From positions 558,001-622,000 of the forward strand of contig NW_019028988.1 of the NCBI RefSeq assembly GCF_002105155.1: DNA of 64,000 nucleotides. Direction: 5' to 3'. A program made the translations under genes and the position numbers. Of the stretch, positions 1-64,000 are shown piece by piece. The notes below the pieces were generated by a model. The model searched no databases and was not told the origin of the DNA. It saw nothing but the letters and a program-made list of their open reading frames with translations. Position 1 is the stretch's first letter. The number at the start of each line of letters is the position of its first letter. This DNA is from Lobosporangium transversale. Lineage: Eukaryota.

Positions 1-159
1 TTTTTTATTTTTTATTTTTTTATTTTTTTATTTTTTTATTTTTTTATTTTTTGTTAGAAATTTTGATGAACATTTAAGGGCATTTTGACAAAGTATTTTT
101 TCTTTTTTTTTCTCACGACACAAAAAGAGTCGGGCAACGCTCTACTTCTTGTTATTTAC

Positions 160-970
160 CTTCTTTGGGTTCTCAATAGCATGACGATCAACACAGTTGT
201 ATGAAGCGTTTATTCGGCCATCCAGAAACCAAGCGACATCACCATATTTAAATCCTCCATGTCGGACACGGTTGAAAGGTTTGGACCAGGTGAGAAGGTC
301 TGTTGCAAGCTATTGGGGAGAAGAAGACGAAGACCGATGTTAGTAATAATGATAATTTCAATGATAATATTGATACTTTCTTTTAAACAAGCAAGTTACA
401 AACGAAGCAATAAAAGAGATGTGGCACAAGATAATGAATGATCCTTCTCTCTTTCTCGCACACTCTCTCTTGATCTTGTACTTTGATTTTTTTTTTTTTT
501 TTTTTTTTATCGATTGTCATTCCATTACACTAGTTCCTTCAGCATCCTTTTTTTTCTTTTTTACACTGTATGCTTGTACATGTTCACCACCTTTGAAAGA
601 AAGTAGAAGCATCTATTTGCAACACAACACTTGTCCCTCATCTCACCTACCAAAGATAAACCTTATTTCTGAATGAATGGTTGATGGAAGGAAGAAGAGG
701 GGTAGAGAGTTGGCAATTGACGCCTTTTGTTCTGATATATATATATATATATATAAAGAAAGAAAGAAAGAGAGAGAAAGAGAGAGTCGACTCCATATCA
801 TGTCATATCATTATTATTACCTTGCCAAAGAATTCATCGGGCTGTTCAATACTTTGTTGATACAGTTCTTTGTATTGTTGCAACGATGAGATGTAAGGCT
901 CTGGACACTGAGCCGGGTCCAAAAGCCTCTGTGGGACGGGGTATAACTCTCCGTCAGGGATATCGGCCAT
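160..970 (-). CDS. acs: Acetyl-CoA synthetase, first two exons (970-821, 309-160); gene continues off the left edge of the window
   Basis: Manual translation gives MADIPDGELYPVPQRLLDPAQCPEPYISSLQQYKELYQQSIEQPDEFFGK|LATDLLTWSKPFNRVRHGGFKYGDVAWFLDGRINASYNCVDRHAIENPKK. The WF.DG..NASYNCVDRH motif is typical of the ACS N-terminus. GT-AG, phase-0 splice sites. Absent from the ORF track. Confidence 0.93.
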
Positions 971-1149
971 TTTTATTTATTTATTTATTACTTCTTCAAT
1001 TGTAAATAAGAAAAGAGTCAGCAGAGATGTGGAGCAATAAGTAAAAAAAAAAATAAAAAAAATAAAAAAAAAAGAAATGAAATGAAATGGAAGAGCGGAG
1101 AACTCTGTTTAGGTTAAAGAAGCAACGTTAAAGAGAGGAAATAAGAAAG

Positions 1150-1183
<34 letters not shown>

Positions 1184-1441
1184 AAAAGAAAAAAAAGAAA
1201 AGAAAGGAAAAAAGAGAGAGGATTGACGTCCTCCTCCCCCCCTTCCAACTTTTTTAATTGTGCTCTCGCATGCTAAATGGCTGGGGGAGACCTTGGCCCT
1301 CGAGGAGGAAGCAATTGATCATTTAGACCATTTGTCATGAGGAAGAATGTTAAAATAGTCCGATACGAAATGTGCAAACACACTCTTCCTTCAGCGCCAA
1401 CACATCCTTCTTTCCCATTGTGTACATGAACATGTGTTTGG

Positions 1442-1472
<31 letters not shown>

Positions 1473-2242
1473 GCAACCCATTGCATTATCGACAATATCA
1501 CTGTTGACCCTATGAGAAATGTGGTCCATCTAAATAGGAGAAACTACAGAAGCCTTTGTTTAAATATTTTCCCATTGAGTTAGGGGAGCATTGATTTCTC
1601 CTCGCATTGACCATACATTTGTACAAGACAATTGGGGGTACAATCAATTTTATCTTTTTATTATGAAAATGAATATTTCAGTCTATGTATTGTTCCTCCC
1701 ATTTCCTCCTAATAATGTCTTCAGATCCTCACACAGCTAACACAGCAATAACAATCATAATAATTTGATTATGTGCTGGCTTGTTGTTTTTCTTTTTTCT
1801 TTTTTCTTTTTTTTCTTTCTTTCTTAGGAAGTAAATGACATGAAAAGTAAAAAAAAAAAAAAAAAAAAAAATATGGCAAATAAACCTTCTATAGAGTATA
1901 AAAAAAAATAAAAGTCAAACTAAAGTTATATACACAACAAAGAGCAAGAGAAAGAGAAGAAAAAAAAAAAAAAAAAAAAAAAGAAAAGAGAGAGAAAGCG
2001 TAAACTGAAAGAATGATAATAGCAATTATAAACCTCCTTTTTGGTAACACTATATGAATATAAGTTTTCTGTATTATGCGGTTTGGGCTTGACGCTGTTG
2101 CTTGAGTTGGAACTTGGCCATGGGTCTTTGAGCTTTGACTAGGAAAGTGATTATTGTAATATTTATTAATATGATTGAATTGGATTTTATCCTTTAAAAG
2201 CAGTCGCAAGCACTTCTTTTTTTTTTTTTTTTTTTTCTTCCT

Positions 2243-4522
2243 CTATTCACCTTGTGATCCTGATAAGGGATCGGTCAGGCCAGCAACAGGAACAGGAGAA
2301 GACGAAGACATGCTCGACATGAGTGGATGTGTGGGCATTACTGAAGTCGACGGCATGGAAGTATATCCTCCATGATGATTGTGCAGCATATGCGAATTAT
2401 TACCCGCTACCTTGGTCTCATATGACGTGTGATGATACGGCTGAGGATGATGAAGATGTGAACTATCCTCGTTCGAGGGTGGCGAAGGTGAATATTGAAG
2501 ATCAGGATCTGCACTGTGCATACTATGCGGGAACTGCAGAGTCTTTAGGTCAGTATCCGAATGGTATGCTTGATGATGAAAAGAATCGGTCGAGTATGAA
2601 CTCGATGTCAATGCATCATGTTGCTGTTGATGCTGATGTTGTTGATGATGGTGGTGGTGATGTTGTTGTTGGAGACCGTTGGAGGATTCTGAAGAAAATC
2701 CTGAGGACATTACTGGCATGAAATGTGTAGATATGGATGTAGGGAAAGAGAAGTGGTCGTACTGAGGCATGGGTGATGAGCGAGGGGATTCACCATTAGG
2801 GTTTTGAGTCGACATCAATCCTTCAGATGAACCTTCCTCTACATATTTGTGAACATCAGCAGGGGCCACAGACTTGAGATCCAGACGGATTGTGTCGAAC
2901 CGTGGAACCATGTTGCCCAGTGGGTCCAAGTGATCTAATGAGTACATAGGGCCATTTCCGAACGAGTAGTTGGGGTGACCAACCATATCGAACGACTCGT
3001 CATCATTCATGGAGGATGTGCCCATGGCGGATGAGGGCCGGGCCGAGGATGCATCGCCAGGGGATGTAGGAGGTGAATGATCCCGACTATACTCAGATGC
3101 ATCTTGATTGACCGAGTTTGAATTGTAGCCACTGGAAAGATGGAGTGACGAATGGGGCATGAATGGCGCCATGCCTGTGGAAGTTGACTGATCCGCTGAA
3201 GAGATCGAGGACGACGATGTCTGTGAGGAATCATGCGATTCTTGTTTAATACCACCATCACCAGTGTTATTGTTATTAGTACCTCCGCTCTCTAAACTGC
3301 GGTTGTCGTATCGACGCGCCAAAGCCTTCTTGGAATGTGTTCGCAAATGGGCTGAAAAGTTATCTGAGCGACTAAATGACTTGTTGCATCCCGTAAAGTC
3401 GCATTGGAAGGGACGTTCCTTGGTATGGACTAACATGTGTCTCTTCAGATGCTCATATCTCTTGAAGCTCCATTCACAGCTTGGGAACTTGCATGGGTGC
3501 TTGTTATTCGAGCCACTACCTGTAGAAGATACCGAAGTAGTAGAGCAGATCGAATTGTTGCGCTTCACTTTACTACTGCCACGAATCGCTCCGGTCGTTG
3601 AGTGATGTGAGAGCCCTCCTGATCCACCTGCTCCACCGTTAGGACCATTCTGTGTGTTATTGTTCATGGACTTGCCACCAGAGATGAAGCTATCTGGCAT
3701 GGGGGATGAGCAGTTGGACGAGTTAACGGAGGGGATGACTTGGTTTAACGAATGTTGCTGCACATGGAGCTGTTGTTGGTGTTGATGCTGTTGTTGGAGT
3801 AAATGCTGATGAGAGAACTGTGTTCGGTAATAGTGCATCGTCGCTGGATCCAAATGATGGAGAACAGGGGATGGGACACCGAGGACATTATTCATCGAAC
3901 CACCCATCATGCTGGACGGAGGGGTGAGTGATGACCAGGATCCCTGTCGTTGCATGTGCTTCTCCTCGGAGGCTTTGCGCTTATGTTCTGCTTGATCGGC
4001 AGTTAGGATTGGGACCGAGTTCCTTCTGAAGGGTTCATAAAGACTTGTATTGTGGCCATGCATGGCCAAGAATGAGGGTGGTACAGCGGTGTTGGGAGCA
4101 GCAGCGTTGGGAAACGAAGGAGAAGAGGGGGCAGATAAGGGACCAATAGGCGTGTTGGGTGAGAAGATCGGGTTACTGGAGCTGCTATTGCCACTCATGC
4201 CGTTGGTGAATCCAACGGATGCGGATGGTGTGTTGTACATGGTATTGCCAGTACTTTGGAAATGTTGAAGAGAGTGAGTAGTGGACATGGAAAGAGGATG
4301 GGGAGCAGTGACGGATCGAAGGGTCGCGCTGCTCTTGCTCCCTTTCAATGGTGCTGGCCGCTGTTTGATTCCCAAAGGCATAGAGGTAGTAGTGGAAATG
4401 GGTGATGATGACATGGCCATGCTAATGCTCATCGCCATATCTTCTTGCTTAATATCATCCTCTGGGGAAGTTGGACGCATCCACTGACTGCACGGCTGGG
4501 TTGATTCTGAGGAAGTATCCAT
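2243..4522 (-). CDS. C2H2 zinc-finger transcription factor (two fingers, SteA/Msn2-SebA-like finger pair)
   Basis: [55 protein letters not shown], with S/H/Q-rich low-complexity flanks. Likely start MDTSSES at 4522; the upstream part of the 810-aa ORF looks intronic/UTR. Confidence 0.9.
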
Positions 4523-4659
4523 TGTGGAATTGCACTCGACTGCAACTGTAAACACAAACAAAGAAGTAAAAAAAGAAAGAAAGAGATGAGCATGTGAGTG
4601 GAAAACCAAAAAGTTTCCTTTTCTTGAGCAAAGGATGGAAGAGGCAAACAGACAAAGTA

Positions 4660-4696
4660 AAGCAAGGCAAAGCAAAGCAAAGCAAAGCGAAGCAAA
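4660..4696 (+). repeat. (GCAAA)n pentanucleotide microsatellite
   Basis: aagcaaggcaaagcaaagcaaagcaaagcgaagcaaa read directly. Confidence 0.8.
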
Positions 4697-5972
4697 AGTA
4701 AACTAGTGATTGGACTAGTTATGCATGTGTATGTCAGCAAATCAGAAAGGAAAGGGAAAAGAGCTTTGGCCTTACCAGTGCTCTCGGCCATTACCCTGAC
4801 GACAACAACAAGAAAAAAAAAATAAAATAAAATAAAATCGACGTTTGTTTTACGTGTCTGAAGGAATAAAAGGCTCTGACAGATGGTTTTTTTTGTTGCA
4901 GAGATATTTATAAGGGGCAGGGTCAATGCAAAATGATGGATGGGTGAATGAATGTGACCAAAGTACTGTTTTACTGTTTTAGAATAAAGAAAATAACAGG
5001 GAGTTCATGCAAAAAGAATATAAATGATCTAGTTAGTACAAATAAATCAATACATTTGTTGAAGTACTTTGAGCAATAAAATAGAGATGTGGTCTGACTC
5101 GAATGGACGTCAAAAGAGGGAGGGGATCTGGAGTGGTAATGTAATACAGTAGGGCATACCAAAAACACCTCCACAGAAACCTTTTTTTTTTTTAGCATGC
5201 TCTTTAAAACATGGCAGATGTTTCTTTGCCCTGTTCTTTCTTGAGCATTTTCCGTGATCAGAAAAAGGAGGAGGGGGTGGAAGTTGGGAGATATTTAGAG
5301 ATGCGACCACAGAGTATACAATAAAGAATGAGGGGGGGAAGGGAAGTGAATAAAAAAAAAAAAAGGAAAATAGGGGAGTATCCTTCTTGCTAGAAGTGTT
5401 GTGTGCGGCAATTTCTTTGCTCACTTCGCCACCTCGAAATGCAGGGCTGATTGCAAACACTGACCACGTCGCACCAAAAAAAAAAAAAAAAAAAAAAAAG
5501 GTATGTATCAGGCGCTTGTGAGGATTAGTGAAAAGATGCACAGAAGAGGTAGCTTAAGAAAAAAGATAAAAGAAATGGTGTGACTCCTCCAGTAGATTGA
5601 CGCATGATATCTGAAGCGAATTGGCAAAAATGATAATTAAGCACGATAGTGATAAAAAAAAAAAGCATCTTGTCCAGAAAAGATTACAAAAAACAAGGAA
5701 ATGTTTGGTACTACCAATGTAAAACAGGAATGAAAGGAAAAGAAGGGACGAAGGCAAAAGGGAGGGGGAAAAAGTGGACAGGGCAGATGACAGTGAAGAA
5801 AGAGCCCTAAGGATTGTGTAACTCTATAATTCAGCCGTATTGTCAAGGAAGTTGTGTTTCAAGCAGTTATTACATGGATCAGAGGAACAGCACCTGTCAG
5901 GTCCTGAAGACTTGGATTTGTAAGATTGAGTTATTTAAGAAGGGGAGGAAGGAGCCAGAGGGGATGTCAGTA

Positions 5973-6004
<32 letters not shown>

Positions 6005-6696
6005 AAAAGAAAAAAAGGAAAGAACGGGTATGGAATGAAAGAGCAACGGTAAAGAAGAAGAGGAGTAAGGGAAGGAATGGAGAAGAAGGAGGAAGGTCGA
6101 ATAAATGGAAGGAAGGAAGCAAGGAAGGAAGGAAGTAAGGAAGGGAGGGAAAGGAGAAGAATATAAAAATGATGAGAGCAGATGTCTTGATGATTTAAAA
6201 GCAAAAAAGTGAAAGAATGGAGAGAGAAAGGCATGCTGGGTTTGTTGTGCAAAGTATGGCTGGATTCTCGGTTCTTGTGAAGGCAGGATAGGATGAAAAA
6301 TTTCCCCTTCCTTCTGAAGCAGACAATGCTCTACGTACTGCCGTAATTTCTGTGCAAAAAATGTCCCGTTCGTTTGCAGTAACTTGAGAAAGGCTGCTTT
6401 ACCTCAAAAAAAAAAAAAAAAAAAGAATGATGGGGCTCGAAAATGGGGACTGAGTTGAGATCTGTTTTCGGCTTTGTTTTTGGTCCGCAGACCTCTTCTT
6501 ATTTTCAAAGTGAATGGAGTTCTCCTCTCCCCAATTCTAGTCCATCCTATTCTAAGCTCAAGATGCCTCGAGGCTAGATTCTGCCTGTTGTCCCTCATAT
6601 TCTGTGTTTCTGGCTCCCTCTTTTCCGTTCGAGTAGAGAGAAAAAGAGAATAATAATAATAAAAAAAATCAGGGGCGGACAGACGACAAAGAGAAC

Positions 6697-6730
<34 letters not shown>

Positions 6731-7599
6731 CAACTTTACAGGACCAAGATAAGGCCGTGCTATCGGAGCATATTGAAACGCTGAATGAGCGAGGCAAACG
6801 ACAAGTAAAGGAAAAAAAAAAAAAAAAAAAAAAACACTGAAATCAATCCAGCCGCTCAATTTTTTTTTTTTGTCCCGCTGCTTGTATTAGGATGATGCAG
6901 TATTGATTATGGACAAGTGCCGAGGACTCGAGGGAAAATATGTCTCAGTTACTTGATGATCGTCAGTGTTCATTTGGCAAGGAAAGTCTGCTTGAAATAT
7001 GCATTTTTCACGCATCATTGAACTTATTGACCCGTCAGACATGCCAAACATCTCTACAAAACAAAAACAACAAAAAAAGGGGGGAAGGAAGAGGGAGAGA
7101 AGGGGCAGAGTATTCAACGATGGGCTAATTCGAGTTTCTTGCTGAGCTGCATGTCGTATCTGTTCAGCCTTCCTTGAACTTTTGAATGTTAGTGCCGCGG
7201 ACTGCATATGGGTAGGTGATATGTAGAAGTGAATATTTTTTTTTAGCATTCACTTTTGACTTGGGGTACATTAATCATGCGGATCCAGTGGGGAAGAGGA
7301 TAGGGATGGTGACATGCTGCAAATCGTAAAAGCATGCATACTTGTTGATAAACACAACAGCAACAGCACCTTGACCACTTGCTTGGCCCGGGCGAAAAGC
7401 AAAAAAAAAGAAGCACAACATAAAACACAACAAACAAACTCTTTCACACAGGAATATACACGGACTGACGGAGAGGGAGTCATGCGAAGGACAACTCATT
7501 GTAATTGTGAATGAATGCATTGGTGACTATTTTCAGGATAAGAGACGCGTCTTTTTATCCAATCATCCAAAGGATTCTGGTGCTCCGATCACGCCAAAA

Positions 7600-7641
7600 A
7601 AATAAAATAAAATAAAATAAAATAAAAATAAAATAAAATAA

Positions 7642-7690
<49 letters not shown>

Positions 7691-7704
7691 TTGATAATAA
7701 TAAT
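7600..7704 (+). repeat. Compound (AAAAT)n/(AAT)n microsatellite
   Basis: Read directly from sequence. Confidence 0.9.
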
Positions 7705-10700
7705 TAGTGACTCCATGAACACCTCTCCTCTGTTATCATTTCTCTCATAGATCTGTTTAAAAAAAGATGCAAGCCAACATAAAAAAAACTTTAACATCGA
7801 TAGCAACTTCTGAAGTAATGTTTACAAACCGTACAATGAACACAACAGCATCTCCACACTTGGAGAAAACTTTCTTTTTTGGTTTGGTTTCATCACATTG
7901 CCGACCAAAGACAAACATGTACAGTACATCGGCGAAAAGTATATCGGCTCAAAGGCGTCGTAATACAGTTAGCATTGTGCATTGCAGGTGATTGTTGGAT
8001 CTTATGAAAAAGAAGGCCAGATGTATGCCTTTTTTTTTTTTTTTTTGCGCAGAAAGATATTGAGCCAAAATGCCACACAGTAAGCAGTAATTTGATCATG
8101 AAAACACAAAAGAAAGTAAAACTAGGGCGACAACGTGGATCGGACTATGACAACAAAGAACAATGCGGTTTTGTGTAATCTTTCACTTTTTTTTGCTCTT
8201 CTGTCTTTCCTCGTGCTTCTTGCTTGTGGCATGCATCAGAATCCACTATGAACAAAAAAAAAAAAAAAAAAAATGCATGAAATGCAGAGGTCCATCTAAT
8301 TGCAAGGATTGGAAATAGTCCAGACCAGCGGTAAAACCAACAGAGTTTTTATTTTCAAGCTAAGAGACATCCACAAGGACCAAGCAGATGCATGCTCCAT
8401 TTCTGCCTTGGTTGACAGCTTCAGTTATGGATGATAGTAAGATGTTGCAGCTCTGATACATGGTCCTGTGTATATTCTCAATGTAATTGTGTAGATATAG
8501 CTTTGCTTATGAATTCATCTGAGAGCTTTTTTTTTTTTTTTTTTTCTTCTGTTTCCTGAGTTAAAACAAATCAGATGTAAACCATGACCCCTTCATGTAT
8601 TACATTGCTTAATCTTTAATGGACAATACTGTGCTAGTTTAATCATCTTACTTCCCAAGTTGCAAGACGCGTTTGTCACACTGCAGATCCTAGGACAGCA
8701 AAGGGATCAATCACGCCCCTGGATGTCTTTAAATGGAAGATTTGCTTTTGCCATGGTGACACAGTTACGCAGACCTTTTTTTTAATAGCGTCCAAATGAC
8801 CAATCGGTCTCTTTTGGCACATTCGGAAATTTATCAAGTTTAATGAAGCATTGAGGTGGGTAAAGGAATGAGGAAGAAGGATTAAGAGTTGATGCAAGCT
8901 GGCTAGAACTACTTCTCGATATATAAGTCCTTAAAAACTATTAAACTTTTTTTTTGTTCTTTGTTTTTTGTTTTTTGTTTTTTGTTTTTTAGCGATAATC
9001 TTTGAACAAAAGATAGGAGAAAAAAGAAAAAAAAAAAAAAAAAAAAGACTAGAAAGTCAACACTTGTTGTAGTGGTAGAACTCAGAGAGGCTCATATGCA
9101 TTGATCAATAAATCATGTGAGGCATTTTTGGAGAAATAAAAAACCAATAAAAAACAATCAGAATAGCAATAGAATAAAGATCCTGTTATTTCTCTGACCT
9201 AAGATCCTATCTTTTATCCTCTCTTCGCTTTTTTTTTTTTTTTTTTTTTTGTATTAAATGTGTACGAAGGTTTATGCTGTGCTTAGGTAGAATAGGGGGT
9301 AAGAATGAGGGTTAAAATAGGCCACCAAAGCTGAGAATTAAACAAATGAAAGATTGGCTTCTATACCAAATCCATAGAAGGTCAAACAAGGGGGTGGAGC
9401 GCACAGGTATCAAATCAGAGGCAGGAGTTTAACAGGGACCGGGAGAAGACTTATTATCGGGACGCGGACTTGAAAAAAATAATGGAGCGTGTGTATATTT
9501 TCTGAATTAAGGTTTGTTGCTGCCTCGACAGGGATCGGGATCAGCATCAGATGCATGTATAGACATGTCACTCATCAGACCTTCATCCTTTGTAGAGTCC
9601 TGGTTTAGTCTACAAACATCTCTAGTCTTTTCTCAATCGGTCTTCATTTTATGATCTGCTTGTTTTGATCCGCAGGTTCATGCTAAACTGTTTTGAGGAG
9701 TATTACTCAATAGATATGCACAATTTCAGTCTGACGCGAATAAGTGGCAAATGCGAGTACTGTATATCATATAAATGTATATGTTGTACCGAAGATGTTT
9801 TTATTTTTATTTTTACTTTTATTTATTTTACTTTTTTTTTTTTTTAGCGCTAATCTGCATGAGGGAGTTTTATTTGAAGAGAACACTTGTACGTTTATTC
9901 GTTTGTGTGTCACAACACTAAATGCATCCCTATTGAAATACATATATTTCGAACCTACTTTTCCGTGAGCACTAAACCCGATGTAGATGTGGAAGAGGAA
10001 GTAGACCGGTATTTATTCAAACATGAGTGGCCACACATTCAATAGCACTAAAACAAACATCTTCTACTGCCAATAAAGAGAGCAGGAAAATATGCGTCAA
10101 AGTTGTAGAGGAAGGAAAAATGAGACCCGGTCAGTAGGAATATTCCTCTGTGGGTTTGGATACATGTATTTATTTGAGCACTGGAGCAGAAGAGGAAAAA
10201 AAAAAAAAAATCACTGTCATTGACAACAGTCTATACATGATAACACGGACATGACTAGTTTAGGACCATGGGCAAATCCATAATTGGTTACCAAGGGCAA
10301 GATGAAATCGAATCGGGCATGGCATGAGGACTTTCATCACAAGATATGCCTAAGATCCATAGCACATGGATTCAAAACATACTCATACACAGTGCACACG
10401 TTCATCCACAATTCTAACGGACAATTCTACCATTCTCTAATAGTTGGACTGAAACTTACCATTGTCGCTTGAAGCTTGAATAACGTCTAGAAGATGTGTA
10501 ACTTCAATTAAGTGATCGACACTTACTGTTCTGCTCTGTATTAAGTTGAAAATGAATAAGGAATTAAAGAAAAGGCGTACCCACATCTTTTTTATAATGT
10601 ACCTTATTATTGCTACGATGTAGAGTGACCTGGTTGGTATCTCTGTACTCGTATCTGTTTTTTTTATTTTTTTATTTAACGTTTAAAAGAACGGAGCCGT

Positions 10701-11543
10701 TACAGTTTTTTTTTTTGTATTGCAGCAATGGGTGAGAGCAAGAGCACCCAGTTTGGGTTTTTCTGGGCTTGCTTCGACCAACTCGTGTCAGTCTAAAGAG
10801 ATCCTTTCCCCAGTGAGGAAATTCAACAAATTCCAATAGTTGCAGCAACTTGTCGGTTTTCACTCCTCTTTCCCCTTCATCACAACCCTTCTCTTCATTA
10901 CGATCACTCAATCATCTAAATCTAATCATTTCACCATTCATTCTCAAATGCATTCATCACGATCGTGTTGATGAGTATTTGTTTTCTCGGGATATCCATC
11001 TAGTCTCATATTCCCATATATCTCTCCATTTCCTCCACACCTTTCCAGCATCCACACTGATAACTTTTCAACCACTTTACCATTGAAACCATTTCAAGAT
11101 CTATCCAGCATTAAATCCATCACCACCTTACAAACTTCTCTATTTTTTTTTATCCACTCATCCATTCATCCACTCATTCACTCATTCACCCATCCAATCC
11201 AACACTTTTCACCGTTATCCGCCCCTTCGACCTCTTCCCTTCCTCTCCCTTTATTTTGGTAACACACAATTTTACTACATTTCCACGGACCGCTTTGTCA
11301 TCCCACGTTTCGCTGCACACATCCTATTCTACATTTCGCAAATTTGTTTTATTTCTTTCTGTTGGCTGGACCTTGTTCTTCGGTCGGTTATCCGGCGCGT
11401 TGGATACCTTACTGGTTCTACATTTCATCATTCAAATAATCGACCTCGGAAGGCAGAAGACTCATTAACAACAAACAAATCAGTATCATATACTCCGTCA
11501 TCACCTACATCCCTCTCTTTTTCTTTGCCGCTCATCACAGCCA

Positions 11544-14500
11544 ATGTCCGGCAACCAGTTCTCATATAATGATGGCTGGTTTGGCTCCTTACAAGCAAGT
11601 GAGAATGACACTTTGCCCAACCAACCAATGTCAAATCAAGATATGACTCTCGATGCCTTATTTAAATTAATAGGAGGAGGAGGAGGAGGAGGAGGAGGAG
11701 GAGGAGGAGGAGGAGGAAGGGGAGGAGGCTTCAACAAAATGGGACTAAATCTTGGAGCAGATACCAGTTATTTGGTAGCGACCATATATCTCACTTTTCT
11801 TTTCACGGTTGCTGTCATGATGAGTTTAAGAGCACGTACGCGCCTTCGGGCGTTTGCCTGCTTCCTCACCTATGTAGGATTGACCATTGCAATCATCGGT
11901 CTTCTGCGTGCCAAAGCTTACTTGAGTCCTGGTTGGTACTGGGCATGGAATTTTTTAGGCGAAGGCTTGGCAGTAGTGGCTTTAACTCTGACAATTGTCT
12001 CTGTTGGATCTGGTTTCTATCCTATGGCAGGGAAACGGAATCTCTATTGGCGGTTGTCTATGATTCTGATCAGCATCTATGGATTTCTTTCATTAGTGAA
12101 TGTGGCACTTTATGTCAATGAAAAGCTCTACCCCCGATTGATCGACGGCCCAGCAGTTCTACAGCTTCGCAAAGACATAGTAAACGTAGGGTTTCAAAGT
12201 GTTACTGCACTTGCATATGAGCTTAAGAAAACGCAGACTATGAACTTGATTCCCAAATTTGATACCGGATTATATGGTGCGCAAGATTGGCGGCAACTTT
12301 GTTGGTCAGAGCGTGAGATGTTCTCGAGACCCGAAGTAGCTTTTTACTTGGCTCATCAATACCTCATGATAGCGACCTGCCTATGGTCTTGCATGTATCT
12401 CTTTGTTCCTTTGGTAATGCACCATCGTCATGGCCCTATAGGTCGACCTGTTGATAGTGATATGATGGCTGTCGGTGTCTGGTATCTGAGCTGTATCATG
12501 TTATTGGCTATTGTAAGTTAATGATAAACAACCTCCCAGCAATGGGTTTATTGATTTTCGTATTCATATGTTACAATGCCGCTGCTTTATTAAACTATTT
12601 ACATTGTTCCTTTTTTCCTTTTCACACAGGTATATACGTCGCTCAATATAATGTACATTGCTAAGCCAGAGTACATTTTCCAGCAGCAAATGCAGGCATT
12701 AGATCTTTGTGTGCGCATAACTATCGGCCCTATCTTCTTCCTTCCCGCTCCAGGGTTCCTTTTGCGGTTTTATCGAGAGCATTTTAAAAAATTCAGGAGT
12801 CACAATAGCAATTCAGCTCGTAATGGTGGCGGCACAGGAAGGAACATGGGCTCGGGGAATCAAGACAATGGTTCCTTCACGAATGACAGCAATGCTCTCG
12901 CAAGCTTTCCTCAGCCTTCCATATCTTTAGACGACACACGAATTGGGAGTAGTCGAACCGATGGTAGTGCGACTCGTTGTTCTTTTGACATGAGTCCTGA
13001 CAAAACTACTAGTACTCAACACAAGCTTCAAGATCCAACTAGTCCGAAAAGTATTTACAATCCAATGAAGATCTTTCAATCGCGTGAACGAGGTACATCT
13101 GTCGAAAGCAGCAGAGTTCTGAACAAGGATTTCGAATGTGGATCTTCGTCACAATCACAGTATGAAGACAGGTCCGAGTCTTTTCACTTGCCTTATTACA
13201 GCAGCAGCAGTCATAACACAGACACCGTAAACCTAGCCCTAATGGATTCATCACGACACTGTCCAACATCAACATTGGATAGTTATAATAGTAATGTCAA
13301 TGAGTCTGAAAAGAGCAAAAAGACATATTGCGATCAGAGCCAAGTGAAGTCATCAGTTATCTTGGAGGCCCCACAAACGTCACAGACACTGCAGACACTA
13401 CAGCCAATATTGACGGAGGAGCACTTGCGCACTGCTGCTAGCAGGAATGGGGCCTTTGCTACGAGCAGCCGACCAGATATGGAGTACACTCAAAATGGCT
13501 CAAAGTCCCATCAAGAGTACAACAATATGTTCGCTCGAGATTTAGAATCTAAAGGTTAGAACTTTTTTCTTTATTAGTAAAAAAAAAAAAAAAGAGAAGA
13601 AAAAAAAAAAAGCAAGAACTGTATTTTACCCACCAAGAAGCATGAATATAGCACTGTTGAGAATACACAGGCTGATAATTGTACATCAATAAATATATTT
13701 TACTTTTGCAGATAACACGACAAAGTCAGAGCAGATTGGAGAACATGGTTCTCAAGGTTCCAAAAATATGAGTTCTAGTGACTGCACTAAAGACAAGTTG
13801 AATAAGATGTCCAGTGATAACAATGATGGGGTTTCCGTCTCAGACTCTATCCCTTCCCTCGACACCCCGATTGAACAGCTCACGGGTCTACAGAGACAAT
13901 TGGCCGAGCATCGTTCTGCACTTCTGCCCAAGGTACTTGCATACCAGGCCTATCATGAGGACCGCGCGACTGCAGAACCGTTCGACCGTACATTCCAACT
14001 GCCATCCGTCAACCCATATTGCTTGGATTCACCGCGTCCCAGTATTAATGAAGCTCGTACCTTGAGTGATCTACCCACCCGTTTGTCTAGCGATGGACTC
14101 TCAAAGGTCGATAAAAATGCTCTTTCTTCTACATCGTTGTCACCATCATCAACGGCAACAGGAGGTTTCACCAGTCGACTTGGATTGGGTATAGACCTTG
14201 AAGCCAAGTCACCTTCCCATATAATCGATCCCTCACTTTGGTCTACGCCTCCAGTATCTGCCCGGTCTAACTTTTCGTCAGAAATCGACAACTCATACAA
14301 CATTACTTCTACAGGCAGTGGCAGCAATAGCAGTCATAGTAATAATAAGCACCGTGATAGTAAGTCCGTTGATGGCTTCAAAGCTGTCTTCAAGGCTTTC
14401 AATGGAGGCGATCGATCCGGTAACTCAAAGTCTTCCCAAGCCGCTCATGATCATAAGGATCGTAGCGGCAGCTATCACAATAGGAGGACTGATGGGCCAC

Positions 14501-15912
14501 CGGATCCGAGCCAAAGTCCGATTGCTGCTACAGTGGAAGAGCTGGCGCAACTGTCAGTGGTCAAGAAACGCGATGATGAGATTCAGAGAGGCCCTCTAGC
14601 CCTTGATTATACAGATCCATATGATCATCGACCCGGCAAACGCACACAAGGGAGAGGCCCCGGTTACAACACAATCACGTCTGAGAATGCTAAAAGTTCA
14701 TCCACGGTTTCTAAGCCATCGTCAACGCCGAGCTTGGGATCCTCCAAATCGCGTGACAGTCTTTCAAAACATAGTGGATCCTCTTATTTTTCCTACAAGG
14801 ATAAAGATAAGGAAAAGGAAGGATCCTCGCGACCTACATCACCAGGGTCTAAAAAACCGAGCTCTAAGCAGTCCGCAGCAGCAGGATCAATATCGTCGCG
14901 CGCATCGCGCTCCAAGTCTGATTTGCCTGTATACCGTGAAGGTGTCGAGACATCACCACGGACGCCCGCCTTTGATGTGCCATTCCTCTTCAACTCCCTA
15001 TCCGATGTTTCGTCCGCCGAGTCCCCAGTGTCTCCTCCTGCCATAGTCAAAACATCCTTGTCTCCTCCTCCGCGTCAAAGCTGGCAACGCTCAAAATCGT
15101 TCAAGACAGCGGGCACAACTCTTGGGGCATTTGCTAACACTGATATGAATAACACCAACAGCAACGAGCCCTGTGCGTCATTAGCAGGAAACCCGTTGCC
15201 GTTCCTAAGCACTACAAGGAGCTCAACAACACCCTCCGGACGACGTGAGCAGACATCATCTCCACTCCCATCTCCAAGTTTTCCTCATTCACTCTATTCT
15301 ACCTCACAGAACCAAGTTTCCAATGAGCCTGGTCAAAATAATAGCAACAGCACCATCAGTACTAATATGAGTATCAACCAAAGTGCCGGTCTCAGTTTGG
15401 GATCCTCTAGAACTTCTCTCCGTGATCCGTCTGCGATCATAGTTCCCTCGTCGTTGCATTCAGCATCCAGATCACCTCCACTTGGATCACCACCATCACC
15501 TGGTTTCAGAGGCTCAAACGCTCGAAATTCTCCATCGCCTACACATTTTGGACATAGTATGAATATGGGTACTCGGAACTTATCATCATCACCACCCACA
15601 TCCAACACCAATTATAATAATAATAGTAATAATAATAATAATAATAGCAGTAGTAACAGCACTAATAATAGCCAGAGTAGAAGCAGTCCATTTTCGAGCC
15701 ACATTCTTGCAGAAGATCCGTGGACACAAGCCATGGTAAATCGTGCACAGACCAAGACGACTGCCACTCCAACCACGCAGACAGAATATGAATGCGGCGA
15801 TACCGAATCTGGAAACAAAGATTGGGAGCATAATGTATCCAATCAATACTATGTAGGTGGATCGTATTCAAACCACCGCAGACCGTCCTTAGGAAGGACA
15901 GCATCCGAGTAA
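11544..15912 (+). CDS. Seven-TM (GPCR-like) membrane protein with a ~1000-aa Ser-rich disordered C-tail; exons 11544-12512, 12630-13554, 13712-15912 (~1364 aa)
   Basis: Three ORFs join in frame through GT-AG introns. Seven hydrophobic segments lie in the first ~360 aa. No family signature recognised. Confidence 0.8.
11672..11717 (+). repeat. (GGA)n coding microsatellite giving a poly-Gly tract
   Basis: About 15 consecutive GGA codons in the N-terminus of the 7-TM protein. Confidence 0.9.
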
Positions 15913-16256
15913 TGACTTGAGTTTTTTGTACAATAGTTTATAAAAGTATAATATTATAAGGCATACAAAATAATCATGATTAAAAAAAAATAAAAATAAA
16001 AATAATAAAAAAAAGACCAGTGGTTATTTCCAGATATGATATATCAGTCTCAGCGAAAATATTAAAAAAAAGCCTCTCCCTTGTTCAAAGTGCTCAACAA
16101 AGTTGTATATATTAGAGGAAGGTGAAGATAAAAAAATCTATGTAGAAATCAAAGCCAGGAAGAAATTAGGCCATATAGAGTACGTATGGGAGATGAAAAG
16201 AAAAAGAACGTCGATCGTATTCCTGTTAAACTTTTTTTTTTTTTTTTTTTTTTTTC

Positions 16257-16354
16257 TTATTTTTGCATAATGTTGATAAGCCTAATAGTTATGAAAATAA
16301 GAATAAACAGTTAATAACCCGATACAATCAATGCCAAGGATTTGGATAGGTTTA

Positions 16355-16399
<45 letters not shown>

Positions 16400-17436
16400 G
16401 GAGCTTACCAATCCAATCCTTCTGTGAGTCCTTCTCCCTTGACAGCACTTGTCTTGTAAATACTCCATTGTCTGTTCATTAACGTGCTCAAACCAAGTGC
16501 ATCCGAAACTTCTGCTGCAGTCATGGCTCCAGCCATATCCTGCTTGTTCGCAAACACAAGCAAGGCTGCATCCTTAAGCTCCTCCTCTTCTAACATAGCC
16601 ATCAGCTCTTCTTTGGCTGTCGATACACGATCACGATCTACCGAGTCGACCACATAGATGACTGCATCCGTGTTGGCATAATAACATCTCCAATACGGCC
16701 GAATAGATGTCTGTCCTCCCAGATCCCAGACCTGAAACTTGATGTTCTTATATTGTACCGTCTCCACATTGAATCCAATAGCTAAATTAGAAGTTTAAAT
16801 AATAGGAAAAAAAAAAAAAACGAGATTGCAACTTTGATTATAAGTATCACTTTAATATGTCATGTTGGGTTTGTTGTGTGGTAATTTTTACTGTAAAAAG
16901 AGGGAAAAAAATAGTCCATAAAAATGACTTACTTGGGATAGTTGTTACGACTTCACCAACCTGTAGTCTGTACAATATCGTGGTCTTTCCCGCGCCATCC
17001 AAACCGAGAATCAAGATCCTGACCTCTTTATCCCCCCAGAGTCGTCCAAGAATACGAGAAAAGATGGAGCCTATAACCAATTTTATTTTTAAAAAAAAGT
17101 GTAGTTAGCACCAAGCAAGCTCTTGCTTTTTTATGGTTCCTGAAATAAACTCGAATATACACACGTCATGCCAGATAGACATCCTTTTTGGATCAGTCCA
17201 TTTTTCCTGTTTCTGAAGTTGATTCATAGTGATAACAGTGATTAGCTTGACAACATATTTTCATTTCCGTCAACCATGTTACGCCTTAGAATGTTTCCAA
17301 AGCGGCGGTGAAATCCTTCTGTTGTGTGGGATAGCTCCTGTACAACCCAAATGAGAACATAGGACTTTGTGGAGGTCGTTCATTTGTTTCCTGTAGATGT
17401 AAAAAAAAAAATAAAAAAAAAAAGATGCTTACCCAT
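16257..17436 (-). CDS. ARL1: ARF-like GTPase ARL1; exons 17436-17433, 17070-16933, 16781-16409, 16281-16257
   Basis: [82 protein letters not shown]...[18 protein letters not shown] is ARL1-diagnostic. Confidence 0.96.
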
Positions 17437-18499
17437 GATGTAATAAAAAAAAGTGTTGTAGTATTGTTCGTTTAAATGAATGGATGATAAAAAACAAGAG
17501 CAGAAAGATGAAGCACAATGAGAATAAAGTGTGAATGCTCGCTGTATATTGGTGTTTTTCTTCGTCTTTTTAATCTGACAAAGTCTTGTAAGGTTGTGCG
17601 ATGGCGATTAGTGATGAGCAAAGGCATGCAGATTACTTTTTTTTTTTTTTTTTTTCTCTTGGCCGGTTTAATTACCCCTTAATCATAGAGTTCACGTGCC
17701 TGACTTGCTTTGCAAGATGTAAGGATTTTCTCTAGATCTGTGTCCTCTCATTCTTAGACTTTCAACGGTTCTCTTTACTTTGTTTTCAAGAAAGATGACT
17801 ATCAATTAGTAGAATAAAAAAATCGAAAGGCAGCCAACTGGGAGCTAGGCTTTGTTAATCTGAACAAAACTTCGATCTCATGAATAAAATTACAGTAGTT
17901 TTTTTTTTTTAGTACTTTCTGAGGATGGAGAAAATGCTAATATACTTCTAAACGAAATTTAGGTCTTTTTTAACAAGAGTGGATGGTTGACATCGACAAT
18001 GCTTTGATGTCGAGCACTGGTGGGCGCTTGTACGATACACATAAATATATACTTATCAATAACATGTCACCCTTTGAGCATGACATTTCCTCATGTGTTG
18101 CAAGACGAATTTTTTCTTCAATGGCTCATGCTCTCCCCCCCCACACCAATCTCCTGATTACTTTACTTGTGTCCTTGTATCCAAGCACCATCAAGAATGG
18201 AAATGCTTAATTTTTTATTCTCCACATGAAAGAATGTCCCTCTTTTTCTCCATCATCATTTCTTTCTTGTGCTTGGTCCATGTGAGCTCTCTGACTGGTA
18301 CAGCTTACATAGTATCTTTTCTTTTCCTCACCCCCAAATAAAATGATATAATGAATCCCTTGGGGTGCGTGGGCGCCGTGGAGGTCAAGAAATCATACAA
18401 ACCATGTGCATTTCTGGTGATAGAAAAAATGGAACATGCAAGCATGTGCAAGTTGTCAAAAAGCGAGCACAACACATTAAAGAACAACTCAGCATATCC

Positions 18500-18532
<33 letters not shown>

Positions 18533-21419
18533 CCATTTTTCTTTATCAGCAAGTGAATGTGTTTGTGCGCACACACCTGTGTGCGGGCTCCTAAAGATGG
18601 AGAATGAAAGAAAAGAAAGAAAGAAAAATTGAACATGAACACCATATTTCCCAACCCTCAAGCCTTTTGGATTGATTTTCACTTTTGCTTGCAATCGGAC
18701 AGGCGAATTTGCTCTCGGTAGTTTCCCATGAAATGGTGTCTTCCTGCTCTTCCTCTCTGTTATTCTTCACATCTCTTTTGTTCATCTTTTAACATGAGGT
18801 CTAACCACCCAAGAGAGTCCTACCAAGAGAAACTTTTGTATGTGAGTGTTTTTATTTTTATTTTTTGGGCTCCAAACATCTCTAGACCGTTGGTATATTT
18901 TATTTATAATGTGTAGTCTTATACATACTGCGGAGAACCCTTCACAATCAATTTATTCTCCATTCATTTTTGTTTGTTTATTAGTTTGTTTATATTTCGC
19001 ATTGGCTTATGAAGCAGTAATGTAGGCCATACATTATCGTTCACCACCATCTCGCTCTTCCCCAAAACCCCTTTTACGACTTCAACAAGTTGTTTGTTTA
19101 TTTGTTTGTTGCGAATGGATTCAAGGAATTGTGACACTTCGTGCAACGTGGTGCAAGTAGGAAAACCAATTACGACCAAGAAGAAGGAAAAGACTTTTTT
19201 TTTTCATATTCATTGACAAGTTATGAGAGGTGCCTGGGCCTGACTTTTTTTTGTTTGCCTTCTCAAACACACTTTAGCATCTGTTCTCCATCCTGAAGTG
19301 CCTTTACAAATTATTAACTCGAAGATCCCTTTTAATATTGCTCTTTTAGAAAACTACAGTCGTCATATGTGGAGCGAGTAAAAAAAAAAAAAAGCTGCCT
19401 CAGATTTATTTTATTTTATTTTTTTTTTTTTTAGTTACGCCCAACAAGGGACCCACTTACCTTTAATATTATCCTTGCAGCTGTCACGCGCTGTGGAGAA
19501 AATATGCTGACTTGCAGATTAAATGACTGACTTCTGGACCAAATAGAAAATCCTTTCCACTTTTTCTCTCTTGCAATCCGATTAATTAGGCATCTCATTT
19601 CGTCTTAATAATAAGCAACGAACCGAATGCTATGGTCGATGGTATTGTCGCGTGCTGTTGCTGGCAATGCAAATAAAAGATAAAGAATAAATTATAAAAA
19701 TAAAAAGTTCAGTCTGAACGGTAGAAAAAGAAAGATAGAAAAAGAAAGGAGCATTTAGTGCGACAAAAATATCGTGAGTTTCGCCTCCACTCCAAAGAAT
19801 ACAACTTGGATATATTCATAAGGATACGGAAGAGCAAAAATATAGAATATGTATACTACGCTTGACCTTTGCATTGCATTGCATTGCCTTCAGTACAAAA
19901 ATATATTTCTGCAAAGTCCGTCAGTTCCAGGCTAACTTTCATTCGCTTTGCAGCAGCATGGATGGTCATGTTTTTTGGAGATAATTCTAGTCATTCAAAC
20001 CAATCAAACCTTGAACGTCATGCTGTTCTGGTTTATCTTTTGTCTTTTCGCATGCGCGTCTTCACAAATGCTCCAAGCTCTTTCTTTATATATATTTCTT
20101 GTTTGTTTCTTCATGAGGACAGGGCAGCTTGAGTGTTATCTACATGCTCCTGTTTGTCGTTTATCTGTTGTGAATATATGCTTTAGTTTCTCCACTAAAC
20201 TTTGCTCTTTTATTGGAAACCATAAATTAACAGGTTTAAAGTGTTGACGCCTTTTGTTCGTAGTTTAGAGTTGAATTGAATTGAATAATGGGCACTGCCT
20301 TTGGTTAATTCTATCCAAGAGATGGTAAGGAAAATGAAAAAGATTCTTCGCATGTGCTTGTTGTTCACTTCCACTCCACTTCTCTTTTTTTCCGTTCTTC
20401 ATTTCTTTTTCTTTTCATTTCTTTCTTCCTCTCTTTCTCCATTGCTCCCCACAAAAGCGATCCTCGCAATAAAAAAAAATAATTTCAATCTGATTATTAT
20501 CATTTTTTTTTTCTTCCCACACCTTCCCACACCTTCATTCACATCATCCCTCAACGACTCTTTCTTCCTTTCTCTGCACGTCTCGATCACTGCAACTTGC
20601 TACAGTAGGTGATTCCTTACTCTATTTTTCCTTTCTCTCCCCTTTCCACTCCTCTCCTTTTTTTTTTTTTTCTTATAAAATGCAACAGCTTACGCACATT
20701 TTAAAAAGTGGACCATGCTCCGCGGTACAATTTCATCCACTAAATCTTTACTGTATTTTGCGATCCATCATGGATTCGTGTCTAAAATTGCAAGCAAGCA
20801 ATTGTTAAAAAGGATTGATAATGGGGCTAATTCTATCATCTCGACGCTTGGAAGAGCATCAGTGCGAGGGCGGAGAAAAAGAGGGATTTAAGCAAAAGAC
20901 TGGAGAAAGTGACTAAATTGACATTGGTTTTTGAATTGAACCGTTTATTTTAATTTCTATTGCCGATCGATCGATCGAAGAAGGAAGAACGAAAGAAAGA
21001 AAAGAAGGAGCTAGAGAAGAAAAGAGAACTTGCATGAAGGCAATTCGAAAGATTGAGCCTTAATCTCTGTTTAATGGGTACAAAAAAAAAAAACTGCTCT
21101 AGCCCTCTAGCCAACTGGGTTTGTTCCATTTGACTTTCACTCTGTGGGTTCAGGACTCTTCAATTCACAACAGATAATTGGACACAAATCGGTATATCCT
21201 GGCCATCACGCGCCACACCCGTTCTTTTTTTTTTTTTTTTTACATTTCTATTTATTTGCCTTTGTTTTTTTTTTTTTTTTTTTTTTCCTCCTGCATACCC
21301 CAATGTACTGTCTGTCTGTCAACTTGACTAATACTCCCTTCAGTAATACAATATAGACTATCACTCTTCACAACCATCATCCTCACTATCCCTACTCTCT
21401 TTTTCACCCCTACAGCATC

Positions 21420-23886
21420 ATGACAGTCGCTGTAACCCCGGTCGATCCTGACATCTCGCTGATCCTCCAGCAAAACCTTCCCCTTATCCACTTTCAAGAC
21501 ATACTCCGACTCAATTACAATGCCTATGTGCCTGGTCGCTTCCAAAAAGTCTACACTGGCCGTTGGAACGACCAAGATATAGAGCTAAGGCAACCCTTCG
21601 GAGATAACGCCTCAATTGAAAAGGAAGTGCGCCTTCTTCACAAACTGCGACACTGCCCCCAAGTTGCACATCTATATGGATATACAATTGAGCCCACCAC
21701 CTCTATTCCTTATCTTGTGTTCCAACATAACGAACATGGTACCCTTCATTCATACCTCATCAATTTCCATCCACACCTCACCTGGTCTGATCGATATAAC
21801 CTCGCCCTGGACATCTCTCTTGGCCTTCGCTATCTTCACCACAAAGGTTGTAAGCATCGCCATCTGCATTCTGCAAGCATCCTTATCGACACCAATGGCT
21901 CGGCAGTTCTCTCTGATTTTGGAAATAGCAGAGATTCTGAGGTGATGTCCTCACGTGAACATCCCTATAGGATGGCATACTTGGCACCTGAGAGACTATC
22001 CAAGAATGGATCACGGTATTCGGCCGAATGTGACATTTACTCTCTAGGCATGGTCCTCTGGGAGATCTCGAGCGGTCGTCCTCCATTTGAGGATCTTTGC
22101 ACTTCTGAAAACATTCAAAGCGGTGCTATGACATCATTGGCACAAAATATCCTCGTTGGTCGCAGAGAACGTTCAGTTCCAGGTACGGATCCCATCTACG
22201 AAGAAATTTACACCCGGTGCTGGCACCCAAATCCTCAGGAGCGCCCGACGATTGACTGGGTGATTCAGACACTTGGCGCGCTCTTGAAACAACCATCAAG
22301 CGCACTTCTCCGGCAGATGGAAGAACTTGGGATTGTTGGTAAGTATTTAGATATATGGACTTGTATGCTTAAGCTATTCATTGCTTCTCATTTTACTCAC
22401 TCTATTTTTTTTTCCTTCCAAAGATGATGAATTTCCCGTGATGCCACTTTCCCCTACCAAAACTTCTAGTTTCGCTGATGGATCATCAAAACCAATGACA
22501 ATCAAAGTAGGAAAATCTTCCCACGAGAACGATTTGAGTGCACCCAGCCCTCTTTTCCGATCACGCGAATTATTGCTATCACCTCGAGAGCCCGATTACC
22601 TCCCACCTCCACCACAGATCCCACCTCCAGTGCCTCCAGTACCTCAGCGACGTAAGCTCTCAGCTGCAGCTTCCTCCACGCCTTCAACACCTTCGACACC
22701 TTCCATGCCATCTATGCGCTCCATGTCTGTCAGCAGCGGCAGCTCAAGTGGGTCATCTACTAGCAGTCTCGGTTATCCTGCAATACCAGCCAGGGATGCC
22801 CGTCGAACGTCGACAATGCCTCACTCTGCCGAAATCCCTCAATACAACGTCCTGCCTAAGCGTCGCAGCCCTCAGACAATTTGGGAAGCCTGTCAAGAAG
22901 GTAATGCGGACTTGGCAGAGTGGCATATCCTCACCACGGGTACAGATCCCAATAGTTTGATCTCTTTGCCTGCATATTCAATGCTCGCAGAAGTTGCACC
23001 AATTCATGTGGCATGCTTTTACCAACCAGAGACTTTGCTCGATGTCCTCAAGAGTCTTGAGCGCAATGGTGCCAATATGCAGCTCTGCACGACCCTCACC
23101 AACCAGTCAGCTCTACACATTGTCCTTGAGCATGCTACCAACTACAATCTGGCACTCGAGGTCGTCAAGTATCTGATGTTAGAATGCAAGCTGAGTGTCA
23201 ATGACCCTGACAATCGTGGTTTGACTCCTTTCCACAAATACATCAAGAATCCTCATCTTAGCGACATTGTCTCTGTCGCAGGGTCGGAGTTGTACACGTT
23301 ATTGCGTGAGAAGGGTAGGGCTAACCTCAATATGGAATCATTAAATGAAGGGAACGCTCTTGGAATGACTGCACGTTACCTTCGCGTGGATCTCATGAGG
23401 CTCTTCTTGTTGACGGATCTCTCTTGCTCAGAGGCCAAGAGCCTGAATTATGCTGCCAGTGTGGTTGAGGCGCCCCTTAGCGAGAGTCGTAGCTCTAAAG
23501 CTGCACAGGATCAATGCCGTGCTATCCTGCAAGAGTGGAAAGGTGAACGTGGTGAGACAAAGAGGATGCATATGGCTGAACGTATTTTGGAGCACCAGGG
23601 TCTCCTCTCGCCTTCAAGCCCCGTCTCGCTGACATCCTCACCTTTATTGGGACCTACATCAGCCTTTTCGGGCCCTTCTTCTTCTTCCAAGAATAAGAAA
23701 CAAGGAGGGCTTTTGAGTGGTCTTGGCAAGTTGGGCAAATCGTCTTTTAAAGAAGAAACTAGCCCTACGCCAACGCCCTTGCCCTCTAAAGTCGTGACAG
23801 AGGTTGATGTGGCCAAGAAGGTTCTTCAGAGTAGTGCTGTGAAGCAGCGGAAACTCAAGAACTTGATTGCTGACTCTGGTTTCTGA
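21420..23886 (+). CDS. Tyrosine-kinase-like (pseudo)kinase with Pro-rich linker and ankyrin repeats; exons 21420-22338, 22424-23886 (~793 aa)
   Basis: Kinase subdomains DFG, YLAPE, DIYSLGMVLWEISSGRPPF and CW..NP.ERP. Ankyrin-like units WEACQEGNAD, PIHVAC, SALHIV, NDPDNRGLTPFH and GNALG. Confidence 0.88.
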
Positions 23887-26800
23887 AAGGAGAGAAAAAA
23901 ATATGTCAAGCATTTTACATTTATACTTTTATATAGCTTTTTTTTTTTATTTTTTATTTTTTTTATAGTTGTTTGTTCTATATCCTGATACCCCAACCCC
24001 ATACCATCATCCACGCCTGTCCATGGAATCGCACTATTATGATCGCGTACTCAGATACAGTCCTTGTATATACTTTCTTCACTTTCGTTTTCTTTTTTGC
24101 TGCATTTCCAATCCCTATTCTGTACTCATAAAGAAGTTAAAAAAAATAATATTTGCACCACTTATCCGTTTCCTTTTTACGACACAATACAAAGAGAAAA
24201 TATTTACAGGAATGTACAACTCGATGAAAAGTTTACAATGAGCTAAATTTGCCTAATCAATGTTGCTACGGTCAAAGTTGCTTGCATCGGCTCTTTGTAT
24301 TCCTTGTATACCTCCAAGTTTGAACATTTCTTTCTTAGCTCATTGCCATTATTTGAGACTTTGAATGTCCTGATAGTATGCCTTCTATACAGTTTGGCAA
24401 TGCTCTTGGAGGAAATGTGCACCAGTTGGCAACTAAAGTGCGGCGTCACTTTGTACTCATACTTGGAGATAATGCACCCATATTTCACCTATTCTCACAT
24501 TTGAAAACATATAAGAAAAAGTTGAATTATGAGAACAAGAAAATTCGGAAAAGCTTGATATTGAAGGCGACCAAGAAACACTTATTTTCCAATAACTGAT
24601 CAATTGTATATTTGTACTACAATTTGCGATCTCACTGGTGATGTTGATCATTACGAAGTGATAACCAGAGTTAAGTACAATCACGGAGTATTTGGTTGGT
24701 TATTGGATATCAAGTCATCCGATCACCAATTTTATGACTTTTGGATGCATGACCAACATGCATGAATACTTCGCCCAGAGTCACGCTTTGGTCCAAGCCA
24801 TTTATCATTTTGAGATATTTAGGGGGACAATATTGTTACAAGCTCTTACTGTAAATGTTTACTTGTTAGCTTTATTACCACTCATTCCCCCTACAAACAT
24901 ACTTTTACTAAATGGCATCTTTTAGAGCTCTTCTTCATGTAGTGCTTTAGACGGCATTATAGTAGATGGTGGGGGTAGTGCAGAAACGTAGCCTTTGTTG
25001 TCATGGGCGTTGGAATGACTCTATCAATACTTGTCTGTTACATTTTATTACAGGTAAACTATTTGGTATCAAGTATCCAAGTAACCAGAGAGAAATGAAG
25101 CGCTTGGTTGGACTGAACAATATGGCATCCTCCTTGCCTTTTGTGGAGATCGTTAGTTGAGCATAACCACCACGGAGAATGTAAAAAATAATATTAATCA
25201 ATCCAGCTGCATCACATTGCCAGCAGAATTAATCGTACAGCCTTGAATTAGACAAAGGGCACATATTAGATGGGGGATGAATGCGTTTAGGCTCACTGTA
25301 TCATGCCTGATATGAGAAATATGAGAAGAAGTAGTAGATCAGGACCTTCAATGATGATCCCAAAGTTTCAGGGGCCTTTCCATTTAATTCAAAAAGGAGG
25401 CGTTTGTTATCAGTGTGGCTCTTCTATCTTGATCAAGACAAAGAGGAGTAACGTAATTATTCTCTCGTGGGACAGTAGGCATAGACATATTCTCCCAGCA
25501 AAAAGGAAAAACGAAGAGATTCACCCACCACTGTTGTTCATTCCAGTTGAAGGTGACTCCTTTTTGTGCTTACTCTCCTCCCGCCTTCATCTCCTTTCAA
25601 TGACGAAGAAAATGATCCTTTGACTCGGGATCGTTTGCATGCACCCGTAACTCCGTTCCCCCTGTTTTTTAAATTTAGTACGAATCCATCCATCCATTGG
25701 AGGAAGGAAGAAGGGTAAAAAACCACCTTCGATGCGCTGATTGGCATGTGGTGTTGGTTTCAGTTGTTGCTTATTTTTCCCCCCTACTCCATGCCCTCTG
25801 TGTTGACCATCAACGAGCACTGTAAGCAGTGTGGCGATTCCTATCATGGGCCAAATGAGGGATAAAGGAAGGGACCAGGAAGGCCTTGATGAAGAAGACG
25901 AGCCATAATGAACACCATTCCTTTTCTAGTATGCCTCCTCCTTTTGCCTTTATCCTTTTTATCTCTCTTCCCCTAATCCAAGGTTGCGATCACAGTGCAG
26001 AAGGCGCAAGCATACAACACACGCACACGCACACACCCAGTCGCCATGCACCCCTTGGAAAACAACAAAAACTTTATTGTGATATACACTTCTACATCCA
26101 TTCAATCCCTCTGACCCCTTCTTTCTTCCTCCTTTGTTTCCCTCTCTTCCTGATGTTTGTTGCCGGGTCTTTTGTATTTGCCTGTCTCCTGTGAACTTAC
26201 ACCTGCCCCTTGAGCCCATGCCCTTTGTGTACATGTCCTCTTTTTCTCTCTATTCCCATCTAAAATGTATACTATATAAAAATACACATATTTTTGCCTC
26301 GATCTGTGTACTCCGTGTCTTTCCCCCCTTGATCACCCCTTTGTAACATTGCCAGTTAAGAACAATCTCCTCTGTTTATTCTCCTCGCTACCTCCTCTTT
26401 TGCTTTGAATGACATCTTTTTGCACCTGAGTTTTGGTCAGCAAATGACTTTTATTTAGACAGAAAGACTTCTTGATCAAGAAACAACAGTGATAGCAACC
26501 ACATCCTCAGCCAAACAGGGACTAAAAAAAAAGGCATGAAAATCCATCACAACTTTACTTCAATACGCGTTATTGGATATTGTGGTAGTGGGGTCTGTTA
26601 TGCAAGGACGTCTGCAGGTCTTTCCGTATCACCCTGAAGTTAATGTTCTCAATAAGAATTTTAGAAAAGACGCGGTCTTGTAAATCAGCATAGTTGCTAT
26701 TAACAATTCTCTGTACTCCATGATGAATTTTTTCCTTTCCTTTCCTTGTTGCAGCAACTTGAAGTGTATGCGTTTAGATTTCCGCTTTTCTGATATAATA

Positions 26801-28241
26801 TTGAAGGTTGGGCCTATGACTCCATGAGAAAACATGAGAGGACAATGATATAGCCTGAGGAAAGGGTAACGCAATGATAATGCGACAGAGTTACTTCAAT
26901 ACACACGCAATTCACACGCAGTGGCATTTAAATTGGATCTCGACCCTTGTTTTTATAGTTCTCCTGTATGCTTTGACTACAACTGACCATACAAACCAAG
27001 GAAGCAATTCTTCCCAGTCTTGATTGTTCATTTGGGATGAAAAGCGAATGATTTGTTCATCCTGTTTTCCTACCTGTCTTTTTTTTTTTTTTTTTTTTTT
27101 TTTTTTCTAGTCTTACTTCTGTCTTCATCTTGACGATCCCAAGGAAATAAAAAAAAAAAAAAACCAGTTGCAATTCTTCTCCTTTGTGTCCTCCTTAGTT
27201 CAGGTTCAGATCAACCCTTTTCCCTGATCCCTTGGGGGTGTTGAATCTCCCTCTATTTTCTCCATCTTCGCTGTCACCTTTCGGTTAGAAATCGGGAAGG
27301 TTTATTATCGCACAAGCCAAGAAAAAGAAAAAAAAAGATCCTCGGCTAAAACAAAACACCATTATACTCCTTTTTTATTCACTTCATCCATTCATTCGTT
27401 TGGTTCTCTCTTTCTCTTTCTTTCTTTCTTTTTTTTTTCTTTCATCTTTTTCTTTTTTTCATATCTGCTTTCTATTGTTTTCCCTCCGCTTTTGACCACT
27501 GTTGGACGTTACACTGTTAGTGACCTTGCATTTGTGATTACAGAAGCTCACATTAAAGATTTGAAGGTAGCGCGGCATGTACTTGCCTGTCTTGTTCAAC
27601 ATCCTCGATTGTTATCGCTTTTGTTTTTATTTTTATAAACAATTCGTGCCTTCGTACATTTGGATAGCGAATAACCAACAGTGGCACTCACTTCATCATG
27701 GCCGCTTCACCAGATCGTCTATTGGGATCCACACAATACCTTACAAACAACCAAGGTATAGCATCGTCTCCTAATTAATGTCTATGAATGCGTCTACTGG
27801 CTTTTTTTACCCTTGTCTTAGATATCTACATTTGAGAAAATGCAAGGATTTGTTTCAACTTGTGCATTTCAGTAAAGCAATTACAGCCGATTGAATCTCT
27901 TTCAACTCTTCACTTTTCATACATTCGCATTTATTCCTTATTAATCTCACACTCTTGTTCTCCTCTTCCTCCTTCCCCCTTCCCCTTGCTCCCTTTTTGC
28001 TCCCCATCCTCCCTCCCTCCAATCCCATACAAGCATCTTGAACTCACCCGTTCACTTGAGCCTGGGTGCTACAAGTCCATTCTTATAAATTTAGACTACA
28101 AATGTTCCATTTTCTTTATTGTGTTTTTCTATTCAACAGCACTCTCTTCTTATTCAAACGTCATGCAAACCCCTGGCTTCTGAGAATAAGCACTCCTCAA
28201 CTTTTTTTTCTTCTTCGAACCCGTGCTACTCTTGTTCACCG

Positions 28242-28275
<34 letters not shown>

Positions 28276-28418
28276 CACTATGAAGACACTTTAATTTCGA
28301 TTGCCTAGTCTCACAAGTCTTTTTCTCCCTATTTTCTTCACTCTCATTTTGTTTTCCCATATCGACCGCACAAACACAAACAGATTCAGATCGTCGCGGT
28401 TCTGTTCCAATACTCTCC

Positions 28419-31361
28419 ATGCCCTCAGACCGACAAAGATCACAATCTGTGGAGCGGAGCTTTAGTCAGCAGGAGACGTATTCTTCTGAACATCAATATC
28501 AAACTCGAGACGATTGGGCAAGTCGCCGTGATACAAACATCCATTCACATTCACGGGCATCACAGCTACGTAGATCATCACCTTATTATATCGAACAGCA
28601 AGAAGATTGTCGTTATACACAGCACCATGACTCGTACTACGGCGAAAATGAGCCAGAATATCGCAACAGCAGCCACCACTACTTAAATGGATACAACGAT
28701 CATGTTCCATACTCAATAAGCAACACGGGCTCTTTTGAGGAACACTATAGTGCTAATGTAATGATGAGAAGTGAACATATGGCTGAGAATGGCAATATTC
28801 GACTGGACAGTGCTAACCAAAACAATCATAACAGTAACACCCTGCATCACTCTACCATCGCCAGCAATAATGGTATCCTGATGGGCAAGCATCGTAACAA
28901 CTCAATCTCATCCAACACTAGCTCCAACAACTCATCCTCATGCTCAGTCAATAAGCATCCCTGCAAGTTCCCAACGTGTGGCTGGAGCTTCAAAAGATTT
29001 GAACACTTGAAAAGACACATGCTTGTCCATACAAAGGAGCGACCGTTCGTTTGTGAGTTTCAAGGATGCGAAAAGTCTTTTAGTCGGTCTGATAACTTTT
29101 CGGCTCATTTGCGTACTCATACCAAGAAATCGATACATATGCGTAAACCCGATCGTCATATGATGGGTCCTATAGGTTTTATGCCAATGGGCATGGGCGA
29201 TGGACACATTACGGGCTCTAACACGACTGTAAGAGCCCCATCATATGGAGCAGAAGCAGGTATGACAACACCAGGAGGGATGATGAACTCCAGTCACTCC
29301 GGAATGGCAAGCCCACGATCATCTCCTGGGTCGACCCAGATTGATGCTGCTTCCAATGGTGGCACACCAGGTAAATTATCATACTGTATCACTTTTTTTT
29401 TTTTTTTTTTTTTTTTTTGTTGACTTAATCCGTAGCATAAGGAATGAAAGTGAACCTGTCTAACACAATGTAATAACGCTTTGACAGTTCATGTGAACTC
29501 CCGTAGGGCACCATCTCATTGTCTACGTGCAACATCCGCTGACTATCACAAAAGGGCTGAGTATGAGACCTCACCATCAACGCCGACATCATTATCACAC
29601 AGCTCATTAGATAGTCAATATCGTCGCCAATATCATCACCAACGTTCACAAAGCTCTTCAGATGTGCATCCATATGACGCTCGTTCAGCAACAGCAAATT
29701 CTCTTGTAAAGCCAGAGCCAAGGAGCTCCTCTCCTAAATCAGTTTATGCCGGGTCAGCCATCTCTGAAATGGAATCAACAAAGTCAGCACTAGTATTAGC
29801 AACATCAAAAGCCAGCTCCAAGAACAACAGCAATAACGTTGATAACAAGAATGTACCAACATTCAACGCCATCAAATTGGATATTAAAGCTGTGTCGAAC
29901 AACCCTGATGACGTTCAACTACATAATCAACATAACTTAATGATGGAGTCTTTCCACGCTCAGGCAGCAGAGCATGAGCGAGACTTTGATCACTATCGTG
30001 GATCTCCTGGCCGTCGGAAGCCAGTGCATCGCCCATTCGATGCAGATCAACATAACCGTCATCACCCAATCCTTAGACCTCGGTCACTCAGTCCCCCATC
30101 CTCTCTTTCTTCACGCTGGGAGCCCAATGTAAATGATCATCACTACCACGACCAGCACGGTTTAACTCTGTATGAAGCTGGTCATAACGGGCCCAATCCC
30201 AACCCTAATGGCGAATCTCCTACGCAGCCTAACAGAGCGACTTTGTCCAATAACAACATGTCGATGCCATTTGCATCTCATTTCGTACCATCGAATGAAA
30301 TGTCTGACCGTCGTAATGGAGGCTACGGCTCTATGATGCATAGTGAAGGCGAAGAGGATATTGACTATGATGGCGCAGACAGGCTATCAAGGGATCAAAA
30401 GAAGAGTGGTGACAAGGCAGATTTCTATAAGCCGACTCATCATCTCTCGCATGGCATTTACGAGTCTGTCCCTTCATTCCAACTACCAGCACGAAGCCAT
30501 CCAGATGGGCGTATGGACTCAGTACCTATATCCATGGACGAAGATGAAGATCCTATGCGCTCTCCCGCCAGAGATTGGCATATAGCAGAGGGATACAGTG
30601 GACCATCATCCTATCCGGATTATCCTCATCATCGCCATTCGTTTTCGGAATATAAAGTTGACCATTCCTCTGTGGCTGATAGTCGATCCCATGCAGGCCC
30701 AATGATGTCTCCAAACAGGATGCATGTATCTTTGTCGTCATCATCCTTATCGTCTTTGACTTTGCCTAGTCCCGGCAGCCAACAGCAGCAAAATCGATAT
30801 CAGCATCATCATCGTTCACAATCGGAGCAGTACTATTCGACTTATCCTCACCATATACCACTTTCGATGCAGACTTCTATGGTCCCCAGCAATAACCAAC
30901 ACTCCATGATGATGGGTGTAGGGGAAAGTGAAGCAGTAGCAGTCATGATGCCGGGAGTTCATCCGGGGCGGATGCGTGGATCGGCTTCGTCTGCCAAGAA
31001 CCATTGCTGCTCTGTGCCAGGGTGCATGAAGCGATTCAAGCGGCTGGAGCATTTGAAGCGCCATATCAAGACTCACACATTAGAACGGCCCTTTGCCTGC
31101 ACAATGCCGGGATGTAACAAGCGATTCTCGCGTTCTGATAATCTCTGTAAGTATAACTTTATTCATAACAAAACACCTACTTCTGAACGGCACTTTGGCC
31201 TAGTTTCCTTTTCTTTTAGTAGTAAACACCTATTGACATAAAAAAAAAATACTTTCTCCTTAATAGCCCAACATACCAAGACGCATCAACGTCAAATCAT
31301 GAACAAATCGCACTGGAAGCAACGAGCGAGCTTGTCGAGCATGTCAAGCATGTTTGAGTAA
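28419..31361 (+). CDS. C2H2 transcription factor with two separate finger pairs; exons 28419-29370, 29488-31146, 31267-31361
   Basis: Pair 1: [55 protein letters not shown]. Pair 2: CSVPGCMKRFKRLEHLKRHIKTHTLERPFACTMPGCNKRFSRSDNL|SQHTKTH, completed by the spliced third exon. Confidence 0.9.
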
Positions 31362-31667
31362 AAAGACTGTTTGATGTAGTTGTATTTATCATATCTCATT
31401 TCTATTTTTTATATCCCTTGTATCAGCTGTTACTTTACTTATTATCTTTGTTTCCATTCGTCGCTTTTCTGTCTGTCTTTCTGTCTTTTTTTTTTTTTTT
31501 TTTTTTTTTTTTTCTATTTGTATGTTCGTTTATTGTCAAGAAAACATGTAAATAGTCTCATTTAACGCGTCGATTTCTATGTGAATTATTAAAAATATTT
31601 GTACATATTCATTCTTTACTTTTTTATTTTTTTTATTTTTATTTATTTTTTCACGGTCGATTGACCT

Positions 31668-34600
31668 CTAAATCATCTTTTTAATACTTGATGATTTTCC
31701 ATTTTCTGTAGCAAAAGATGAGTTTGAAGGCGTGGTAATTACATGAAACCTGGGTATGGTTGTTGTTGGTGCTGTAGTCACAGAGAACCATCCTTGTTGC
31801 GGTTGCTCAGCAAGGGGCATAGCCCCCGTGGCGGCCGTAAGCGCCGCAGTTGGGTTAAACGAGGGTTCTGTTATTTTATTGTACATGTACATGTTTGTAG
31901 TCGTCATGATTGGGACTTGAGGGTGATGATATTTGTGCTGTTGCTGTTGTTGAGACTTTGGTATTGTTGATATAAGATGTGACCACCAACTATCGTTGTT
32001 GAGAGGTAACGGTTGCCGCTCTTGTTGTTGTTGTACAAGCTGGGGCGGAAGCTGGCAATGGTGGTGCAATTGTTGAGCCTGTTGCTGCTGTTGCTGCTGT
32101 ACTGTCCACTTAGGCTCTGGGAAGGAAATGAAATTATGCTGTGGTATCGAGGGGTGGGATGGTGGTGAAGGTGAGGAAAAAGTTGAGGATGAAGGATAGT
32201 AGGTGGAGGAGATGGAGGACACGGAAGGTCGTTGGTCTAGAGGGGATGGGACGCCAGTGAGCGGTAGCGGGTGTTGGGGCCTTCTGGCGTCATTTTTCTT
32301 TAGTGGGTGCGTATCAAGCGATCGCATCAAAGGCGCGGGTAGACGATCCTCATAATCAATTGAAGCGTGTCGCTGACGCTTAGGCGAGGCAGGATAACTT
32401 GGAAGCTGGGAGAACCCAACAGTAGTTCCACGAAGCGCAGGGTTTGAGTTGGGTGGTGATGACGGTGACAAAGATTGAGTACGCTCTTCGGCCTCTGCTA
32501 CCACTGCTATTAGGCGAGATGCGGGGGAACCTATGAAATGATTGTAGGCGGACGTAGTAGTGGGGATAGGCGAGCCGGCAACAGGTGTTGATATAGATGA
32601 TGGTGGGCCCAAGTACGAATTGGTTAGAGCAACTGGAACGACCCAGCCCCCTTGTTGTTGCTGGTCTTTGTACTGCTCACCAGCTTTAATCTCAACTTCA
32701 GCTTTTGCTCCTAGACCCGGGTCGGCTTCATTAATTGCCATTCCTAACATTCGCTTTTGCCTTTGTTCCTCACGTTCACGACGATGATCTCCTCCTTTTT
32801 TAGATCTTTCTTCGCAATTGTTACTGCTGGCTCCTGAACTTGTTTTTCTGCCTGCTTCTGTTGGTGCAGCGGGTCCAGACTTTGAATTGAGACCACCTCG
32901 GACTCTCTTCTTGATCACGTCCGTCTTGAGACTCAATGGGCGGACACGGCCGTGGAGCTTCAGGAACAGCCCACAAGCATTGCAAAGCGGCTTTCCTCCT
33001 TCATCTCGTCGCCAAAGAGGCGTTCTTTTTGTGCTGCAGTTGGTACACTGCGTCTCGTTCGATGTAGTGGGAGCGGTAGCAGAGCTGATGGCAACTGAGG
33101 GAGCAGCAGTAGTTGGCATAGACGTTGTAAAACCCTCATCCTCCGTATCAGAACTAGTATCAGTCACATCGATTTTTCTGGATGATATTTGCCATTGAAT
33201 ATGATGGAGTTTGCTTTGCTCGTTAAAGAGTGGGTTAGCCATACGATTAAGAGTCATATTGAGCCTACCCGAGGTAATATCAGTAACAGTTGCAGGGTTG
33301 TCTGTAGTAAAATAATTATATTGATCGTTCGATGTAAACCAAGGTGGGGCAGCAGACACCAAGCATCCTGTAGATTCAATGTTTGTGGTTTCCAAAGGGC
33401 CGTCAAACGGGTTCATTCCAAATTCACCACCTGCCTGCTGCTGTGCGAGAGGGCCTAGGGAATACGCATTATCACTAAGTGACGACGCTGAAGAGCTCTG
33501 GAGTACCATAGGATTATCGAATGACTGTTGATGGGCCGTGGATTGTTCAGGATAAAAGAGTGCCATATTAGTTGCATTCCCTTTCAGCTCATTTACTTCA
33601 GTGTTAAGTGCCTCCACTCCAGTCATCGGCTGCAGAGGCCGGTGGTGCTGAGACGAAGAAGCGAACAGAGCGTTGAGAGCATGGGCATCGTCTAAATTTG
33701 TTGGTGGCAACTTTTTTTTGGTATTGGCATTCCCGTTAAGGTAAAATTGATTAGTGAGAAGATAAAGATGAGTGTGTTTCTCGGACAAAGCTGGTGCACA
33801 ACATTACTCAATATGCCTAGGTTTGGATTTTACCTCATGTTCAGATGACATATGGACAGGTGGGATAACCTTCATGGGGTATATAGATCTAGGAAGACAA
33901 GCCTTCTTCGACTGCGTAGTAGTATCTACGCATAGGGCCTCAGGTAAGAAGCCCATAGTAGCGGTAACGTCTACATGACCGTATGAAGAAGCAAGTGTCA
34001 TGGGGCAGGCATCCTTAGCTGTATTTGGTATGCAGGAATTGGAGGCACTGGTAGCAGGCAGTGGTGGGTCTTGGATGTTGGTATTGAAAGGGCGATGAAG
34101 TGGGGAAGGAGGGACATTCGATCTCTCGAAGAGATGCTCCGCACTTGAAAAATCTTGCGCACTAATAGGTTCTTTCGAGCTAAACAAATGCAAAAACGCG
34201 TTGAGACACATGCATTTGGTATTGATTGGGGATAACAAAAGATAGCGGAAACGTGGACGTTCAAGAGGTTGTCCCAATAGAATACGATCGGAGACTGAAA
34301 AAATACAAAAAAAACTCAAAAAAAGCCATGGTCCCACAGGGCATGAAGTGTTTTTTTTTTTTTTTTTTTTTTTTTTTCAAATGAAAAAAAAAGGGATGAA
34401 CAAAACAAACAAAGCCAAATTGTTTTGCCCAATTGCCCATATTTTGGACAACTTTTTTTTATCGTAGTCCGTGTAATCAATTCGTTATCTTTGTGAGCGC
34501 TGTTGTGGATGAAGAAGCTCTTGTTGTGGTGTTTGTAGTTGGACACTTCCAACTTACGATAAGGTAGAATAAACACACACAAAAAGCTTACTCATTTAAC

Positions 34601-35480
34601 AGTTGGTGGCAGGGTTCTACACGTGATCATTCAATTCAACAGAATAGCCAGAAAGACCTCAATCGTTTACATTTACTGAGATAATTACAATAATGGAATA
34701 TTTGTACCGCCACCCTGCAAAATACCCAATGTATATAGTATTGTTGATAGATACCAAAGGAGAATACAAAGATAAGAATAAAACTATTGTGGGAACTATG
34801 CTTTTCTTTCTTTTTTTTCTCCTCAAATGTGATAAAAACAAAAAGCGGAATAGAAAGTTTTCAAACTGATAAGTGTTTTAAAGTACAAACCTTGGCATGC
34901 AAGCATCTGTGTTAACATCGTCTGGGGCAGCGTCAATAGAAATGACGGTGTCAGTCGAAGAAGCTGTTGAGCACCTCATAGCCATCATGCGCCATGTCAG
35001 ATTTTCAAGTCTCCGGCCATTGGGCAATAAGTCTTTAGCACGACAGTATTGCTGCCAAACTTGCGCAGCAAAAGGGCTGTCTCGATGCTTATTGGAGGTC
35101 ACTTTGTTGTTATCGCCATTATGATTGCCGCACTCTTTATCTTCTTCATTACCCTTGGCCGGGCTATCACACGGTGCATCGAGATTCTCCCAATTAATAT
35201 TAGAAGCGGAGATAGCCCCTTTAGGTTCTTTAGATGTGCCAGTAGCTATCGTGATACGAGACGGTACATTTGTCAAGGTATCAGACAGAGATAAAGAGGA
35301 TGATGATAAGGATGAGGGGGGACGAGAGATAGGGACAGCTGGTTTCCGTTTAGGGAAATTAATGGTTGCGGCCGAGAGTAAAGATCCAGAGGCCGCGAGC
35401 TGTGAAGAGAAGGATTGTTCTTGATCTTGATGTGTAAGAAAAGCAATTTTCTGATCAGCATGTTGCATAGTTACAGCCAT
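31668..35480 (-). CDS. areA: AreA/Gat1-type GATA transcription factor (about 3 exons: 35480-34891, 34179-~33833, ~33710-31668)
   Basis: N-terminal DUF1752-like motif [32 protein letters not shown] finger [48 protein letters not shown]. Boundaries of the second intron are uncertain, and orthology versus paralogy to areA is untested. Confidence 0.85.
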
Positions 35481-35811
35481 TTTTTTCTTTCTTTCTAGTA
35501 GATCAGATCAGTGTTAGGAAATGATAAGTAAGAAGTGTCGATAACGATTCTATTCAAGTGTTGGAAGAGTGAGAAATAAAGAAAGAGAAAGAGTTATGCG
35601 AAGAAGATAGATGAAGTGAGCAGAAACCTATATTAAGTAATAAGAAGAAAGAGGCCCTCCACAAGCCCACGGACACCAAACTCAAGCTCCAAATAATAAC
35701 CGGTTTGCAATATAGACGTCAATCTTGAACTTCATGATTTTCTTTATATTAATACATTTATTGGTTTATATTACTATTGTACAATAATATGAATTTATCA
35801 AATCAAAATTA

Positions 35812-37701
35812 TTATGCATCACGTTTTGAACCCATTTGCGGCCAGTTAGTATCATCCCCAATGAAGTCGTCAGATTCTTGAAGATCGGCAGAATCTTGAT
35901 AATTATCTGAAACATCCGGTATCTGATGACCAAGACCGTCAGTGAGGTTAGTACTTGATTCAATATCTGAATTATCAGAGATAGAGGAGTACCAGGCCCC
36001 TGATCTTGTGCTTTTCGCAGTTTCAATTCCAGCTGAAGATGTCACCGTTGTTTCAACACGGTTAAAGTCACCTCTCAAAAGGTTTCTAGGTATGGTATTG
36101 CCTGAGCTCCTATTCTCGGTTACTAGTCGCAGCATTGCCATGGTACGGTCACCCACATGTGGAGAAAATAATGGGTGATGCAATTCAAGATGTTGCGACT
36201 CTTCTGGATCCGTTGCTCGATCTGTACTGTAGCTCTCCTCAAATGTCACTGATGTGATTGTCTTTGTTGTCATTGTCATAGTTGATTCTTTTTGTCCAGT
36301 ACAATCATGGCCACTCTCAGTGTCATGTTTGGCGCTTTCATATTGACTTTCAGTACCGTTGCTATTGTCACAAATAGCCTCCGATTTCTCGTCAAAGACA
36401 TCGATATGCCTCTCCGGTTCTTTGCTTACGGGAGCAGGTTTCGGTGGTACGTCCGTGTTGCCACTATCTGTAGACGCTGAGGGCTTTGGTTCTTTGGTTG
36501 GGCCATCATTTGGTACAAAGGGTGCTGTTGGTGCTGTTGGTACTGTTGCTGGTGAACCATCTGAGACTGGAATGCAAACTCCATACAGATCCTCTTCATT
36601 GTATAAGACATCATCAATAGTCCAACGGTGAAAACAGTGGCAGCTGAAAATATGCGCATAAAGATCTGATTTAGCCTTAAGGCAATGATGGATCTTTTGC
36701 CCAATAAGCTCCCTGGGCCGTTTCCCAAATGGCCTTCCATATATTCGAAAAAGAGCCTTTCTATCCATCAATAGCGGTGCAGAATGATGCCAAAACTCCC
36801 ATCCAATACCAAGACCTGCCAAGATAAGTGAGAACCCAAGCATCAAGTAGACATCCCAGCTTGGATGGTAGGTGAATGTTTTGCCCGTAAAGTCGAAGAT
36901 CACGATCATTTCACGATAACCAACTTGGGCGAACTGATCGACACCAAACATGAAGATGTACGCGCCCCCAAAACTAGTGGAGAAAATGATGAAAAATCGT
37001 TCGAAAAATGTAGCGAGAGCGGCTCCTCCCAGAATAAATGATCCCATAATCACATATCGCCCAGCGTTCGTGATTGAGAGGTTGGCAATGGCAACAATGC
37101 TCATAGCTAGAGCAAACCCGCCAAATGCACCCGTGAATGTAACGCCGAGATCCCAAAAGCGGAACGATAGTATCGAGCCCACGAGACCAGCTGCCAACCA
37201 AAGCCAAAAGTAATAGTACTTTGGTATAAACGTCGTATAGATGAGGTCCCATCGAATCGCAAGCATAATCATCATGGCGGCAACCGCTATGAAACAAATG
37301 AAATAGGCATTGTATGTCAGTGTTTTTTTCCTGATATTTCTTTTTATACGACATTGTTATCTGTTTTGGTTACCCCAAGCAAGAAATCCAGTGACAAAGA
37401 GGGTTAACCGAATGAACTTGAAGCCATAAAAAACTTCAAAAAGTCCAATGAGAATGAAGGTGACGCCCAATGCCCAATTTTGTTTTGATATTCTGTTAAG
37501 TTGTCCAATGTCTAAATCGATAATTCCATCATTGATAGGTGTAACAGTCGTTGGTATAGCGAATGTGCATGACAGGGATATCAAAAGTAGCAGTAGTAAC
37601 CGGCACAACTTTTGCATATGGACACGAACATTTACAAGGTATTTCGCATTTGTTGCATCAGCAGCAAAACCTATTGACAGTTGTGATTTAGTGGATATCA
37701 T
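35812..37701 (-). CDS. DUF4203 (TM7SF3/TMEM198-like) multi-pass membrane protein; exons 37701 (or 37617)-37374, 37286-35812
   Basis: Signal-peptide-like MQKLCRLLLLLLISLSCTFA. Family-like motifs IGLFEVFYGFKFIRLTLFVTGF, GAFGGFALA and STSFGGAY..MFGVDQF. Acidic disordered tail. Confidence 0.8.
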
Positions 37702-38618
37702 GGTTATGGTGTTCCGTAGTAAATCATTTCCAGCAAAAGAGTCTATTTGCTGCTTATTGTTGAGGGTTTAGCGAGAGTGGATAGGGTAATTGCTGAAGAG
37801 GGATCCTTTCGAAAACGAGTATGGTATTGGAGAAAATTAGGTGAAAGAATGAAAGAAGGGACGAAGTTGTTACATATTACATGTAGATCTTTAACTTGAT
37901 GCCAGGTCTCTGAATGTTCGATTGTTCAGTATCCTGTGCGCTCGTTTGGTTAGGGGTAACACTCTTTTGCGTTGGTTCCTGCAACACATTATGATAATGC
38001 CTGTTTACATGCCCATGCTCTCTGTTGCACGCCATGTCACCAAGGGCTTTGCTTTGAACTGATGACCTCTCACATCCCCCCTATTTTTAAAAGACTGCCT
38101 CAGATATTCATGTCACAAAAGCTTAGTTTATGCGACTCTACTAAATTGCATTAGAAACAAAAAGGCTAATATGCTTAACAGGAGCTGCCAGGTGAAAGAG
38201 GAAACTAGGGCCTCTCTTTTCTTATACCCATCCCCATGCTCCTTATCCCCTCACTTCATTATTTATGCTGCAAAACATCCACCAAGGTGCAAAAGTAACA
38301 GCTTTGGATTTTCAGCTTATATATCACTCGTATTTTAGTCATGCAGCCTATTTTATTATCAGTTGAAATCTAGAAGAGGCTTCTTTTCGGTTGTTGTTTT
38401 TTGCAGCCATCTTTACGGTTCTTTTTATGCTTTGTACTTGAGTCTCAGAAGCTGGTGTGCTTTGGCGTCCATTTTCTGCGGTATACGACAGGTTATTAGG
38501 GATCCTTTCGCCCGTGACCGCTGTACGACCCTGTCGCCACATCAAGTCACTTTTTAATAGACTAGCGATCTTTTTTGACGTCAATTTTCTCTTATTCATA
38601 CACAAGCAATTTTTCGCA

Positions 38619-41329
38619 ATGGGAGACCCAGCTGCTGATCTCGCTGTTCAGGGTGTGTGGTCAAAACGATTAGACATGGAGATTCAATTTCAAAGATGAG
38701 TAATGCTGATTGCGTTAATTCCACATATAAAAAAATATATATATATATCGTATTCTCCAGGTACGAACACATCTAGTATAACATCGAAGCGAAGCTTGGA
38801 GCGCTTGGGGTATTTGCAACCATGCCATGTCGAAGGAGCCACGGAAAAGGATTCGCCATTAATGCTAAAATATGTGGTTCAAAAGCCCAGTCGGCGTTCG
38901 CCTGTCATCAACCGCTCTTATTACTACCGTACAGAAACCATACGTTTGTTGGTCGAAGGTTGGATCCAAGAATGTGAGACGCTTGGAATGGATAATTGCG
39001 CCGTAATTAGTCTGGGATGTGGATTGTAAGAATGAATTTTGGTTGTGGCTCTTTTCAATCTGTAATTCTGTTTGATCTACACCTCTCTTTCCTTCTCCAT
39101 GAATGTGTCTATTGAAGGCTACTAGTATTAAATCAACAAGTTGTTTATCTTTTTTATTTTTACTTTTTAGCGATCCAACGTTTTTCCGGCTAAAATTATT
39201 ACAAGAGAGGAGAGAAACCAGGACAAAGCTCAAATATATTGACATTGACTACCCTACGCTCATCATGGAGCGACTCTACATGGTTAGGAATCAGGAAAAG
39301 CTATTTGATCTTCTTCCTGAGAATCCGTCAAAGGACGATGTGGCAGAGTTCGTCTCGGATACATATTCATGTCTTGGCGTTGACTTGAGGAACCTAAATG
39401 AATTGGAGAAGAGGCTTGAAGAAGCAGGTATCACCAAGAAAGGAGGACAGCAACAGACGCGGATGCCCATTCTTGTGGTCTCTGAAGTCGTTCTGGCATA
39501 TCTTGAAGCCGAAGAATCAGATGCTGTCATCAAATTTTTCGCCGACTTCCCTGAAGGTTCGACACAAGAGAAGGGCGTAGTACATCATGACTTTTCATAT
39601 CTGAGTGGCTCTTTAAGTGGACTGTTAATCACTATTTTTTTCCTTTATGATAGCAACTTTTGTCCTGCACGAGCAATGTATCCCAACATTCGATGTAGAT
39701 GAACAAGGGAATGAAAACTTACATCCCTTCGCATTGACGATGTTTCGGCACTTTGAAAGGACCATGACACCTCTCAAGACACTTCGTGAGTATATGAGCA
39801 TTGAGGATCAGCGCGACCGATTCCAAGAGTTGGGGTGGCCCAATTGCGAAATCATGAATATGAACCTGATGGCCGATTTACTTGTTACGCCCAATGAGTC
39901 CGACCATCTCAGGATATCTCAACTGGAGCCTTTTGATGAATACGATGAACAACATTGGATCGGATCTTATTATTTTACTGCCGTCGCCTCAACGGGCCCA
40001 AAGGAGGGTGTATCCGTCCCGACTCGGAGTCCTGATGTCCTTCGAGGCATTGGATTGAGTGCAAAGCTTCAGCACGCTTTGTTTATGACTGAGACTCCTA
40101 TGGATAAATCGAGCTACATCAGTATTGACCATAAGTCAGCATCTGCGTCCTCTTCACAACGTTCGATCGTGGGAAGTATCAAATGGGCAGGAGAAGTTCT
40201 GTTCCCAGGTTTGGACATTAACCGAAAGGGCCATTCGCTTACTATCTTGGGGGACTATGCATATGCTTTTGGAGGCTTTGGTCTTGATGCTTCAGATGGT
40301 CTAGAAGATCAGAGGATTTTCCGCGCTCGGTCGCAACAAACACGGCTAGCCACCATGTTACGGATCAATCTGCAAGATGGAACCTCACAGATGTTACCCC
40401 GTGATGACGACGAACCTGCACCTCGTATGCACCATTCTGCTGTGTCAACGCTGAATGGCTCTACGATATACATGTACGGTGGCAGAGACGGTCCCACGAA
40501 GGTGCATAACGATGTTTGGAGATTCACTCCAGAAAATGGATGGGACCCCATATGGCGCGCCAGAGTGAACCCTATGAGTAACCATCGGGCCCCAAGCGGG
40601 CTCTTTAAGCATACTGCCAATATGATGGTAATTGATGATAAAGAGATGATGGTCGTTTATGGAGGAAGAAATGGAGCTGGAGAAGCTAATGAGACGATCT
40701 GGGCGTTTGTTATTCCGGATAATCAATGGGTGCCATTTATGTGGCGCAGTTCAGAACGGCAGCCAAAATACAAAGGGATCTTTTCACATAGCAGTGTTGT
40801 TGTCAAAGATGAAGACCAGAGGAATGTATTGCTTGTTATTGGGGGGATTCATGGGAAAGATGAAAAGGTTCTTAATTCTGTTACAAGGGTTACGATGGGG
40901 AGAACACTGAATATAGATGAAAACACAGTGCTACATTGGGCAGAAGCTGATGAGATAAGCTTACAAGAGATAAACGACAACAGTAGCGCAGGTAGAAGTA
41001 GTAATAGCGGTGACCATGCTCATGTTCATTCATTATTCAAGCCGAGGTTCGGCCACACGAGTGTGGCTGTTGATGAAGATCGAATCTTGGTCATTGGAGG
41101 AGTCTCATCTCCAGGTCTATTGTTATGGCAAGAGACCGTCGTGGAGATCCGACTAAAGGCTCGTACGTTCCAATATCTACGTCCTTCATCATTTCGAGAA
41201 CTGGTGATGGTAAACCACGCCACTGTATTGGATAACAGCCGAAACCGGATCATTGGTATTGGTGGAGGAGGAACATGTTTTGGTTTTGGGGCGTGGTGGG
41301 ATGCTGTGGGATGGGCTCTAAAGCTTTAG
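38619..41329 (+). CDS. TYW4: tRNA wybutosine-synthesizing protein 4 / leucine carboxyl methyltransferase 2 (LCM domain plus Kelch repeats), multi-exon
   Basis: DLAVQ|GTNTSSITSKRSLERLGY, RRSPVINRSYYYR, VISLGCG, IDIDYP, EVVLAYL and LEPFDEYDE. Kelch repeats PRMHHSA, YGGRDGP and PRFGHT. C-terminal GGGGTCFGFG. Confidence 0.92.
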
Positions 41330-42287
41330 ATGTCTCTGTCTACCGCGTATTATAAACCTATAAAAAAATAAATAAATAAATAAATATTGAAGTCTTGCAT
41401 AGAAATTCGAGTAGAAACGCGACTGCGCAGCAGAGAGAAGAATCTCCTACTCTTTATTCTCGGTACGCATAATCCATATCGCGTCTTTAAATGCACGGAT
41501 AAGCGTTTTTATATCCGCGCGTCGGAAGCCATGGCGCTGCCACGCTGATCAACAGGAAACGGCGGCGGCAGAGCGGAAGTACCATTAAGCGGATCTTTAA
41601 GTAAAAAAATTCAGCCAATCTTTAATAGCAATAAGATATTTTAGGTTCACTTCTGTTGGTGTACAGAAATTGATCCATCCATCACAATGAAACTGTTTCT
41701 TCCCCTGGAGGAATAAATAACCCAGAAAAGAGGTTGTTTGCCTTCGTAAGTTAGAGCCTGAAGCTTAGGATAAACTGCGCACGGATAAAATAAAGGGCCA
41801 TAGACCCCTTGGAAGAGTATTGTTGGCGCAATTATGCCCGACTTACAATCAGTGATCCTCGCCGCTTATTTAAATTGTATAAAAAAATATATTGCGCTTT
41901 GAATGACATGAAATGAAGCCATGATGCATGACCCCCTTCTTTGTACGCATGCATACTCCGCAACTTCATGGGCGCTCGCTACCATCTTTGCTTTTTTTTT
42001 TTTTTTTTTTTTGAGAGTAAATACCCTCATAGCTTTTGGCTTCATACTGAAAGCTTGTCACAGATATGACATAGTGATACTGCTTTGAAATATCAAGCAG
42101 ACGATGTAATGTGTATTTTATCAATGAAGGAGCTCTGGTATAAAAAGCGATCATCAATACAGAGAAAATCGAAAAAAAAAAAAAAAAAAAAAAAGTGTAC
42201 ACGCATCTTAACACCACTTCCATTAGCTTTCAACATCTATAAACTTGCATCTTTCTCCATATAAACAGGGGCCACTAAAAAACCGCC

Positions 42288-44673
42288 ATGTTATCCCTAA
42301 ACACCTCATCCTCTACCTTCACTCAGCCTAGCACCCCAGTTTTGATCGTTGGTGCTGGCCCTACAGGTATTTTTGCAGGTCTTCTTCTAACCAAAATGGG
42401 CATTCCACATCGCTTGATCGAGCGTCAACACGAAGTCTCCAAGCTATCCAAGTCTCTGGTGATCCATGCACGCACTCTTGAGATCTTCCATATGCTTAGC
42501 CACGATCACAGCCATAATCTTCCCAAGATCGACCTCATCAACAAATTCATGAACTCGGGCACATTTTTGGCTGACTTCCATTGCTACCTTGGTACCAAAC
42601 TCTTCTCAACCATCCCAATGCTGAGAAACTCCGAGTCCCATTTCACTGAAGCCCTCCTTATTGAGCAATCCAAGACTGTTACCATTTTGACCGAAGAATA
42701 TGAAAAACTTGGTGGACAAATCGAACGTGGATGGGAATTAATGGATACTAGAGTAATAGAAGAGGGAAAGGGGGAGGAAAGCTTTGGGGTATCTAATCCT
42801 CAGAAGGGGAAAACGTTTGTAGAAACCACAATCCGACGTGTCAAAGCCGGCGTCAACATTCGCTCGAATGAGAGCAAAGTCTTGGGAGCCATTGAACTAG
42901 AGGCTGACCTAAAGGATAAAGAATATGATTACGAAGTGGTCCGATCTGAATATTTGATTGCATCCGATGGGGGTAAATCTACGGTCCGCCATAAGCTGAA
43001 CATCGCTTTTCCAGGTCGGACCCTTGGCAAGAATATAATCATTTACGACGGGCAAGTAACAGCGAACATTCCTGTGGACAAAATTTTGTAAGTGTTTCCT
43101 TATGGACCGTATTCATATCGTTTCACATGTTGCAACATTTCTCGACAGAGTGAGCTTTAGCAATAAAATAACATGCAGCCTTTTTTAATTTACGCACGGT
43201 AGAATCCTTATTGGGGACAGCGGACGTACCGCAATATCATTTCCTTTGGGTGATAATCGTATCCGTCTGATGCTTGACTGTGGTGACATTGCCCCTGGCA
43301 ATGATAAAATCCAGGAGGCGGAAGAGCTCACAATCCCTAAATTCCAGAAGATTCTGGACGAGGCCATTTCCCCAGCCAAAATGCAGATCCTCGACTGTAA
43401 ATGGTTGACCTATTACCGCGTCAATGAGCGCCTTGCAGACCGATACTCAGATAAGGGACGGATCTTCCTGTGTGGAGATGCTGCTCACGTTCACTCGCCT
43501 GCTGGCGGTCAAGGTACCACAATCTTGTTTCGTCTCGAGGAGGAAAAAAAAAAAAGTTGATCCAATTTCACGTTTTCTAGATTGTACTAAAACATACTCT
43601 TCTCTTGCATGAATAAATAACAAAGGATTAAACATGGGGCTTCAGGATGCGTTTAACTTGACTTGGAAAATGTCGCTTGTGCTCAAGGGCTCTGCTCCCG
43701 GATCCATCCTCGACACATATGAAGCTGAACATTCCGAAGTCGCTCGAAATATCGTTAAGCTTTCGGCTGGTCTCTTTGGCGGCGTCATAGCGGAAGGCTT
43801 TTGGCAGAAGCTGCTAAAGCGATTTGCGCTCCTAACAGCGCCCTATATCCTGCCCCGTATACCGCAAGGTCCACCTATGTGCATGGTAAAAAAAAAAAAA
43901 AGTAACAAACAGTAACATACACACTTCTCTTTTAAACAACTTGTTCCTAACTTGGAACTATTATTTCCCTTTAGCTTCGAATTCGATACCGCGAGAATAA
44001 TATCAATAGGAGGTGTCCCACACAATCAGCCCCGGCAGAGGAGTTCCAAGTCGGGGTTCGTGCTCGCGATGGTGCCCTATCGATTATTTGTACCGAAAAT
44101 CTCAGGGACGTCAATGAACAACAGCATCTGCGTCTACATGATCTCCTGATCGGCCCAGGCATTTTCCATATCCTTGTCTTCACATCCGATATGCTGGCTA
44201 AGGACATCGCTACTGACCTCAAAGATATCCGCACAACCGTTGCTTATAATCTTTCTAAAAACATTGAGACCTCTCTTGCTACTTGGGGAGTCAACTGGGA
44301 ACAGACACAGAACAACACGGGCGACGATGCAAAGAATAAGTACCGCAGAAATAGCAATACGGGCCAATCCAAAATGTTCATGATTCATGTAATCACCGCA
44401 CCCATTTCCCAACCCGATTTCGAAACGCTCTCGGTCTTGACAAATAAGTCTTTTGGAGCCGGTAAACTGTATCTAGATGAGGACGCCGCCCTACTACATC
44501 GACGGTATGGTATCCCCACAAGAGGTGGACCAGGCTCCATTGTATTATTACGCCCGGATTCATATATTGCTTACAGAGTCCAAGGCGTAAGTGATTCCGC
44601 ATGGATGGATGTAGATAAGTATCTGAACTCAATCTTGATTCTCCCGTCTAAAAATGTGGAATTAAGGCTGTAA
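42288..44673 (+). CDS. FAD-dependent aromatic monooxygenase (FAD_binding_3, phenol/pentachlorophenol hydroxylase-like), 4-5 exons
   Basis: VLIVGAGPTG, DGGKSTVR, RIFLCGDAAHVHSPAGGQG, MGLQDAFNL and C-terminal LLRPDSYIA. Confidence 0.92.
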
Positions 44674-45699
44674 AGCATACATATAAAAAAAAAAAATACA
44701 AAAAGCATATTTTTTTGCCTATATCTTTTAATGTCAATGTACATGGTGAGAATACGACAGTTTACGAAAGAGAAATTAGAAAAGTAAATGCCTGATAGCT
44801 TTACACTTGACGTTCTCTTGAAGTGTTGTCGGATATCATGACTCGATTGTAAAAAACATTTGTCTATTTTGTTATGAACATCACGCGCGCGTCATCCATG
44901 AAATTGAGGAATGCGCCCCCAATTCCGCGTGGTCTGAAGACCCCAAAACTTGATTTACAGCAGAAATGTGTGTAATACAAAATACAAAATCGACATACCC
45001 TAATGCGCAGCTCTTTGCGTATCTTTACTCATGCCATTTAGGACAGTGGTTTTCCTTTTTTTTTAACGTCTTAGCTTCGCCTTCGTGGATGTTTCAAAAT
45101 ACCTGTAAAACATATTGACTAATAGGGTTAAGATCACTAGTAGGGTCAGAAAGAACTCTTTACTCCTTTCCTATCGTTTCACATACATATGCATAATTTT
45201 CATCGACTTATTACTACAATTTCCTGATAGAAAATATGCCACAAAATTAAAACTTTGTTTCTTTGGAACAGAAAAGGGTACAGCCTTGCAACAATAGCCT
45301 TTCTCTATTCATTTTTGCGGATAAAGTAACCCGCGTGACTAAAGATCAAACGTCGTCGACTACTGTTACGCTAATTATATACGCTCCATCTCTTCGATCT
45401 CGGAAAAAAAAAAATAAGTGCAATGACGCACAAAGACTTGGAATAGACAGATACCTTTTTAGCGACACAGCTCTCTCTTTCCTTAGTGCCTTGGTTGTGC
45501 CGCTCATTCACCTTTCCTCTCACATATTGACATTCCTACTAAAATTACGTGGCAAAGTGGCAGTGTCCAGCATATCCCATGTAAAGTTCGACAAAAGGGG
45601 GTATAAAAATGGGCCTTCCCAACACTTTCCATCTCTCCTTCTTTCCAAAAAAAAAAAAAAAAATTCAAGCCATTATCGGAACAGAACCTATTCAAGACG

Positions 45700-46644
45700 A
45701 TGAATGAAAGAACAGATACAACGATAACTCCCCAGGATCAACACATGATGGAATACACACTCTCCATGACAACAATCAGTAGTAGCACTATCACTTTAAG
45801 TACGACTACTACTCACAATTCTGGAAATAATGACACTACAATGACAATTGATACCTGTGAAGATCCTCTCATGATGCAGTACGCCATGTCTATATCCTTG
45901 ACCAACGACAACAAGGACAACAACAGCAGCAGTATTATCGACACCAATGGTCCCGACGGTCAAATCCAAATCTTAGATCAGGATCAAAGTCAAAATCGCT
46001 CACACAGTTTTTCACCTCAAGAGCTCTCTGACAAACTAAACCGCATCAAACAACAACAACAACAGCTTCCAACCCTTCTTCATTGTCCCACATCTCACAC
46101 CAATGGATCTGGAGCGCTGCCGAAAGTACTCTGCCCCAGCGGCACCGTAGTGACTAATACTTCTCGGCTATACGCACATTCTCGATCACAGTCCCGAACT
46201 CACTCTCGAACCCAATCCTGTAATCATTCCCGTAGTGCATCTAAGGACAAATCATCTTCTCCTTCTCATCGACATTCCCGCAGTCCTTCTTGTGACCGTG
46301 ATGTAACAGATTCAAAGAGCTCTTGCAACAAATGTTCGACTGCGACGGCCACACATACACTTTCCATCGATACTAACCAAAAGACCCCTTCAAGGCCGCG
46401 TACACCTCAGCAAGCACTCCAGGAGATTTTAGAGCATATCAACCTACGTCAAAACCATCATCATCATCACCAGCACTCTGGTCACTGTCATAATCAGTAC
46501 GATAAGGAAAGAGACAGTCAAGATCTGGATTCAACGAACATACGGAGACTTCATCGCCATAAACTGAACCCAGATCTACTCAAGGACCAAAATCTTACAC
46601 TCAAACAAGCACATGGGCAGGCAAACCTGCGGCACAGCGAGTAA
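45700..46644 (+). CDS. Hypothetical low-complexity Ser/Thr/His-rich protein (314 aa)
   Basis: Single long ORF free of poly-A/T tracts, with SRS repeats. No domain recognised. Confidence 0.5.
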   Translation: MNERTDTTITPQDQHMMEYTLSMTTISSSTITLSTTTTHNSGNNDTTMTIDTCEDPLMMQYAMSISLTNDNKDNNSSSIIDTNGPDGQIQILDQDQSQNRSHSFSPQELSDKLNRIKQQQQQLPTLLHCPTSHTNGSGALPKVLCPSGTVVTNTSRLYAHSRSQSRTHSRTQSCNHSRSASKDKSSSPSHRHSRSPSCDRDVTDSKSSCNKCSTATATHTLSIDTNQKTPSRPRTPQQALQEILEHINLRQNHHHHHQHSGHCHNQYDKERDSQDLDSTNIRRLHRHKLNPDLLKDQNLTLKQAHGQANLRHSE

Positions 46645-46955
46645 AAAAAAAAAAAAAAAGAGCAGACATGACGATCAGATAAATTTATATTTTACTCGGT
46701 CGACACCATTGAGCCATATCGACTTCGGGTTATTGTTTGTCTACTTCTTTATTTATACAAAGCAATTCATACCGCAGTCATGATGTAACAACAGTAGAAA
46801 TAATCAACACTTACCATTAATAATAAAAATAATAAAACAATTAGTAGCAATAATATAATAATAATAATAAAATATAATAATAATACTAGAATAATATTGG
46901 CCCTGCATACATTAGCCATTTTGCACAATATTATATTTGATGTGTCGGGAAAAGT

Positions 46956-47086
46956 CTAGTTATTTTCTATCGTGGGAGAGCTATGCACATGTGCCCTGCT
47001 AGAAGATACCGCGGTTGTTGTCATGGTTGACGACGCTGGCATGCCAGTATTATTAAAATATAATGAAGTCAACTTACGGACTTCAT

Positions 47087-47117
<31 letters not shown>

Positions 47118-47946
47118 AAAATAAAAATAAAATAAAAAAAAGAATTAGAGGATTGATTTGTCTACATATTAGTTTTTTTTTTTTTTTTTTTTTCTTCCTA
47201 AAGCCATGTTTTACCTTCCACTTCTACCAATGTGCTATCTTTGCGAGATACAATCATGTACACTTCACGATCTTCGAACCGCTTGCCCACAATCCAATGG
47301 TTGGAAGGCGACCGCGTCGTGATCTCTGAAGCACCCGGCATACTTGGTAGCGTGGACAATTTTTAAATAAGTGAAGAGAAGAATTAGGAAATGTCGATAA
47401 ACATCCTTTTCATATAACATAAGATGTATCCTTAGCTTACCGATCAAAGTCTTGTTTGATGTCTAATAATGACAATGCCATATCGGATCCAATAGTGAAT
47501 CCACCTCTGCCAGTTGTAGATCCTAACTGTACCTTGATTGCCAAATTCATTTTGTTAAAGTATACAAATCGGATCTCCTTATCGATTCCACTGCCCCCTC
47601 CACTTCCATTGCCATTATTACTTCCTGGAGAAAATGCGCCCCCTAGTGTGCGTGCTGTGATTGACTCCTTCACCATTTGTCTTGCGACTTCCTCAAGAAG
47701 CGATCGCGTGATAATGCTTTCACTGCTATTACTACTGCCGCTACCATTGGGGTCCAGTAATGGAGGGTCATAGATCATTCCCGATAGAAACTCTTCTAGC
47801 TCTCGTGTAAATTGCTCCGGATTGTCAATCAGCTGTTGCGACGCTGAATTTGCTAGAGACGCAAAAAAGCATATGTTGAGTCCACTTTTGTGCTAGTATA
47901 CGATATGTTGTAAAGGTGATCGATATTGAGGAAATAAAATAATATG

Positions 47947-47988
<42 letters not shown>

Positions 47989-49661
47989 GAAAATAAGTAT
48001 AGCAACAATTATCTCTTTTGTTTGATTACTTTACCTTGAATGTAATTCCCAAATGTTCCTCAACATCCTCACTATTAGCATCCTGCCCGTACCAAAGAGG
48101 ATTCACCTGAGCTTTGCCACCTGCCGTCAGCAGTGCCTCAGACTCCCCGGATGGTCGAGGACTTGACCCAGCGGTGTTTATATCTGGCGCTGAGAGTGTA
48201 TTTGCATTTGAACTGCCCGGGATAGTAATGCCTTCAACACTCCGAATAGATGGTGCTGGCGAGCTGACACGTGAAGCAGGACGAAGAGGCGGTGTTGAAG
48301 GCGGTGTAGTTGCTGAAGGGGATGACCGATAAAATCCAAAAATGCTGGTGTTGGACCATGATTTTCCGAATCTAAATGTGGAAGTTTGCTGAGGCGGTCA
48401 AAAGAAAATAACGAGTCGATGCATATTTGAAGAAGGAGCGATTAGAATAAGATTGATATGAAATGCTTTTTGGCTAAACGAGGATAAACCAAAATAATAA
48501 AAAAAAAGGAAAGGGCCTGTCTCTTTACCTTTCGCTTCCGTGCTTCTTCTTCTTCCCGTCGGTCTAATAATGAGCTCATGCTTGCACTATCGTATCCGGT
48601 TATTTGTAACACATGGTTCCAAACCGCTTTGAGGTCTTCATCTCGAATATCACTGGCCACCAGCTGGTCCTCGAACGTTATCATAGAATGTGTTATCAGT
48701 CCTTTATATCTCTCTCGTACACTCCTCACGATCTGATCAATATTCTGGAACCCGACTCCTGTTTTACTCAGTGGCAAATAATGAATCCCATCCAAGGCTC
48801 GTTCCAATGTCATGTCCTTCTCAAAATTCCAACCAAGGACCCAGGATTCGAAAAACTCTTCTAGTCGCCGCTGTAATGGTCTTGTATTCCCATTATGTGC
48901 TATGACGAGACTTTCCATAGTTCCATTGGCAACCTTGTACATCGCATAAGCCTGTCGAAGTAGTGCTGAAACAATTGCATCATGGATCTCATGCTCTAAA
49001 TATTCAATCACCACGCGGTACTTTCCATCAGCACCCTTAATAGATCGTCTGATTGTTCCAAGTTCTATACACTGAGTCGAACCGACACCCCAGACCGATG
49101 TAGGGACATGGTATCAAGATAAACCAGTCAGATTTAAGGTGCTTTACTGTTGTCATTTTATGGAGAGTATCTGTAGTGTGAGCCTACCAAATGCAGCCAA
49201 TATCCTGGCTCGGCTTCATAAAATACCAGTCGGTTTTTCTGAGAATGCACGTTCTCGCATGGGGCCGTGGGTGAGAATATCCTATTGCACGTTATGATCA
49301 AGGTCAAGGTCAAGGTCAAAGGTCAAAGGCTGTCAAGCGCCAGCCATCTCTTGGTTTTTTTCGTCACGAAAAATTATTTCGAAACCTTCTCATCCATTGC
49401 GCTGGGTCTTGGTTACCGTGCAAAGTTGACCAGTCCTTGTGCTAAACCAATATTTCGCATCTTCACATCCATGGACACGGTCTTTCGAGCCACATAATAG
49501 AGTAATTGTTCATGTTGTGTCTCGTCAGTAGGTCCAAATTCAGGGTTGTAGATGCAAAAGTAGCCTAAAGAAGATGAAGTGGAAGCTGGTCCTGAGGATG
49601 ATGACGATGATGAGGGTCCTACTGCAGGTTTGGGCGAGGTTGCGCCAGATGTGCCGTACAT
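46956..49661 (-). CDS. CCZ1: Vacuolar fusion protein CCZ1 (Mon1-Ccz1 Rab7/Ypt7 GEF subunit), multi-exon
   Basis: LGYFCIYNPEFGPTDETQHEQLLYY..KMRNIGLAQGLVNFAR, LLRQAYAMYKVANG, GIHYLPL, RFVYFNKMNLAIK and STLVEVE|DEVRKLTSLYF match the Ccz1 longin-domain pattern. Confidence 0.88.
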
Positions 49662-50272
49662 TGAGAGTGCCGCTCTAGGCTACCAAGAAAAGGTTAAAAA
49701 AAAAAAAAAAAAGTAATGAAAGAATGCAAGGCAAGAGCAAACATTTTTAGCAGCCCCAAATGTGACGCCCCGAAAACCATGTCATAATCAGGACGCGACC
49801 TTTTTTTTTCTTTTTTAGCGCACTAAACAAATGGTCACGATAATAGATATCACAGTATGGAGAAGGAAAGCATGGTTCTCAATTTCATTTATTGTCCTAC
49901 ATATTGGGTGGACAATAATCTATAATGGATTATGATGCCAAATCCAGCCCTTTTTCCATTTAAGGGTATTATGTTTCATGTCTGTACGTACAAGACATGT
50001 GTCCGTTTTGTGGCTTTTACTCCGACACTTGTCCTGAAATTTGAATTGACATCAAATCCATCGAAATTTTAACAATGTCATCATGGCATGCTAAAGATCT
50101 CTTTCTTTCTTCTTTATTTTACGCCTTCATTCCTCCATACATTCATATACACAATAAAACAATAAAACCTACAATACACAGAGTAGACTTGCCCTCTCCC
50201 CTGACTAAAACTGAGAAAAATAACGGCACATTCGCATTTTCAAAGGTTCATTCCTGCTTGCTCACTTTCAAA

Positions 50273-53200
50273 ATGACAAACAACAACGAAAAGATTTTAT
50301 CCAATTTCACCTGCATGGATTTGGAACAAAGCACCAGTCAGACGAAGCCAACCAAGTCAAGTACTCGCACTGGATCCACTCGTGCAGCACCGAGGAGAAA
50401 AAGAGTTATTCTGACTGACGAAACGACTCCAGAGCCTTCACCAGTGGCACAGACTGCTAGAGTTAGTGCAAAGTCTTTTAAGCGCCCTAGGCGTTGTGAG
50501 GCTGATTCTTTATCCTCAAATGTCCTTCACTCCGGTCCATTGACAGAAGAAGAGCTGGCCCTGGCGAACGCACGGAAGGAGTCGGCGAGAAGTGTGCTGC
50601 AGATGATTTTAGATGATCCAGATTCATCGACGACAGTGAATCAATATAAGACACAGCTCCGGCTGTGGGAGGTATGTTGGATCATCAAAATGTCGCTATG
50701 AGCTATCTCAGACAGGCTATCAAACTAGACGACTTGGCTAATTCTCTTTTTTGTTTTTAGCAATACTGCAATGAAAATTATCAAGGTGACTGTAGCGTCG
50801 ATGCGAAACGCATGCTTGAATACTTCACAACGGTTGTCTTCAAGCGAACAGTAAAGCGATTGATCGGCACAGATCGTTGCTACCGTGGCGCTATTGGGTA
50901 TGCCCAGCAGGGTGGAGGAGATTCTTCGAATTCTCAGGCTGGGGAAGACGCAGTCTATGAGGGAGAAGAGATCGACGAATTAGTCGAGGCAGATATCGAC
51001 GAACATGAACTAAGCGACATGGAGCAGAGACTGGAGACATTAGATAACAGCGAGCAAGTTGATGACGACGACGGCCAAAGCATAGACCAAGGTCAACAAC
51101 AGGGACAGGGTCAGGGACAGGGTCAGGAACAGGATCAGGAACGGAGACAGGGTCAGGGACAGGGACAGGAACAAGGACAGGAACAGGAACAGGATGAAGA
51201 TCTGGAGCTTCAGCTGAGGTCATTGGCACAGAGAGGTAAGAAGGCTCCTCCCTCCTGGGATAATATGGAGCCACCTGAAGGAGTCGACCCACATCAATGG
51301 CAGATTGATATAGCATTGAATGATGAGGAGCGAGCATCACATGAAGCTGTAACTGTTGGGGGTTCAAGCAAGAACATCACGCCGAAGCGGAAGACTGCAG
51401 CCGTTATCAGGACTGAAAATGAAAGAGAACAAGGTATGTAAAGATAACCATGTATTAATATATAAATTGTTATACAGTACTGGGATCCAAACCTTTGGGA
51501 AGGCTCCGCCATCACGCGTACCCCAGGTGACAAGACACCATGGCCGCAACTCAGTGTTAATTATCAATATAAATAGCCTACTAAATTATGACTTAATAAA
51601 CCATTCCTTAATCCTGCATCCACCTTAATGTATCTTTGATTGTTACAATTTACACTAATGGTTGATACTTTTTATTATATATACAATTACTTTTTTTTTT
51701 TTTTTTTTTTTTTTTTGGATATACTTTTGCGTTTGTAGTTATCCTGCAAGCACCAGAGGACAAACATGGCAGCAAAATTGTCTTTGTTCCTCTCACGCTG
51801 GGGACAGTCGCAAATGTTAAGAAGGCTTTGCAATACTTATGGAGGCAACAGTCTTCTTCGACAGCTCCGTATCCCAATCCCGCCCCAAACCCAAGAACGG
51901 ATGTACCACTAGCGGAGGCGATCAAAAATTATGGAGAGAAACTTGTCCATCACAAAGTAACGACAGGCACCTTATCCCGCACTGCCACCTGTGCCGTACG
52001 AGAACCTTACAACACTAAAATGTACCTGCGTATGTTGGCCTTTACATGGCGCATGCTTCCGACGGTTGGAGTAAGCGGCAGGCGACCTTACGACAGTGTT
52101 ACAAGATTTCAGTATATGAGGGAGAGGCTATGCCTCCTTGCACGCCATCATATGTTGCTGCGGGATGAGGACATCCGAAACTTGAACCTGGCTAACACAT
52201 TCAATATTCAGACCCGTCACCCCGCGCCAGGGTCAAAGCTGGCGTCGGGGCTTGTCTTCTGCATCACACGTGGAAAGACAAACCATAAAGGTGTCGAACT
52301 CTATGCGACAGCTTATCGACATAAGCTGTTCTTAAGGTGCACCGTGGGCGGGTTTGCATTTTATATGCTAGAACGGTTCCAGGTAAATGATGCCGTCAGT
52401 CTTGACGCGAGCGTATGATTTTTTCTCATTCAATTACACAAAGTGACATATATCCTTATTTTTTTTTTTCCCTATTGTAGGTGTTCAAGGAGCCTCTTCC
52501 CAATTTTGCGGACCCTGACGAGTGGTACAGCATCAAGGTGCTAACAGGGGGTGGAACAAGCCAAGAACGGTTAGAGAACCGAAAGGAAGCGCTTGTTGGC
52601 CGAACCCAAATGAGCACTACGGCGGCTGTAATGCGTGCCTGCGACGTGCATTCGGCCAAAATTACGCACTCTGGCCGACATGCAGGGGTCTCGGAAGCCT
52701 ACGAAAGAGGCTTAAGCCTGGACGATATTCGCCACTTGGGAAGGTGGGTCATGGGGCAAATGGAGAACTTCTATGCTCCAAAAAACCCAACCAGGGGCGC
52801 TTTTTGTATGGCTCAGTTTGGACCGAATGAGCCTTACTTTATCGAGCGTGATTTGGTCACCCCGCCCTTAGAGCTCCAGCGTCTGGTCTTTCCTTGGATT
52901 GAGGAAAATTTTGATAAAGATATGCCGGAGAGAGCTGACTCCTGGAGAGAGGAGTGCGCCAAAGAAATGCTGGGGGTCGATCCAAATGTCCCGACAGACG
53001 AAGACATTTTTTGGACGCCAATCGAGAAGAAGACGAGCTCGAAACGATTGACCCGTGCCTTCAGCACTGACTCCCTTGTTACACGCATTGGGTTCCTCAA
53101 ACTTCTTGTGCGTATGAGGCGAGTAATCCTTCAGGATGCAGTGCTCTTTTTGAAGCCGAACGACAAGGGGAAAATGTTGGAGAACAAACTCCTCGAGTCG

Positions 53201-54109
53201 TTACCAGAAATCTTTGGTTGCCAGCTCTTTCTGGATTTCCAACATCAATTGCTTCGGGCCATCGACGTACATCGCCGACAAGCAGGCATCATCCAAGCGG
53301 ATGTGCCAGTTAATGCGCAAACTATGGTAAGCGCCATTAACACGTTGTCGGTAGAGGCGCGGGTCTTTCATCAACTCCAGCATGAGACGGTCCAGAAGCT
53401 CGAGGCCCTATCCACCCTTGTGACAGAGCAACAGGAGCAACAGAGGCAGCAACAGGAGCAAATCCACTTACTTCTCCAATCGCTGCAGCAGCAACAAAGC
53501 GCAAATGTGCGGCAGCCTTTTCCATATCATGTGCAGTCTTGCCCGCCCTTTGTGTTTAATCCTTCTCCATTGGCGCCAGCACAGAGCCGCCTAGCTTCTT
53601 TTCCTTCGGTTCCTCAGGCTCCTACTACGCAGGGTCTATATCAAGCTCGCCAGGCCACTCCACCGCAACAGCAGCCATTATTTTCCAACCAATTGCCACC
53701 ATGTCCTCAGCAACAGCCATATCAACATAGCCATGTGCAGGCTCCAATGACCTCAGAGCAGACACAACGATTGCCGGAAGATGAAAGGTATAAAGGCTAC
53801 CTCATGAAAGGCGATGGCAAGCAATTGACGGTCAGGGAAGCATGGGATGAATTCCGTGGGCCCGTTGCTCAGGCAAAGCAGGAAAATCACAAATGGCCAT
53901 TCACAGAGGCGCGTCACAAGGCATTCAGGCGCAGGCGTCAAATTTTCGATCTGATAAAGAATATTGCCGAAAAACAGAAGCGAGACTTCGAAGAGGTAGT
54001 AGACGCACTGACAGCTCAGTACAAGGGTCGGACAATCAATTCCATTCGACTAGAGCTTCTGAAAGACACCGGGAATGACGAAGGCTGCCACCAAGATGCG
54101 GACGAGTAG
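50273..54109 (+). CDS. Crypton tyrosine recombinase (NDC10_II-like YR plus GCR1_C-like domain), copy 1; exons 50273-50671, 50761-51433, 51739-52382, 52481-54109 (1114 aa)
   Basis: Exon lengths sum to 3345 nt, in frame. Catalytic motifs LLRDEDIR (R), RGKTN (K), KITHSGRHAG (HxxR), HLGRW (W) and MENFY (Y). C-terminus YLMK..LTVREAWDEF..KW..AFRRRRQIFDLI is GCR1_C-like. Start codon is uncertain. Confidence 0.9.
51088..51193 (+). repeat. Hexamer repeat (CAGGGT/CAGGGA/CAGGAA) encoding a GQ/EQ tract in the recombinase; also at 55855-55960
   Basis: QGQQQGQGQGQGQEQDQERRQGQGQGQEQGQEQEQ. Confidence 0.85.
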
Positions 54110-54543
54110 ATGAGTAAGGGTAATTTTTTTTTTTCTTTTTTTTTTTTATATATACATATATATATATCCTCGGATACAAATTTAAGCAATAAAGCACAAA
54201 GTAGTGATGGTGTCGGAAATACCAAGACATGAACTGAGCTACAAGAGGCAGAAAACTGTTGGCTGCATCCTTGAGCCAAAAGAGGCTGAGAAAATACAAT
54301 GTACAAGCAATCCATTGTCGTGAAATTTGTGATATTCCAAGGTGTTTAGCATAAGTATCATCCAGGAAAAAGCATTATCGTCAACATTATTAACAAGACA
54401 AAACACCATCAAAGCACTATCAAAGCATTTTTGACTCGACTCGGCTACCAACGCACTATAACAGAAATAATTGAATACTTCATCAATATAAAAACTGTCA
54501 TGTTTAATCATTAACACTGTCTCTACCATAAAAAGATTTTGTC

Positions 54544-54594
54544 TATTTCGCTTCACAAATCCATTTTGTGGAAAAAGATTTGTGAAGCGAAATA
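54544..54594. repeat. 18-bp perfect inverted repeat with 15-bp spacer near the element right end (also 59296-59346)
   Basis: TATTTCGCTTCACAAATC (54544-54561) / GATTTGTGAAGCGAAATA (54577-54594). Confidence 0.95.
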
Positions 54595-54620
54595 TAAAAA
54601 TTTTGTGACTTGGTATCCTT

Positions 54621-54667
54621 CTGTGTCCACCTGTGTCCGCCTGTGTCCATCTGAATGGACACAGGTG
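54621..54667. repeat. Three 10-bp-spaced CTGTGTCC direct repeats plus one inverted copy forming an 11-bp hairpin (also 59373-59419)
   Basis: ctgtgtccac ctgtgtccgc ctgtgtccat ctga atggacacaggtg. Confidence 0.95.
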
Positions 54668-54683
54668 AGCAATTTCGTTTCAC

Positions 54684-56427
54684 AATCTATAATGGATTAT
54701 GATGCCAAATCCAGCCCTTTTTCCATTTAAGGGTATTATGTTTCATGTCTGTACGTACAAGACATGTGTCCGTTTTGTGGCTTTTACTCCGACACTTGTC
54801 CTGAAATTTGAATTGACATCAAATCCATCGAAATTTTAACAATGTCATCATGGCATGCTAAAGATCTCTTTCTTTCTTCTTTATTTTACGCCTTCATTCC
54901 TCCATACATTCATATACACAATAAAACAATAAAACCTACAATACACAGAGTAGACTTGCCCTCTCCCCTGACTAAAACTGAGAAAAATAACGGCACATTC
55001 GCATTTTCAAAGGTTCATTCCTGCTTGCTCACTTTCAAAATGACAAACAACAACGAAAAGATTTTATCCAATTTCACCTGCATGGATTTGGAACAAAGCA
55101 CCAGTCAGACGAAGCCAACCAAGTCAAGTACTCGCACTGGATCCACTCGTGCAGCACCGAGGAGAAAAAGAGTTATTCTGACTGACGAAACGACTCCAGA
55201 GCCTTCACCAGTGGCACAGACTGCTAGAGTTAGTGCAAAGTCTTTTAAGCGCCCTAGGCGTTGTGAGGCTGATTCTTTATCCTCAAATGTCCTTCACTCC
55301 GGTCCATTGACAGAAGAAGAGCTGGCCCTGGCGAACGCACGGAAGGAGTCGGCGAGAAGTGTGCTGCAGATGATTTTAGATGATCCAGATTCATCGACGA
55401 CAGTGAATCAATATAAGACACAGCTCCGGCTGTGGGAGGTATGTTGGATCATCAAAATGTCGCTATGAGCTATCTCAGACAGGCTATCAAACTAGACGAC
55501 TTGGCTAATTCTCTTTTTTGTTTTTAGCAATACTGCAATGAAAATTATCAAGGTGACTGTAGCGTCGATGCGAAACGCATGCTTGAATACTTCACAACGG
55601 TTGTCTTCAAGCGAACAGTAAAGCGATTGATCGGCACAGATCGTTGCTACCGTGGCGCTATTGGGTATGCCCAGCAGGGTGGAGGAGATTCTTCGAATTC
55701 TCAGGCTGGGGAAGACGCAGTCTATGAGGGAGAAGAGATCGACGAATTAGTCGAGGCAGATATCGACGAACATGAACTAAGCGACATGGAGCAGAGACTG
55801 GAGACATTAGATAACAGCGAGCAAGTTGATGACGACGACGGCCAAAGCATAGACCAAGGTCAACAACAGGGACAGGGTCAGGGACAGGGTCAGGAACAGG
55901 ATCAGGAACGGAGACAGGGTCAGGGACAGGGACAGGAACAAGGACAGGAACAGGAACAGGATGAAGATCTGGAGCTTCAGCTGAGGTCATTGGCACAGAG
56001 AGGTAAGAAGGCTCCTCCCTCCTGGGATAATATGGAGCCACCTGAAGGAGTCGACCCACATCAATGGCAGATTGATATAGCATTGAATGATGAGGAGCGA
56101 GCATCACATGAAGCTGTAACTGTTGGGGGTTCAAGCAAGAACATCACGCCGAAGCGGAAGACTGCAGCCGTTATCAGGACTGAAAATGAAAGAGAACAAG
56201 GTATGTAAAGATAACCATGTATTAATATATAAATTGTTATACAGTACTGGGATCCAAACCTTTGGGAAGGCTCCGCCATCACGCGTACCCCAGGTGACAA
56301 GACACCATGGCCGCAACTCAGTGTTAATTATCAATATAAATAGCCTACTAAATTATGACTTAATAAACCATTCCTTAATCCTGCATCCACCTTAATGTAT
56401 CTTTTGATTTTGTAAATTTTTACTTTT

Positions 56428-56469
<42 letters not shown>

Positions 56470-59443
56470 GATATACTTTTGCGTTTGTAGTTATCCTGCA
56501 AGCACCAGAGGACAAACATGGCAGCAAAATTGTCTTTGTTCCTCTCACGCTGGGGACAGTCGCAAATGTTAAGAAGGCTTTGCAATACTTATGGAGGCAA
56601 CAGTCTTCTTCGACAGCTCCGTATCCCAATCCCGCCCCAAACCCAAGAACGGATGTACCACTAGCGGAGGCGATCAAAAATTATGGAGAGAAACTTGTCC
56701 ATCACAAAGTAACGACAGGCACCTTATCCCGCACTGCCACCTGTGCCGTACGAGAACCTTACAACACTAAAATGTACCTGCGTATGTTGGCCTTTACATG
56801 GCGCATGCTTCCGACGGTTGGAGTAAGCGGCAGGCGACCTTACGACAGTGTTACAAGATTTCAGTATATGAGGGAGAGGCTATGCCTCCTTGCACGCCAT
56901 CATATGTTGCTGCGGGATGAGGACATCCGAAACTTGAACCTGGCTAACACATTCAATATTCAGACCCGTCACCCCGCGCCAGGGTCAAAGCTGGCGTCGG
57001 GGCTTGTCTTCTGCATCACACGTGGAAAGACAAACCATAAAGGTGTCGAACTCTATGCGACAGCTTATCGACATAAGCTGTTCTTAAGGTGCACCGTGGG
57101 CGGGTTTGCATTTTATATGCTAGAACGGTTCCAGGTAAATGATGCCGTCAGTCTTGACGCGAGCGTATGATTTTTTCTCATTCAATTACACAAAGTGACA
57201 TATATCCTTATTTTTTTTTTTCCCTATTGTAGGTGTTCAAGGAGCCTCTTCCCAATTTTGCGGACCCTGACGAGTGGTACAGCATCAAGGTGCTAACAGG
57301 GGGTGGAACAAGCCAAGAACGGTTAGAGAACCGAAAGGAAGCGCTTGTTGGCCGAACCCAAATGAGCACTACGGCGGCTGTAATGCGTGCCTGCGACGTG
57401 CATTCGGCCAAAATTACGCACTCTGGCCGACATGCAGGGGTCTCGGAAGCCTACGAAAGAGGCTTAAGCCTGGACGATATTCGCCACTTGGGAAGGTGGG
57501 TCATGGGGCAAATGGAGAACTTCTATGCTCCAAAAAACCCAACCAGGGGCGCTTTTTGTATGGCTCAGTTTGGACCGAATGAGCCTTACTTTATCGAGCG
57601 TGATTTGGTCACCCCGCCCTTAGAGCTCCAGCGTCTGGTCTTTCCTTGGATTGAGGAAAATTTTGATAAAGATATGCCGGAGAGAGCTGACTCCTGGAGA
57701 GAGGAGTGCGCCAAAGAAATGCTGGGGGTCGATCCAAATGTCCCGACAGACGAAGACATTTTTTGGACGCCAATCGAGAAGAAGACGAGCTCGAAACGAT
57801 TGACCCGTGCCTTCAGCACTGACTCCCTTGTTACACGCATTGGGTTCCTCAAACTTCTTGTGCGTATGAGGCGAGTAATCCTTCAGGATGCAGTGCTCTT
57901 TTTGAAGCCGAACGACAAGGGGAAAATGTTGGAGAACAAACTCCTCGAGTCGTTACCAGAAATCTTTGGTTGCCAGCTCTTTCTGGATTTCCAACATCAA
58001 TTGCTTCGGGCCATCGACGTACATCGCCGACAAGCAGGCATCATCCAAGCGGATGTGCCAGTTAATGCGCAAACTATGGTAAGCGCCATTAACACGTTGT
58101 CGGTAGAGGCGCGGGTCTTTCATCAACTCCAGCATGAGACGGTCCAGAAGCTCGAGGCCCTATCCACCCTTGTGACAGAGCAACAGGAGCAACAGAGGCA
58201 GCAACAGGAGCAAATCCACTTACTTCTCCAATCGCTGCAGCAGCAACAAAGCGCAAATGTGCGGCAGCCTTTTCCATATCATGTGCAGTCTTGCCCGCCC
58301 TTTGTGTTTAATCCTTCTCCATTGGCGCCAGCACAGAGCCGCCTAGCTTCTTTTCCTTCGGTTCCTCAGGCTCCTACTACGCAGGGTCTATATCAAGCTC
58401 GCCAGGCCACTCCACCGCAACAGCAGCCATTATTTTCCAACCAATTGCCACCATGTCCTCAGCAACAGCCATATCAACATAGCCATGTGCAGGCTCCAAT
58501 GACCTCAGAGCAGACACAACGATTGCCGGAAGATGAAAGGTATAAAGGCTACCTCATGAAAGGCGATGGCAAGCAATTGACGGTCAGGGAAGCATGGGAT
58601 GAATTCCGTGGGCCCGTTGCTCAGGCAAAGCAGGAAAATCACAAATGGCCATTCACAGAGGCGCGTCACAAGGCATTCAGGCGCAGGCGTCAAATTTTCG
58701 ATCTGATAAAGAATATTGCCGAAAAACAGAAGCGAGACTTCGAAGAGGTAGTAGACGCACTGACAGCTCAGTACAAGGGTCGGACAATCAATTCCATTCG
58801 ACTAGAGCTTCTGAAAGACACCGGGAATGACGAAGGCTGCCACCAAGATGCGGACGAGTAGATGAGTAAGGGTAATTTTTTTTTTTCTTTTTTTTTTTTA
58901 TATATACATATATATATATCCTCGGATACAAATTTAAGCAATAAAGCACAAAGTAGTGATGGTGTCGGAAATACCAAGACATGAACTGAGCTACAAGAGG
59001 CAGAAAACTGTTGGCTGCATCCTTGAGCCAAAAGAGGCTGAGAAAATACAATGTACAAGCAATCCATTGTCGTGAAATTTGTGATATTCCAAGGTGTTTA
59101 GCATAAGTATCATCCAGGAAAAAGCATTATCGTCAACATTATTAACAAGACAAAACACCATCAAAGCACTATCAAAGCATTTTTGACTCGACTCGGCTAC
59201 CAACGCACTATAACAGAAATAATTGAATACTTCATCAATATAAAAACTGTCATGTTTAATCATTAACACTGTCTCTACCATAAAAAGATTTTGTCTATTT
59301 CGCTTCACAAATCCATTTTGTGGAAAAAGATTTGTGAAGCGAAATATAAAAATTTTGTGACTTGGTATCCTTCTGTGTCCACCTGTGTCCGCCTGTGTCC
59401 ATCTGAATGGACACAGGTGAGCAATTTCGTTTCACAATCTATA
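54684..59443 (+). mobile_element. Crypton unit 2 (4752-bp period), tandem head-to-tail copy
   Basis: Bounded by AATCTATA at 54684-54691 and 59436-59443. Translated ORFs are identical to unit 1; the only difference seen is in the poly-T region of intron 2. Confidence 0.9.
55040..58861 (+). CDS. Crypton tyrosine recombinase, copy 2; exons 55040-55438, 55528-56200, 56491-57134, 57233-58861
   Basis: ORF translations identical to copy 1. Confidence 0.9.
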
Positions 59444-59559
59444 GCAGATTGGGGAGGGTGTGAGGCATGATACAAATATAGGGGAAAAAAAAAAGAAAAC
59501 GGATTTTTTTTTTTGCAAAGAGGTTCAAAGAAGGTTGAAATGTACACGGCGGGATTATT

Positions 59560-60308
59560 TTACAACGTCCACTGTTGGATGTCCTCGGCGGTCGTGACCG
59601 TTCTAAGGAGAGAGAGGTTTATAAAAAGCAGTTTAGTATTTGCCATAAAATTTTTTTACAGGATGCAATTGCTCAAGATGGTTCTAGTGACATACTTCAC
59701 AAAATCTAGCGGGTATTCTTTTCGTAGCAAATTGGCCAACACCTTGCCGGGACCAAATGAAATATAGTCATGCACATTTTGTTGGTCTCGCAAGTATCCG
59801 ATACTTGTGTGCCATTGAACAGCTCCCGTAACCTGTCGCACAAGCAAATCTGAGATATCCTCAATCTTTGTGATCTGTGTTTTGAAAATGGTCATAGAGT
59901 ATCAGATTATTTAGTCCTCCGTTTTGTGTTCTTTATCCCATTGCCAATTTTGACAGAGCCACTTACAGGTCTTGCTGTAACATTTGAAATCACATCGATA
60001 GTTGGCTTTTTGAATTGAATATCTTTGAGTGCCTCTTTCATTGCATCTGCTGCAGACTGCATTAGACTACAATGAAAGGGTGCTCTATAAGAAAATAAGC
60101 GTATAAAGAAGTGGTAATCAGTACAACCAGAGGACTAAGCTTCTCAACTTTTTGGGTACGCAGGAAATAAGGAGATGTCGGTCAAAAGACATACGAGACA
60201 GGAAGATCTACAGCGCGTGCTGCAATCTTTTGTGCTTGAAGAACTCTTGATGCATGGTCGACCCCTCGGACTGTGCCGCTGATCACAACTTGAAATGACT
60301 AAAATTTG

Positions 60309-60351
<43 letters not shown>

Positions 60352-62507
60352 TTAAATACGATTTTGTCCAGATAAAGGATTGGCTCTAAGCGATCAAATG
60401 CAAATAATGTTGATCCGGTTGGACATACGCTGTTAACGTTGGCAATCTCAGCCAATTCACCACCTGGTAGTGTCGCCTTGATTTCATCAACAGCCTTTAC
60501 AAGCGCTTCCAACTTTCCAGGTCGCACAACTAGTGCTGACATTGCTGTTGCTTTGTTGGTCACTGCTTCTGTCATTGCTTCGCCGCGGAGCCTCTAGAAA
60601 GAGAGGAAAAATAGTATATGAGCGACTTTGAGTTCCACTTACTAGTGCTTAAAATGCACAATAACATAATAAAAATAAAAATAAATAAAATTAAAAAAAA
60701 GTTGCTATTGCGATGTAGAACTTACGACAAGTTTAACAGCATCCTGGAGACCCACGGCCTTTGTTGCGACGAGTGCAGAATATTCACCCAATGAGTGACC
60801 CAGAGCATATTTGCATGATTCTTCAACCTTGAATCCACGTTCACTCTCCAAGACTCTTAGCATAGCAATTGATGTGGTAAGAATGGCAGGTTGTGCATTT
60901 TCTGTTCTGGTCAAATCTTCCTGTGAGCCTTCAAACATGACATGCTTCAGTGTGCCCTGGAGAGCTTCATCTGCCTCATCCACGACCTGACGCGCCACCG
61001 GATAGGCATCATATAGATCCTTGCCCATCCCAACAAATTGCGATCCCTGACCTATTGAGCGAAGATATGGCGAGAGAACGCAGGTTAAGTACGATAATCA
61101 TGCTTGATTGCAACTAAGCCCCATAAACTCTTTCTTCATCCACACAGCAATCCCGAATGTAAAAATAAAACAAGATTTAACAATCGCTCACTCGCAGTGC
61201 AGACGAGACGCAGATGGGAACAATAATAACGTCAGAAAATTTTCTACGCTTTCAAATAATCTCGTTCAAAATAAGGGAAAAAAAAGTAAAAAAGAACCAA
61301 TCTGCCTTTGGTATTAAGTAGCAAGTCAGTAAGTAACATCGTGAGAAAAAAAAATAGACTTTTTCATCTCTTCGAATTTCTCCCCAACCAAAAACAGTTC
61401 CCACGAGGGAGAGCAGTTGTTGGAGATACAATTTGAGATGAGCTTGGGGCTGAGCTTTACATCTTCCATTTATTTCTTTCCACGGGTGCTGTGTTCCGAT
61501 GTAAGTGTGTTGTAATATAATGTATTATTATGTTGTAATTTGTCTTGTTCCTGCACCTGAGATGGAAAAAGGCGTGATTTCATGGCAAAATAATAAACCA
61601 AGGTTCAAACTCCCGGCTCGTCTCTTTTTAGGCACTCCTTTTCCCAGTCACGAACTGATTAACTGACATGAGCTGCTCTTTCTGACTCTATGTCTCACAT
61701 GCATAAAGTGTCATCTTTTTTATCATTGCCCTGGTCTCCTGCCTGGATTTATTTACAGGATAGGATACCTTCCCCACATTTTTCTTTTTTCGTCATTTGG
61801 GTTTTCCCTTACTTCTCCCGTCAGTAATTGATTGTCAATGATCCTTTTTTTCTTTTTTTTTGTGGTTGCTGGCATATTTCATATGCACATCCTATTTGTT
61901 GCTCCTATTATCCCCAAGCCCTCAATATATTAATAAAACGAACCTGGAAAGAGGATTGCCCAATTATTATTATCGCCACCGGATGACGTCTAGTTGCATT
62001 CATTTAGTATAGAATTTTTTTTTTTTTTTTTTTTTTAGTCCAAGTAAAAATATTCGCGTGTTAATACACATAGAGATATAACAACACCTCTCGGACAAAC
62101 ACGAATGAAAAGAGGAAAAAAACACGAAAATAAAAAACATATTGATCCATTACCAATGATCTTCTATTGCGTGGGATAAATCTTGGCCGAGGAGCATTGG
62201 GGGTTGTGGCAGTTGTAGAAAGCGATGAAGACGTTGAGGAGGAAGCCAATGTGGTAGTTGTAGTAGCTGTTGCAGTGGATATCGTTGTAGCTGAGGAGCT
62301 TGAAGGTGAGTTTACAGTCGAGTTTGCAGTTGTGGTTGCTGTGGTTTTTGCTGAGGAAGCAAACGGTACTCTGGGGGTATTTGCTGTTGATACTATAGCA
62401 GGCGCGGCAGATCTGGAGACTGTAGCTGTTGTTGTTGGTTTTGACAAGATGGAGGCTATGGGTGCTGCCTTGTCAAGAATCGCTGAGCGGACGGTTGTGC
62501 AGGCCAT
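59560..62507 (-). CDS. MCT1: Mitochondrial malonyl-CoA:ACP transacylase (FabD/Mct1), about 8 exons; 5' exons 62507-62154, 61989-61944, then 61051 onward; last exon 59602-59560
   Basis: Spliced AILFPG|QGSQFVGMGKDLY, LTRTENAQPAIL, GHSLGEYSAL, IANVNS, APFHCSLM, LLVRQVTGAVQW and FGPGKVL. The Ser/Thr/Arg-rich N-terminal exon resembles a mitochondrial presequence (its assignment is inferred). Confidence 0.9.
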
Positions 62508-63099
62508 TTTAGTTTTATTTTATTTTTTTTTATTAAAGTATATTGTTGTGTCCAAAGTTTTTTTTTTTTTTTTTGTTAGAATATGAAATGTGTTACTGAT
62601 TATGGGGAGTGAATGTTATATGTGTATAAAAAGCGCGTTGGAATAAAAGAAGGAAAAGATGAAGGAATAAAGGAATGAAGGAATGAAGGGAAAGAAGAGA
62701 AAGAGAGAGAGAAAGAGAGAGGTGTTTGGGTGAAGAATGACGAATGAGAGCAGTTGTTGACAAAGTCCCTCAGCTAAAAATTCTGATCATTGCGCGTGAA
62801 AGAGGAAGAGTCATGATCTCTGATCTTTAGGCACGTTAATGATGCACGTAAACATAATAAATAATATATACATGTACATGTATATATAACATAAACACTA
62901 AACTGTTGAGAATGTTTATGATCAAGTTGCAAGTGCTATTCTCTCAATTTTACTACTTCTGGAGCAGACGTAAATGAATACTTTGCCTCATATCAAATCA
63001 AACATCGTTTGCGAAACCAAATCCTGCTTTCTAAGCAAAGAAGTTACTCCTCACAAATCTCCATTTCATCCGTATCCTCAATTTCCGTGGCTTTCTGCA

Positions 63100-63483
63100 C
63101 TACTCCTTTCTTGCCCTTTCGTTACTCTTCGAAGTAGAAGGTGCCTTCGCCTTTGGTCTTGGAGCGGCATCCTTTTTCGTTGTAGTTGATCTCGCCGAGC
63201 TGGTGCCGTCACCACGGCTACTGTCGGTGCTCTTTTTCTCTGCAAAGAAAGCATTTACTTTCTCGATATATTTTTGCAACTCCTCCGAATGCTTCCTACT
63301 ATATCCCTGGTTACAAGGAAAACAATACGAGGCATATCAGAATAATGACAAGTCAAACGAGAGTAGGTATAAACCTTTTTTTTTTTTTTTTTCTTTTTTC
63401 TTTTTTCTTTTTTCTTGAACAAACCATCTTTTCCTTTTCAGATAAGTTTCTCCACATGTGGCCAAGGGTTTTCATGACTTCAG

Positions 63484-63515
<32 letters not shown>

Positions 63516-63727
63516 GTTAGTATTTTCAACAAAACAGAAAAGGGAGAAAAAAAAATTTAGACATCATTCTAGTAGACTTTACAAGGTTTTTGCCCCTGGT
63601 TCTCCATTTGGACACTAGTTCGATTGTCCCGACAATACATCAAGTAGGCCGAAAGGGGTCTTTTGGGCATCATGGGATCCACGGTTTTCGTACTTTTGAT
63701 CGCTTTGGCAGATTTAACCTTGGGCAT
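63100..63727 (-). CDS. Single HMG-box protein (NHP6/HMGB-like), 3 exons, basic C-tail
   Basis: MPKVKS..DPMMPKRPLSAYLMYCRDNR..VQMENQGQKP, EVMKTLGHMWRNLSEKEKM, GYSRKHSEELQKYIEKVNAF, assembled through putative GT-AG introns. Confidence 0.8.
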
Positions 63728-64000
63728 TTTTTTCTGTCTTTGTTTTTTTCTTCTAAACAAATAATATTAATAGCATTTTAGTTACAGTTTGCCACCAAAA
63801 TTAAGTAAAAAGAATGAACATGGACAAACTCTACTTTTACAAATGAGGAATCGAGTTGTAGAATGAGCACCATGCTAGCCTTCACTTATTCTCATGATAC
63901 TGAGACAAATAGAGAAGACGGAACCACGTAGTAGCCACACTCAGGAGCATTTAGTGCGTGCCTTTAGACAAGTGTGCTGCATACGGATATAGTAGATTTT

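Follow-up and report, generated by a model that had tools for sequence, protein, structure and literature searches.

A head-to-tail CryptonF dimer in Lobosporangium transversale with a probable circle joint at its middle junction

A tandem pair of CryptonF elements between two host genes

Two units of an intact, multi-copy CryptonF transposon lie head to tail in the window (the whole stretch of DNA that was analysed, 64 kb), where they occupy together 9519 bp (49917-59435), and the junction between them likely reproduces the end-to-end joint of a circular intermediate. The same 8-mer, AATCTATA, is found at 49917, 54684 and 59436, that is, at all three junctions, and the match around it continues across the junctions for 0 further bases on either side. 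Coordinates and unit comparison thus agree with the initial annotation, which had described a tandem Crypton dimer of 9519 bp with one 8-mer common to its three junctions. The features of the locus are as follows.

49413..49661, minus strand: first exon of the host gene left of the insertion (CCZ1/INTU longin-domain)
49917..54683, plus strand: Crypton unit 1, 4767 bp, the first 8-mer being taken as its start
54684..59435, plus strand: Crypton unit 2, 4752 bp, differing from unit 1 in a single patch of intron 2
56402..56442 (versus 51634-51690 in unit 1), no strand: T-enriched patch beside the intron 2 poly-T run, the sole difference between the units
59656..61097, minus strand: exons of the host gene right of the insertion, an acyl transferase (Acyl_transf_1)

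The insertion is intergenic, lying between two minus-strand genes about 255 bp upstream of the likely start codon of the longin-domain gene and about 210 bp from the likely stop of the acyl transferase gene. The T-enriched patch, which accounts for all of the 26 alignment columns in which the units differ and adjoins the poly-T run, is possibly a consensus error. As to the 8-mer, its count is ordinary (3 in 64 kb versus 2.32 expected), and was rejected as evidence by itself since 42 of 100 shuffles reach at least 3; where it lies is out of the ordinary, the p value of an 8-base match being about 2e-5 for a given register.

Classification of the element and its relatives

The earlier assignment to the Cryptons is borne out by the domains and catalytic-type residues of the encoded recombinase and by the ends of the element. 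Each unit carries a CryptonF gene of 4 exons and three GT-AG introns, encoding 1114 amino acids with 0 internal stops.

50273..54109, plus strand: CryptonF recombinase gene of unit 1 (exons 50273-50671, 50761-51433, 51739-52382, 52481-54109)
about 53828-54010: GCR1_C domain in unit 1
55040..58861, plus strand: CryptonF recombinase gene of unit 2, intact (exons 55040-55438, 55528-56200, 56491-57134, 57233-58861)

In Pfam comparisons NDC10_II was detected with E-values of 9e-11 (exon 4) and 3.1e-05 (exon 3), and GCR1_C (PF12550) at the C-terminus with marginal scores (E 1.1e-4, 22.9 bits versus a cut-off of 23). The R, K, HxxR, W and Y motifs are present, and conserved in relatives; by motif analogy, we take R499, K537, H635, R638, W661 and Y670 to be the catalytic residues. 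There are no TIRs or long terminal repeats, a blastn comparison of unit and window returning only the second unit and one internal palindrome, and the terminal direct repeat is short (8 bases here, 6 in the related metagenomic locus L006). Named relatives are mostly from Mortierellaceae (27 matches in one search, 6 in another), and the element is a new member of CryptonF with relatives in this family. For one relative (P0030), atlas features point to NDC10_II, and a Tyr-recombinase cluster, 17% of whose members carry Phage_integrase, is among its atlas look-alikes at 0.94. Two structure models have pLDDT below 50 over most of the catalytic region, too weak to use, and PDB sequence searches returned chance or coiled-coil matches, with no recombinase match.

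Two other classes were considered and rejected: a Starship, as none of the four exon pieces matched DUF3435 at E≤0.1 and the element has a single gene in 4.8 kb; and a domesticated Crypton gene of the Ndc10/Cbf2 or Gcr1 kind, in view of the catalytic motifs and the approximately 19 copies documented below.

Exon 2 of the recombinase gene includes a Gln/Gly/Glu-rich tandem repeat and acidic linker (51033-51218), and relatives carry unrelated low-complexity stretches at this place. In P0032, a 999-aa relative from Podila humilis, a stretch resembling Crypton exon 3 is joined to PF13516 and PF27087, a possible fusion or gene-model error.

A young family of near-identical copies

The stretch is contained in 6 of the 7 listed sequencing runs (3 studies), and 4 of the 7 (X1, X3, X4 and X7) were analysed. 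Run X7 looks base-converted and was left out of depth and variant counts: between 47500 and 62000 it shows no changes other than G>A and C>T, whether in host DNA or in the element, and in its main contig the CpG sites at 52395-52409 appear converted. RIP-like mutation was rejected as an explanation of these changes, which affect host and element alike and have the appearance of a base-converted library. The element is at high depth in this run too.

Relative to the flank, contig depth was 19.5 (X1), 19.6 (X3) and 18.8 (X4) at the element ends and 13.5, 11.2 and 11.6, respectively, in the element middle. By this measure, which gives rough rather than exact copy numbers, about 19 near-identical copies of the family are present in X1, X3 and X4. 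Divergence of the family contigs from the window affects about 0.2% of positions, and the family is therefore young. Recent activity, as proposed earlier, is supported by the near-identical copies in 3 of 3 comparable runs, and the element is a mobile multi-copy family and not a domesticated gene.

Among 40 of the 103 rows of the substitution table, the high-depth family contigs differ from the window at at least 8 substitution sites and by one 3-base insertion; at 53197, run X1 has the letter of the window, unlike the other high-depth family contigs. Units 1 and 2 are identical at these sites. Such variants, shared by the units against the family majority, favour a local origin of the second unit over its derivation from a random member of the family.

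Two further forms were seen by depth in X1, X3 and X4. An internal deletion form, lacking 52730-54237 (and 57482-58989) with the catalytic tyrosine region and GCR1_C, has depths of 5.3, 4.6 and 6.1, respectively, and is likely a non-autonomous subfamily. A diverged sister family, compared over 52037-52355, stands at about 2 copies by depth; it is about 92% alike, has lost 11 bases and carries a replacement of 74 bases.

Arms and spacers at the junctions

Each junction can be described as two short inverted arms around a spacer of 7 bases.

49917..49931, plus strand: left junction (attL-like), AATC, spacer TATAATG, GATT; 8 of 11 arm positions complementary; the 8-mer lies at 49917-49924
54684..54698, plus strand: middle junction (predicted attP equivalent), right arm, spacer TATAATG, left arm; 8 of 11 positions complementary; present in the assembly only
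59436..59450, plus strand: right junction (attR-like), AATC, spacer TATAGCA, host GATT; 7 of 11 positions complementary

The best dyad among the registers tested at the middle junction has arms of 11 bases that pair imperfectly (8/11) around a 7-base spacer; its inner arms, AATC and GATT, are perfect. Taken alone this dyad is not significant, as 9% of 3000 random host windows reach 8/11 when scanned in the same way. The pattern AATC-N7-GATT has three occurrences in 64 kb, exactly at the junctions, and the presence of GATT in the host at the fixed place of the right junction has a p value of about 0.004-0.006. The left and middle spacers are the same; the right spacer shares with them the first 4 bases only, and is likely host-derived.

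The initial annotation had treated the 8-mer as the core of all three junctions and set it beside the overlap across which tyrosine recombinases exchange strands. It is probably not the overlap of exchange, and a core common to the whole family is not supported, given that a family contig begins at base 6 of the 8-mer and that the repeat of L006 has 6 bases; the 8-mer likely consists of the 4-base arm and the first 4 of the 7 spacer bases, and not of a fully shared overlap. The first base of the left-end family contig is 49922 in X4 and 54689 in X3, which is base 6 of the 8-mer and base 2 of the spacer. With an assembly by 31-letter words, such a start means that copies differ upstream of the base and agree after it, so that the 8-mer is not fixed across family copies. 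The last 6 bases of the spacer seem to travel with the left end; against this reading, contig starts depend on breaks in the 31-letter-word assembly, and one odd copy could account for them.

A metagenome scan gave 8 related loci, and no relative was found in genome_contigs (12 candidate stretches) or viral_contigs (14). Both element ends are present in 1 of the 8 loci and the right end in 3 of the 8. In L006 the ends are 4662 bp apart and the arms read AGTC and GACT; compared with AATC/GATT both arms have changed as a pair, which represents a single event between two elements. The left spacer of L006 begins TATAA, and its right spacer has only TA in common with it at the start. Unguided local alignment of the right ends of L006 and the window stops inside the 8-mer (59441 in the window, 4739 in L006). 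Since 24 4-base dyads with a spacer starting in TA occur in the window (about 2 expected per 5 kb), one such dyad in L006 is expected by chance, and the evidence lies only in where it stands and in how it matches the right end. The right ends of L004 and L002 lie in the same register, as found with a pattern that was written after the first two ends had been seen. On the host side the right arm is lacking in L006 (3/11), L004 (1/11) and L002 (2/11), and a two-armed target is thus not required. The left end of L003 is ambiguous, no element end was found in L001 and L008 and no identifiable end in L005 and L007, five loci being without a usable right end. Locus L001 also has, in and near its Crypton gene, two copies (90-285 and 1049-1246) of a palindromic, MITE-like repeat of about 180 bp that are 87% alike.

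Origin of the tandem pair

The initial annotation had equated the middle junction with the junction of a circle. The layout is the one expected, and we consider this reading likely; the structure alone does not prove a circle, as other routes also give the core-unit-core-unit-core arrangement, and tandem transposon dimers as such are common. As for the course of events, we see an even chance that a circle from the same copy or its immediate lineage either re-integrated at the left junction or recombined by homology with the resident copy. In the first case, the tyrosine recombinase of the element would bind the AATC/GATT arms and exchange strands inside the 7-base spacer, with an overlap of 5-7 bases, and identity with the target would be needed only at the first one or two bases, as with IntDOT. 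The spacer of the circle would then become that of the new left end, and the spacer of the host that of the right end. The left junction of the resident copy would be the best target in the genome, because it fully matches the spacer of the circle and has both arms, and re-integration there would give a head-to-tail dimer. Host homologous recombination between the circle and the resident copy would lead to the same product. More tentatively, the two short inverted arms with their 7-base spacer could be the real att site of CryptonF, with one or two identical target bases needed and the spacer of the circle always found on the left, as in one-strand copy-out/copy-in; this wider proposal we hold to be less likely than not.

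The structure of the pair cannot separate a circle from sister-chromatid exchange, in which the recombinase would connect one chromatid's right junction with its sister's left junction and so produce a dimer and an empty site with no circle. The same junction, identical units and shared minority variants are predicted by such an exchange, for which the inversions and translocations mediated by a Crypton at target sites in Chlamydomonas (PMC9977147, as far as its accessible text goes) offer a precedent. The empty-site joint that it should leave is absent among the contig pieces listed for X1, X3 and X4, but contigs drop rare forms, and this says little about its presence in the genome. We regard the route as unlikely.

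It is improbable that the pair is an assembly artefact, with one unit at the locus and an assembler that looped via a junction elsewhere or was misled by chimeric reads. That the units are identical over more than 4.7 kb, with a sole difference resembling a homopolymer-side error, and that the family has about 19 copies would suit an artefact, as would the middle junction being known from the assembly alone, no spanning piece being found among the contig pieces listed. The duplication nevertheless ends exactly at the element ends with one core, and both units carry minority variants, when a collapsed repeat would tend to show the family majority. Read-derived contigs bear on the outer junctions. 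Single-copy depth extends up to the left junction, and X3 and X4 each have a single-copy contig, showing 0 other letters, that connects the last 30 letters of the element right end, core included, with the host, one letter below the bar for bridging. In both runs this right-flank contig starts at 59414, which indicates that the full 8-mer also stands at some other right end, with a different base after it. This other end is either the middle junction, whose reality the contig start fits, or another copy with a similar target, and the dimer is not thereby verified. Free circles are unlikely to have fooled the assembler, since circle-junction reads are so few in a Starship (36 versus 6959 terminal reads in the accessible text of 10.64898/2026.09.21.753150).

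Double insertion, in which an unrelated member of the family would have landed at the preferred site that the first already occupied, appears quite improbable for this pair, although it is the main source of DNA-transposon dimers in Drosophila, where it favours sites near a preferred target (10.1101/158386, accessible part), and although the site here has both arms. The units share non-majority variants that would often be missing in a random donor. Finally, host repair might have duplicated the unit via the 8-base microhomology, the recombinase being uninvolved; an 8-base direct repeat does flank the unit, and the product would look alike. With an active recombinase at hand and its sites exactly at the junctions, a host event ending exactly at both element ends would be less likely, and we judge this explanation very improbable.

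Comparison with known systems

CryptonF elements of fungi and oomycetes encode a recombinase domain with GCR1_C, lack TIRs, have direct repeats of 4-6 bp and are proposed to move as circles; most families measure 2.5-6 kb and have a few to about 20 copies (PMC3212892, accessible part). The element described here resembles them in its single gene with recombinase and GCR1_C, its lack of TIRs, its short direct repeats, its size and its copy number, and the listed repeats TAACTA, TACCTA and GATAAT resemble the letters found here. Relative to these descriptions it differs in that the tandem dimer exposes the end-to-end joint, and in that the repeat falls within an arm-spacer-arm site of which the spacer is shared only in part. 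CryptonF-1_cRei of Chlamydomonas reinhardtii is an active element whose copies rise despite clean excision (PMC9977147). Like the present element it has a short donor motif at one end with a near-identical target, and gene-proximal intergenic insertions; its motif, in contrast, is the 5-base CACCG/CAYCG, and the accessible text of the same report describes no dimer, circle or arm structure. Movement was observed for CryptonF-1_cRei, whereas here it is inferred.

For the Starship Hephaestus, a fungal tyrosine-recombinase transposon that likewise has short terminal homology to its target, a circle junction was found in reads and raises expression of the recombinase (PMC10104507, 10.64898/2026.09.21.753150, both in their accessible parts). 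Starships have a DUF3435 captain and cargo, unlike the 4.8-kb single-gene element with NDC10_II and GCR1_C described here.

The junctions also recall two bacterial systems. IntDOT of CTnDOT tolerates mismatched overlaps provided that 1-2 bases are identical at the first cut (PMC2817482, accessible part), and strand-biased circularizing elements (SEs), which copy out one strand, preferentially place the spacer of the circle at one end and that of the host at the other, between imperfect inverted repeats (PMC9345347, PMC10214605, accessible parts). Identity between partner spacers amounts to 4 of 7 bases here and to 2 at the start in L006, and the junction pattern, drawn from two elements and one contig start, may be said to resemble both systems. 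The likeness is mechanistic only, IntDOT and SEs being bacterial and multi-protein. Moreover, SEs take their spacer afresh from every donor flank, and it ends up on the right, whereas the spacer here is apparently family-fixed and at the left end. Head-to-tail transposon dimers with one target copy at the junction are also known to arise by double insertion, as for P elements (10.1101/158386, accessible part). In those cases DDE transposases duplicate the target; here the repeat likely stems from homology between element end and target.

[quoted passage not shown] Our literature search, which covered mostly titles and the beginnings of abstracts, with few subscription journals and no bioRxiv supplements, returned no Crypton dimer, no Crypton circle and no Crypton of Mortierellaceae. 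The present locus, with an intact, recently amplified single-gene element, is a useful test case for the circle model, and provides an exact junction that can be counted in reads as well as a specific arm-and-spacer model. If the att-site reading is true, the dimer would be a frozen attP, and a compact eukaryotic integrase of a single protein would have its first defined substrate; if one-strand copy-out/copy-in is true, it would explain how Cryptons gain copies despite clean excision. It is tempting to predict, by analogy, that unit 2, having the right end of an element upstream, may sit in a Starship-like activated expression context.

Subterminal motifs

Motifs and repeats inside the ends of the element are listed below.

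49994..50035, no strand: left-end GACA/TGTCC motifs, related to those at the right end, aligning with the left ends of L003 and L006
59296..59346, no strand: perfect inverted repeat of 18 bp, its arms 15 nt apart (in unit 1 at 54544-54594)
59375..59415, no strand: subterminal motifs, GTGTCC three times in direct and GGACAC once in inverted orientation

The 18-bp inverted repeat lies about 90 bp inside the right end. The TTCGCTTCACAA of one arm of this repeat is also present in L006, in which no perfect palindrome of at least 9 bp was found. The last motif of the 59375..59415 group starts 27 bp before the arm, and a GGACA motif is found 25 bp before the arm in L002, L004 and L006. The GTGTCC/GGACAC motifs are candidate accessory binding sites.

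Follow-up and report, generated by a model that had tools for sequence, protein, structure and literature searches.

A multicopy CryptonF element in Lobosporangium transversale with two head-to-tail copies and a predicted mirror-image recombination core

Introduction

Site-specific recombinases native to eukaryotes are already known, namely Flp, the Cryptons and the Starships, the last being recognized by a captain recombinase with a DUF3435 domain together with cargo. The CryptonF elements listed with a stated length measure 1.8-6.0 kb and are present in 2-24 copies (Kojima and Jurka, 2011; PMC3212892). CryptonF-1_cRei of Chlamydomonas is described as increasing in copy number despite excision (PMC9977147), while according to a 2026 review the mechanism of Crypton transposition has not been demonstrated experimentally (PMC13565253).

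A 64-kb stretch of L. transversale DNA (hereafter the window) had been predicted from its letters to encode a catalytically competent tyrosine recombinase, and this was put forward as a candidate eukaryote-native site-specific recombinase, a notion that is not novel per se given Flp, Cryptons and Starships. Our analysis points to a multicopy CryptonF in two head-to-tail copies, and we consider it likely that its intact tyrosine recombinase moves the element by site-specific recombination at a mirror-image core.

Results

The element, a unit of 4767 bp, occurs as a head-to-tail dimer of near-identical copies (49917-59443), and each of the three boundaries carries AATCTATA (Table 1). In a global alignment, unit 2 equals unit 1 save for about 60 bp next to the intron-2 poly-T. 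DNA contigs from three runs agree with the unit-1 form through 51678 with zero differences, and from the comparison of these contigs with unit 1, the unit-2 form near the poly-T may be a consensus error. The right-boundary flank of the window is also present in runs X3 and X7. Among the self-BLAST matches listed there was no long inverted match between the ends, that is, no terminal inverted repeats. The original prediction did not mention the tandem doubling of the 4.76-kb unit around the gene.

Table 1. Features of the CryptonF dimer and its recombinase gene (positions within the window).
Feature	Position	Strand	Remarks
CryptonF unit 1	49917..54683	+	4767 bp; self-BLAST 49917-54691 vs 54684-59443, 99.4%
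CryptonF unit 2	54684..59443	+	4752 bp plus closing 8-bp repeat; global alignment
Left boundary (attL-like)	49909..49935	+	host CAATAATC, spacer TATAATG, element arm GATTATGA; direct repeat AATCTATA at 49917-49924
Head-to-tail junction	54680..54702	+	TCACAATC-TATAATG-GATTATGA; 7/8 inverted; identical to the sequence expected of an excised circle
Right boundary (attR-like)	59432..59454	+	element arm TCACAATC, spacer TATAGCA, host GATTGGGG; direct repeat at 59436-59443
Exon 1	50273..50671	+	aa 1-133
Exon 2	50761..51433	+	predicted N-terminal DNA-binding domain begins; acidic/GQ-repeat insert; homology to P0002/P0003
Exon 3	51739..52382	+	R499 (52161) and K537 (52275)
Intron 3	52383..52480	+	98 nt; assigned by homology
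Exon 4	52481..54109	+	H635, R638, W661, Y670; helical region; Q/P linker; GCR1_C-like tail (about 53828-54010)
Second recombinase gene copy	55040..58861	+	coding sequence identical to first copy
TGTGTCC/GGACACA motifs	54621..54665	.	four (three direct, one inverted) inside right end; candidate sites of the GCR1_C-like domain
Missing stretch of deletion derivative	52731..54236	+	joint 52730 to 54237 in 4/4 runs examined; located elsewhere in genome

The predicted intact gene of four in-frame exons was confirmed, as joining the exons via GT-AG introns of 89, 305 and 98 nt gives 3345 nt, encoding 1114 aa plus a stop codon, with no internal stop. Run X7 is probably an RNA run and was treated as such: five introns of host genes (six joints) and two of the element are skipped in it. 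The proposed splicing held for introns 1 and 2, which are exactly skipped in X7 contigs, whereas the intron-3 joint was absent among the X7 joints listed and one contig reads from exon 3 into intron 3. The latter intron is placed by homology: exon 3 stops at Q381 of the homolog P0001 and exon 4 picks up in register at 382-384, and the alignments of the relatives L001-L003 are broken at this position too. Intron 3 separates R/K from H/R/W/Y, and its retention leads to a stop at codon 584, upstream of H/R/W/Y. The window copy shows 8-10 differences from the majority contigs, the listed ones including A732T, T965A, I1060F and one missing codon, none of them catalytic; X7, in which several copies are mixed, shows at least 21 coding differences from the window, 11 of those listed being synonymous. 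The deletion derivative retains 13 letters matching 52733-52745 and is devoid of W661, Y670 and the GCR1_C-like tail. It is possible, though doubtful, that we are looking at a recently mobile CryptonF with little or no active enzyme at present, in which intron 3 is retained and the deleted copies make truncated, possibly repressing products. The X7 contig entering intron 3, the presence of the deletion joint in X7 and the translational halt at codon 584 would be in line with this, but X7 contigs omit rare forms and two X7 joints at repeats were discarded, X7 probably represents another strain (about 2% difference in the right end), and the position of intron 3 is colinear with homologs. Such a state would also be compatible with our favored explanation of an element moved by its recombinase, as a regulatory state.

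The catalytic set put forward in the original prediction, R, K, H-x-x-R, W and Y, corresponds to R499, K537, H635, R638, W661 and Y670, the six positions falling on the first bases of these codons. Each residue is retained in 97-101 of 103 homologs and all six together in 90, the 103 being those of 174 proteins that span R499-Y670 in a single BLAST segment. A profile alignment pairs H/R/W/Y gap-free with Cre 288-330 (E about 0.5, weak alone), where the H to W spacing of 26 is that of Cre (289 to 315) and the W to Y spacing is 9. Of the two domains expected, NDC10_II scored above the Pfam cutoff on exon 4 (41.8 bits, cutoff 26.3) and below it on exon 3 (20.9 bits), while GCR1_C, at exon-4 residues 450-510, stayed just under its cutoff (22.9 bits vs 23, E 1.1e-4) and is borderline by Pfam alone, so the earlier wording "GCR1_C-like" was apt. 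Pfam found only these two domains on the four exons of the unit, plus a weak SlyX match in the coiled coil, and neither a reverse transcriptase nor a DDE transposase was found by Pfam in the four exons. A Starship identity was considered and rejected, with no DUF3435 by Pfam on the four exons and a 4.8-kb unit devoid of cargo.

The family profile aligns to the C-terminal domain of Ndc10, and Ndc10 is the best solved-structure match by profile (E 4.7e-22) and also by fold. In the profile alignment, Ndc10 has a serine opposite the first catalytic arginine and is unmatched over the H-x-x-R/W/Y stretch. A predicted model of the homolog P0001, rather than of the window protein, matches the folds of Ndc10, Cre/Tre, Flp and XerH. 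Foldseek with a model of exon 4, poor over the catalytic half (mean pLDDT 62), returned zero matches at E <= 0.001, a null that is uninformative because exon 4 is without half of the domain. A phmmer search of P0002 against the PDB gave a single match, by chance, and three pattern matches in viral contigs yielded no confirmed relative. The enzyme may be catalytically competent and the element autonomous, as predicted.

The joined ends form an inverted core with a 7-nt spacer (head-to-tail junction, Table 1). AATC-N7-GATT has three occurrences in the 64 kb, all at the three boundaries, with about one expected, and of 3000 random positions in host sequence, 61 had arms matching at 7/8 (about 2% chance per site). 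The relative L004 (48% aa identity) contains AGTCTA just twice, at 72 and 4734, with AGTC-N7-GACT at its left end; its inferred junction is 7/9 inverted, with a score equal to that of the window, both arms having changed together (AGTC..GACT). The core motif was absent from L003 up to the contig end. Three of four left flanks, one of them deduced from the start of a contig's match, read TAATC, which mirrors the left arm and is not a copy of the CAATC of the right end. On the host side, the right arm matches at one of two sites in this genome and at none of two in relatives; as it is often absent, targets do not need a complete mirror site. The target sites in cis that had been supposed are supported, and we place them, as a prediction, at the unit boundaries.

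Read depth from the runs agrees with a multicopy element. Contigs were drawn from X1, X3, X4 and X7; X2, X5 and X6 stem from the same sample as X1, and X8 contained hardly any of the sequence words searched for. The ends reach 2158-2242 in X1, 148-160 in X3 and 161-173 in X4, compared with 115-126, 7-8.5 and 6.4-8.7 for single-flank contigs, and depth is lower in the middle of the element (1545-1550, 76-85 and 92-99, respectively); the deletion joint (607, 34.5 and 52.6) accounts for the difference between end and middle. These depth figures, which are rough and for which contig depth does not equal copy number, suggest roughly 18-20 copies including the deleted derivative. Two tiny X1 contigs (depth 1250 and 900) inconsistent with their neighbours were excluded, and X7 depth was left out of transcript ranking. 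At 50191 the depth is 1867 vs 2242, which makes the window haplotype an apparent minority, equal to some three single-copy depths. Run contigs contain three left flanks and one right flank beyond those of the window; the X7 left flank had no match in the 64-kb window. No empty site, which at this locus would be expected to read AATC-TATAGCA-GATT between the CCZ1-like and acyltransferase genes, was found among 24 of the 62 loose ends of run contigs, each flank being followed separately. In all, about 11-13 loci would be expected. Given the flanks common to X1 and X3 and the variants common to X1, X3 and X4, these three may derive from a single strain, and the assembly may have been made from X1. 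X7, whose copies are ~2% divergent from the window in the right end, is probably a different strain.

A head-to-tail junction contig of 52-53 nt is present in X1 (depth 791) and X3 (depth 61), with 23 + 22 letters beside the 8-bp repeat, short of the 31-letter bridging rule. Its depth in both runs is about one third of that of the ends, meaning that roughly every third right end continues into a left end; such contigs represent tandems or circles and cannot separate the two. We regard it as rather improbable that the dimer arose without the recombinase, by slippage during replication or by host repair at the 8-bp repeats, or that it is an artefact of assembly, with the symmetry due to chance and the direct repeat alone mattering, as the usual donor-target picture has it. 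In favor of this, the two units are identical, a symmetry this strong has about a 2% chance per site and the host-side right arm is frequently missing, yet short reads from two studies contain the exact junction in abundance, L004 is symmetric though both arms changed, and the three single-copy depths or so at 50191 fit a real local pair. Improbable as well is that most junctions stem from extrachromosomal circles that are free and may be maintained (about 6-7 per genome equivalent), which would make the chromosomal dimer a minor product of these circles or their echo in the assembly: a circle yields precisely such a junction, and junction depth is a sizeable share of end depth in X1 and X3, but the window places the junction between host genes, and a third is far above the level of a transient intermediate, as in the Starship data available (36 circle reads vs 6,959 terminal reads; 10.64898/2026.09.21.753150). 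A domesticated single-copy Ndc10/Gcr1-like host gene duplicated by chance is highly improbable, for although Ndc10 is the best solved-structure match by profile and by fold, the about 18-20-fold depth, the other flanks, the terminal repeats, the deleted derivative and the six retained catalytic residues all stand against it. On this same evidence, the original assignment to a mobile element rather than a domesticated gene is supported, and we identify a multicopy, mobile CryptonF.

Besides the four TGTGTCC/GGACACA motifs of the right end, one further motif lies at 49998, inside the left end. GGACAC-type clusters were found just within the right end in the window and in three of four relatives, the window, L002 and L004 having 4, 3 and 2 motifs, respectively, no more than 70-100 nt from the core, and no cluster was seen in the 1.1 kb downstream of the gene in L005. 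None of 712 host 70-nt bins holds three or more motifs, the motif patterns being derived from the very loci counted. These clusters resemble the Hot1 site GGGACAAA, and Gomar-Alba and colleagues are said to have found in 2015 that the C-terminal region of Hot1 binds sequences related to it.

Discussion

Starting from the gene, the dimer, the boundary sequences, the other flanks and the junction contigs, we propose that the recombinase binds the two inverted arms (AATC..GATT, in longer form TCACAATC/GATTATGA) around the 7-nt spacer, with crossover at the left edge of the spacer, where two to four bases only (AT, ATA) match the host. On excision, the element would close into a circle, its right end now abutting its left end, and integration would take place into host sites that loosely mimic one arm. 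A resident copy would likely be the best target, because each keeps one perfect arm at either end, and re-entry of a circle into a resident copy could produce the dimer and the many head-to-tail junctions. The dimer and these junctions might instead come from unequal exchange driven by the recombinase, in which the right end on one sister chromatid recombines with the left end on its sister. Inside the ends, the GGACAC-type clusters are likely bound by the GCR1_C-like tail and serve as accessory (arm-type) sites; such binding would connect the end of a transposon with the site recognized by a domesticated yeast transcription factor.

As a tentative generalization, CryptonF might use a lambda-integrase-like attachment site, with inverted core arms, a 7-nt overlap and GGACAC-type accessory sites read by GCR1_C as the ancestral form of the yeast Hot1 site; exchange would be biased to one overlap edge with one product strand kept, and the element would amplify by piling up at its own ends, in tandem arrays or as circles. 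We would not call this likely, but if true, such reading of the attachment site would explain how Cryptons gain copies despite excision.

The element supplies material for testing the Crypton mechanism: its coding sequence is intact, its ends are exact and its core is predicted, with a naturally occurring compensatory variant of that core. Candidate accessory sites, a deletion derivative made by nature and plentiful end-to-end junctions come in addition. For engineers of oleaginous fungi, a eukaryotic integrase that is compact and undemanding in its targets could be of interest, while its loose targeting counts against a precise Cre substitute. Titles and abstracts searched contained no Crypton tandems, inverted core site or Mortierellaceae Cryptons; Repbase and bioRxiv supplements lay outside this scope, where an earlier mention is possible.

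Compared with the CryptonF elements in the accessible sections of PMC3212892, the window element likewise combines tyrosine recombinase and GCR1_C domain in one protein and has short terminal direct repeats with no terminal inverted repeats, and its length and copy number are inside the listed range. Its terminal repeat is 8 bp, whereas 6 bp predominates in that list, which includes no Mortierellaceae element, and these sections describe no CryptonF counterpart to the inverted core with a 7-nt spacer, the subterminal GGACAC clusters or the tandem copies. CryptonF-1_cRei resembles it in that one end carries a short donor motif to which the targets are nearly identical, but, unlike the window element, it was observed moving, and its target is CAYCG; tandems or junction symmetry are not mentioned in the corresponding part of that report (PMC9977147). 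Cre/loxP and Flp/FRT, as outlined in PMC4381057, have the same pentad of R, K, H, R and W plus Y, and inverted arms around a 6-8-nt spacer, but their arms measure 11-13 bp, compared with 8-9 bp and imperfect arms here. The window element further differs from them in its loose host targets and an extra predicted C-terminal DNA-binding domain. Yeast Ndc10, Gcr1, Msn1 and Hot1 are homologous to the window protein over the recombinase fold and the C-terminal domain, but they are host genes without a catalytic site, whereas the window gene bears one and is multicopy. Starships are also fungal and moved by tyrosine recombinases, with an end-joined circle, but they use another recombinase family and are giant cargo carriers, and their junction reads amount to about 0.5% of end reads, compared with about a third, by contig depth, here (10.64898/2026.09.21.753150). 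The window element belongs to a known kind, CryptonF, and is a useful test case for it.

A head-to-tail dimer of a CryptonF element

The recombinase gene sits within a 4767-bp unit repeated head to tail, a dimer overlooked by the original prediction, and AATCTATA was found three times in the window, once at each of the three element boundaries. No empty site was seen among the loose contig ends listed; the other testable features of the family were found, which identifies the element as CryptonF. The sole difference between the units is about 60 bp next to the long T run of intron 2; since contigs of the three DNA runs (X1, X3, X4) agree with the unit-1 form here, the unit-2 form may be a consensus error. 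Inside the right end, an imperfect 72-bp inverted repeat (79%) carries TCACAAA/TTTGTGA repeats similar to the core arm.

Features of the window (window positions)
Feature	Position	Strand	Remark
Unit 1	49917-54683		
Unit 2	54684-59435		closed by 8-bp repeat that ends at 59443
Exon 1	50273-50671		recombinase gene, unit 1
Exon 2	50761-51433		recombinase gene, unit 1
Exon 3	51739-52382		recombinase gene, unit 1
Exon 4	52481-54109		recombinase gene, unit 1
72-bp inverted repeat	54533-54604		
CCZ1-like longin gene	47200-49661	-	fungal host gene, left neighbour of element
Acyltransferase gene			fungal host gene, right neighbour of element
C2H2 zinc-finger gene	2243-4702	-	79% alike to the next across 179 bp
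C2H2 zinc-finger gene	28284-29423	+	
Long ORFs	11469-15912	+	350, 321 and 739 aa; no match in Pfam
Kinase with ankyrin repeats	21357-23886		
AreA-like GATA gene	31668-35507		
Leucine carboxyl methyltransferase-Kelch gene	39103-41329		
FAD monooxygenase	42279-44673		

Recombinase gene and active site

The four exons predicted to join in frame into 1114 aa were borne out, being stop-free once joined; the GT-AG introns measure 89, 305 and 98 nt. Of the two Pfam profiles anticipated, NDC10_II matched on exons 3 and 4, whereas GCR1_C scored 22.9 bits, just below the cutoff of 23. Among named homologs, Mortierellaceae proteins are the closest, which most likely places the host in this family. Introns 1 and 2 are skipped exactly as predicted in X7, which is probably an RNA run and whose copies are diverged, but no intron-3 joint was detected there. 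One X7 contig extends into intron 3, whose position is colinear with homologs; if retained, this intron would truncate the protein at codon 584. At L001, a related Crypton gene contains two MITE-like, self-inverted repeats of 180-200 bp (90-285 and 1049-1246, 87% alike), the second at the intron-3 position. X7 also holds two splice forms of the first CCZ1-like intron, with joints to 49416 and 49385, the latter leading to an immediate stop.

The six catalytic coordinates proposed originally correspond to R499, K537, H635, R638, W661 and Y670. Among the 103 of 174 proteins spanning R499-Y670 in a single BLAST segment, these are kept in 99, 101, 97, 98, 100 and 100, respectively, and all together in 90. 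A profile from 108 homologs matched Ndc10 (E 4.7e-22), which has a serine opposite the first arginine and leaves the H-x-x-R/W/Y stretch unmatched. Its match to Cre 288-330 is weak (E about 0.5) but gap-free, pairing each of H, R, W and Y with its Cre counterpart (Cre pentad numbering from PMC4381057). The suggested structural comparison used a stand-in for the window protein, a model of its homolog P0001 (49% identity across residues 357-860; pLDDT 75, pTM 0.67). The best match of this model was Ndc10 (E 1.5e-6), followed by Cre/Tre (E about 2e-3), Flp and XerH. Conservation, profile alignments and P0001 fold matches thus identify the six residues as the recombinase active-site set, and the sequence predicts a catalytically active enzyme.

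Copy number and tandems

Contigs from four public runs of four studies were compared with unit 1 and its left flank, and those of three runs with the junction; contig depth served as a rough guide to copy number. Element ends versus single flanks reached 2158-2242 versus 115-126 in X1, 148-160 versus 7-8.5 in X3, and 161-173 versus 6.4-8.7 in X4, giving about 18-20 copies. Depth over the 3' half of the gene falls to 1545-1550, 76-85 and 92-99, respectively, which is accounted for by a deletion joint (52730 to 54237) of depth 607, 34.5 and 52.6, present in X7 too. This derivative, in about 5 copies, keeps both ends and loses W661, Y670 and the tail. Loose contig ends reveal three further left flanks and one further right flank. 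Multicopy depth, the derivative and the other flanks exclude a single-copy host gene, in line with the predicted mobile element rather than a domesticated gene.

X1, X3 and X4 may be one strain, because flanks are common to X1/X3 and variants to all three; the window sequence may itself derive from X1. The right flank of the window appears in X7 next to the end of a deletion derivative that differs by about 2% from the window sequence, whereas the neighbouring host exons to the left are identical; different copies may have reused one target site, or the contig may be chimeric.

A 52-53-nt contig joins right end to left end at depths of 791 (X1) and 61 (X3), about 6-7 single-copy depths or one third of all ends. 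On either side of the repeat it extends for 23 and 22 letters, short of the 31-letter bridging rule of the contig tool, yet it contains sequence unique to both ends. Contig data are the same for tandems and circles, and junction depth covers both forms. For one Starship, 36 circle reads versus 6,959 terminal reads are given in 10.64898/2026.09.21.753150; as this is far below one third, the analogy points to chromosomal tandems, one of them in the window. The window haplotype differs from majority contigs at 8-10 positions common to both units and appears to be a minority at 50191 (about 3 copies), so that both units likely derive from one local parent.

Predicted recombination site

The sequence across the junction is TCACAATC-TATAATG-GATTATGA, its arms being inverted at 7/8 positions about a 7-nt spacer. 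Within the window, AATC-N7-GATT is confined to the three boundaries, versus about 1 occurrence expected, with arms common to all three. Because 61/3000 random host places are equally symmetric, the junction by itself gives modest evidence of symmetry. An independent test at sequence level is L004, a metagenome contig whose gene is 48% identical to that of the window. Here AGTCTA occurs twice (positions 72 and 4734), enclosing a 4662-bp unit with ends AGTC-TATAACA-GACT (left) and TTCACAGTC-TA (right); the inferred junction is 7/9 inverted, the same as the window, both arms having G-C in place of A-T. The related locus L002 terminates in TTCGTAGTCTA.

TAATC, the mirror of the left arm, is present in 3/4 target left flanks; on the host right arm, GATT is in register at the window site, with no match at the second site, L002 or L004. 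Every left end observed has element spacer from the second base on, and right ends have host spacer from about the fourth (one mismatch position inferred from contig ends), which places the predicted crossover at the left spacer edge. The second right flank (X1/X3), AATC-TATTT-GATG, and L002:3412-3424, AGTC-TACTT-GATT, have five letters before GAT, two short of the 7-nt register, and may hint at variable spacer length.

GGACA(C/T), a motif picked after viewing the same loci, clusters inside the right end of the window (4), L002 (3) and L004 (2) and near the end of L003 (4). No cluster was found at L005, and 3 or more occur in 0/712 host bins; the count covers the window and L002-L005, five other loci without the 3' end of the gene being left out. 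The C-terminal region of Hot1 reportedly binds GGGACAAA-related sequences. By analogy, we infer that the recombinase tail may bind these clusters, the GCR1_C domain being found in Hot1 too (PMC3212892).

Proposed mechanism and comparison with known Cryptons

In the literature search, with the founding paper and Repbase outside its scope, no earlier description of the symmetric core, motif clusters or tandem share was found. The CryptonF family, domain plan, direct repeats and activity in an alga are already published (PMC3212892, PMC9977147 with its preprint, PMC13465315 and PMC13469147). The element ends are now defined well enough for testing an unproven transposition mechanism. Most likely, the recombinase would bind the inverted arms and exchange strands at the left spacer edge with little homology needed, and the element would be excised as a circle and then integrated at arm-like host sites. 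Since a perfect arm is retained at resident ends, tandems would build up there through re-entry or through unequal exchange between sisters. This proposal builds on the excision-integration model that PMC3212892 and PMC9977147 credit to Goodwin et al., and it could explain the Crypton copy gain observed in Chlamydomonas (PMC9977147).

Follow-up and report, generated by a model that had tools for sequence, protein, structure and literature searches.

Probable core-type and arm-like recombinase sites at the ends of a CryptonF element from Lobosporangium transversale

The repeats crowded into the right end of a CryptonF element of Lobosporangium transversale are best explained, with a probability of about two-thirds, as two predicted classes of double-stranded DNA site for the element's own recombinase: half-sites of the crossover core, and arm-like sites with the consensus YRTGTCC. 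The element lies in a 64,000-nt stretch of genomic DNA, here called the window. A first-pass annotation of the window had proposed two classes of predicted protein-binding site, resembling the core and arm sites of phage lambda, and a comparison of related ends for conserved motifs versus covarying structure. In three close relatives, this comparison came out for the motifs, whose sequences and helical spacing recur, whereas the hairpins do not. The literature search returned no description of such Crypton ends; Goodwin et al. 2003, Gomar-Alba et al. 2015, Repbase and subscription papers lay outside it. The element as such is an ordinary, intact CryptonF, and the new part is its end architecture.

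The element, its gene and its relatives

The window holds two copies of a 4.77-kb element in the form of a head-to-tail dimer (Table 1). The joints for introns 1 and 2 of the recombinase gene are present in contigs of run X7 (assembled contigs of one probable RNA run, which shows spliced joints), and intron 3 is called from GT..AG and the reading frame only. NDC10_II, the tyrosine recombinase (YR) family, matches on two exons (E 9e-11 and 4e-5), and we located in the protein the R (LRDED), HSGRH, W (LGRW) and Y (FYAP) residues, which we take to be catalytic. The C-terminus carries a GCR1_C domain that scores 26 bits in isolation (Pfam cutoff 23) and 22.9 on the whole exon. This domain matches at E≤0.01 in 6 of 20 aligned proteins and is weak in relatives, with E of 0.06–0.09 in two of four and no match in the other two. 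No second gene was recognised inside the element, self-BLAST revealed neither terminal inverted repeats nor long terminal direct repeats between its ends, and the four exon frames contained no reverse transcriptase families. The assignment to CryptonF follows from the YR and GCR1_C protein, the short target-matching terminal repeat, the lack of terminal inverted repeats, long terminal repeats and reverse transcriptase, and the multicopy state, and fits the group as defined in the accessible part of Kojima and Jurka 2011 (PMC3212892).

Contig depth, a rough guide, places the element at ~19–21 times the host flanks in runs X1, X3 and X4, and other insertion flanks are present as well. These DNA runs probably represent one strain, given the flanks that they have in common. 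An internal-deletion derivative that has lost ~52746–54236 and kept the last 455 bp occurs in three of four runs (X1, X3 and X7), with a depth in X1 and X3 of ~5 times that of the host; without the catalytic tyrosine and GCR1_C, it is a candidate non-autonomous family. The variant copy in X7 shows nine substitutions in the kept 455 bp, all of them outside its last 215 bp (p about 0.003), which is weak evidence for constraint because the first 139 bp are likewise clean.

A total of 27 relatives were found, almost all of the named ones in Mortierellaceae, and none in the viral and prokaryote sequence collections. A metagenome scan yielded 13 related loci (L001–L013). Tail counts refer to eight tails, delimited from the stop codon alone, with the window among them; six of the 13 loci were excluded, namely L001, L003, L007, L008 and L012 (no tail) and L009 (a duplicate of L010). 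Three close relatives have a right end (L002, L004 and L006), and only in L006 are the ends independently defined; those of L002 and L004 were placed by eye, partly using the TGTCC motif, and are to that extent circular. A left end of L003 placed by a shared TGTA was dropped, as the contig, judged by global alignment, stops ~13 nt short of the core, and this removed the support for the L002 end. A four-way alignment of the right ends of the window element and the three relatives was uninformative and misplaced the window sequence. Two further features were seen among these loci: a ~180-bp palindromic, MITE-like sequence in two copies inside a related Crypton gene (L001:90–285 and 1049–1246), and a TCGAAT-rich repeat tract, which lies upstream in L012 (45–480) and directly adjoins the right end of L006 (4742–4769).

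Table 1. Features of the CryptonF element and its ends, in window coordinates
Feature	Position	Strand	Remarks
CryptonF copy 1	49917..54691	+	span counts the core at each end; 99.4% identical to copy 2
CryptonF copy 2	54684..59443	+	head-to-tail with copy 1; every right-end motif recurs at +4752
Recombinase gene	50273..54109	+	exons 50273-50671, 50761-51433, 51739-52382, 52481-54109; 1114 aa, frame open
AATAAA poly(A)-type signal	54188..54193	+	~350 nt upstream of the structured end
ATCAAAGCA tandem	54408..54429	+	probably incidental
Subterminal core-like half-site 1	54544..54561	+	half-site with an A added; forms the left inverted-repeat arm
Subterminal core-like half-site 2	54577..54594	-	inverted, 15 bp from site 1
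Three arm-like CTGTGTCC sites	54621..54648	+	10-bp period
Fourth arm-like site	54657..54664	-	inverted; pairs with the third site to give the 11-bp 'hairpin'
Right-end core half-site, 16 bp	54672..54687	+	arm of the junction dyad
Core direct repeat AATCTATA	54684..54691	+	6 bp common to flanks, ATCTAT (54685-54690)
7-bp spacer, predicted strand-exchange region	54688..54694	+	only the first 3-4 bp match targets
Left-end core half-site, 16 bp	54695..54710	-	12/16 complementary to the right half-site; second copy at 49928-49943
Left-end arm-like sites	54746..54801	.	GACA-NN-TGTC pairs at 54760-54771 and 54790-54801; single site at 54746

The core and its terminal dyad

When the right and left ends are joined, they form a dyad of the recombinase type, with two 16-bp half-sites around a 7-bp spacer (16-7-16) and symmetry at 12 of 16 positions, a value that is reached with this spacer at 3 of 54,566 non-low-complexity positions of the window. 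The 8-mer stands at all three element junctions; its inner hexamer is common to every flank seen, four left and two right, indicating that the true core is 6 bp.

A motif-free end finder, which seeks the direct repeat with the best 16-7-16 symmetry, ranked the true ends first of 1396 candidates in the window. In L006 it placed first, out of 431, a pair of AGTCTA, which occurs there exactly twice, once per end. The dyad of L006 is symmetric at 11 of 16 positions and its inner arms covary with those of the window (AATC/GATT in the window, AGTC/GACT in L006). In L010 and L011 the finder gave nothing clear; as a rule for Crypton ends, a direct repeat plus a 16-7-16 dyad worked on two of the four sequences tried.

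A half-site profile built from the window sites alone was then run on the relatives. In L006 its three best hits are, in order, the right half-site at 4722, a subterminal +1 copy at 4607 and, on the minus strand, the left half-site at 98; in L004 subterminal +1 copies rank first and third; the terminal half-site of L004 and all L002 sites are missing from the top five. The 16-bp half-sites are predicted to bind the tyrosine-recombinase part of the protein. Read on the minus strand, the left half-site has ATTTGGC in its outer part, near the CATTTGGC element of Hot1 (Bai et al., in the accessible part of PMC4462951); the half-site might be bipartite, with an outer part that is also read by GCR1_C.

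Subterminal half-sites

The perfect 18-bp inverted repeat upstream of the core is present as first described, with a spacer of 15 nt and an imperfect extension to 54533–54604. Its stem exceeds the longest perfect stem in 200 shuffles (at most 12 bp) and in 186 host windows (at most 15 bp). The recurrence of TTCACAA, which had been listed as a separate feature, is real (54552 and 54679, with TTGTGAA at 54580 and TTGTGA at 54603) but was under-called, in that the motif is a 14–17-nt half-site: each 18-bp arm is a consensus-like copy of the terminal half-site with one extra A. By local alignment, a subterminal half-site is significant in two of four ends (window 0/300, L004 1/300), the values for the others being 31/300 in L006 and 83/300 in L002. 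The tails of L002, L004 and L006 contain no inverted repeat of this kind, and the inverted doubling of the half-site is probably lineage-specific; for this doubling alone, a neutral origin comes somewhat close to an even chance.

A tandem of ATCAAAGCA had been reported further in, near 54408–54429; its units do lie there, at 54408 and 54419, but it is not beyond chance, a comparable tandem turning up in 29 of 186 host windows. It is absent from the tails of relatives, both of its units are substituted in the X7 variant copy, and it probably stands outside the site system.

Arm-like TGTCC sites

Closer to the core, CTGTGTCC occurs three times (54621, 54631 and 54641), and an 11-bp stem (54640–54650/54655–54665, loop CTGA) ends 18 nt before the core, both as originally noted. 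As a right-end feature the TGTCC repeat is confirmed, but it too was under-called, since TGTCC sites are found in the left end as well. The left-end sites, repeated in copy 1 at 49979–50034, are shared with the left region of L003. The window element, L003 and L006 all carry sites of this type in the left end, so that the joined element has TGTCC sites on both sides of the core.

The last 100 nt of the element contain four TGTCC/GGACA sites, a number reached by none of 1000 shuffles and none of 5435 overlapping host windows (maximum 2). Across the eight tails GGACA/TGTCC is the top non-homopolymer 5-mer, second only to poly-A; it is enriched in three of them (window, L002 and L004) and not in L005, L006, L010, L011 and L013. 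The last 100 nt of L006 hold one exact site, which 234 of 1000 shuffles reach. From 34 sites in eight end regions we derived the consensus YRTGTCC. Of 43 same-orientation pairs, 36 have a spacing in helical phase, as do 18 of the 21 neighbouring ones, compared to 25 of 71 in coding controls; these counts are not independent because the arrays expand by slippage. GGACA lies 33–35 nt from the end in all four right ends, of which those of L002 and L004 were set by eye using the motif. The orientation of the array is reversed in L002 and L004 and its period is 11 bp in L002, as expected for sites on double-stranded DNA.

Such repeats could also be neutral, arising by slippage or template switching near a recombination-prone end, so that only the 6-bp core and the adjacent half-sites would matter. 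The perfect inverted repeat is missing in all three close relatives, the L002 array is a perfect, slippage-like 11-bp tandem, and the spacing pairs are interdependent, all of which suits this explanation. Nevertheless, we consider it improbable for the end as a whole: the same 5-mer recurs in otherwise unalignable tails and in left ends, in L006 and L004 the subterminal half-site varies along with the terminal site of the same element, and, as a weak additional point, the last 215 bp of the X7 variant carry no substitution.

GCR1_C as the candidate arm-site binder

According to the accessible part of PMC3212892, the yeast genes for Msn1, Hot1 and Gcr1 are GCR1_C genes domesticated from CryptonF. 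The protein-binding microarray (PBM) motifs of Msn1 are ATTTGTCC and RAATGTCC (PMC3334620, from supplementary file 6). The C-terminus of Hot1 binds GGGACAAA-related sites, as the title of a cited paper states, and Bai et al. mapped Hot1 to CATTTGGC repeats (PMC4462951, accessible part); the preference of Gcr1 is GGAAGC. The TGTCC of the element is the core of the Msn1 motif and is compatible with the Hot1 motif, with an Msn1 match that covers the 5–6-bp core only; the base preceding TGTCC is mostly G in the element and T or A for Msn1. The Gcr1 preference and the CATTTGGC repeats of Hot1 imply that the motif of the family is not fixed. From the match to the Msn1 and Hot1 motifs we infer that the phased TGTCC sites are the predicted targets of the element's GCR1_C domain. 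A PDB sequence search with A1 gave no match at E<0.05.

Lambda-type systems use host factors, as lambda does with IHF. The phased sites could similarly be bound by an IHF-like bending or architectural factor of the host instead of GCR1_C, and the restriction of the Msn1 match to a 5–6-bp core is in keeping with this. We regard a host factor as the least probable reading of those considered here, given that the top motif found de novo is the GCR1_C-family core, a coincidence of ~1% by a rough estimate from 512 5-mer classes and 3–4 family motifs, and that the repeated motif common to L010 and L011 is another one, CCGTTC, which co-evolution of the motif with the element protein would predict. 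The tails of this distant clade (~30% protein identity; L010:4380–4525 and L011:4895–5038) have conserved motifs of their own, namely CCGTTC repeats 9–10 bp apart, GTTTCACATA, TCACGTG and TACCGATACTG, and L011 contains a perfect 16-bp palindrome of TTTCACA sites.

Gcr1, Msn1 and Hot1 are transcription activators. This opens a further possibility, that TGTCC arrays bound by GCR1_C act mainly in transcription: at a circle or tandem junction the start codon of the recombinase gene follows the right end by ~600 bp, and the right end would serve as an enhancer or operator for autoregulation. The domesticated GCR1_C genes include these three, a Q/P-rich linker precedes the GCR1_C domain of the recombinase, and junction contigs amount to about one-third of right-end depth (see below). 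Moreover, circularisation, which juxtaposes the ends, raises recombinase expression in Starship elements, according to the accessible part of a preprint (bioRxiv 10.64898/2026.09.21.753150). As the main function this is unlikely, because the near-fixed 33–35 nt to the core and the presence of sites on both sides fit a synapse better than an enhancer, and the extra core-like half-sites are left unexplained; a transcriptional role can, however, coexist with the two site classes of the recombinase.

Folding of the right end

The first-pass annotation had offered a structured 3' ncRNA as an alternative, and the same fold could be an integron-like single-stranded DNA substrate with two hairpins. 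The right end of the window element does fold very stably (z of −8.6 and −9.3). In the relatives, the last 182 nt give z of −0.8 (L002), −2.0 (L004) and +0.3 (L006) on the plus strand and −2.3, −1.9 and −0.6, respectively, on the minus strand. Their tails, which cannot be aligned, have no stem of at least 9 bp and no shared stems, and no conserved structure with covariation was found among the three. All 12 Rfam matches are far below the gathering scores, and the motif array flips strand between relatives. In an attC site the crossover core is not outside the hairpin, whereas here it lies outside both. The AATAAA signal lies ~350 nt upstream of the structured end; it occurs within 80 nt after the stop codon in seven of the eight tails, well upstream of the motifs, and one X7 contig ends at 54207, just past AATAAA (a single weak hint). 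In X7 the tail has no contig of its own, and the only one over the right end is a spliced contig that runs on from the neighbouring host gene; we give this no weight, as absence cannot be read from contigs. For the C-terminal domain, a four-helix model with pLDDT 79 matched nothing in Foldseek at E≤0.001 and reached at most Z 5.2 in VIA; its best structural neighbours are ANTAR-type antiterminator proteins, which would speak for a folded strand, with Z of 5.0–5.2 and rmsd of 4.3–5.5 that fall inside the noise for helical bundles.

As the hairpins are not conserved in the three relatives, a structured ncRNA is unlikely, and we judge a functional folded strand of either kind very improbable. Both 'hairpins' are likely by-products of inverted pairs of the two predicted site classes. 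A sigma-70 scan, irrelevant to a fungus, was at chance level.

Junctions and flanks

Contigs that join element end to element end (54661–54713) reach 0.32–0.38 of right-end depth in X1, X3 and X4. At 52–53 nt they are below our rule of 31 letters per side, their depth is not a copy number, and tandems and circles are indistinguishable in them; they imply frequent tandem arrays or circles, probably for the most part chromosomal tandems.

In the two right flanks seen, the first four and the first three of the seven spacer bases match the target; full identity of donor and target overlap, the lambda criterion, was not found. The proposal that every target carries the inner AATC..GATT dyad was rejected, as it holds in one of the two right flanks.

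In the host flank immediately to the left of the insertion (49890–49918), two TGTCC-type sites, TTATTGTCC ... GGACAATAA, form an inverted pair of 9 bp. Two such sites within 40 nt occur in 1 of 1361 other host windows, but TGTCC is missing from the 30 nt seen of each of the three other left flanks. The pair could favour this target. Run X7 too has an element copy at the right flank of this insertion. In one spliced X7 contig, 300 nt of other host sequence continue into the left end of the element (49918–51110); in a second, the host gene on the right is spliced and connected to the right end of the element (58989–60195). Read-through from host genes in both directions is possible.

Discussion

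In the descriptions of CryptonF accessible to us (PMC3212892 and, for the active CryptonF-1_cRei, PMC9977147), the group shares with our element the single YR and GCR1_C protein, the 6-bp target-matching terminal direct repeat, the lack of terminal inverted repeats, a length of ~4.8 kb, the multicopy state and non-autonomous deletion derivatives. For the ends, these descriptions give a terminal repeat of 4–9 bp only, whereas here a 16-7-16 dyad, phased arrays, subterminal half-sites and frequent head-to-tail junctions are added. The accessible literature model of Crypton mobility rests on a 4–6-bp repeat and gives no role to GCR1_C.

Among prokaryotic systems, the attP site on which lambda Int acts combines core-type and arm-type sites. 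Like lambda attP and the CTnDOT site of IntDOT, the element has, at the level of sequence, a 7-bp spacer between core-type sites in inverted orientation, a further class of site flanking the core on both sides and a recombinase with a second, in our case predicted, DNA-binding domain. It differs in its eukaryotic gene with introns, in a second domain that is a C-terminal GCR1_C rather than an N-terminal arm-binding domain, in the lack of a recognised excisionase gene, in targets that are degenerate 6-mers and in the extra core-like sites inside the arm. With IntDOT it shares spacer identity with the target that is confined to one side (PMC2817482, accessible part). Starship elements are likewise fungal YR elements with a joined-end form, but belong to another YR family and size class, and their junction reads are rare (36 versus 6,959 end reads; bioRxiv 10.64898/2026.09.21.753150, accessible part), compared to the ratio of 0.32–0.38 for junction contigs of our element.

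Combining these parallels with the two predicted site classes leads to a broader proposal, which we advance tentatively and rate slightly below even odds: CryptonF ends would constitute an attachment site of the lambda style in a eukaryote, served by a single protein, with the YR on the 16-7-16 core and on uncut accessory half-sites, GCR1_C on phased TGTCC sites on both sides, a Msn1/Hot1 motif inherited from the arm site of a transposon ancestor, and head-to-tail junctions as the attP-like form. In the main reading, that of two site classes for the element's own recombinase, one YR protomer would occupy each core half-site, while GCR1_C domains would hold the phased TGTCC sites and thereby bend the ends around into a synapse like that of lambda. 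The left part of the spacer, which matches the target, would be exchanged first, with mismatch tolerated in the rest, as with IntDOT; tandem arrays and new insertions as well as excised circles could result. Recombinase may also bind the subterminal half-sites without cleaving them, in an architectural or damping role. Clean excision and copy gain have been reported for CryptonF-1_cRei (PMC9977147, accessible part).

The TGTCC core of Msn1 and the GGGACAAA-related motif of Hot1 match the core of the repeated site, which suggests that the specificity of these yeast proteins descends from a transposon end. The yeast proteins differ in being host regulators without an active YR, in the bases that flank TGTCC and, for Gcr1, in the motif itself. 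An intact element at ~20 copies, on which core, arm-like and accessory sites are now mapped, opens the mechanism to direct tests that need no more than short oligos and a mini-element. Its recombinase, which is compact, eukaryotic and has a target of 6 bp, could also prove useful as a tool.

Two minor observations concern the window itself. Intron 3 of the recombinase gene (52383–52480) is apparently retained in the same X7 contig that splices intron 2, and regulated splicing of this intron could restrict the production of full-length recombinase. A dispersed inverted repeat pair of 179 bp, unrelated to the Crypton, lies at 3327–3505 and 28950–29128, with 79% identity between the two units.
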